From Rotaria socialis (lineage: Eukaryota), in NCBI GenBank assembly GCA_905331295.1, contig CAJNYD010000013.1:206763-270762 (forward strand): 64,000 nucleotides of DNA, written 5' to 3'. The translations under genes were made by a program, and so were the position numbers. Numbering within the stretch: position 1 is the first letter of the stretch; each line of letters opens with the position of its first letter. The notes below the pieces were generated by a model, which saw only the letters and a program-made list of their open reading frames with translations, made no database searches and had not been told where the DNA came from. This document shows positions 1 through 64,000 of the stretch, piece by piece.

Positions 1-3000
1 AACAAAAGCGCATAGAGCCCATGTGGCATGATTGATGAATTTTGGCAATCAAGTAATGACCAATATAAACACATCATTAGTCATTTTTCAGAACATTTTA
101 TATAATATTGCATTTCAGATAACAAGAAATAATTAAAATGGATAAAATCCTTATCGGTTTTTTGATTTTCTACTATTCAAAAACAAATTGCAAATAAAGG
201 ATTGAACTTTCTTTTTTTAATTACATTCTACTCGAGAATCATTTCAATTAATATAAACGATTCATAGTACAACATCATGCGGTATGTATTGCAAACAATA
301 ATAGTTGTACAACTATCCTGCATACGATTAATTGATATGTCATTCACTCATGTACATATGAATGTCGATATGTGACTGTTATGTGATATTGTCTCATGCT
401 CAAAAACACTAATGGCACATTGATGTCAATCAACAGCTAATAAATGTCGAAAAATTAAGCGGGCTTCATAGTTCTTAAATAGCTTATAAGGAACAGCATA
501 TAACAGAGAAAAAGATCTTTAGAACGCAACATATTATACACGATAACATTGATCTAAGGAATGTTTACTATAAAAATCTTTTGTCTATTTTTATTTTATT
601 AGCTTAATTTATTTCTATGCCAAAACAATCTAGTAATCTTATGTATGATGATTTACATTATGTAATTCTTTTAATCCAAAATAAATACGTCTCGACGTAA
701 ATAGACGATTTTGTAAACTGAAAAACAGATTACTAAAGTATTATCACACTTTTGATAGAAAGCAGTACCTTCACACTGAATCAAATCCATTTAGCTAGAA
801 GAAAAAAAGTATATTTTATCAACGAACAGAATAATTTTCTCGTAAAATAGAAATCCCAATGTGTTCGTATTTTCTATCATTAAAAGTGAATCAACTCATA
901 ATCTCATTTCTAATGATACTTGAATGGTTTTCGAAGGATAAGTCAAATTATCTGACTTTATTACCGTACAGAAAGTAGTAAAAAGTAGTAAGTGACCTGT
1001 TGAAATATCAATTTGTTGATGGCATGCATCATAAAAATGAAGAGGAAAAAACGGCACATTAACACCTTATAGGATTTCTATAATGTATAATGAAAATATA
1101 AATCTTATTTAATAAAAAAAAGAAATCCTATAGGAAATCAATCCTCACACCAATGAAAGTTCTATACGGCTTCCAATTTTGACAATCATTGAAATAGAAT
1201 CGACTATCATGCAAGATAGCCCGTGAAATGAAACTGATCTATTTGAAAAATTGTTGTTCAGTAGCGTGTATAAATTACCCAACCAATTAAAAAATCGTGC
1301 TACTGAATATTGCAAATATTGAACAAGAAATAGTTAATGATAATCAATACGATTAATAATTTATATGAGAATGCCGATGCTCTTTATAGAATGGCTGTCA
1401 ACAGTATTCATCTAGATTTAAGTCCAATTATTCTCCGTTGTTGTATAACATAAACATGTCAGAAATTCTAACTTGTAGCTAAACGATTCTCATTGTTCTT
1501 TTCTTTTTGAAATAAAACAAAGAATATATTTAGTTTTTCTAGTTGATCTACTTTTTCTCCAGAACAGGTCAATTTCTGCCCATGAACGACTAGTTTTGTA
1601 ATTTCCCTTACATGTCAAAGCTATTTCATTGACATCAATCGTGTAAAACACTGTCATGAAAATTCATGTTTAAAAGACATTTACGTGCTTGATCGGAAAG
1701 ACACAGATTCGAAATGAGATGAAAATAAAAGGATTTGAAATCTTGTGCAAACAAAGTAGCTCACATAGAACAAGTCAAACTATTCGCATTACTCTATCTA
1801 ACAATATATAAATAAAAGAGAAAAAAGAAACTCGGGCTCATTTTTCTCTACCTGGCAAACAGCGTAATTAATAATTCTAGTAGAAGAAAGAAAATATTAC
1901 TGTAGCAGAGTTAATATCTGCTGAATATTAAAAATAAAAGGCTTCCTGTATTTAAAACGTAGAACGATCAGTCGCTTAAATCGCATAGAACGATTGAGAG
2001 AGTCAATTTCTAGCAAATCAAATATTATCGTCAGATCTGCGAGCCTGTTTTTCTTGACAGATAGTAATAGAATGGAAAATTCTCAGCCAGTCTATCATTA
2101 GTACATAGAAAATAAACAACTGTATAGTATTCCATTAGAATTAATCTTCAGTAAAATGCACCAATGATAACTTACGACCGACTTATCCCGCAGCTACAAT
2201 TTCTTTCTTCGTACCATTCAATCAAAATATAAGGATACCTATGACAAAAAGCTACTTATCAAGTTGTCAGATGACCTTGCCTCGATAAAACGTCATGGTA
2301 TTACTATTCCGATATAATAGATATTGCTATTGTGCAAGAAAAAAGCAATTCGAAAAGTGGTTTTTAGAAAGAAACCAATCCTAATCCTTAGAGATGTGAA
2401 ATATGTATATTGTTTTGAAATATTGTCCCACAATGCAATATTGTTGATGTCAATGTCGACAAATAGAAAAAAAGAACGACTCTAACAATTACACTTAGTT
2501 ACTTTTTAAAGATTTTCGTATGAAAAAATACTTTTCGTACATTTTTCTGATACAAACAGTTTCTACTTGCATAACTGTAATACACGAGCCAACATCTGCG
2601 GTAAATTTATTGAAATAATTTTTCGACTCATAGTATGAGCATATTTTAAACTGAAAGTAGTCGGCAATAATAAAAAAAAACCTTACTAGCTTACTGTTCT
2701 TTTTATAGAATAAATTTCGTGCATAATCGAATCACTGAAACGTTATAAATGTCCTTGCAGATCTACTCGAAACAAGTATTTAATTCAAGTAGAAGCAGAT
2801 TTTTTTAACAATATCGATGCCTCGAATTTCGATTAGAAGAGATAGAAATTTGATTCTATCTATTGAGTTGACATTTGTTTTCAATTAAAACAAAAAGGAA
2901 AATATAGATGAAAGTATAAGCGGTGTTGACAGTTGTAAAATAAATGAACTGTAATCAAATAATTTCTAGACCATAATATTGTATCAATAATACATTAATA

Positions 3001-4990
3001 GAAATTAATCCATACTTGATATATCAAGAAGTTTACTATTAACAAATTATCGTCGTTCGTTTGAGACCTTTTCATAAACCATTGCAGTACGTATGCATGT
3101 ACGTTAAACTTACCTAACTAATTTCATTGCAAAACACAAAGCTATTTAATAGACTTTTGAACGTTCATAAAATATTAAAATTAGCTTTCACTTACCTTTA
3201 TGATTTCCATGCAATTATAGTATGCAAGCAGTGTTTTAAAAGTAACTATGTTGATAGAGAAGCCGCGTGTTATGACTGAGAGTCCTTAATAGCGAAGAAG
3301 AAAATGAGCACGTAAAAGTAATATCGTGTGAATTTGACCTTCATGTAGAAAAATGCTGAGCTTACGAATCAAATGAGAAATAATGTTTTCTGAACTCATT
3401 GTTCTGATTGCAATAAATATATATTACTCTTATACCTGGAGAATTTCCTTGTTTTCTTCTTATTTCAGCCTATTTCAGGCAAGGTCAAACAGGCTTAACC
3501 ATTCCCACCAAATGTTGTTGATGAATCTTTGATTCTTTTATCTCATCGTTCTTACATTTGACATAAAATAAAGAAACATATGAACACATGATTTATTAAA
3601 CATCTGGCCATTCTCACACATTCTTAAGGCTATAGGAAACGCCATTTGAATGTAGTGCTATAAGAGTACAGATTAATATATATTGGTTCCTACGTAAGCG
3701 ATCTCACGAGATTCATTATGCAAGAAAAATAATAATAAAACGAATAAAACTTGCATTGACTAGTCGAGAATATCCACCGATAGAAAAATACTACTACGTG
3801 ACCCAACGAAACATTGATGCATTCATCGATAATCTCATGCTAAAAAAAGCCTCCGAGCAGTTCGTTGAAAGAAAAACTAAATTATGTAAAAAATACGTAA
3901 CTAGTTGACGATTACCTTTAAAAAAAAACAGCAATGAAACAAAACTTATGTTTATGTTTTATCAGAACTTAAAAAGAAGATATACATATTCTATGAATAA
4001 AATATTTTTCCAATTTTCTTACTGTTATATATAGACCTCTATCTAAACGAAGTTTCTTAATAAAATTTGTTTTTGTTATTTGTCGATAATCGCAACCAAC
4101 TGTCGTTGGCCTTATCATTATAAGGTCATTAGAAACACATTAGATTAAAATTTTCGAAAATATTAAAATTTTTGTTTTAGAGACAATTTTTTTATTGGCA
4201 TAAATCGATTGAAAATTAAACGTAGACACATATCGATGCACAACTTTGATAGACGATGACTCATTTGCTTCATTCTTTCTTTTCTTTTTTTGCATTTATT
4301 TGCTGTGTTGTTAGTGATGTTGTCTTCGTCCTCCTACACGTAATGCCACGTCGTACTGTATTTTTGAGTATCTTACGTTTTTTTTAGTTCGTATGAACAT
4401 TTCTTTTTTTTTTTATTCTACTAATCAAAGATGTCAATATGTAACTAAAACCAATCGAACAGTTGTAAGGGTATCTATGATATTTATTTATTCATTCTAA
4501 GCAGAAAAAAAGAAAATAACTATTGACTCACATTAGTACTTTAGAATTTGCGTTTCTCATCTTTAGTTTTTATTCACTTCAGCGTCGTAATATTTAATAG
4601 ACAGTAGGAAAAAGGTGTTCTTTTATTATTAATCTTGTGAACGTGATTGTGTAGTTAAAAGGAAGTGGGTAAAGTCCAATAGACCAACAAGTGAGTACAA
4701 TGAATTTTACACAGTAGTAAAATTCGTTTTTGTTTTAATTGAACCATGAAAATTAGATGCTAAATTGTTCAATCGATATCTGCTAATATGCCCAATCTTT
4801 TATGTATGTCTATCATCAAGCTGATATATTTTTCTAAATAAATGTTCTATTTTCCGAAATAAGCGATTTTACAATTATCTAAAATTTTATTTTTCAATAT
4901 CGTTTAGAACTTTTTCTCTATTGTTAAATTGAATCATTTTTTTTTTATGAAATTTTTAGATTGTTATTTGTATACTAATAAATCATAAGT

Positions 4991-5823
<833 letters not shown>

Positions 5824-5863
5824 AAACATCAAGTGAAACAAAAATAGACAATAAAAGACGCTC

Positions 5864-5889
5864 ATATATATATATATATATATATATAT
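5864..5889. repeat. (AT)n microsatellite in ARF 3' UTR
   Basis: About 13 consecutive AT units visible directly. Confidence 0.9.
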
Positions 5890-6235
5890 TCCATAATTTT
5901 TTTCTTGTTCTATTAGTTCATGTGCTTGTTGTTTTACCCTAATAAAATTCAAAGATAAAACGAAAAGTTCGTCATTTTATTTCGTCACTTAACTTTTATT
6001 TATTTGTAAGTGCACATTACTAACTGCTGTTGTTGCCTTTTTTCTTGGTTTGGTTTCTTATTTATTGGGTTATACGTTTGTTTGTTTTTTTCGATTGGCA
6101 AAACTTTTTTCCCTATTCATTTGTTTTCCCTTTTGCTCGTCGTATTTCTGAAGTTAAAAAAAATAAAAAGAAGATACAAATGTATATGGCTATGAGCTTA
6201 GTATTAAAAATTTATGTTTGATTTCTATTTGAGAT

Positions 6236-7490
<1,255 letters not shown>

Positions 7491-8393
7491 GATTCTTTAA
7501 TAAGAATAAAAATGATTTTTTTTTTCGTGCAAAAATAAATTGAAAAAATCTGATCCTTTGCAATAAAAATGAATGCTTCCAATATTTTTTAAAAAGTTTT
7601 GCTAATAAATTTTAAACTTTACTAGTACTCTCGTGAGTTATGCTTTGATGTATAGGAAAGTTCGCTTCGAATATTCAAGTACAGTCTGTAGTTCCGGCTT
7701 CCACAATACCGAGTGCATAGGAGAAAAAAAGCGTATTCCACGATCAATCGATAGTTATTTTTCTTAGAAATAGATCTCTATATGGAAATATTTAATGCAA
7801 ATGTTCATATAAACTAGAAATATCATCTAAAGATCGTTCACTTTTTCTCGTCATTGTGGGCGTACGCAATAGGAAATATATGGTTAGTCATGACCCATAT
7901 CGAAAAGGTATTGTTGTTTATCGCCAGGCTAATCAGAAGAAAAGAATTCAATTTTATTATATAGTATGATAGTAGAAAGAAATAGAATTTTTTCCAACAT
8001 TTACTTGAAATCACTCAACAGGGTTTGAAGTGAAAAAAAATGATCGATCAAAATTCTTACAACGAGAATAAAACATTACTTGGTATTATGAAAAAAGTGC
8101 CATCATCCTAAATTCTTTTTCTTCTTTGTATTCATTGCATCGTAATCTCGTTCTCTTGTTGCTTGGCAACAATCCCTACAAGTACGACATCTCAGTTTAA
8201 TTTAGCAGATATCCAAAGTACGTAGAATGGAAAAAATAAACAGAGTCCTCATGCGCTATGTACTCATACTCTTGACAAAATAACAATAGTACATCTGTCA
8301 TACGCTATGACTAATCATTCTTTAGAACAAAAAAAAGAATACGTCCGATTTTGTAATGGAATAAATCAATTTTTGCTTTGACTTTCGTTTTAG

Positions 8394-11300
8394 ATGTTGT
8401 TCGAAGGTCCACTTAGTAAATGGACAAATGTCATACAAGGTTGGCAATATCGCTTTTTTGTTCTGGATCCTACTCAAGGGATGCTTATCTATTATACAGT
8501 AAAATTTTGAAAAACGAAAACGAAATTTTGTATATTTTATAAAATAATTTATTTTAGTCTAAAGAAAATATGGCCAAAGGCGAACGGCGTGGTGTAGTTT
8601 TATTAAGAGTATATCACGAAGAGATTAGCATTTTTGTTCTTTATTGAATTTGATTCTATTTTCTTAGAGAGCCTTTTTAGGTATTGACTCTGAAGATGAT
8701 AGTACGGTAATGCAGATCAAATTTAGTTATTTCGCATATTTATATTGTAATTTATTAGTTTACAATTCGATCGCATGGCAAAACATTTCATTTTCAAGGT
8801 ATGATGTATCTTGTAACATTTTATCTTATCTTAAAGTCATATAAATAAATCATATTTCTTCTTTTTTAGCTCGTGATGCCGAAGAACGACAAAAATGGAT
8901 ATCGAATTTAGAAGAGGCTATAAGTTTAAATAGTATTAATACGGTAAGTTTTATTATTATCTGATTTTTCGAAGAAAAATAATTTTCAATTTATTAGGAA
9001 AAATTATCTGTTTCAAATACGTCATTATTTGAACGTAAAATATCAGAAGCTGATGCATATTTACAATTGCTAATTGATCAAGTTAATGTAAGAAAATTAG
9101 ACATTGATTTTTCATGAAACAATTTATACGTTCATTTTTTTAGGAACTTGAACAAAAAGGTAATCAAGAAGAAGATACAAAAGAACAAGAATGTTCTCGA
9201 CGTGTTATTGCGTCGGCGAAAGTATAATAAATAGCTTTCTATTTTAAGAAATAAAATTTTACCTACTTTATTTATAGAGATTAATTGAAGCTGTGAAGTA
9301 TTCTATTGTTTCACTACAATTGGCAAAAGTACGCATAATTAATATTCTATTTTAAGATCTCTATATATATTGTCGGATGAATTTAAACTTCATTCAGAAC
9401 GGCAAAAATGACTATTGAGCCACATCAGTTTTTAGTAAGAAATTCGAAATTTGCAATCAGTAAATCGTTCACTATTTTTTTTTGCTTTTGAAATAAACAA
9501 CACGAGTTCAGAGTGTAAGATTTACATCAAAAGAATTTAACTTCAACGAAAAATGAATATAATATTCGCCTTATCGCTCATATTGTCAAATGCTACGACC
9601 TTTCTTTCGTTTTAAATGGCAAGATGTGACGAAAAAAGATTTTTCTATTAAGAACGAATATGACGTTCATTTCTTTCGAATATAAAACTTCGATTTTCAA
9701 TACGATATTACAATTGTTAAAACTCGCGCGAAAATTTCCTCTTTTGATCGATTGGATACTTAAAATTCATGAAAGAACCGGATAAATATTGAGACATTCG
9801 CATTGTTTTAGGCTTTTATGTAATCTAATATTCGCTACAGAAACATTGATTAACTAAGTGAGTATAGCATTCGGCAAGGTTTAGTCAACCATGAAGAAAA
9901 CAAAATTTATATCGAATGTTACATTGCTAGTAATTTATGATAACACGTGATAGAAGAAAAAAGGAACGAATGTGAATGTTAGTTATATAAGTATGTCAAG
10001 TTTATCAAATTAGTTGCCCTAATCTAATTTATCCTATTTTCATTTCCTGAAGAACATTGCAATAGATTGTCTCCTGACAAGCATTGTCTTGACAGATTGC
10101 ACAACAAAACATAACTGAAAAAAGCCACTCGGCATCGGTCGATGAGCATGAGCTCTAAATTCATGTTGTTACTACTATATGCTGATTTTATTGCTAAAGA
10201 AAGCAGTTTTGATATAGCGAATTTTTAAAACATTATTAGACTGTAATAAATACTTGATAGAACTTAAATATTTGTATGCATCAAAATAGGAAAACTGAAT
10301 CGGATTTCTGATTAAATAGAATTGGTTGAATGTAATCTGGATTTGTTTTTCTATCATAATGCTCTATGAAACTAAAGATAAAGAAAAAGAATATTTCGAT
10401 GTGTTGTGCATAGGTTCACATGGATCCACATAGTGATGTTACAGCAGCTGTTGATTATCAAGCTGTATTATCACATATGAATATTCATAAAGGTAGAAAA
10501 TTTTATTTTTATTTAATTTAATGTGCGATCGGTTTTGTTTTTTGTTATCAGATAAAATACTTCATCATAATGAAGCATCGGCCAATTTTATTCAGTCGAG
10601 TGTTAGTGGTCAATCTTTTGATCGTAATGATCCAGATAACACTTCGATTGGATGTAATAATTAATTATAAATAATACATTGAAAAAAAAAACTCTTCTTC
10701 TTTCTCTTGATATAGCTTTAGATTTTCGTACAGCTGTTAACGCTGTTCGCAAAAACTTTCCAGTGTCATCGTATTCAAGTAGTGACGATGATGGTGATTT
10801 TTATGATGCTGGTGAAACCATGGAGTAAGTGATGATTATCATCATTTGAGAAATGTATTCTAATTTTTCCATAAAATCTTCAAAATCTATTTTCTATAGA
10901 AATTGCCTAAATTAGTGCAGTGTCCATTACTAAAACATTTGCTATCAACAACACAGCAGTGTCAAACTTGAAACTTGAATTCAGTTGAAAATAGAAAATT
11001 TCAACTTTCAACTCATAGCGATATCTGTGTGTCACGATTCTTCAGAATGCTATTGGTTTAAAAGTTGAAATTTTTCAACTGAATTCAAGTTTCACGTTTG
11101 GCACATGTGCACCAACAAAAAGCCCTACAGCTAACTATCTTATTGTAAAGAGAAATATTTTTCCTTTCGTTCGCTAAGATTCATCTGAACTTGATTTATA
11201 GCTCTGGGGCAAAACGACTCATCACTCGTAAAGCATAAGTTTTAGGGAAAATGTTACGGTCATAGCGGGAGAAAGAAAACGAAACTCTGTATAGTTTTTA

Positions 11301-14211
11301 AAAAGACTGCAAAACGAATAAATATTTTGTCAAATATAATCGTAAATAATATTGTAATAAACGTTCGAAGACTGATATTGCTGAATTTAATTTATTATGG
11401 CCAGAGAATAATAAGCGAGCGCATTATTCATGTTTACCAATTTTTAAAAGGAAAATATTAAATTTTTCAGCGTTTCTTTTTTTCCTTCACGCATAAGAAG
11501 TATAAACTTCCGAAAAAAAATAACACACTAGACGTCTTTTGTTGAAGTGCTCAACAAAAATATTTTATTGGCTAAGTTGTTTTTCAACAAGAAGCAGCAT
11601 ATTTGTATATGAAGATGGTGATTAGTTAAAATTCAAAACAGAAAAGGATGCGCGGCGCGCTTATTAGAGAACAGCTCATCATTCTTTCTTTTTCTTACGA
11701 TTTTTAAATGACATTAAAATCAGCCGCCACATGCAAAAAAAAAGAACCTGAGTTCATAAGTAAATACAATGACAAAGTATAATTGGGGTCATCGTATGCA
11801 TTCTACACACGATATTCACTGTTGCTGATTAGTTTTTACTTTGCAATTATTTGCTATTAGAATTTGATTGACTGAGTTGTTTTATTTATTTAGGATATCA
11901 CCTTCAGCGACAGCAATCATTGTCGAACAGACAGAGTCAACAGACAGAAGCAACAATGATGTTTTATCAAAAACAAATGACAAATCATCAAAAATAAAAA
12001 TGAATGAAAATCAGTCAGATGGAACGAAGTAATATAAACATTCTACTTACTTTATTTCATTGCTAAGGTGCTGAAAATTTCACGTAGTCGTTTGAATAAT
12101 TCACAAATTCCATTTGAAATTTATGAAGCTGCTTATGAAGAAGAACCAGAAGAAGAACGTAAATCATCACACTATTTGAATAAGACATAAAATAAAAACA
12201 TTTCTATTTTTAGTTGCGCCCATCGACGGTACTATTATTTCCCATTTAATTTCTCAGGTAAAAATGCTACGAATATAAATTTCCGTCAGAATTAATAGAG
12301 TCTCGTATCAATAAGGAGATCGAATATTGTTACTTTCAAAATCAGACTTACGTTACGAAATAAAAATCTCGAAAGGCAATGTTTAAGAGGCTTTTTCCGA
12401 GAGCGAAGATATTTTAACTACAGCTAATGTGAATTGTACGCAGTAACTATTTTTGGTGTCCTTTGTGCAAGTAAAAAAAGCGATTTTTGCAAATAACATG
12501 TTTTTTTTTGTATACACGTATCAAATAATGTAGTCAATCAGTCATGACGACGTGTACTTCTATCGAAAATACTAGTGAGTTCAGGTTTTGGTATCCAAAA
12601 AAGATAATTATAAATTGTTAAGTTATTAATATAGTATCAATGATAATGTTTGATTTTCGCAGGCCCGTATTTCAATGGATTTAACTAAAATAACATTACC
12701 AACATTTATACTTGAACGACGTTCGTTTCTTGAAATGCTTGCTGATTTTCTTGCTCATCCGGATCAATTTGTAAAGTAAGTTTTGAAAAACTTAATTAAA
12801 GAAATTGTATTTTGAATTTGAATTTAGTGTGACGGATCATCAAACACCACGCGATCGTTTTATTCAAGTTGTTAAATGGTATCTATCTGCGTTTCATGCT
12901 GGTCGTAAAAGTGCTGTGCCAAAAAAACCATATAATCCAATACTCGGTGAAACATTTCAGTGTTGTTATGATATTGGTACATCGCCATCGTCTAGTGTTA
13001 GTAGCAATCGAATATTTCGAATTTTCTGGTTAAAAATTTCTTTTTCTTTTGTTGCAGAACACCTTAGCGAAAGACGGTCCTGTGCCATGGTCATCCGATG
13101 GCAATGTAACTTTTATTGCTGAACAAACGTCTCATCATCCTCCAAGTAATAGAAGAGCTCGAAATAAGGATCAATATTTATTTATGTTTTTTTCTCTAGT
13201 TGCCTCATTTTATGCTGAATGTCCTGCAAAACATATACAAATTGATGGATGTCTTTGGACAAAATCAAAATTTTTAGGCTTATCAGTGGCTGTACATATG
13301 ATTGGTGATGCTACATTAACATTATTGGATCATGATGAACATTATGTGATGACATTTCCCAGTGCATATGGACGGTATATATATATATCTATAGGAGAAA
13401 TTAATTAGTTCAGTTCGGTTTCAATAGTAGAATAGTCATCGGAAAGTAAATTGAGCTGTCATAATCTGGCTTCGGTTAAAAAACTTGCAAAAACGTTTTT
13501 TCGATCGATCATTTTGATTTATTATTTAGATCTATTCTTGGTGTTCCATGGTTTGAAATGGGTGGAAAAGTATCTATCGACTGTGAAAAAACAGGTTACT
13601 CAGCGAATATAGAATTTTTAACAAAAGTAAGTCAATACAATATTTTACACAACTTATTTTCATTGATCTATATTTTTCAAAGCCATTCTATAATGGCAAG
13701 AAACATCAAATCACTGGAACTTTATTGGGACCAGAAAAAAAAGAATTCTGTAAAATTGACGGAGAATGGAATGGCATAATGTACGCAAAATATAGCGATA
13801 CAAAAATTTCCGATATATTTTTTGATACGAAATCAACTCCAGTTATTAAGAAAAATGTTCGGCCGCTCGTTGAACAAGATGACTTCGAAAGTCGACGGTA
13901 TGAATAAAGAATTTATTTCGCTCTTCTATATTTTTGTTTTTCTTAGTTTATGGAAAGATGTAACGTTCTATTTGAAATCTAAACAATTAGATAAAGCAAC
14001 TGAGTCAAAATCATTTCTTGAACAGCGACAGCGTGAAGGAGCTAAAGAACGTGCTGACAGAACAGTTAAATGGCAAACAAAAGTAAGCAACGAATAATAG
14101 ACTTTTCTTCGATGAATTTTATTTTATTTGTTTTAGTATTTTATGGAATCGGGCGAACAAAAGTGGAGTTACGAAAAGAAATTAAATAAACGATTAAAAC
14201 AACAATCGTGA
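8394..14211 (+). CDS. OSBPL9: Oxysterol-binding protein-related protein 9-like (PH - FFAT - ORD), many exons
   Basis: PH domain [25 protein letters not shown]...[19 protein letters not shown]-like [13 protein letters not shown] at ~10771-10810; ORD motifs [32 protein letters not shown] and EQTSHHPP; stop TGA at 14209-14211. Confidence 0.93.
10959..11104. mobile_element. MITE / short foldback element in OSBPL9 intron
   Basis: ~33 bp inverted repeats gtgtcaaacttgaaacttgaattcagttgaaaa ... ttttcaactgaattcaagtttcacgtttggcac, plus an inner aaatttcaacttt/aaagttgaaattt pair. Confidence 0.7.
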
Positions 14212-14910
14212 TTCAATTGATTTTTTTAAAATTATTCAACAGCATGTGTTTCTTTTATTTTTTATTTCATGCTATAATCATGCGTTTGATTATTAATATT
14301 TCTTGATCATTTCCGATTCTATGTATACAACCGAGTGACAATGTAATTCCTCTCACTCTGTCAGATTGGGCTTAATATTATTTCGTGTTTCATGAAAAGA
14401 AACGAGGGAGAACAATACTATTTTATTCGTTTCGGTGCTAATTTCATAAATCTATAGTTGTTCCATTGTTGTTTTTCTCTGTTTTGTTGTTGATGATTAT
14501 CAAATTCTTATTTATATTCCTTTAATCTAATCATTGTGTATATATACGTAATTTAGATGCAGACACAATAAGAGATGCCCTACAGTACTAATTATTTTTA
14601 ATATTTGTACCAAATTGAAAAAAAAAAGAAATGACAAGTCAAAATTAGACTTTTTAATCTTGCTGTAATAGTAACTCTATCGTGCGCACAACTTTCATCT
14701 AATCATTTAATTAAAGTTTCGGGAGCGCGTTCACAGGTAGAATTCAATAATATAAAGAGTATATTAATTACTGGCTTCATCCATCGTTGATCTTCGGATG
14801 GTTATAAGAGAGTAATTTAATGTGACATATATTACAGTAAACTATATGTAAGTTGTTCTTGAAACAGGTCTTGTTTGAACTTTTCTGGCTTCACTAAAAT
14901 AGAACGTCCT

Positions 14911-15679
14911 GATAACGGTATGTATCAAAATGAGCGAACGATAAAAAAGCGAAAGAAAAAAATGTCGAACTGAAAATTCCGAATGGAAAAAATAGCGAAA
15001 AAATTTATTTTAATATTTTTAGACTGCTAAGATGAAGATTTTATATTGTCTGATAAAATTTTAAGTACATCAAAAAATGAAATGAATCAAGCATAATTAG
15101 TTATAAAATTTTGTTTGGCTATGATGAGTGAGAAGCCATCTAATCATTGAGCAGCATCTATTTCAAAAAAACTTTCTGTATATTCGTATATGTATATACA
15201 TATTGTATTCATTTCTTTCGCAAATCCAATATTTTTTAATACTATTTCATCTTTTATTCGATATATAAAATCGTTTAAAATTAGCAGAGGATTGCCTGTA
15301 TTAGAGATAGAAAAAGATACGCTGCTTGTATTCGATGTCATCGAAATTTATACTAAATTACCAACAAGTGATATGCAATGGAAAAAAAATAAGGTATGGC
15401 GTATCTTTATTTCGTTATATCTTTTGTGTCCTTTGTGTTCATTCCGTTAGCTAGATTGAACGATGATACTATTGACGGAAAACGCTAGCCAGTGAAAATA
15501 GATAACACAAGAAAATGGAGGAATCAAATATCACTAACTGAATTTTAAAACTCAAAACAAAAAAATTCATGGAAAAATATACTTTTTGCTATGCTCATAC
15601 GATCGACATTTTATTTTTCGCTATTATTGTGTTCGACATTTTTTCTTTAATGCCATTTCTGATAACGCGCATTGTTACG
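14911..15679 (-). mobile_element. Degenerate Mutator-like (MULE) element with FLYWCH-like ORF remnant
   Basis: Inverted repeats aaagaaaaaaatgtcgaac (14952-14970) / gttcgacattttttcttt (15631-15648) and aatagcgaaaaa / tttttcgctatt. The internal minus ORF 15144-15341 begins SVSFSISNTGNPLLILNDFIYR, resembling the start of a FLYWCH zinc finger, then loses frame. Ends are approximate. Confidence 0.55.
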
Positions 15680-17220
15680 CAACGATTTCTTGCATTTGAG
15701 AAGCAAAGTTAAAAATTTGTTTTTTTCCTATTGAAGAAAAACAAAATTTTAATTTGTGTCTTTAACTAAGGAAGTAAATTTGACGGTAATGAGAAGTCTT
15801 GTGAAGTTCATTGTTGTTCACGCTAACACATTTAATGACTCTCTCTTTTTTTAGACTGCATTAAAAAAACTTAGTTTTAACACGCTCGAAAACAAAAGAT
15901 TAGAGAATCTGCCAATGTTAAACTGTGCTCAACCGTTTTAGGTAGCTCTTTTTTTTCACAAACGGCATAGGCGTGGGCAAAACGCGATGGGAGATAATAT
16001 GGCTATTTTATTTTCACTATTGTTCAAAACCAATGACAACTTATTACAATTAAATACATCATTTGATGGAATATATCGTAGATTTTCTTTTTCTAGGATT
16101 ATCTAAATAAGTCATCAATGGCATGCTATTTCCATTTTCTAATCACATAAAATCGGACTAAACTTCATTATTTATATTTATATACTTATAGCATTGTTAT
16201 CTGACTTAAATTTTTCGCAACATTACGAACAGATAATTATAAATTGAAGTTTTGTTTTTGACACAAGATAAATTTGTGTGGATAAAATGTGCAAACGATG
16301 TAGAAAAAAAAATTTCTTTTTCTTTTTCAAAGAAACTTTGATCCAGAACATGACTATGCTTGAATGAGAGCAATCGGTGCATTAAAAAAAGTCTGAGTCA
16401 AGGCATTGACATTATATAAATAATCAATTTTAATATTATATTCCAAAGAATAGAATGCCTTACTAGGTAAAGAAAACGAACTAGATAATTCTACTGTAAA
16501 CAAATGATAAACATAAATTTCATTGCCCTATTTCTACAATGAAGATAAAAAAGAATAACAAAGCAATAAATTCAAAATAATAAAACAACATTTCTATCTA
16601 TATTGTATGTGTGTGTGTACACTAATCTGCATAGTCTCTTGCATCTTGTTACGTTTTCTTTTGTAATAAATGATGTATATTTAAATAAATACAAAAGGTA
16701 ACATGCTGGATGAATAACAAATCAGCCATTAGCAACATCAAATGGAGTAATTCGAAGTCATAGAAACATAGTTTATGAAGAAGAAAAGAACATGTATGAT
16801 GTTTTTCATTTGTTAAAAATAAAACATGCAATGCAATAACAATAATAACAGAACGTCAACTTAAAAAAAGAGAAAAAAAAACGAACGGCAAGCTCCAAAT
16901 CGTGTCCGATTTTTTAAAGCAAAATGAAAGTTCTCGCTCTCATTTTTTTTCTCCTTCTCTTCTCGACGCCATTATAAACATTAGATTGGAAGAATAGCAA
17001 CCGTAATCTGACTCCAAACATCATCCGCTGTATCCACCTATCTGCTCTGCTTAATTAATCCATCTTTTCCCTCTTCTTCTCGTTCTATTTTTTTTCTTTT
17101 CTTCGCGCAGACTAATATTTGCATGGAGAAAAGAGAGACTTGACGGATTGACTCTTTTATCATCTAATCTTACATACTACAACTTCTTATTGTCTTTTAC
17201 ATCCAACTTATTAGTGAACA

Positions 17221-18382
17221 ATGGTAAGCACGTTAGAGAATTAAATGACATTGATATTCATAAAGACATTAATTTTTCCATTCATTCATTTTCAGAGCAC
17301 ATTTACCTCTACTAAAACTGAAGGTAAGATTATAATTAATAGAGAACATCTTTATATGTTGTTTTGTATTCCTATAGAATTTCGACATGTATTCGAATTA
17401 TTCGATAAGAATGGCGATGGAAGTATTGATGCCAATGAAATTGGGTTCGTATTAGGTTTTATTCATTGATGCGTAAATATCACAAGTAATATAATTAATA
17501 AATTATTCTTAATGGAAAAAGTTAATCAGCGGAAATTAAAATTTACTGGTACCTAGCTAATAACTGAATAAGGAACTATTTTGATTCTTTTTTTTGTTTT
17601 GTTTGTCCCCATCATAGAAAATCTGGCTAACGAGTTACTCTAGGTCTAGAAAAGAAAAGTATAAGTTTATAATAAGCTTTCGAAAGACTACGTTTGTCGT
17701 TCTCAAAGGTAAAATGAGTTATATTTGATTCATTACTATGGTTACTTTCATAAAACTATGAATGATTGTTGAAATTTCTAATTTGACATTTGTTTTTGTT
17801 TTAGACAAGTGATGCGATCATTAGGATTAAATCCAACGAATAAAGAAATTACAGATCTTATTGCTGAAGTAGATAAAAATGGTAGTACGATTTTGATTGA
17901 AGTCGATTTTATTTTAAAACTCTATATTTTATTAGGTAATCAACGATTGGATTTTCAAGAATTTATCTCATTTATGAGCAAACATTGGCATGAGCGTGAT
18001 CAAGAAGCTGAATTACGAGAAGCTTTTCGACTGTTCGATCGAGATAATTCAGGATATATAACTATTAGCGAATTGAAACAGGTTGAGTTTGATTTTTAAT
18101 TAAAATTCTATTAACATTTTTGGGTTTTCTCTTTTTCTTTTGAAGGTTATGTTAAATATGGGTGAAAAATTAAATCAAGAAGAATTAGAAGATATGATGC
18201 GAGAAGTAAGTTCATTCGTTGATTTGAATTATTTTACTTTCTTTTTCTTTTCAGGCCGATGTAAATAAAGATGGTAAACTTGATTATCAAGGTAAGAAAA
18301 GAATCATTGGTTGAACTTGTTTTTTTTTAAACACATGTTTTTGTTTACAGAATTTGTACAAAAACTTCTTTCGACGTCTTGA
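17221..18382 (+). CDS. Calmodulin-like 4 EF-hand protein
   Basis: ATG-only first coding exon (ATG|gtaag), then STFTSTKTE EFRHVFELFDKNGDGSIDANEIG QVMRSLGLNPT...VDKNGNQRLDFQEF...FDRDNSGYITISEL...ADVNKDGKLDYQEFVQKLLSTS*. Clearly diverged from canonical calmodulin. Confidence 0.9.
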
Positions 18383-18982
18383 ACAACGACTACTATCGTT
18401 CTTCTCTCTTTTTTTTGCTGTTCATGCTATTCTAACCAGCTTCTAACTAGAGCGCACGCCTATATGCATCCATTTTATCCGTTGTAGACTGATTTAAATA
18501 AACATGTTAAAGTAGATAAATTAACAAATGAAGGATTAATACAGCACATAGACTTAAGATTAATATTAGACGAAGTAAATATGGAACTTTGTTTACCAAA
18601 GTGTTAATGTAGACAAGCACGGATATATCTTAGGAAATACTCTATTTAGGGCAGACCTTGCTGCTTTTGTTTTTGTTCAATGTTACATATGCAAGATGGC
18701 AGTTAGACACTCGTATCTATTTGATTCTCAAAGTGTTCTATGCAACAAACATCGAGTTTCTGAATGAGCTGTCGACAGAAGAAGTAGAGTTAAAAAAATA
18801 TTCAGTTAGACAATGTCAATATTAAACCAATTAAATCGATGTGTACGTATGCAATTAAAGAATAAGATAATCGCCGAATGCAAAAAGAAATATTTACTAT
18901 TTTTATCAGCATAAAATTTATTGCAATGAAAAATAATTCTGTACAAACAAAAACAAAATTGTCAACAATTGATTTTTTTTTC

Positions 18983-20840
18983 TTATCTTGAACGTTCTAA
19001 TGTAAATAAACGAAGTATAACTGTATGACAGCTAAGTTCTTGAACAATTAATTTATCGTGTTCATGCATAATTTTCAATTGATTATGTTTATTATATTTT
19101 GTAAAATGAATATCTTGACGACAAATACCTATTGGATGTTCAATGACACGTATAATCGCTGTATTCGATGATTCCGATTCAAAAAGTAACGTTAATAAAT
19201 TGTTATAACGATCAAAACAATGATCAGTTAGAATTGCTGATGATAAATCGAGAACTTTTTGAGGTTTTGTTTGTCGTCCATAACGAGTCATTTGTCGGTC
19301 ACTTGCTGTTGGAATTGCAGCTGTGCCATCATCAACTGTATACAAGTGTTTAATAGATGTGGATTCATCAGGCACTAATTGCCAAACGTAGACCGTCGAT
19401 TCTCGAATATCAATTATGCAATCACGATTATTTTTTGTATCAATAAAATAGACTTGACTATTCGGTGATAAATTATCTGTCCATGATCGTTTTAAATGGC
19501 CATTTGATATCGGCGATGAATCATTATTTAAATCAAAAACAAAATAATCTTCATTGATACATGTAAGATAATGTTGTGTACTACAAAATGCATAGTCAAA
19601 TAGTGGACGTTCACCATTGAATGTATAGAGAACTGTTGGACAAGATGTAATTATAACATTGATCGGTAATGAGTCATCGGGATGTTCATGAATTGAATGT
19701 GATTTTACTGTATATTCATCAAGAATACTATGGAGAGAATAGAGATTACATCTATAATAAAAACAAATAATTATTCGAAAACAAGATTTTTAGAAATATG
19801 AGAATATTCAGCAGTGATATACACAGAAATCAAGCGCGATCGGATTGGCATATCTCTCTTTACAAGTCTTATTTCTGTGAAACTCGATAACCTAGTCTGA
19901 AATGACACGTTATCGCGTAGAAAAATAGCCTCTGTTTATATAGGGCAAACTAATCACAAGTATATCAGATTATAGAGAAATATTTATTTCTGTGTGTTAT
20001 TTGTCGTCATATTTGGTTCGCTAAAAGCTTCAGAGCAGCTTCTTTTTCTTCTGTTTTTAATCTCAACAAAACTAAGTGAAAAAAGTCATCTTTTTACCTA
20101 TTCCTTTGATTTTGTACAATAAGAAATTCGTGAGTTATAGCCGCTTGTTTAAGGTCGCTGCCAAAAATCTGAGGTTCAATTAGAAAAACATAGCTAAGCC
20201 AACGTGGCCATATTCTTAATAAAATAAATAAATGTGATCGTTGTTTATAACGTGTATGTATTGATATCATATGATATGCTTCATGGTATTCAAATGATTT
20301 TTCAAGAAATTTAACTGGTATTTCACATTGAAAACTAATACCATTGGATGGCATACGTAATTTTAATTTAAAATCATACAGAAATAAACGGTGATCAGCC
20401 GTCATCAATATAAAACCATCTTGTTTTGCACAATTTCGATTTTGAAAATTCGCGTATGTACATATACCAATAAACACAATTTTAACTGGAAATAAATCTT
20501 CAGCAATAAAAATTAAATTATTTTTATCGATGATATATAAACGAAGATTATTTAAGTGTAATGTTATCATATAGTGACCAAGAATAAACGTTGATTTGTT
20601 CGGTAATAGTTTATGTTCTGATGTTTGTTGAGACTCTTGAAATTCACATGAATAATTTGATTTAAGCAAACGTCGAAGGCATATTTCATTAATAAGTGTA
20701 GATGTCGATGATGAGCAATACGGACGGATATGGTATAAACATGCATACAATGATAATTTTTCAATAGGAATTCCTGATTGACGACTTATTAAACAACGTA
20801 TTCGATTACGAAATGAACGATTCGTATGAGATAATGACAT
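18983..20840 (-). CDS. DCAF17: DDB1- and CUL4-associated factor 17-like, two exons (20840-~20098; ~19753-18983)
   Basis: Segments FILMTADHRLF, LRIWPRWLSYVFLIEPQIFGSDLKQAAITHEFLIV, CNLYSLHSIL, LPINVIITSCPTVLY, MTRYGRQTK and FDRYNNLLTLL follow the DCAF17 pattern colinearly as recalled; ~500 aa. Confidence 0.65.
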
Positions 20841-20968
20841 AATCTAAAAAATAAAGTCATAAAAATACTCTTGATTGTAAATATTTATGTATATCGCATA
20901 TAATAAAATAGAAAAATGATTCCATATAAAATTTTCAGAATTTTTTTTTTCTTTGTATGATGAATGGT

Positions 20969-23063
20969 TTAATCATCGAAAGTTGAGAGTTCGGAGATTA
21001 TTGAACGATCTCTATTACCATTGATTTGTAGACGGCGTCGACGAAACTCTAAAACAACAAAGTTGATTGAGTTCTAATTAAAGAACACGATAAAGAAGTT
21101 GTAGATTTCAAGGTTTTTAAATTCGTGACAACGAAGACTTTATTGTTCAAAGTTGAGAGGAAACCGATCAAGTATTTATAGTGCCAAGGATATTGATTAC
21201 TATCTTCTATACTTTGAGTATTTAGAGTCTTTCAAAATATGAGCCGCTCATCGTAGTTATTGTAAAAATAATATATTACCCGGAATTCATATCTGTCTAA
21301 TTAAAACTCTCTGAACTATGTTTTGAAAAATTTGATTGATCTAATTTTTTATATTGAATGAGGCATTTCAAAGATTTTCGTAGCACAATTAGATTGCCTT
21401 CTATATTCAATGATTTTACGACGTCGTGGCTTGCTATCGTTGGTGGAGATAAATTCGTCGTTGTTGGTATTGCTGCATTTAATGATTTTGTTGACAACTT
21501 GAGGGTCGGTGTTCGTGCTGAATTCGTGGATGATGTTCCTCCTAAATTTGTCATTGATATTCGTTCTGGCTCTGATGCCGTGGTTGGTGGTTGATTCATG
21601 GACGGTGTTTGTCCTAAATTCGCCGCTGACACATTCGTGGTTACTGTTCTTTCTGAAGTTTCCTCTGGTTTTGTTGTTGTTGTTGTTGTTGGATTATTTG
21701 TTATTAAACTAGCAGCAATAGCTGCTTCCATCTGTTGTTGATTCCACTCCTCTATAGGATCCTTATAAAACGGCGAGTTTATACTTGGACTATTTTCCGG
21801 AGCATCACTGACCTTTTCAGTGGTCGTGTATGGAGTTAGATTATTCTTCTGAGTATCAAATCCAGTTAAAGATTGAATCATTTGTTGAGCACCACGGTTA
21901 TCAGTGAATGGGTCATTTTTATTTGATGATTGATGTACAATAGTCAGTGGACTAGAAAATAACATTCTTTGCTGTTCTCGTTCATTGGAATTAATCAATC
22001 CTGGATTATTAACAATGTATTGTGGTACGTGGTCAGCTGAGAGTACTGAAGAATTATGACGAGGGCGTGGATAGTCGCATTGTGGTATCGTTGATAGAGC
22101 AGTATTACTTTTTGATTGAACTGCCATTATTAAAACAGGATGAGCACGATCATGTTGAGGATGAGAAGGGTCTACATTTGTTGGCATAAGTTGATCAGCA
22201 ATATGTTTCGGTACATACTGTAATAGTTTTTGCTGAATCTGAGGATCATTTGGATTTTTTTGATACTCATTGTATACATGTTGTGGTACGGTTATTTTCT
22301 CGTTCATATAATTATTTAGATCATTGATATTATCTATTATTTTATTATCCATGATTAATTTAGGTAAATCTTTAATTAATAGTCCATATTCATGTGGACT
22401 AATAGGATTGGTTGTTAACTGTAGATCAGCTGTACAATCTTGTAAGTCTCCATGTACAATAAATACTGAACAATCATTTTCTGTTATGAAGTTTATATAC
22501 TGTACTAGAACAGAATTGGTAATTAACTTTGGCACATAATAAAAGGAATTTAAATCAAAGTAACTGATACCAAATCTTCTTATCGTAAACCAGTGTAAAC
22601 CCAAGTTACAAATATATGCTTTAATACTATGTGGTCTAGAACGTGCTTGTTTAGCAATATCCTCTTGACTTGTAAAAGATACTAATTCAAGGCTGACCGT
22701 TTTCAATGCTTCGTGCAATACCTGAATGCTAAAAAAACCTGTATCTATAAATATGAAAACAGGATCTATTAAGAAAAACAAAAATTTGCCCTTAATATTT
22801 AACAAACCATTCATATTCTTAGATACATCATATTGTGAGGATGTCAATACATTTCGTTCTTCATTATCAAGGTGCCTAGAAAGAACGAATTGATTTGTAG
22901 TCGATCAAAATTTTGATTATTTTGTTTTTTACTTAGCAATTTCAACTAATGAGTCAACTGAAAATACTGAGCTTTGTAAAAGATTATTTAATGCATGTTG
23001 ACCACAGAGAGCACTCTGCTGATGTTCATGATATATTCCTGTGCGCGCTGCAACTTTATCCAT
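20969..23063 (-). CDS. ATXN3: Ataxin-3-like Josephin deubiquitinase with UIM and VCP-binding-like motif
   Basis: MDKVAARTGIYHEHQQSALCGQHALNNLLQ (catalytic Cys), GFFSIQVL, ICNLGLHWFTIRR (His), FDLNS (Asn), VFIVHGDLQDCTAD; UIM-like QQQMEAAIAASL. The last exon 21048-20969 is inferred via a GC-AG intron; unspliced, the ORF ends at 21297. Confidence 0.88.
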
Positions 23064-23147
23064 CTACAAGTGAAAACCGTATATATTTATTTATTATTAA
23101 AAACAAAACGTGCAAAAAAGCAATTTATTAAAAATGAAAATGATCTG

Positions 23148-24502
23148 TCAATTATTCATGGAACGTGGAACAGAAGACGATCGATTGATACTACCAATAG
23201 ATAAACGAATAGACAATAGTGAAGAATCAATGGAAAAAAAAAAACATCAAACCTTTTGGTTTGTTGAATTGTACGTTTTTGATTTTGTGTTGCACTACGA
23301 ATACCAGCAACCGGATAGGGTTGTTGAGATTGTCCTGTTGAATTTTGTTGATTTGGCGCTTTAGAATTCCTAAAAAGAACAAAAGTACAAGTGAAAAAAT
23401 AAATAAATATTTGTTTTAATGTCATACTTTGACGCGGAACTTGCATTCTTTTGGAACACTTTTTCGATATTAAATGAAATTAAATTCAATGATGATATGT
23501 CATCGGCCGCACACGGAATTAATAAAGAAGGTGCAATGGTATAGTACCAATGTAATATATATGGTGGAATACCGGAATCAGTATATTTATATTGCCAATA
23601 AGGTAAACCACAATGAAGAAGTAGCAGACGATAATAATCAGTAAACGTAAAAGCAAGCCGATGAAAATGTAATGAACGATCCAAAAACCAAATACTCACA
23701 TCGCGACTCTATGTGAAAAACAGATTATAATTTAACTGCAAAGAATACGAGCAAGAGACTGGATAGGTAAAGTTTCGTACAGCCAGGATGATTTTTTTCT
23801 GATAGCTCTTATTTAAAAAATGAATTCAAATCTATCACTAAGACATACTGGATTATAGACAAGACAAACGCGTCCTTGTCCTTCGGAATTATCAAGTTCA
23901 AATATATGCCATGAACGAGAATTAAATCGAGGTGCGTCTAAAATGATGATGAATTCAGGAATGTAATTAAACAGAAAAACGAACATACCATTCTCAGAAA
24001 AATCATTCAATTCATCAACGGCTGTTTGCTTCGATCCAGCTGTAACTATTTTCGTTAAATCATTCAATGAATTTATATGCATTTTACCAATAAATGTTGG
24101 TATTGTGTCTTTAGAAATAAAAACAATTCATAAAATGAATTATTTTATCTGTGACATATGAATATTTACTATTATTTCCCGTTTTAACTGACCATCGTAT
24201 ATCAAGTCCATCTGACATTGCATAGAATTTTTTCAGATCATCAGGTAATTCGCATTCGTTTTTCTATAGGAAACCAGACTTCGATTTCATCCTATCAAAT
24301 GATGTATCTTACGTCTTCCCACTGTAGTAAAGCATCTGCTGAACATGTACTTTTATCTTTGACATGAACTCGATCGACTTCAGCTCGTTGTTCTATGCAG
24401 ACAGAGAGAAAGAGAAACAGGAATTATTTATGTATAAACATTGTACGAAGAAAAGTTTCCTGTACCTAAATAGTTAATTACGGATGTTGTTGCAGAATCC
24501 AT
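23148..24502 (-). CDS. TPGS2: Tubulin polyglutamylase complex subunit 2 (SMI1/KNR4-like)
   Basis: LLQWED|KNECELPDDLKKFYAMSDGLDIRWSVK...IGKMHINSLNDL...IFELD..GQGRVCLVY...IWFLDRSLHFHRLAFTFTDYYRLLLLHCGLPYWQYKYTDSGI. Confidence 0.85.
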
Positions 24503-24615
24503 ACATTATATTTCAATAGAAAATTATATTCATCTACAATAGGTTTTCTACATGAACAAACAATTTTTAACTAGTAAAGAAAATCACAAAAAAAAGGAAA
24601 ACAAATGAGCTCATT

Positions 24616-24987
24616 TCAGTTGGATGGCATCTTTTTGTTTGCTTTTTGAAAATTACTCATTTGTTCAAGAACTTCAGTTTCTCGACGAACTCGTTCTCGG
24701 TCTTTCAATTGTTGAATCAATGCATCCTATGAGAATGAAAATAGTGCTCGCTCGTGTTTCAAATATTAATCAATTCGTTTACGCGTTCTGGATTGGGTGG
24801 TGGGTAGAATCGTTTGCGAGCTTCAATGACTTGGTCTTTGAATATTTCAGGGCGACTGAATAGAAACATGGCCATAATAGGAAAACTCACATAGCACGCC
24901 ATGCCTGAATATAAAATGACAAATCTATGAAGATTCGTTGATCGTTTATGAATACTTACGAAAAACTTCTAATTTCCAGCCTCCCAT
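24616..24987 (-). CDS. PET100: PET100 cytochrome c oxidase assembly factor, 3 exons (absent from ORF track)
   Basis: Spliced MGGWKLEVFR|MACYVSFPIMAMFLFSRPEIFKDQVIEARKRFYPPPNPER|DALIQQLKDRERVRRETEVLEQMSNFQKANKKMPSN* matches the PET100 pattern MG(G)WKLEV.RM..Y..FP. Confidence 0.85.
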
Positions 24988-25482
24988 ATCTAAAACAATC
25001 ATTTAAATAGTTAAGATAATTATAATGCATTTGCTTGTGTTGTTTTTATTCAGAACGAAAGAAAAGAAATTAACAGAAATACGTAACGACAACAGCAGAA
25101 AAAAACGATGAAAATGACAAGATACTATACAACAATACCGAACAAAAAGGAATAATGAGATGAGTAAAATGACTTCCATCGAATGTTACTCTTAAATAAT
25201 GTTATATGCTTGGTTTTCACAAAATTTAACTTCTATGAAGATAACCCAGATCAATGGTGAATAATATACGAGAGAGAAAAGTAAAAGGCAAATGACTGAA
25301 TAAGTATACTTATTGATAAATAAATGAAGAATAAATTACATTAGTTGCAGCCCCAAGACAACACTCCCAAAAAAAAGAAGAAGAGACGAAAGAAATGAAT
25401 AAATAAATTGAAGCGTTCTTTTTTTTCTTTGTCTACAATCGATGTATTCATAAATTTTTGGATATATTTTTATTTTATTGCT

Positions 25483-26219
25483 TTATTTATTTGCTAAATC
25501 TTTTTTTTCTTGTGAACTATCACCAAAATTAAGATATTCATCGTGTGTTACACTCGTAGGCATTGTTCCGCTTGTAGCGCCTTGATTCATATCGTTCTTG
25601 TCGTTTCCATTAAAGTGCATTGCTGATTTTGATGATGTCATTTTTGATTTAACAGCAGTAACAGTTGAACCAAATGTATTCTCAAATGTTTTGAAATAAT
25701 TGGAATCTAAAAAAAATAACAAAAAAACATAAAAAATCAAATAAAAAATCAAATAAATTACTTCTAAAAGTTCCAAAACGTGATTTAACGGTTGTATTAA
25801 CCGTCTGTAAAGCTGGCGCAAGTTTATTCGATGCAGCATGGAATGTGTCAGCTGTCTTTTGATAGGCTGTTGATGCTTTAATATCGTGAACAGTTGCGTT
25901 CCAATCTTGTTTAAGTTCATCAACAAAGCCAACGCCTAATAATGTTTTGAGTTCATTTTCACGTTTTATTTTAGCAGTAAGTACTTGACGTAAGGTTACA
26001 ATTTCATCTTGAACTTTCATTAATTCTAAAAAACAAAGAAATATTTTGTTTTTCTTTCTCTAAAAACCTACCTTGTCGATAATCATCTTCTGGTTTGAAT
26101 CCATCCTCTTCTTGAAGTATAAATTGTTGTGGATTCGTATTTGTATCCGTAGATGTTGCATTCAAATCCGGATCAGTATCGAACGGTTTAGGCATTTTAG
26201 TCGATTGCTGATTATCCAT
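25483..26219 (-). CDS. TPD52: Tumor protein D52 family protein, 3 exons
   Basis: Coiled coil ELMKVQDEIVTLRQVLTAKIKRENELKTLLG and D52 motif ELKQDW..VHDIKASTAYQKT...FR|..YFKTFE. Confidence 0.88.
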
Positions 26220-26364
26220 TTGTATTTAATTATCAATAAAAACTATATCTATAGCAAAAACAAGATAAAACATATTTTATATTTATTCATACTCAATTAT
26301 CTGTTTACAATTATAGCAAAATAATTTTTAATTTACGATCTGAATGTTACAAGAAAAAAGCATT

Positions 26365-27935
26365 TTAGGTCGGCTCGTTAAAATAGTTTTTATATAACGT
26401 ATCAAGTTTTTCGCTGGCGAATCGACCGCCTTGAATAGAGTTCCATTTAGTACCGAATCGATCTTGTAGGCGATTGAAACTTTGCACGATTTCGTTGTCA
26501 GTTGCGTTACCATTTAAACCAAGTGCTGAGTGTAAATTTGATTGTTTCAGTATTCTTTGTACAAGTGCCTCATCATGAGCTGTATATTGATTTCCATCGG
26601 CCGTATGATAAATCGTTGATTGTTGCGTTTCATCCGTCGTAAATTGACCAGCTATGGTTGTTAAACCTTCGCCCATATTCCATAATTTTAATATCAATAA
26701 CTCTTCATCAATTACATTCGATGACATCATTGTATTTAGATTTAACCGAGCATAGACTAATCCATGTGTATCTAGCTGACGTTTGCATGTGCATTGTTCA
26801 CGATTAATTTGATACTCAGCCGATGATTCAAGGAAAATAGTAAAATTTTCAAACAGTTCATCATCACCATCATTTTGATAAACATCACCGAAATCACGTC
26901 GAATAAAATTTACATATGGACATAATTCTTTACATATGGAAAGTTCTTGATCATCAATAGAATTATTATTTAGTGGTTGCAGAATATTTTCATTTTTAAA
27001 ATCGAAACTAAGCGATGGAAATTGTTGACGTAATTCATATTCCATGGTAGCCATTTGATCCCTACGTGTACAAGGATTGTATTGAAATTGGATGCGAAAA
27101 TCAAATACATCATCGTAAGTTTTCGCTTTTAGAAATCGAGATGAACGACGATCACGGATAAAGTCTAAAATAGAAAAACAACTTCCGGTGGTGATATAAA
27201 CTCAAAGAAATAAGTCAGTTTAGCTATTCGTTTACCGATATTTGAAGTCCGTTGAAAATCTTTTGAAAATTCCACAATTGAATAATTCAATGCAGGATCA
27301 ATAGTACAAATATGAGTTTGATGATCATCTGTTTGTAAATAAACTCGGTAGACATGTTTCTGTTGATTCACTTTAAAACTAAATTTTTCGAGTTTCTCAA
27401 CGAATTCACGAGGTTGACTTATTGGTTTAACATTACAAAATGCCGATCGCAGAGTATCATCGCGTTGATTAGGATAATTTTCTCGTGGTAGATAATAATA
27501 TTTACCATTTGTTGTTGGAATTTTCTTTTTAATCAGATCTTGAATTTCATTAATTGAATACATATTGTTGAAGCGAAAACGTTTCGAAAAGAAATATGAA
27601 ACACCCATTCGAACACTAATCAGATACGATGATAGTTCATCGTAGGGTATTGATTTTAAAACTTCTTTGATACAATTTGAAAATTCTTCAGGTGTGCCAT
27701 TAGAGCCTGTTTCTTGGTTATTCTTCACTTGTGGTAAATGTAATTTATGTTGATGATGATTACGAGAACGAGTACCCAGATATTCATGAAAACCAATGTC
27801 GTTGGAACTTGTAGACAATGAATGTTCGAATAGAATAAAATAATTAGTCGGCGTCCGGCTGTCCGATAATTGACGTTGACTTTCTTGTTTTGTATCTGCT
27901 GAAGTGAATGCTTGAGAAGCATTATTATTTGCCAT
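26365..27935 (-). CDS. Uncharacterised ~500 aa protein with C-terminal degenerate J-domain; two exons (intron ~27236-27165)
   Basis: Two long ORFs joined by a GT-AG intron (...RTSNI|DFIRDRR...). The C-terminus RILKQSNLHSALGLNGNATDNEIVQSFNRLQDRFGTKWNSIQGGRFASEKLDTLY follows the DnaJ helix pattern without HPD. Confidence 0.75.
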
Positions 27936-28136
27936 TGTGCAAGTGATTGTCGCAGATTTACTTTATAACAATTTAACAGAAGACATGATTATCTTGAACA
28001 AACAAATTATTTATTAAAGGCACATCATCTATTTAAAATTCTCCTGAAAATTAAAACAAAAGATAGAATTTGAAATATTTTTATGTATAAAATTATTCGC
28101 ATCTATTTGACGTAGGACTATTTAAAAAGAAATCAT

Positions 28137-31059
28137 TTATAAAGCATCGTAATGAAAACGTTGTGATTGCACTTTTCGTTCACGATCATCCTCGATCTAG
28201 AATAAGACAGAAGTTTTCAGATAGCATCTAATTAAAATAGCTAACCTTTTCTCGATATTGCAATATAGCAAGTACACCTGATAGAACAACTAATGTCACA
28301 CTTAATGCGATACCTGTGTGTAAAATCATCCGACTAGGTGTTATGAATAGTTTACTATGCCATCTACAAGTAATTTATTTTTCATTCTGTATGTTTTTGT
28401 TTGTTGAAACTCACTTTTCTGGATTCGTTAATGGCGATGGTACAACAACGATTTGTGAATTCGGAATCATTTGTGTATATGTTCGAATTAATTGATTCTA
28501 TAGACAAAACATCGACGAATTTATATACATACGTATGTAGATATTCGTCATACAAACCGATTGACTATTCGGTGGGATAGCAACTGTAATTTTTTCGACG
28601 AAATTCGGTGTTGCACCAAGACCAATTATTACATAAGGCAATTCAAGGGTTAATTGACCCGATTGAGACATTTGAACAGCTAAAAATACGGATATAAAAG
28701 TTTGTTGCAAAAAAAACAAAAACAAAGCGTTAGTTCGAATTATTTCTAATTAGCTATTTTTAATGCTCGTATCATTCTCTACTTTCAAATCATACTGTAG
28801 ATTCATAATTGCAACTATTCTATAAAACAATAATACATAGTCTTGATTATCCAGGTAGTTTTATTTCATTTTGTCTAGTAAAATGAAATTTTCCCGTCTC
28901 TCTCTCTCTCCTATTGACATACCTGATAATTGAATCCAATTATCTTTAATGCCATCTAAAATTGTTATTGTTTCCATCTTAATTGATTGTCCAGGTTGAT
29001 CATTGCCGTAAGGCTGAAAGAGAAATTTGGTCGCAACTATTTTTTGTTCTGACAAAAATTTACTAACCAATTTACGTTGATGAGAACAAGTATCACACGA
29101 AAAAGTGCTAAGAACTAAAATGAATAAATTTTTAGAAAAAATATATAAATCTGTATCTTAATTTACCCATCACTTTAATAAAATGCACATCTTGAAAAAG
29201 AGAATTTTGAAAACCAATCAATTGAAAGTTCTGTTTTGAACTTCCTTGTAAAACGAGTAAATCTGGATAACCCTTTAGATAACGAAAAGCAAATAATTAA
29301 AATGATATTATTTTATCCGAGAAGAAATTTTACATCTTCCAAAACATCAAAGAAGACGGCAAGCGTTGTATTTGTTGCTGCTAAAACATAGATTTCATCT
29401 ATTTGAGGTGCAAATGTTCGATTGTAAGTACAATTTCCACTATTAGCATCACTACAAGCACGATTTTGAAGTATAATCGAAACAGTATTGCCATTTGAAC
29501 TAAAATTGGAGACAATTTCTTTATAGATCGTTCCTATTCATCGGTTTTTCACACTTTATAGATCTCAAGAGACCTTTCATCGTTAACTGTTATTATCATT
29601 CATCATTATCACGAAAAAAACTCATACCTGTTTTTCATAACGGCCACCATGTCTGGAAAACCATCAAGATTATAGTCGGCTACTTTAATGCTAATAGGTA
29701 TTTGATCGAATGGCGGTGGAAATTCATTCTTCGAAGGAAATCTTAAGTCTTTGCCGAAATCAATTGGTAATTGATACCACTAAAATAATCGTATTTATTG
29801 AATTGAAGTTTCATTCTGATTGAAATTTTTTACATACTTTATTATTATCGCGTACATAAATTCGACTATCTGAGCAATCGAAATTCATACAAACTGGTAG
29901 AATATGTTCTAACTCTCCATCAGCATCTAACAAAACAAAAAACATGATATATTATTAGTATGAAATATATTTTATTGTTTACCTATATCAGCAAATGTTG
30001 ATAGATGACAAATAGCAACATCGTCTGGCGGATCGTATTCAACAATTAATGTCATTTTAGTGATTGGTAATTCGTAAAGACGAAATTTTGGTTTATTATT
30101 ATGATTAATTGTTAAAAATAAATCTAATATGGAAAAATAAAAACAATCCTAATTGATGTTTAGAATAAGTCTAACCTGCAACAAGATCATGATTAAGATC
30201 AACTGTAGCTTGTGTGGAACTTGGAAAAAGATCATCGACATTATTTAACGTTTCGACATTATATACAGTACGATTTTTGCTTCAAAAGAAAAAAAATAGA
30301 AAATTATTTCTGAGATAAAAATTATTCTTACAAAATTAAACAAGCTGGTTTAAAATTAATTTGATCATTACTTATCATTCCTAACAATTCAACATAGGAG
30401 TCACCATTTGCACTGACGAGAATACGAATGATTCATTTTGAAGTAGATTAAAACACGATCAACTTACTCAAGAGTTGTTGGTATTGTTTGAAATGAATAA
30501 GTTATTGGCTGAAGATCACCTAGAAATAAAGAATCTTTCGATTTTCTAGAGAACCAATAGAAGAACAAAAACTGAATTACTACGTACTTAATTTGACTCG
30601 ATCGCCCCATAAGAAACCGCCACTATAGAAGCTTTCATCGGATTTTGTTTTATAAATGATAAATAGATCTAGTTTACTGTCGCCATCAAAATCAGCTGCT
30701 AACGCATCATAAATGATTCCTCTAAGTTCATGAAAAACAATAGATCAATAAAATTTATTTTTCATGTTCACATACGTGATATTCGCTATATACTGTACTT
30801 TCGATGTTGGCGAACGATCATCATTAAGCATTACTACAATACTATTAGCTTTTGTATTTCGACAAAAAATATCAACAATTTTATCGGCATTAAAATCACC
30901 AAATGCTAATGGTATACAATCATCGATAGCATATTTTTTATTATTACTAAAATGTCCAACAAATACATTTTCTTTTGTAATTTTTTTTGTCTGACCATTT
31001 ATTGCATGAATAATAAAACAAATGATCAATAAATAACGAAATGTATTCTCATAATTCAT
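28137..31059 (-). CDS. ITFG1: T-cell immunomodulatory protein / LINKIN (FG-GAP repeat type I membrane protein)
   Basis: Signal peptide; PLAFGDFNADKIVDIF; ADFDGDSKLD; ADYNLDGFPD; LELPYVIIGLGATPNFVE; MIPNSQIVVVPSP; TM segment; C-terminus DDRERKVQSQRFHYDAL*. Confidence 0.92.
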
Positions 31060-31336
31060 ATCATCTAGAAAAACATGAAATTCATGATTGATTTTTCCGA
31101 TCGTCGTATGAATTTAAGACATCTTTTAAGTTGGAAAAAAAAGTAAATACTGTCTGCTAAAAACAGTCAAACTTCTATGTGTACATCTGGCTGGCTAGCA
31201 GCCTTTGTCCAATGATATTCTTCATCTTGATTATTTATTTATTATACTCATCGATTCAATTGAGTAAACAAGTGACATCTACCTAGTCGATTAGCGTATA
31301 ATAAATATTTATTTTATTATCACAAATCTCAAATTA

Positions 31337-32065
31337 TCAAGCCATCAACGTCTTGACGAGATCGTCGAACAGATCAAAACTCATTTTTCCATCATTGTTT
31401 TTCAGTTTGTACATTGCGTACCAACTTTCGTCAGCTTCTGGATGTGGTCCAACCATTCCGACACGTCCTTTTCCATTATTTTGCACAGCTGCTGCAATCT
31501 CACCATTGGTGTATACGGCAAGGATTTCTGCAGGTGCTGCTGTTCGATCGATCATTAAACGAGTACCATCTTGAAAGTAGACATGTCTCAGTATTCCTCG
31601 CCAATACAGAGGTACCACAGTATCGATTTCACTAGTGATAAGAGCGCCTTTTGATGTAATGTATTGGTCGGTTTGTCCTCTACCTGGAAGTAGATCAAAA
31701 CCGGGTAAAGTACCAGCCAAATAAGCACCAAGACAGGTACCAAGATATCTTCCACCATTACGAACATAATCACGAAGAGGTGACGCATATCGACGGACAT
31801 GAGGCCACGTTTCATCTAGATCACCTCCACCTGGTTGTACGTATAACTGTGCCATAGATAATGTATCCTTATTTACATCCAGTTGTTCCTTAGGTCCAAC
31901 ATAGATAATTTGATATTTCGATCGTAAACGGTCGGCGATCGTCTCTGAACAACCATGGCACGCAGCAGGACCTCGGTAAATCAAAGCAATAGGGAGGGCA
32001 AGAGTGCCAAGTTCGAGCAAACTTGCTATAAAAAGTAACCCAAGAAGAAAAATATAGCAGTGCAT
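31337..32065 (-). CDS. Intronless secreted BPL_N / class I glutamine amidotransferase-like protein, HGT candidate
   Basis: ALIYRGPAAC.GC, YVQPGGGD, GGRYLGTCLGAYLAG (nucleophile Cys), YFQDG, GRVGMVGPHPEA (His-Pro-Glu). The hydrophobic leader starts at Met 32065 (ORF track starts at 32125). No introns and visibly more GC-rich than its flanks. Confidence 0.85.
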   Translation of the reverse strand: MHCYIFLLGLLFIASLLELGTLALPIALIYRGPAACHGCSETIADRLRSKYQIIYVGPKEQLDVNKDTLSMAQLYVQPGGGDLDETWPHVRRYASPLRDYVRNGGRYLGTCLGAYLAGTLPGFDLLPGRGQTDQYITSKGALITSEIDTVVPLYWRGILRHVYFQDGTRLMIDRTAAPAEILAVYTNGEIAAAVQNNGKGRVGMVGPHPEADESWYAMYKLKNNDGKMSFDLFDDLVKTLMA

Positions 32066-32428
32066 ATTCGTCAGAAGAAAATACCCAAATGCTTGTCGTC
32101 TATCTTTTTCTTTAAAGTGCATCACGAGATTAATTTCTTCTCATTTTTCAATTAAAAAGAGATGCATCCTCTTCTTGTTTTGTTTTTCATCGCATCTACG
32201 GAATATGGTAACCGGTGTCATTTCTTCAAAAACAATCAAAAAGAAAATGACGTATACCCTATATCTTGGATATTCTGTTCTACATCAGAACTATATGAGT
32301 ATGACATGAGCCTGATATTCATTCAATTTATTATTATACTGCATGTGCATCGTTTGAGATCTATGTTAATAAGTACATGAGTCACGGATTCCTGATCTCG
32401 AGCGCAAATTTTAAGTAAAATTGTATTT

Positions 32429-33887
32429 TCAATCAATGGAATTTATTCTAGAAAATCGTTGAACACGGTTATTCCAAAAATCGACGACATAAAGATTACC
32501 GTGCCGATCGAGAGACAAACCATCGAGGGAGTTGAACTGATTTGCTCCTGGTCCTAGACCGTTTCCACCTACAATTACAGTGCCTTGTTTCGCTCCTTGA
32601 GTCCAACGCATGACACGATGATTCGCCGAGTCTGCTACATAGAGTGTACCCAATGTATCGATGAAGAGTCCTTTAGGACCATTCAATTGTGTCAGAGCAT
32701 TTCCTCTGCCTTGACCTCCAGCGACGACGATGCCTTCTTTTGCACCTTTAGTCCATTTCATCACACGATTATTTCGTTCGTCTGATACGTAGACATTCTG
32801 TTGTTGATCGACAACGAGATGTCTCCGCTCTTTCAGTTGACTGAGACCATTTCCACCAACCACGAGAGTGCCATTCTTCTCGCCCAATTGATATCGTCTT
32901 ACTTCATCTTTCTCAACGTCAGAGACGTAGAAATATCTCTGATCATCCATAGCCAATCCTCGGCAGTGAATGTTGTCAATGAGGATTTCTCCTTGTGTTG
33001 TGTCACTACGACGAGACCATCGTACGACTCGTGGATTCCCATATTCGCAAATAATGAGACTATCCGACACTTTGTCAATCAATACATCAGTTGGGCGATT
33101 CAATTGATGCAATCCGTTTCCACGGCCATTGCCACCAACAACTACTTCTCCATTCGTCGCATTGCCATTCTTCCATTGAATGATGCGATCATTACCCAAG
33201 TCAGCAATGACCACTGTTTGATCATCATCAACGAAGAGACCATGAGGGCGGTTGAGCTGATTGGTGGCACTACCTTCCCCATTGCCTCCAGCAACAGTCA
33301 CTCCGTTTTGTATCCATTTGGCATTTGCAGGAATATTAACTACAAGCGAGATAAATTAAAGGGTGTGGGTGTGGTGTGGATGGTAGTGAGTGTCTTGTTG
33401 TCCATGCATCTCCACCACGCGCTCAGTATTATGTTCTCTTACTTGTTATCGGTGGACAGAATTGTTTATTGTAATTCGGTACTGGATAGCAAACAGGAAT
33501 ATCACGACATTGAGGATGATGAACACATATATGATCAGACTGACTGCAATTATTCGTTGAATGGTCGCACGATGTCAACTCTGAACATGTCACTGTGTAT
33601 CGATCAGTACAAATTCCAGTGTTAGAAGCACCAGGTACATGGAAACAGGCGCATGCCGAATTGCGTGAGCATCGATCATATTGAGACATACCATCACATG
33701 ATTGTGATTTGACTCGAACTATCGATATAGTAAATAAATTACAAGAAATCTATTATGAAAACAAGCATCTAACCTGTGAAGCTAAAAAAAAGAAAGATCT
33801 TTCAATGCTCGATAAGTAAGAAAGTCATAGATTTTTGGTTTACCTGAATAGAACGAGTATGAAGCAATCCAGAAGTATTGAAAACAT
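32429..33887 (-). CDS. Secreted Cys-rich + NHL-repeat beta-propeller protein
   Basis: Leader exon MFSILLDCFILVLF; Cys-rich exon ~33440-33720; then NIPANAKWIQNGVTVAGGNG..QLNRPHGLFVD and repeated P.G/D...D..G.LYVAD..N.RV NHL units ending NNRVQRF. Confidence 0.88.
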
Positions 33888-34401
33888 TGATGCGGTTAAA
33901 ATGAGATAAAATAATGGTATTAATCATTCTTATATCTAATCAATAGATGCTCGTTTTTAGATTCGCTGTTATGTAGCTCTTCGATAATTAGAAATTTGAT
34001 ATTGCTCCAACTCTTACTTAAGCATTTCATTCTTCTCCGTAAAAGAAAATAATCCTTAAAGAAGAAAACAAAAACAAATGTAATGAAAGAAATAACCGAT
34101 TCTTTTCTATTGCTATTTCTTCGTTGATGTATAAAAAAAATGGGAAAAGCCATGAACGAATTGTTCTGTAATTTCGAGACCAACTGTTGCCCATATTGAT
34201 AATACAATCAGATGACATTTTTGTTCATTATTACTGTCAAATAAAATCCAGCGATACCTACGATAGGAGATTGCGTGTTAATTGAATCGAGTAATTTGAT
34301 CTTCATCATTAATTTTTCATATTATAAAGTCGAGCCTGAAAAGAAACCATTTTAATCCCTTGCAAATTTTTCGAATTAATAGACTGATTGTAGAGTCCTC
34401 T

Positions 34402-34673
34402 GGGGTAATTCGGATCAAAATTTTGAAAATTCATTTTGTTTTTATTCTTTCTCAGATGCGAAGCATAGCATTATGTAATCCGACATCGTACTGAAAACAT
34501 GTGCTTTCCAATCAATTGAAGATTTTTCGTAGTAGGAGATACGGATTCTTGCTTCGCATCGCATCGCTTTTCGTATACGAGTGACACTCGAAAGAATCAT
34601 CGAAAACGATTATACTGGTAAAAAGTATCAGGGAAAATGTCAAAAATAGTGTGAAGCTGATCCGAATTACCTC
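34402..34673. mobile_element. MITE-like element bounded by GGGGTAATTCGGATCA inverted repeats
   Basis: ggggtaattcggatca at 34402-34417 and tgatccgaattacctc at 34658-34673; further copies of the motif at ~34678 (degenerate) and 34711-34725. Confidence 0.6.
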
Positions 34674-34799
34674 ACATGGGGTGATTCAGATTATTCTATG
34701 AATTTAGGTAGGGTAATTCGGATCACTACAGCAAAAATTGTTGGACTCATTTTTCCCATCTCTTAACTCCTTGTTGTTATTCGAAATAACAAGAAGAGC

Positions 34800-35620
34800 A
34801 AGCTTTGTGTAAGGCTCTTTATCTGAAATTTTACGAACTTGCTTCCGTATACCTGAAAACACGGCTTGTACAACTTTCATGTCAATTTATTTTTATTTCT
34901 TAATAATTTGTCCCTTCCGTTGATCAATTTTTTGTCTTCCAGCCTCCTTCATACATCATATCATTAAATATTGACCAAAGAGATTCGATTGGACGTCATA
35001 CTGGACAGTTTTGAGGTTTTGCGTGGCAAATAAAGGTTTTGAAACAACATTTTCAGATAGTGCATATCCAAACTATTATTTTTGGCTCAAATTTTAGAAT
35101 TTTTTTAAAAATTTTATTTCTGGCGATATGGTACTTGTATCCAATGTATAAAAAACACGATTACTTGGTACAGATATTCATTGTGCAACATAACATATTT
35201 TTCGTTGTCCATAACTAATTCAAAATCACCTTTGAACAATAAGCGATATAAGCGACGAGTCAAATTATCAGTATATCTTAGCGCTCTTTTTTTCTTATGA
35301 TATTTTATACCCACAGCTTTTAAATGATCTCAAATAGTTTTGAAACTAAATATAATATGCCGTTCGAAGTGGTGCTTTCTCTTGTAAAAAATGATTCACG
35401 CGGTAATTTTCTTTTGTCTGTTCGCCACATTGATGGAATGTGTACAATTCGAGCTTTTAAGCAATCTCTTTCAAAATGAGTCATATCTATAAAACAAATC
35501 AATTATACAACAGTTTTTATATCAAATTTAAGCTCTTCGAGTGCACTATTAGATGATGCAAAAAAACTAGAAAATGTCCAATTCGTTATGATGATGATGA
35601 TCGAAGTCCATGGCAAGTTG
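34800..35620 (-). pseudogene. Tc1/mariner-superfamily transposase pseudogene
   Basis: Fragments MGIKYHKKKRA...RRLYRLL..DFELVMDNEKY (first catalytic D region), frameshifted SVPSNRVFYT...FEPKIIVW, then KPQNCPV*RPIESLWSIF..MYEGGWK (C-terminal DDE motif). Contains stops, frameshifts and an internal deletion; ends approximate. Confidence 0.75.
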
Positions 35621-36340
35621 TAGATGAATTTTTGATTTTATTATGTTTCTGCAAGAACAATACTGGCGTTTTTTTTACAATATTATCTGTGTTCTTTTCA
35701 TGTACATTCCATATTTGACTATAACAGTTTTAGTGATCTTTTTGTTTTTATTATTCATTTATTGCCCATAAATGTAAATGTTAGTAAATTAGAGTTTACG
35801 TTTTTCATTATCTAACTATGATGTTATAAGCCGAATACACTGGCTAAAGACTTTTCAATCCAATAAATTCACGAGAATTACTGTGAATAGTATAATAACA
35901 TTTGATAAAAATTTAAGAATTTGAGTTGTTTTAATGCATTAATATTTAGATGTCGACTTAGATATTATACGACTCAAATGTAGTGTTTGACTTCGCAAAA
36001 CACAACTATTATGTCCAAAAATACCATTAACCTGGCATCTTCAAGATCAGCGTTGTAATGAAAGACGAAAATTTTGTCCTATAATAAGTGGATTACGTGT
36101 CCCATCTAGTATGTGACATATGTCTTCTCAAAATAAACCAATTGATGAACGATATAGCTCAAATATTCAGTAGATATATCAGAAACGTATAAATGTATAT
36201 TCGAAAGATATCGAAAACACATTTTTGATATGTGGTAAGGTTGTGACCATTATATTTTAAAAACAAATCATTTACATGTTCAAAATGCGTATAAGCTATT
36301 CATAAAACTGTTCAGAAGGTATGCAAAAATTTTCAAGGAT

Positions 36341-36416
36341 ACACCCAAACTATGTGAGAATAGGGTGTGGGTGTGGGTGTCAGTCTTCTTATAACACTCA
36401 TATCCATCCACACCCT
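36341..36416. repeat. GGGTGT/ACACCC (telomere-like) repeat cluster
   Basis: acaccc ... tagggtgtgggtgtgggtgt ... cacaccc; related clusters at 33361-33380, 37131-37185 and 58913-59136. Confidence 0.6.
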
Positions 36417-37730
36417 TTTGATCGTTATTTTAATTCGTTTTATTACTAAAAAATTCTTTTCATATATAATTAAAAGCATTAGAGTTTTTGATATAAATAT
36501 TTGAATCAATGAACTGAATAATTGTAATATTATCCATATGAATTGATTGGTATAGATGCTGTTTTTTTTGTTTTCTTCAATTGAGTACAAAACTTTCTAC
36601 AGTTCTAAATGATGCCAATATCTTTTTTCATTTTATTCATCGTTAATTTTATCAACAACATGCAAGGTTTATTCATCATAGATTTACAATAATCGAAGGT
36701 ATTTATACGTGAAGATTATGCAAAAGAAGCTTTGAGATTCAAGAAGAGAATGTTGGACGTACTTTCAAGCTATTCTCAAATGTTGTGGCAGATATCATCA
36801 GGATTTAATGATAGATCATATCGAATATAGCAATCCTGTCAAAATTGATTGTAGGATCCTCGTCAAATATATAAATTTTTATAAATATAGACATTTCCAA
36901 CAAGAAATTTGTCTCTCAATAATTCACTTTCAGGTATTTCAAATATTTATCATAACCTGTGTGCCAATGATGATATCATCTGTTCCCATTTCTTTCTATT
37001 CTTTTCTTTTTGGGTATCGCCAAAGATTACCGAATTTCATTTTTTTACATCTTAGTCAGAACTAAGCTATTCCAAAAATGAAATCTTTTTTGAGAATGAC
37101 GTGAAAGTTGTGCATTTTACTACGAATCGAAGTGTAGGTGTGGATGTGTGTAAACCCCTTCGACCTACATCAACACCCATATCCATCAAGGAACCTCTAA
37201 TACATTAAAATGCGTTAACGAAATCATTGAAACGACATTTTAATATTATTCTAACTTATTTTAACTTGTTTTTTAAAGATACTTGTCTGACTGGGTATGA
37301 GTATGAATTTCCTCTCACTTATTCTATTGAATCGGACTAAACTGACGCCGGGTTGTTCACGAAAAAGTTTTACCCTCGGCAAAGCTTTTCAGTTACACGC
37401 ATGTATAAAGAAATTGGTGTAGCACTCATAGCGAGCGGGACGGTATGATTCTGTCGTTCTCCGGAGAGAAAGAATATAAAAAGAAAAAAGCAAGACTGAA
37501 AGTCGCTACCTTTCTCTATAATGTTGTCCTGTTACAGCTGCCTAGCCTACTCGACGATACATTCATTATTTCTATTTAAATGACGTATACTTATCAAACA
37601 TGAATTGTTCGAGAACAAATAGAAACTGCTCTCGTTAGAAAATAGAAGTAACTAAACAAGAGACGCAAGGCAAGAAAGGAATCGTAAGAACCGTATCCTT
37701 CTGATTTTTCACATTTCAAATAAAAACATT

Positions 37731-37851
37731 ATGGCACCGGCATTGAGTTTAAGCGACAGTGAGGATGCCTACAATAATGTATATGCAGATGAACCAGATC
37801 ATAAAAGCTCGTGGACCCACGAATTAGTTGCTGGTGCTGCTGGTTTTGCTG
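37731..37851 (+). CDS. First exon of a CipC/DUF3759-family protein (fungal-type); rest not found
   Basis: MAPALSLSDSEDAYNNVYADEPDHKSSWTHELVAGAAGFA followed by consensus donor G|GTAAGT; matches the CipC pattern AY.QVY....H.S..SHEL.AGAA.FA. Confidence 0.75.
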
Positions 37852-38128
37852 GTAAGTCCGAAGGTTACGCAAGAGAAAACATATTTCTCAATTCCTGATT
37901 GAAATCATCTTGTCAAAATTTCCCTAGTGAAAACAATAATTAATTCGTGTCGAAGTTCGATCTAAGTGTGCCTCCAGTAGTTCAACAACGTAATTACTGT
38001 GAGGCATACTTTAAAATGATGATTAGACGCATATTATTCTACATTTTTCTCATAGTGCACGTTTTTCAGTATTAATGGATTTATGATAAGTGAAATATAA
38101 ATTAAATATATAAATTGACATCCCCGCC

Positions 38129-38630
38129 CAGTGACGTAGCCAGGGGGGTGGCCATTGGGCAATTGCCCAATGATAAAACAGGTATTGCCCAATAGATTTT
38201 TCAGGCAATAGCAATGGCCCAACACCAAAAATATTGATATACATGCATGTTTAAAAATTAAGATCATTTTATTTTAACGCTGATTGCTGTTGAAATATAT
38301 TCAAATAATCGAGAAAAGTCAATTGACGATATTTTCCACCGAAGCAATAATCAAAATAATGACAATTCCATCATATTTTAACCTGAAAGAAACTTATGCC
38401 CTCACTTAAAGTTAGTGATAAAGATATAAGTGCATATTTATGAATCTTGCGAGAGAACATATAATTCTTTCGAACGCAAACGATAGACGTAGCTTAAACC
38501 GAATACTTGAACGGTGTAAGTTTGGACAATACTTTCATAATTTGATTAATAAAAATTCCAATTCGCAAAAGAAGATGTTAATGAGTGCCGTTTGAAAATT
38601 TCACTTAGCAGTTAGTAGTAACAGTAATGG
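38129..38630 (+). mobile_element. hAT-like transposon left end, degraded
   Basis: Begins CAGTGACGTAGCCAGGGGGGTGGCCATTGGGCAATTGCCCA, a typical hAT terminus plus GC-rich subterminal repeats; the matching right end was not found. Confidence 0.5.
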
Positions 38631-38633
38631 AAT

Positions 38634-39041
38634 CCCGTGTAAAAAAATTAAGGGTATAATCAGATTAAAATCGATTACAAAATGATTAAAACTCGATTAA
38701 AATCATACACATTTTAATCAATTTTTAATCAAAAATAATCGAAAAAATCAAAGTTTCATTGATTATTTTGATTAATTTCGATTAAAGTTGATTAAAATTC
38801 ATGAAAAAATCAATTAAAATTGATGAAAACTAATTGAAGATTTTTTACGCATAAAGGGCAGAAATCAATTGAAATCGTTTTTTCCATGAATTTTTAATCA
38901 ATTTTAATCGAAATTAATCAATGAAATTTTGATTTTTTCGATTATTTTTGATTAAAAATTGATGGAAAGGTGTATGATTTTAATCGAGTTTTAATCATTT
39001 TGTTTTTAATCTAATTATACCCTTAATTTTTTTTACATGGG
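38634..39041. mobile_element. ~408 bp foldback MITE, CCC...GGG termini, 2-bp AT flanks (CMC/EnSpm-like)
   Basis: at|cccgtgtaaaaaaattaagggtataatcagattaaaa ... ttttaatctaattatacccttaattttttttacatggg|at; the two arms are complementary over most of their length. Confidence 0.8.
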
Positions 39042-39152
39042 ATGATAATATATAGTTCAGAGGACTCAGAAGATGTACAGATAACCAAAAAATATCAGCC
39101 GTTAAAAAACTTACAAGGCTGAAAGGACTAGCTAGGAATAAAATATAGAGCA

Positions 39153-39252
39153 NNNNNNNNNNNNNNNNNNNNNNNNNNNNNNNNNNNNNNNNNNNNNNNN
39201 NNNNNNNNNNNNNNNNNNNNNNNNNNNNNNNNNNNNNNNNNNNNNNNNNNNN
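39153..39252. other. Assembly gap (100 N)
   Basis: Run of N. Confidence 1.
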
Positions 39253-41131
39253 ATACGCTTTTCATATCTATATCTGTTATATCTGCTAGGTTTGATTCCC
39301 TAGCACTTAATCGAGTTTCCGGGGATATTCTCGGAACGTATCTAATCAATTTTCTCCACGAAGAAAAATAATTTCGAAAAACTAGTCGCATAGTTTTGAA
39401 GAGGAGCATCTGGCGAATTGAACCATGCAATAAAATCGATTCTAACGCACCAGGAAACGTTTTTGAAAGATTTTTAAAAATTAGGTTTTTGGCTTTGCAA
39501 ATCGCGCTTCTAGAGACCTTGATGGGCAACGTTTTAGGTCAAAAACTATTTTAAAGATATTTTCTGATTCAGTTTTTCTAGATGAACAAGAATATGTCCT
39601 TTCCGAGTATCTAAGTAGATTCAGAAATTCAATTTTTCTAGCTGAAGAAACCATCGAAATAACTCAAACAACTTATATTCGTGATCGCCGTAAAATTCTC
39701 TATCAGATGAGGTATAAAAGACGAAAATTAAAATTTTTACTCGTAGTTCGCCGCGCGCGAACCTTGGTGTTTCGCAGTGAAGACTTATATCAGAAACATA
39801 GATAGAAATATGCATATATTCTCAATAATTTGTTTTGTGATATAATTAAAGTTCTATGTGATTTTGTTTATATGACCTACACGTAACTGCTCGGATTGGT
39901 GTTAATATCGTTGAACATCGTTTTAATTTGTATATAAAATACATCTCGTAATGCTATGAAAGATTTGTGCTCGTGGATATCTAATGGATATTGTGTTCAT
40001 GAATCTGATATAAAAGATGCCGTTTTAAGGTAACTGTTGGGATTAGCTGCGTTTTTGTCCCTATTGCTTCTATAGATTTAATCATTTACAATACGTGATA
40101 GTGTTGAAATTTGAGTTTTGATAATTATTTTTCATTGTTTTCGAACATTGTGGTTGGGAAAAATTATAGACCTCGTGTAGCAGCTTTCAACGCATGAGGT
40201 TGTATCAATCATCTTCATCGTAAATACAAATATCAATTGACTTGAATTCTATGCACTGAAATAAAGATGTTTTCTATTGCCTTACTTTAAATTAGATCGT
40301 CTAAAGGTACGCAACTTTCTTATCGGTTCGAAAAAATAGAGAGAAGAGAAACGCTGAGTGAAACGAAAAAGAAATGAAAAGGAAATCAGTACTGACAGCA
40401 TTATGCATGAAGAGTTAACTGAATGAGAAAAGCATTGTATATGCTTTCCTTCTAAAACCTTCTCCATGATTTCGGCTACGTTCTGTGTTTTGTCACAAAA
40501 AAATGGAAGGTCTTTGCTGATCATGTATTCAAGTAGTTTCGCAAGAGCATGCAAAAATACGGTGCTTACGTTTTAAATTGAAATCTTTTTAATCTGACAT
40601 TGTCATGTACACGTAAAACTATGTGATTATTTATGTAGATTTTGGATTTTTGTTATCTATTTTCACTGAATAAATCTTTGTTCGCAGCTTTATTTATCCA
40701 TCAAGGATATTCTTCTCAAAAAGCTTAAATAATATAAATGTATAGCTTGTTGATCATGAGTAACTAAGGAAAGAAACGTAACGATCGAATGTTTGACTAT
40801 GATCCTATCATTGTGTTTTTCACATGTCATTTGCATTTTTATTTTCTTCCCAATGCTTTCTCAAGATATGTCATCCGAACTTATATGAATTTCAATCGAC
40901 AAAGCAGTGAAAATACATATACACACATACATTTATTTTCAAAAAAGAAGCATAGAACTTTGCGTTCTGAAAAACTACTCAAAGAATGTTTTTTTTCTTT
41001 CTTATTGATTGACTCGGATCAGTTGACAGATTTAAGTACGATGGCAGAAAATATTCTACTGTTTGTTCTAATCAAGATTTTTGAATAAAATAGCTCTACA
41101 ATGAATATATCAATTACATTCACAATTTAAA

Positions 41132-44100
41132 ATGCTATTTCGTTGGTGGATTCTTGTCTTACTCACACAAGTTAAACAATTCTTAGCAGATCATTATAAA
41201 GGTGGTAGCATATCGTGGAGACCTGTAAGTCCATATTCATTATCGAGTCCTGTTCAAGTTGTAATAACATATCGAGACTCATGGGCACTTAGCCGATATG
41301 CTTGTAATGATACTACTATTAATACATTGGGATCTTACAACGATACAACAAATTCAATAACAGCTTCCATCACTTGCATTAGTTCTTCAGCAGCATGTAC
41401 AGCGTCACAATTCACAGCAATTAGCTCGACATTATACTGCACTGATTTTAGCACTGCATTCGACGTATCTACCGGAAGTTATTATTCGAAACAAAATTTA
41501 GCATTAAATTCTGTAATTGATATTGCTTCGAGAGGAGCATCATGGTCAAGTGAAATTTTAATGAATGCGTGGTCACTTGTTTCTCATATGGATCTAACAC
41601 CGATATCGGGTAAAATAAATAGTTCGCCTGGTGAGTTTTCTCTCATGAAGTTTTATTTCGCTCTTTATATGTAAAAATTTGAATTTAGTTTCGGGATCAT
41701 TACCGATTATTCAATTTTTCGTTAATGAATTGAGAGTTATACAAATACTTGCATCAGATTGGGATTCTGATCAAGTTGTACGATGTCGTTGGTCATATCA
41801 ATCTTCAACAGATGAATGTGGAAGTGCATGTTTTGATCTACCGAATGCTTCATTGAGTCCCATAGATTGTGCTGTTACATGGACAGGTGTTCTTCGATCT
41901 GCGGATGTTGCTAATGGTCTAAATCAGTCGACATACGTAGTTTCGGTAACTGTTGAAGATTTTGTGAATGCCTCCAGTACTACACCTCTTAGTTCAGTAC
42001 CTCATCAACTACTGGTTCAGGTTTCCTATCAGTCTGTTAATGCGTGTGCATCTAGACCTAGTATTGGCAGTTTTCTTTTACGTAACCAAGCATGCTTTGG
42101 TAAATAATATTCTTATGCTAAATTGTATTCTACTCATGCTACATTTCTAGCTTGGTCAGTTGGTTCAACGTTAGTTTTAACTTTTTATGGGTCCATATTG
42201 CCATATTGTTATAATAATGATAACCATTCAATTGTTGCGTTCGTGTCGTCAACACCATTGAATGTCCAGAAAGGAAATATCTATCGGTCGAGCAATTATA
42301 CTTGGGCCGTCACTATCTCATGGACACCTACAAGCGATCAAGTTGGTGAGTATATGAAATCGGTAGAACACTCAGTAAAATTAATGATTTCAATACTAGG
42401 TCTTGTGCCGATTTGTGCAGCAGCTGTCGATGACTATGGCCAAGCAAGTGACCAAAATTGTGTAATGATTGCCGTGGGTGCTACCAGCTTTAGTATACTG
42501 ACACCAACCTTTGTTCAGGGTACGGCCTCACCTCTCGGTACTACTTTATCGACACAAACACGTTTCAGTATTCAAGGTAAGTATTTGCCAACTCTGGCTG
42601 TCATCCTATTTTGTTTTTATTGATTGAAAACCGCTCCCTTTATTTTCTAGCAAATCTACCACTGAGACGAACAAAACTGAACAATACTTTAATCTACATA
42701 CAGGGATATGATGTTGCCTATTATAGAACGATTGATTGCAAATATTCTGGAGATGTTTATTTTGTTAACAAGACTTTGATTTTTTTCGTTCGGAATCCAT
42801 CGTGGACTTTAGGTCGTACATATTATGTAAATCTAGGTTATGGAGTAGCTACGGCCGATCAATATTGTGGCACTGAAACATATTCCTTGAATGGTAAAAT
42901 ATGTTGAAAAAAATTGTTAGATATTCATTCGTTTCTCATTTCTTTTAGGTTATTACTATTGGAGATTCACAATTTGGAATCCACAGATGTCATCGACAAC
43001 AACTCCTCCGCCTACAACAACCACAGCGACGACTCATACAGTGACTACTCGAGTAAGTGTTTACTTACTTATTTTTTATTGACGTCAGGAAAGATGAAAA
43101 GGTGACAAGTGTCACTCTGAGAGAAAGATGCTTTATGCTTGTATAAATAATTGCAAAGTCGTTCCAAAAGTTTATTTGTTAAATATAAAGGAGTAAGTCA
43201 TGATTTCATTATTTTTGAATTACGTCGTTAAGTGTTACGATTATCGTAATCGAACGGTATGCGTTGAAGAAACGTTCACTATATTTCTTTATAACTAATA
43301 TGCACAACCTGTCAAGTCAAAACTAAATCTTATTGTGTAAATCAACTGTTCTAAGTCTTTAAAGCTAGGACAATAAAAAAAATAATTTCTTCTGCTTTCT
43401 TGTTATATGAGGAACGACTTAATGCACAATTTTCTGTGAATAAATTCTTTCAATATAGGCATTTCTAAAAGAATGATTGACAAAGAGGACATCAAGATAA
43501 AATTTTATTAGTGTCCTCGGACGTCATGCATATTACAACCAGAGACGTGCACAGGGCAGAACGGTCCTGTTGTCCTGTCCTGCCCTGTCCTATAAAACAG
43601 GACCGGATGAGATTTAGATTTTTGTCCTGTCCTGCCGCCCGCCAGGATCAAGGTGGGCAACAGGACAAGGAAGGGCAGGAGAAAATATTATGTCCTGTGC
43701 ACGTCTCTGATTACAACATCACTTACACCTACAATCCATTTTTGTTAAACTTCTCTCGTCAATTTGATTCTTTTTGCATAAGAACCTTACGTATTCCGAT
43801 TGAATTTGTAAAAAAAAACTCCAGTGGCACTCTTTGCACGTACGCCTTCATCGTGTACACGAATCAGAAACATCCTTTTTAACGAAACCCATCTTCACTT
43901 AAATACATCGGATGACGATCTAGTCGTAGTCTAGATATCGGGTATTGCAACATTTATTTTTCGTCTAGGTTCAAGGTACTACAACATATAACACACTTTT
44001 TACAACTACTGGTGTTCCTGTTTACATAACATCGACATCAACGTCAACAACAGCGACGACATCGACTTCAGCAACAACTACAACAACAACATCAGCTACT

Positions 44101-44426
44101 ACAAGTAACTGATAAACAAAACAATTCCTAATAAATTCACACCGAATATAATTTTTTGTTTAGCTACGACAGGAACGACTACAACAACACAATATATTTC
44201 AAATGCTGTGGTTATCTATCCAAAAGATATGGAACTTGCATGTGTACAACCTGTAGCTATTTCAGCAGTTATTATTACTAGTGTTATGATTCCGATTCAT
44301 TTTCTTGCAATGATAAATCTGTTTGTTAAAATGAACAGTCTTTATCACAAGAACATTTTAGGCACACGACGTGCCTATCGTAAACATTTAAAACGAGTCT
44401 ATACACCTGTAAAAAGCAGTGTTTAG
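41132..44426 (+). CDS. Type I membrane adhesin-like protein (HxxGGxIxW family, Sib/integrin-beta-like), multi-exon
   Basis: Signal peptide; DHYKGGSISWRP; KINSSP|VSGSLP...ASDWDSDQVVRCRWS...ECGSAC; YVVSVTVEDF...PLSSVP; Thr-rich stalk; TM AISAVIITSVMIPIHFLAMINLFV; basic cytoplasmic tail. Confidence 0.8.
43540..43709. mobile_element. hAT-type MITE with perfect 8-bp TSD, intronic
   Basis: TIR cagagacgtgcacagg / cctgtgcacgtctctg; TSD attacaac at 43532-43539 and 43710-43717; internal caggac/gtcctg repeats. Confidence 0.93.
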
Positions 44427-45140
44427 CCATCGTGTGAAAAAAACATGTGTCTGTTATATTTTTGTTTGTGGGCGGCGAATACTTTTGTTTTTATTTTCCT
44501 TTTTCTGATTCGCAGTAGTTTTAAAGAAAAACTAAGCTAAAGAGTTACGAAAGAAATAAACTATCTACTTAAATGTATTGTCTTTGATATAAATATGTGT
44601 GGGATTGGAGCCGATACTAAGAAAAACTTTGATCCCGCATATATCGGCTTTGAGAAAGGTCATGTCTTGTAATTGCTGCATACTGTGATTGTATTTATTT
44701 AGATGTGTTCAATTACATTCAGTAAACCGTTACAAAATCTTCGATAATATTCTTTTTATCGAAGAGCAATATTAAGTTTGATTAATTATATTGATCATAA
44801 ATGATAAATTTTAACATTGTCATTAACGATATATTACGCTTGAAGAAGTCTAGATATTGGCAGAGATGTTTCATATCTTATAGACAGCGTACAATTTATT
44901 GAGATAAACTATTTGAGAAAGAGTTGTCTCGTGTTTTTTTAAATGAATAGCTTCATGCAGACGTTAATGTGTAAGTCTATTGTAATGCACAGTATGTCTG
45001 AATGTTATCGATGAAGAGGCAACTACTCACAGATTCTAGTTTAGAAAAATCATCATGACATTTTTTACCATATTTTATGAATCTGTATCGCACGATTTCT
45101 TTTGCAGTCAGTATAGGAAATTTTAAAATGAATATAATTA

Positions 45141-45903
45141 TCTAGTTGCTAGTTTACCAATTCCGTTAGCGCACTTAATTAAATCATCATAGAATGCCTT
45201 ATTGAGTTCGTCAGGATTGCATTGATAATTTACCTATTCGAAAGTTTTAAAACCTGCTTCTTTAAATACATGTTCATGAGTGCAGGGTGAGAGATAGTAG
45301 GTTGTAAATGTGCATGTCGGTTCATTTTTTTCTGTTGTACAAAGCAACGAATACTTCTGTGCTATCCTGTATTGGCCCATCATGCAACAGAATGTTAACA
45401 TGCCTAAAAAACGCCGTATTTTTGTTTGTCGAATGAATCTTTACCGCCAATGGCATTTGATGTCACACCGATAAATTGTTTGTTGTCACCAAGCTTTGCA
45501 TAGATTGTACGTGCCATTTCAACAAGATTTTTTCATGTGCGGGCAAAATTGAGTAAATAGGAAGCGGCGGCTAAATCCTTAGGCTTTTCGCGTCAGCAAC
45601 AATATGGTAAATATTTTTGGGTCTTCATTTTCAACTTCGAGAGCGAGCTTGATCATTTCTGAACTGATATCAACACCAAGAATATAATTATAATTTAACG
45701 CTTGCAATCGTCGTGTATGATGTCCTTGACCATATACTAAATCGAGCACATGTTTTCCTGTTGATAATGCATTTTCATCTAGAAATTATTTGAGAAGGCA
45801 ATTATAAACTGTATAATATTTTGCAGGTTCGAGATAATTGGTTTGATGTCCTGCTATTTTTTTTTGTCGCAATACTACCATATTAAGATAGTTTAGTAGT
45901 CAT
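45141..45903 (-). pseudogene. Class I SAM-dependent methyltransferase pseudogene (intronless, bacterial/fungal ToxA-like)
   Basis: Minus-strand fragments GKHVLDLVYGQGHHTRRL...ILGVDISSEMIKLA; AASYLLNFART*KNLVEMARTIYAKL..NKQFIGV; FTTYYLSPCTHEHVFKEAGFKTFE*V...FYDDL, with in-frame stops and frameshifts. Confidence 0.8.
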
Positions 45904-48900
45904 CGTGTGCTGTCAATTGAATAGCCTTACACGATGATAGATTCTAACGATGCAAATCGGGAGAAAAAATATTTGGTATTGGTCAGCCGTACCTCAGTTG
46001 TCAAGAAATATTTTTTGTTGGAAACAAGATTAAGACAGTTTATTGGGCAATATTATATATTTTATGTCGGTAATTGAGTAGTTTTATGCCTTTTGTCCAG
46101 AGATGTTCGAATAAGAAGTTCTTGAATCGTTTAGATGAATAGAGAATAAAATTTCGAAAATAATTTTCAGATTAGCAGCTGTCAATGTTCTCGAACTTTA
46201 GATAAAGTTACTCGTCCCAATGGAAAGAGTGACACTCTCCGAAAGATCGTTTTTTTAAAATTCGACTTCTGGAATCGAACATCTCTGGTATGTTACTTAC
46301 ATACCAAGAAAAAAAAAGAATACCAGTAAATGATGACAAGACGATGTTCATTCAGTTTACATACTGTTCCCATATGAAAGCTTTTCCAATTAAATTTCTG
46401 ATTCTTCAGTTGAAATATTTACATCGTTTTTTGGTATCCGTAATACCGATAATCTCTAAAAGCGTTTAAATCTAACAAAATCAATAACTCATTTGTTATC
46501 ATAAAAACTGGCAATTATAATTAATCCGACATGACACAGGCTACGTATTTTCTGGTCATAAAATAGGCGTAGCTTATTTTATCGAAATTAATATCGCTAA
46601 TATTTAAAAATGTGGTTAATAAATTATTGAAAACAATGATTATTGTGTCAATACCTGTTTTTTCAAATCCAATCGGATCAAAGACGTCGAATACATACCG
46701 ATATTTTATCTAACAGTCAATAATCTTTTGCGAATAAAATTAAAATAAACGCAATTCTAAAATCCTCATTATCATTACAAATACAACACTTATTCGTCAC
46801 CGATTCCTTGTATGACACATTTAAATGCGATACGACTTTGTTCCATTGAATAGCAATTCGACTCGGTTCTTCCTCTAGCAGTTTATCTAATTTTTTTCTT
46901 CTACTTGAACTTTCCTATTTTATTTTTTCCTACACTTTTAACTTTCCGATGGTGCTTATAAATTGTAATACAGATTCTTGATGGGTGTTTTATTATCTAA
47001 ATAAATAACACGAAACTTGTCGACAAGCTTAAAATTTGCATTTATTATTTAATTAACAATTTATCAGACGCATCACCTACAATTTGAAACTATTGAGATG
47101 AATTCAATTATTGAAAATCAAGAGTTGAGACTAGCAGATTCAGTTTGTCTTTTTGTTCAACAATAGATCGATCTGTTTTCGATTATAAAGTAGTGTACAC
47201 AAGGATACAAAACAACACGATGCGTCTTATTTATTTAATGGAGAAACGAAATGTAGCGCTTTCCTTCTTTCTACATGCATGTACTCAAATGTAGGTACGC
47301 AGAAAACCTTTTCAACACGCTGATTTGAATGGTTATTGCGACTTTTCCGTATTTCTTTGCTTTTCTTGAGCAATCACATGGTGTTCTCTTTCTCGCGGCT
47401 GCTTTATTTCTACTGTGCATATTGCTTTTCTTGAATTTCGTAATCATCATATTTGTGTGTGAAAGAGTAGACGCCCGCTTCTAACATCGATCGCGACATG
47501 CCTCTTTTTTCTTTCATCGTCAACATTTTATTTTTTCTTATTTCACATTTTACATACATAGGTGGAATAATTAAAGAAAATTAATGTTGATCACTGAGCC
47601 ATAAGCAGCGCCGGAATCTTCGTTCATATGAAATCGAATACGTAGTGCCACGCACGTATTTTGAATGAAACTTTCCATTCGTTTCGGCAAACAATTGAAG
47701 GAATTAGTTTCAACTAAATTACTTGAGAACTCGTGATTGAACGATATATCAATATAAATTTTCCACTGAGACATTAATATAAGAAATAAAAATTTTGGCG
47801 GCGAATGCTTCAGCATGCAGATAGACGATTTATTCGGGGAGTTTTTTTTCAAAAAAGCAAGACTATCCAATGGACAAAAGTGTTGAGTAATCATGGGTAC
47901 ATAAGTAAAAAAACTGTAACAATCCAACTCTCTAACAATTATATTTTTGCAGCTTTGATCAGAATAAAAGGTAATCTACTTGAGCTTCTACTCCGCTGAT
48001 AATCCTTCCAATATTCGTTAAACATCAAGTCATTTTGAAATAGAATATGAATAAATTCGACTAGTAAAAATGTCAAAGATTGAACGACAAACACTATGGA
48101 AACATCAACAGAGTAACTTTAAGCGAGTATGATTGTTACCTTTTTGTTTCAAAACGCGTAGAGCTTTAATTTTAATCATTTCGGTTGACTGTTAACTAGA
48201 CCAGCTGTGGTATTGTTTGGAATATAGCTCCTGCATTATGAGATGGTGTCGTAGAGAATGAGATAATTTAGTAGTTATCAACGACGAACACTCAATTTAT
48301 TTGCATACTATATTAAAACAGAGAGAAAATGAATGGTTATTCTTTCTTTCTTTCTTTATTGAAGTAAAATTTTTCTTTTCTTGATTTTTTTCTGGAAAAG
48401 TAACGCGAGTTAACTAATATTTCTAGAGCTGGAAAATAGGTCATTTTCAAAGTCATTGTTAGAAGTCTAAAACGTCATCACATGCTAATCTACTGAAATT
48501 TCGTCGCTTTAGTATAATCTTCAAATTGAATTATTATTGGTTTCGCAAAGAATTTTAATTTTGTCATTAAGAAACAATGGATTCCCTAGTAATTTTAACT
48601 GACAATGGCGTCCATTGCTAATTTAGTAGTGAAGAGAATTGGTCCAAAACATTTCTTTCTATGTTACAATCGCTACCTGCTTTTTTTATTCTGTTCTCAT
48701 GTTTTTTCTTGTTCTGTGCAATGTTTATTCTTCTCACAATCAGTTCGAAACATTAAAGTACACTGACACAACTACATATAATTTAACCTTCAACATACAA
48801 CTAAAATAAACATTCTTTGGCTGAAGTATAATCAAATGAGAGAGAAAATATACTTTTTCATCTTTATGTTTTTCAATGAGAACCTGAATGGAAAATTTCG

Positions 48901-48933
48901 ACTGTCTTTTTTTATAGAAAAATAGTTTAAACC

Positions 48934-51900
48934 ATGGGCTGTAACTCATCATTACCGCCTACTACTGTTGCTCAGCCACTTCATCAAGCAAAGGGAGAAA
49001 AACAGCGGAAACCACAGCCGGAAACGGTCACAAAAAATGATCCTACGACACCCGCTGACCAGACTGCTAAGAAACTGCCGGCAGAACCCGTAGGTAGTAT
49101 AAAAAAATTCTACTTTTCACAAAATTTCAGCAGTATACTTTTCAGACCTCTACTCTTTTAACTGAAAAAAGTAAGTATTCCTGACTCACTGGTACCTCTC
49201 AGGAAGTTATGTTTTATTCACATTTGCACTGTCGTTAAATTTTCCACATTGAACTTGCCGACAGATCTGCTCTAACTTGGTCTTTATTTTAGCAGCAGCT
49301 CCGATGAATACCAATAAAAAACACATAATGTTATCGTATCAGCATGCGAATCAAGAGCTTGTATTAAAAGTCTACAAATTTTTACAGAAACATCGAGTTG
49401 CAGTGTGGATGGACATTAAAGGTGGAATGGAGGAGCATCTTCTCGATAGGTAAACAATTGCCAAAGATGTATATTGATCTTAGTCAATAACAGTTGTTCT
49501 GCTTTATTTTGTATTTCCTACTAGCATGGCTGCGGCAGTGCAAAATTCAGCAGCTGTTGTCTGTTTTCTTACTCAAAAATATCAGGATTCACAAAATTGT
49601 AAAGACGAATTCAAGTATGCACGAAAGAAAGATAAACCAATTATTCCTTGTTTAATAACTCTTGGCTGGAAACCAGATGGCTGGCTTGACATTGGCATTA
49701 GCGACTTACTATACATAGATTTTAAGAAGACAACAGGAGAATTTTGAGCAAAAATGCGAAGAATTACTTGAAAAGATTAAACAAGTGGTGAAATTAGATG
49801 ATATCTTTATCAGTACGTACCTTGAGGATAGAGTTCACTCATTTTCTCGAGCCATGATGTTGAAACAGAAGTATCTGTTCAGAATGCTATTATTGTAGTG
49901 CTTGACAAAACTATTCTTATTTGTTGCTTGATAATTCGTATTTAAGTTCTCACTGATAGTTCGAGCACGAAGTTTTACAACAGACATTACCACCCTATTG
50001 GTTGACATATCAGTAAAATGCCTATATATCTGGATGGAACGTCTGCGATCATTTATTCTTTTAAGGTTTTTTTTATACCTCACTCGGTTCTATGTTATGC
50101 ATACATCGAAGAGATGGTCCTTTGTAACATAGGATGATATAAATAGTGAAACCTGAATATACATTCGTACGCACATAAGTGGATATTTCAGGATTTACAT
50201 CCTATTATTTTAGTTACGTTTGAGCCAAATCGAGAAAAATTATTTACAAATAGGATTGGAAGTGAACTGTCTAGAAAACATGATATTTTACAGTGAATTA
50301 TGAAGAATACCTGTCGAACAATCTAGTGAGAAAACGTCATCAAGTGAACTGCAATAAAAATTATCCTTCTAAATGTTCTGAGCTATAGATACGAAAATTT
50401 CGGTAGACGAACAGTTATTTACTTTTACATTGGGCATACTGTTGCCGCCAAAATAGAATACTATAACTCGTCGAATAGCTTTCACTGAGCAACAAAGTAA
50501 AAGTGCCAAGATTTTCCTAGGAAAACATGTGCTACCTCCTATAAAAGATCCGGTTGGATAATTCAAACTCTTTATTTAGAACAACTAAATGAAATAGTCT
50601 AGAGAGTCTAGCAATTTACTCCAAATAGTATATAGTGCTCAGTTGGTCTCTATTCATTTTCATACATACGTCTCATATAGAACTTCATACTGTGCCGATA
50701 TCGATGGCACGCTTCGATGATTCTCCTTCCTCTTCCTTCTATTCTGTTTCCATTATTATAATATATCTCTCTCCTGTCTCTTCTATCTCTCTCCTATATA
50801 TACGTGTGTTATGTATGAAGTTGTTGCACTCTGGATATGTGAATAAACGAATAAACATCATTGCCGTGAGTGGCTGTAAGCTACTCCATCTCTGTCCAGT
50901 TTGTCATTACGATATAAACTCAACAGAGTCTTATTAATCGTTGCACATACCATATTATCAAACATTTCACTTAAAAAAATGCGCCTGTCATATTAAAATA
51001 ATCCTTGATTATTCGTTATCAGAGTAAGGTAACGGTTCGTGTTTTATTTAATTTTCAAGAAAATTGTTTTCACTCTTTTTTTGAAGTCAAAATCATGAAT
51101 ATTGGGTATTCAAAAGTACTAAAGAGTAAGGATTTCAATTTTGTTTTGGTATTTGTCTACTACATTGCCATTCTTCAAGTATCAGAAACTGTACCTAGTC
51201 ACTCTTAGTCAGTAGCCACCCAGGGCGAGAAACCAGACGCCAAGATCTTACAAGAATCGTACGTGTGATCTGATAAGATCAGACGGAAAATCGTCGTTTC
51301 TGATTTCTTACACTAAGTCGTATCAGAAGATTCTTGAAAGGTTCTGTTATCTATAGAAACTTCACTGTGACATTTTAATTAAACTAATATCTCCTTAAAT
51401 GATCACGCCAAATTTGTATTGAAAATAAATTGCATGTTCGATCTTTAAAGAAAATATAGTATGATCTGATGCAAGGTTTCAGAGACGATGATTTTTGTCT
51501 GATGCGTATCAGATTTACAAGATCTTACGTCAGTTTTTTCGACCTGGGCTCATAAAAACTCACCCAGTACTGTTTGGATCTAATCGACCGTTTATATTTT
51601 TCAGATAGTATTAGAAATGGAGCTACCATTTGTCTGAAAGTCTGATGGAAGTCAGAAAAACGCAGAAATTTAATAAAGGTTTTTTGCACTGTCAAGTTTT
51701 TAGATGCTTTGCCTTTAGAGCATAGACAATTCGACTGCTTGAAAATGTTCGATCATTTCTCGCTATGGTACAAACGTCATGTTATATATTCATAAAAATC
51801 GCGTTTTCCTAATTAAGTCATAATGAAAGCAGGCATAGTTGTTTTTCCTTATTGAAAATGATTGATTTCTTCAATAGTAATGTAATTACAAAAAAAACGA

Positions 51901-64000: not shown

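What the first reader, a model, noticed from the sequence alone, without database searches (positions are those of the whole stretch)
18983..28139. Candidate polycistronic, trans-spliced operon of co-oriented housekeeping genes
Seen: seven minus-strand genes in a row with stop-to-start spacers of about 201 (ITFG1 to J-like), 145 (to TPD52), 495 (to PET100), 113 (to TPGS2), 84 (to ATXN3) and 128 bp (to DCAF17). Several starts have a pyrimidine tract plus AG immediately upstream with no evident donor: ttttcacttgtag|ATG (ATXN3), ttgttttag|at ATG (PET100), ttattttttag|att ATG (DCAF17). The 84-bp TPGS2-ATXN3 spacer contains AATAAA, a U-rich stretch and then the acceptor. Established: spliced-leader trans-splicing is reported in bdelloid rotifers, and nematode operons have this ~100-bp layout. 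Inference: this is an operon; I am not aware of operons being well characterised in rotifers.
Basis: partly seen in the sequence, partly recalled or inferred. Interest (0 to 1): 0.78.

Follow-up and report, generated by a model that had tools for sequence, protein, structure and literature searches.

The report
Leader-spliced gene row, likely rotifer operon
In a bdelloid rotifer (most likely Rotaria socialis), six genes in a row start their messages at a leader-splicing site lying from 0 to at most about 100 bases after the end of the previous gene's message, so the row is likely cut out of one shared transcript, which would be the first RNA-backed operon in rotifers.

Summary
Observation confirmed. 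Seven minus-strand genes lie head to tail, with stop-to-start spacers of 201, 145, 495, 113, 84 and 128 nt.

They also carry it at TPD52 (26250/49) and TPGS2 (24535/34). The J-like gene's contigs start at an AG (27994/93) after unprinted extra letters.

The real gaps are much smaller than the spacers suggest. Poly(A) tails or contig ends of the upstream mRNAs lie 0-31 nt from the next acceptor at four junctions. One upstream contig runs 28 nt past the next acceptor. One gap is at most 100 nt.

This is the layout of Ciona operons and C. elegans SL1-type operons, not the ~100-nt SL2 layout.

Neighbour pairs are kept in Adineta, in other Rotaria and in two metagenome relatives.

Co-transcription itself is not shown: there is no precursor RNA and no TSS data. 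Eight literature searches found no primary report of rotifer operons. This scan noted an RNA-less candidate in Adineta steineri before.

Verdict: trans-splicing shown; operon likely (about 0.65); new member of a known kind.

The parts
27997..31066 (-). ITFG1-like gene (name weakly supported). ATG at 31059, stop at 28139-28137, AATAAA at 28015-28010, poly(A) added at about 27997. Its own 5' end is not mapped; a candidate acceptor ttttctag| lies at 31066/65.
   Evidence: ORFs. Sequence. FG-GAP_3 E 9.6e-4, below the cut-off. A 20-letter T run lies before 27997 in X5 (table 7). Signal position.
26260..27994 (-). 'J-like' gene. Acceptor AG at 27994/93. The 57-nt 5'UTR holds a 7-codon uORF. CDS is 27935-27236 plus 27164-26365. 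AATAAA at 26287-26282. Contig 3' ends at 26260 (X1) and 26262 (X5).
   Evidence: Model (intron GTAAAC..TTTTAG). table 8: X1 and X5 contigs align from 27994 after 11 and 15 unaligned letters (letters not printed), and the X2 contig starts exactly at 27994. No Pfam hit. Relatives are L001 and L002.
24991..26250 (-). TPD52 gene. SL acceptor AG at 26250/49, 29-nt 5'UTR. CDS is 26219-26072, 26025-25762 and 25706-25483. The 3'UTR is about 460-490 nt. AATAAA at 25050-25045. Poly(A) at 25023 (X5) and at 24991 (X1).
   Evidence: SL letters at 26250 in X1 (18) and X5 (19). T runs lie before 24991 (X1, 19 letters) and before 25023 (X5, 19 letters). Introns are removed in 4 of 4 runs. Pfam TPD52 8.8e-22. 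Model.
24506..24991 (-). PET100 gene. SL acceptor AG at 24991/90, 2-nt 5'UTR. CDS is 24987-24960, 24904-24783 and 24726-24616. Contig 3' ends at 24609 (X2), 24588 (X1) and 24506 (X5).
   Evidence: SL letters (20) at 24991 in X1 and X5. Pfam Pet100 8.7e-11. Model. The X5 contig reaches 24506.
23082..24535 (-). TPGS2 gene. SL acceptor AG at 24535/34. The 31-nt 5'UTR begins with a 6-codon uORF. The CDS has 8 exons from 24502 to 23148. AATAAA at 23095-23090 and 23091-23086. The X1 contig ends at 23082.
   Evidence: 11 SL letters at 24535 in X1. By my arithmetic on its pieces, the X5 contig starts at 24535. All 7 introns are confirmed by X1 joints. The 286-aa model is 285/286 identical to P0001, named Rotaria socialis.
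20946..23065 (-). Josephin-domain (ataxin-3-like) gene. SL acceptor AG at 23065/64 directly abuts the ATG at 23063. Exons are 23063-22933, 22875-22808 and 22744-21297 (long form), or the gene continues into a last exon 21048-20969. The X5 contig ends at 20946 inside an A10 run.
   Evidence: 15 SL letters at 23065 in X5, with one extra letter against the consensus. Joints 22932/22874 and 22808/22744, and a joint 22698 to about 21048. Pfam Josephin 7.1e-24 and 6e-8. Models.
18973..20845 (-). DCAF17 gene, last of the run. SL acceptor AG at 20845/44, 3-nt 5'UTR. CDS is 20840-20098 plus 19751-18983. It converges on a plus-strand EF-hand gene whose poly(A) is at 18528.
   Evidence: 11 SL letters at 20845 in X5. 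X5 contig pieces are 20845-20098 and 19751-19068; the X1 contig runs to 18973. PF15802 on 4 of 4 full-length relatives. Model.

Best explanation
The seven co-oriented genes are likely one SL-resolved operon, or most of one; the trans-splicing and the abutting mRNA ends are shown, while the shared precursor is inferred.

Shown:
- Each of the six downstream genes begins at a YAG acceptor.
- For five of them, contigs carry the rotifer spliced leader at that acceptor.
- The previous gene's mRNA ends 0-31 nt upstream of the acceptor at four junctions. At one junction an upstream contig runs 28 nt past the acceptor. At one junction the gap is at most 100 nt.

Inferred:
- RNA polymerase II would start upstream of the ITFG1-like gene, or further up, and run through the whole row.
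- At each boundary the precursor would either be cleaved and polyadenylated just before the acceptor, mostly guided by AATAAA 15-53 nt upstream, giving the upstream mRNA.
- Or it would be trans-spliced to the SL at the AG, giving the capped downstream mRNA.
- Where the poly(A) site sits on or within a few nucleotides of the AG (ITFG1-like to J-like; TPD52 to PET100), the two outcomes would be mutually exclusive for one precursor molecule. This was proposed for Ciona operons and C. elegans SL1-type operons.
- One SL serves both these genes and a neighbouring gene that has its own upstream 5' region, so no operon-specific leader is involved.
For: 1. SL at the acceptors.
- reverse-complement SL letters at 24991 (20 letters, X1 and X5) and at 26250 (18 in X1, 19 in X5).
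- at 24535 (11 letters, X1), 23065 (15, X5) and 20845 (11, X5).
- That makes 5 of 6 downstream genes with printed SL letters.
- The sixth (J-like) has contigs of 3 runs whose aligned part begins at 27994, the A of an AG, two of them after 11 and 15 extra letters (table 8).
- The letters match the Rotifera consensus in PMC3795323 Table 1. They are absent from the window.

2. Abutting 3' ends.
- A T run (poly(A) on the minus strand) lies before 27997 in X5, 2 nt from AG 27994/93.
- T runs lie before 24991 in X1 (on the A of AG 24991/90) and before 25023 in X5 (31 nt upstream).
- Contig ends without a printed tail: J-like at 26260 and 26262, which is 9-11 nt before AG 26250/49 and 19-21 nt after AATAAA. 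TPGS2 at 23082, 16 nt before AG 23065/64.
- The sequence downstream of the two tailed sites is not A-rich, so internal priming is unlikely.

3. Overlap. The X5 PET100 contig reaches 24506, 28 nt past the TPGS2 acceptor. By my arithmetic it overlaps the X5 TPGS2 contig (start 24535) by exactly 30 nt. Neighbouring pieces of a k=31 assembly graph would do this (k is recalled).

4. No cis-splice into the acceptors among the joints listed (13 listed, no cut note; 15 of 46 shown).

5. Conservation.
- 2 of 15 TPGS2 relatives (both Adineta ricciae) are gene models fusing Pet100 and TPGS2.
- 2 of 4 DCAF17 relatives (Rotaria magnacalcarata, R. sordida) fuse Josephin and DCAF17. In P0023 the join uses the DCAF17 acceptor.
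- Two metagenome loci, 59-64% identical in the J-like protein, keep J-like stop, AATAAA, 27 nt, YAG, 25 or 32 nt, TPD52 ATG.

6. The Ciona argument applies (PMC1488885, passages and section 14). With no intercistronic DNA, making either mRNA end requires transcription across the boundary.
Against: - No polycistronic precursor is shown. No contig bridges a junction with 31 or more letters on both sides, and the tool warns that contigs cannot show a single transcript.
- There are no TSS or cap data, so promoters inside upstream genes are not excluded.
- The TPD52 3'UTR (about 460-490 nt) is long enough to hold an internal promoter for PET100.
- Contig word depths differ up to about 25-fold between neighbours (J-like 7.8 against TPD52 200 in X1; 11.3 against 115 in X5). 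The tool says depths must not rank genes, and mutually exclusive processing could give such ratios from one promoter.
- The SL alone is not diagnostic. The plus-strand EF-hand gene also takes the SL at 17109 in X1. Contigs of X2 and X3, and by my arithmetic from table 3 also X5, run 120-170 nt upstream of that acceptor.
- The ATXN3 to DCAF17 junction is unresolved. The upstream contig ends in an A10 run 100 nt before the acceptor, and only CATAAA is nearby.
- PET100 to TPGS2 has no canonical signal.
- The first gene and its promoter are not identified.
- The runs are labelled 'RNA?' (a guess), although their contigs lack introns and carry poly(A) and SL.
- X5 is a relative (90-97% alike), not the window's own strain.
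Confidence: 0.65

Rival explanations
1. The genes are independent but overlapping transcription units in a locally very compact stretch. Each downstream gene would have its own promoter and capped start inside the 3' part of the preceding gene. The short outron would be removed by ordinary SL trans-splicing. The closeness of poly(A) sites and acceptors would be mere packing.
For: - SL trans-splicing in this animal also serves a gene with its own upstream 5' region. The EF-hand gene takes the SL at 17109 in X1, but contigs of X2, X3 and (by my arithmetic) X5 continue upstream to about 16989-16941.
- Contig depths of neighbours differ widely (a weak point by the tool's own caution).
- No precursor contig is seen.
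- The long TPD52 3'UTR could house a promoter.
Against: - It needs six consecutive promoters embedded in coding exons or 3'UTRs.
- At two junctions the poly(A) site is 0-2 nt from the acceptor, and at one an upstream contig runs past it. Both transcripts must therefore cross the boundary anyway.
- The pairings PET100-TPGS2, Josephin-DCAF17 and J-like-TPD52 persist in other bdelloid genera or species, with the same signal-to-acceptor spacing at one of them. This fits constraint on a shared unit.
Confidence: 0.2
2. A hybrid operon. The row would be co-transcribed, but one or more internal promoters, most plausibly ahead of TPD52 or inside its long 3'UTR, would add transcripts for the downstream genes, as in C. 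elegans hybrid operons (recalled). This is a sub-case of the best explanation, not exclusive of it.
For: - There is a jump in contig depth from J-like to TPD52 and PET100 in both X1 and X5 (weak).
- The TPD52 3'UTR is unusually long, about 460-490 nt, against roughly 30-140 nt for the other five genes whose 3' ends could be placed, taking poly(A) sites or contig ends as lower bounds (my arithmetic).
- TPD52 has two poly(A) sites, 25023 and 24991.
Against: Nothing direct. Depth is not a licensed measure here. Mutually exclusive processing or differing mRNA stability explain the same ratios without extra promoters.
Confidence: 0.3

Closest known systems
Ciona intestinalis SL-resolved operons (Satou et al. 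2006, PMC1488885; passages and section 14 read)
   Same: - Co-oriented, functionally unrelated genes.
- One SL for operon and non-operon genes.
- The downstream acceptor lies directly against the upstream poly(A) site, with little or no intercistronic DNA. Here the gap is 0-2 nt at two junctions.
- The upstream 3' ends show microheterogeneity. TPD52 ends at 24991 and at 25023, much like Ciona's alternative sites 2-67 nt upstream.
   Different: - In most Ciona operons poly(A) is added to the G of the acceptor AG, and AATAAA is missing in 16 of 18. Here the tails start 1-4 nt before that G, and canonical AATAAA lies 15-53 nt upstream at 4 of 6 junctions.
- Ciona has cDNA clones of dicistronic precursors. 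Here none is shown.
C. elegans SL1-type operons (described in PMC1488885's discussion; primary paper recalled, not read)
   Same: There is no intercistronic sequence. The general SL, not a special one, resolves them. The upstream cistron has a canonical AATAAA. Processing of one precursor is predicted to be mutually exclusive.
   Different: They are a rare minority class in a different phylum, and mostly two-gene units. Here it is a run of seven genes with several such junctions.
C. elegans SL2-type operons
   Same: Co-oriented housekeeping-type genes whose downstream genes are trans-spliced. Gene order is conserved among relatives.
   Different: - SL2-type operons have about 100-nt intercistronic regions and a dedicated SL2 (PMC1488885 passages).
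- Here the gaps are about 0-31 nt at four junctions.
- The same SL is seen at five cluster genes and at the EF-hand gene outside the cluster. Only a single-letter variant appears at one gene.
Chaetognath operons (Paraspadella gotoi, PMC12460157; passages read)
   Same: This is the nearest phylum with operons (Gnathifera, as that paper groups them). The leaders are not operon-specific. Operons there are defined as genes less than 250 bp apart with an SL, a bar this cluster passes. The genes are housekeeping-type.
   Different: The SL sequence is different. Those operons were called genome-wide with long-read transcripts. Here there is one locus and contigs only.

Membership tests
SL-resolved metazoan operon | Two or more genes on one strand with very short distances between them | tested here: met
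   Seven genes in 12.1 kb on the minus strand. Stop-to-ATG spacers are 84-495 nt. From mRNA end to next acceptor the gap is about 0-31 nt at 4 junctions, an overlap at 1, and at most 100 nt at 1.
SL-resolved metazoan operon | All downstream genes receive a spliced leader in trans | tested here: met
   SL letters are printed for 5 of 6 downstream genes. For the sixth, contigs of 3 runs begin at the A of AG 27994/93, two with unprinted extra letters. The SL is not encoded in the window.
SL-resolved metazoan operon | A polycistronic precursor RNA spanning two or more genes | tested here: inconclusive
   No contig bridges a junction with 31 or more letters on each side. One X5 contig crosses the TPGS2 acceptor by 28 nt. 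Contigs cannot show a single transcript. Raw or long reads were not available.
SL-resolved metazoan operon | One promoter at the head, with no capped starts of their own for downstream genes | not testable with these tools
   No CAGE, TSS or chromatin data. The 5' end of the ITFG1-like gene and the status of the two further upstream minus-strand genes (BPL_N, NHL) are unknown.
SL-resolved metazoan operon | Gene order conserved among relatives beyond chance | tested here: met
   3 of 6 junctions have evidence. PET100-TPGS2 in Adineta ricciae: fused models, 2 of 15 hits and 1 of 8. Josephin-DCAF17 in two other Rotaria species: 2 of 4 hits. J-like-TPD52 in 2 metagenome loci. The other three junctions were not examined in relatives.
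Operons lacking intercistronic DNA (Ciona type; C. elegans SL1 type) | The upstream poly(A) site directly adjoins the downstream trans-splice acceptor | tested here: met
   Tails start at 27997 against AG 27994/93 (X5) and at 24991 against AG 24991/90 (X1). Two further junctions are within 9-16 nt, judged by contig ends without tails.
C. elegans SL2-type operon | A specialised leader for downstream genes and an intercistronic region of about 100 nt | tested here: not met
   The same leader is seen at the cluster genes and at the EF-hand gene at 17109. Gaps are mostly 31 nt or less.

The most novel reading that the evidence does not exclude
Bdelloid rotifers have true SL-resolved operons of the type without intercistronic DNA, kept across bdelloid families (Philodinidae and Adinetidae). 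At several boundaries one precursor can yield either the upstream or the downstream mRNA but not both. This would add the phylum Rotifera to the operon-bearing animals. It would also mean that many fused gene models in public bdelloid annotations are mis-called operons.
Probability: 0.6. Interest if true: 0.72.

Novelty: new member of a known kind. Interest (0 to 1): 0.62.

Why it matters
Reviews state that operons have not been reported in rotifers (PMC7986045, passage) or list them as not determined (PMC2481426, table row). Eight full-text searches here found no primary report.

A rotifer operon would be a new data point for two questions. One is whether SL trans-splicing and operons arise together repeatedly in animals. 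The other is whether the near-absence of intercistronic DNA seen in tunicates, and in a minor nematode class, is a recurrent solution.

Chaetognaths, grouped with rotifers in Gnathifera, have many operons (PMC12460157). The question of shared or convergent origin therefore becomes testable.

There is also a practical side. Public bdelloid gene models fuse neighbours at exactly these junctions, so annotation pipelines for these genomes need SL-aware splitting.

Tried and rejected
- The look-up of sequencing runs: no RNA holder listed. All six rows are 'RNA?' guesses. I treated X1, X2, X3 and X5 as transcript contigs only because introns are removed and poly(A) and SL letters are present.
- No whole genome is held for the window, so SL RNA genes, genome-wide operon statistics and the second genomic copy could not be examined.
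- Parts without contig cover carry no weight: 21099-21364 in X1 and X5, much of ATXN3 and the DCAF17 5' end in X1, 26251-26259, and 23066-23081.
- Ranking genes by contig depth is disallowed by the tool, so it is mentioned only as a weak point.
- Bridging contigs: none meets the 31-letter bar. One search's tables were cut (35 loose ends, 31 joints and 200 pieces not shown), so bridging or cis-spliced forms could be hidden there.
- Odd long loose ends and a 6177-nt joint with a 22-letter side in X2 and X3, and an 87-letter loose end at 23006 in X1, were set aside as paralogue or chimeric contigs without further test.
- Pfam found nothing for the J-like exons, the TPGS2 exon or the DCAF17 exons. 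Atlas look-ups gave only weak leads to DCAF17 (0.90) and SMI1/KNR4 or TPGS2 (0.83-0.84).
- Rfam and tRNA scans of the window: nothing.
- Earlier findings by place: none.
- Pouchkina-Stantcheva & Tunnacliffe 2005 is not held. Its content is known to me only through citing papers and recall. No supplements were read.
- The nematode-style reading (about 100-nt spacer, U-rich element, special SL) was rejected on the mapped ends.


Full report
**What is there**

The window is AT-rich (about 31% G+C) eukaryotic DNA with short introns. Between 31059 and 18983 seven genes lie head to tail on the minus strand. I built exon models from open frames, GT..AG boundaries and the introns that transcript contigs remove.

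Gene identities:
- Pfam on single exons confirms TPD52, Pet100 and Josephin.
- Full-length relatives confirm TPGS2: PF09346, with a JGI name 'tubulin polyglutamylase complex subunit 2'.
- Full-length relatives confirm DCAF17: PF15802 in 4 of 4.
- 'ITFG1' rests on a sub-threshold FG-GAP hit, and 'J-like' on nothing.

My 286-residue TPGS2 model is 285/286 identical to a protein that NCBI names as from Rotaria socialis. The window is therefore most likely that bdelloid or a very close strain.

**RNA evidence**

One search for public runs returned six holders, all labelled 'RNA?'. I laid four of them on 16500-31500 and two on 20700-24660.

Their contigs behave as transcripts:
- Introns are removed at GT..AG (CT..AC on the plus strand).
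- They carry A or T runs at their ends.
- They carry loose letters that are the reverse complement of the rotifer spliced leader. That leader's 23-letter consensus is printed in PMC3795323 Table 1.

The leader is not encoded in the window (0 matches at up to 3 mismatches).

Leader letters stand at these places:

| Acceptor | Gene | Letters and run |
|---|---|---|
| 24991 | PET100 | 20 in X1, 20 in X5 |
| 26250 | TPD52 | 18 in X1, 19 in X5 |
| 24535 | TPGS2 | 11 in X1 |
| 23065 | Josephin gene | 15 in X5, one extra letter |
| 20845 | DCAF17 | 11 in X5 |

In every case the aligned part ends on the A of a genomic AG. This is expected because the leader itself ends in AG.

For the J-like gene, contigs of X1, X2 and X5 all begin their aligned part at 27994, again the A of an AG. 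X1 and X5 have 11 and 15 unaligned letters that the cut table did not print (table 8).

No listed joint cis-splices into any of them. One search lists 13 joints with no cut note; one search shows 15 of 46.

**Where the upstream messages end**

| Junction | Upstream end | Distance to next acceptor |
|---|---|---|
| ITFG1-like to J-like | 20-letter T run before 27997 (X5) | 2 nt; 12 nt after AATAAA |
| J-like to TPD52 | contigs stop at 26260 (X1) and 26262 (X5) | 9-11 nt; 19-21 nt after AATAAA |
| TPD52 to PET100 | tails at 25023 (X5) and 24991 (X1) | 31 nt and 0 nt |
| PET100 to TPGS2 | contigs stop at 24609 (X2), 24588 (X1), 24506 (X5) | X5 runs 28 nt past the acceptor |
| TPGS2 to Josephin gene | X1 contig stops at 23082 | 16 nt |
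| Josephin gene to DCAF17 | X5 contig stops at 20946 in an A10 run | 100 nt; unresolved |

- The TPD52 3'UTR fills the whole '495-nt spacer'.
- The X1 tail at 24991 sits on the A of the PET100 acceptor.
- The X5 PET100 contig overlaps the X5 TPGS2 contig, which by my arithmetic starts at 24535, by exactly 30 nt. Neighbouring pieces of a k=31 assembly graph would show this (the k value is recalled).
- AATAAA lies 9-65 nt upstream of 4 of the 6 acceptors, against 10.6% of comparable AG sites in the window.

**Reading**

Once the real ends are used, the intercistronic distance is close to zero at most junctions. It is the layout described for Ciona and for the minor SL1-type class of C. elegans (PMC1488885, passages and section 14).

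The Ciona authors' argument carries over. If the upstream poly(A) site and the downstream acceptor touch, making either end requires transcription across the boundary. A promoter for the downstream gene would then have to lie inside the upstream gene.

Where the tail starts 0-2 nt before the AG, cleavage removes the branch region and acceptor from the downstream fragment. A given precursor would then give one mRNA or the other (inferred).

The presence of AATAAA resembles the SL1-type operons more than Ciona, where 16 of 18 lack it.

The same leader also caps the plus-strand EF-hand gene at 17109 in X1. Contigs of X2 and X3, and by my arithmetic X5, run 120-170 nt upstream of that acceptor. 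There is thus no sign of an operon-specific leader, and SL addition alone does not prove an operon.

**Conservation**

- In Adineta ricciae, a different bdelloid family, 2 of 15 TPGS2 relatives are gene models carrying Pet100 plus the TPGS2 domain. The sequence shows the PET100 protein joined to TPGS2 exon 2.
- In Rotaria magnacalcarata and R. sordida, 2 of 4 DCAF17 relatives are Josephin plus DCAF17 fusions. In P0023 the join runs into 'IMSL...', that is, through the DCAF17 acceptor.
- Such fusions are what gene predictors make of tightly packed co-oriented genes. They show adjacency, not biology.
- A metagenome scan with the J-like exon gave 2 confirmed loci of 84 pattern matches, 59-64% identical. 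Both keep J-like stop, AATAAA, exactly 27 nt, a pyrimidine-rich AG, 25 or 32 nt, then the TPD52 start MDNQQSTKMPKPFD. The spacer sequence itself has diverged.

Three of six junctions therefore have evidence of conservation. The other three were not examined.

**What is not shown**

- No precursor RNA spanning two genes was seen. Contigs could not prove one in any case.
- No cap or TSS data exist here.
- The head of the unit is unknown. Two more minus-strand genes lie upstream: a BPL_N-domain ORF at 31340-32140 and an NHL-repeat gene. The BPL_N mRNA seems to end near 31220, about 155 nt before a candidate ITFG1 acceptor.
- Neighbouring contigs differ up to 25-fold in word depth. The tool forbids ranking by depth, and exclusive processing could give such ratios, but an internal promoter (hybrid operon) remains possible, for example ahead of TPD52 or within its long 3'UTR.

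I therefore put the operon at about 0.65, fully independent overlapping units at about 0.2, and a hybrid form as a sub-case at about 0.3.

**Literature and novelty**

- PMC2481426 (table row) lists rotifer operons as 'ND'.
- PMC12460157 (passages) names rotifers loosely among lineages with 'trans-splicing and operonic transcription', but cites no rotifer operon study.
- Eight full-text searches found no primary report.
- The original SL paper of 2005 is not held. No supplements were read.
- This scan earlier noted a three-gene candidate in Adineta steineri without RNA data (e1-2593265). I did not test that note.

The present locus adds RNA-level proof of SL use and of abutting ends. I rate it a new member of a known kind (SL-resolved operons without intercistronic DNA), interest 0.62. 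It still awaits junction-spanning reads and TSS mapping.

Noticed in passing
window 20946-23065 (joint 22698 to about 21048): In X5 the best-covered Josephin-gene contig (366 letters, depth 21.4) splices from a donor inside the Josephin-coding exon (GT at 22697/96) to the last exon near 21048. This skips 1.65 kb. In the window's frame it would stop after about 98 codons. Contigs over the long exon have depth 3.6-5.2. It may be an alternative or non-productive isoform.
   Followed up: partly
window 27992-27936 and 24533-24503: Two leader-spliced 5'UTRs hold upstream ORFs. J-like has ATG at 27986 followed by 7 codons. In TPGS2 the first base after the leader starts a 6-codon uORF, and a second ATG at 24506 overlaps the main start. 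By contrast the ATXN3-like, PET100 and DCAF17 starts lie 0, 2 and 3 nt after the leader.
   Followed up: no
window 16941-18528 (+): A plus-strand EF-hand (calmodulin-like) gene converges on the cluster. It takes the SL at 17109 in X1. Contigs of X2, X3 and (by my arithmetic from table 3) X5 continue 120-170 nt upstream of that acceptor, so leader-spliced and unspliced 5' ends seem to coexist. Its poly(A) is at 18528.
   Followed up: partly
window 31340-34200 (-): Two more minus-strand genes lie upstream of the run. One is a single-exon BPL_N-domain ORF (E 1.1e-14). The other is an NHL-repeat gene (E 6e-23), which lies in a block of higher G+C (39.6% at 32001-34000, against about 31% elsewhere). 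They may extend the co-oriented run to nine genes and could be of foreign origin. Neither point was tested.
   Followed up: partly
P0008, P0009 (Adineta ricciae); P0023 (Rotaria magnacalcarata); P0024 (R. sordida): Public gene models fuse PET100 with TPGS2 and the Josephin gene with DCAF17. These are probably annotation artefacts of the tight packing, and P0023 uses the trans-splice acceptor as a cis acceptor. Similar fusions may be common in bdelloid annotations.
   Followed up: partly
window 23065 (X5 loose end): The leader fragment on the Josephin gene in X5 has one extra letter compared with the consensus. It is either a variant SL gene or a contig error.
   Followed up: no
window about 39130-39260: A run of N (X in all frames of the ORF list) marks an assembly gap.
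   Followed up: no
window 24991-25482: The TPD52 3'UTR is about 460-490 nt, several times longer than the other 3'UTRs of the row. It ends at two sites, 25023 in X5 and 24991 in X1. In X1 its distal part is a separate contig of about half the depth of the coding part (105.6 against 200.4), which hints at another, proximal end near 25296.
   Followed up: no
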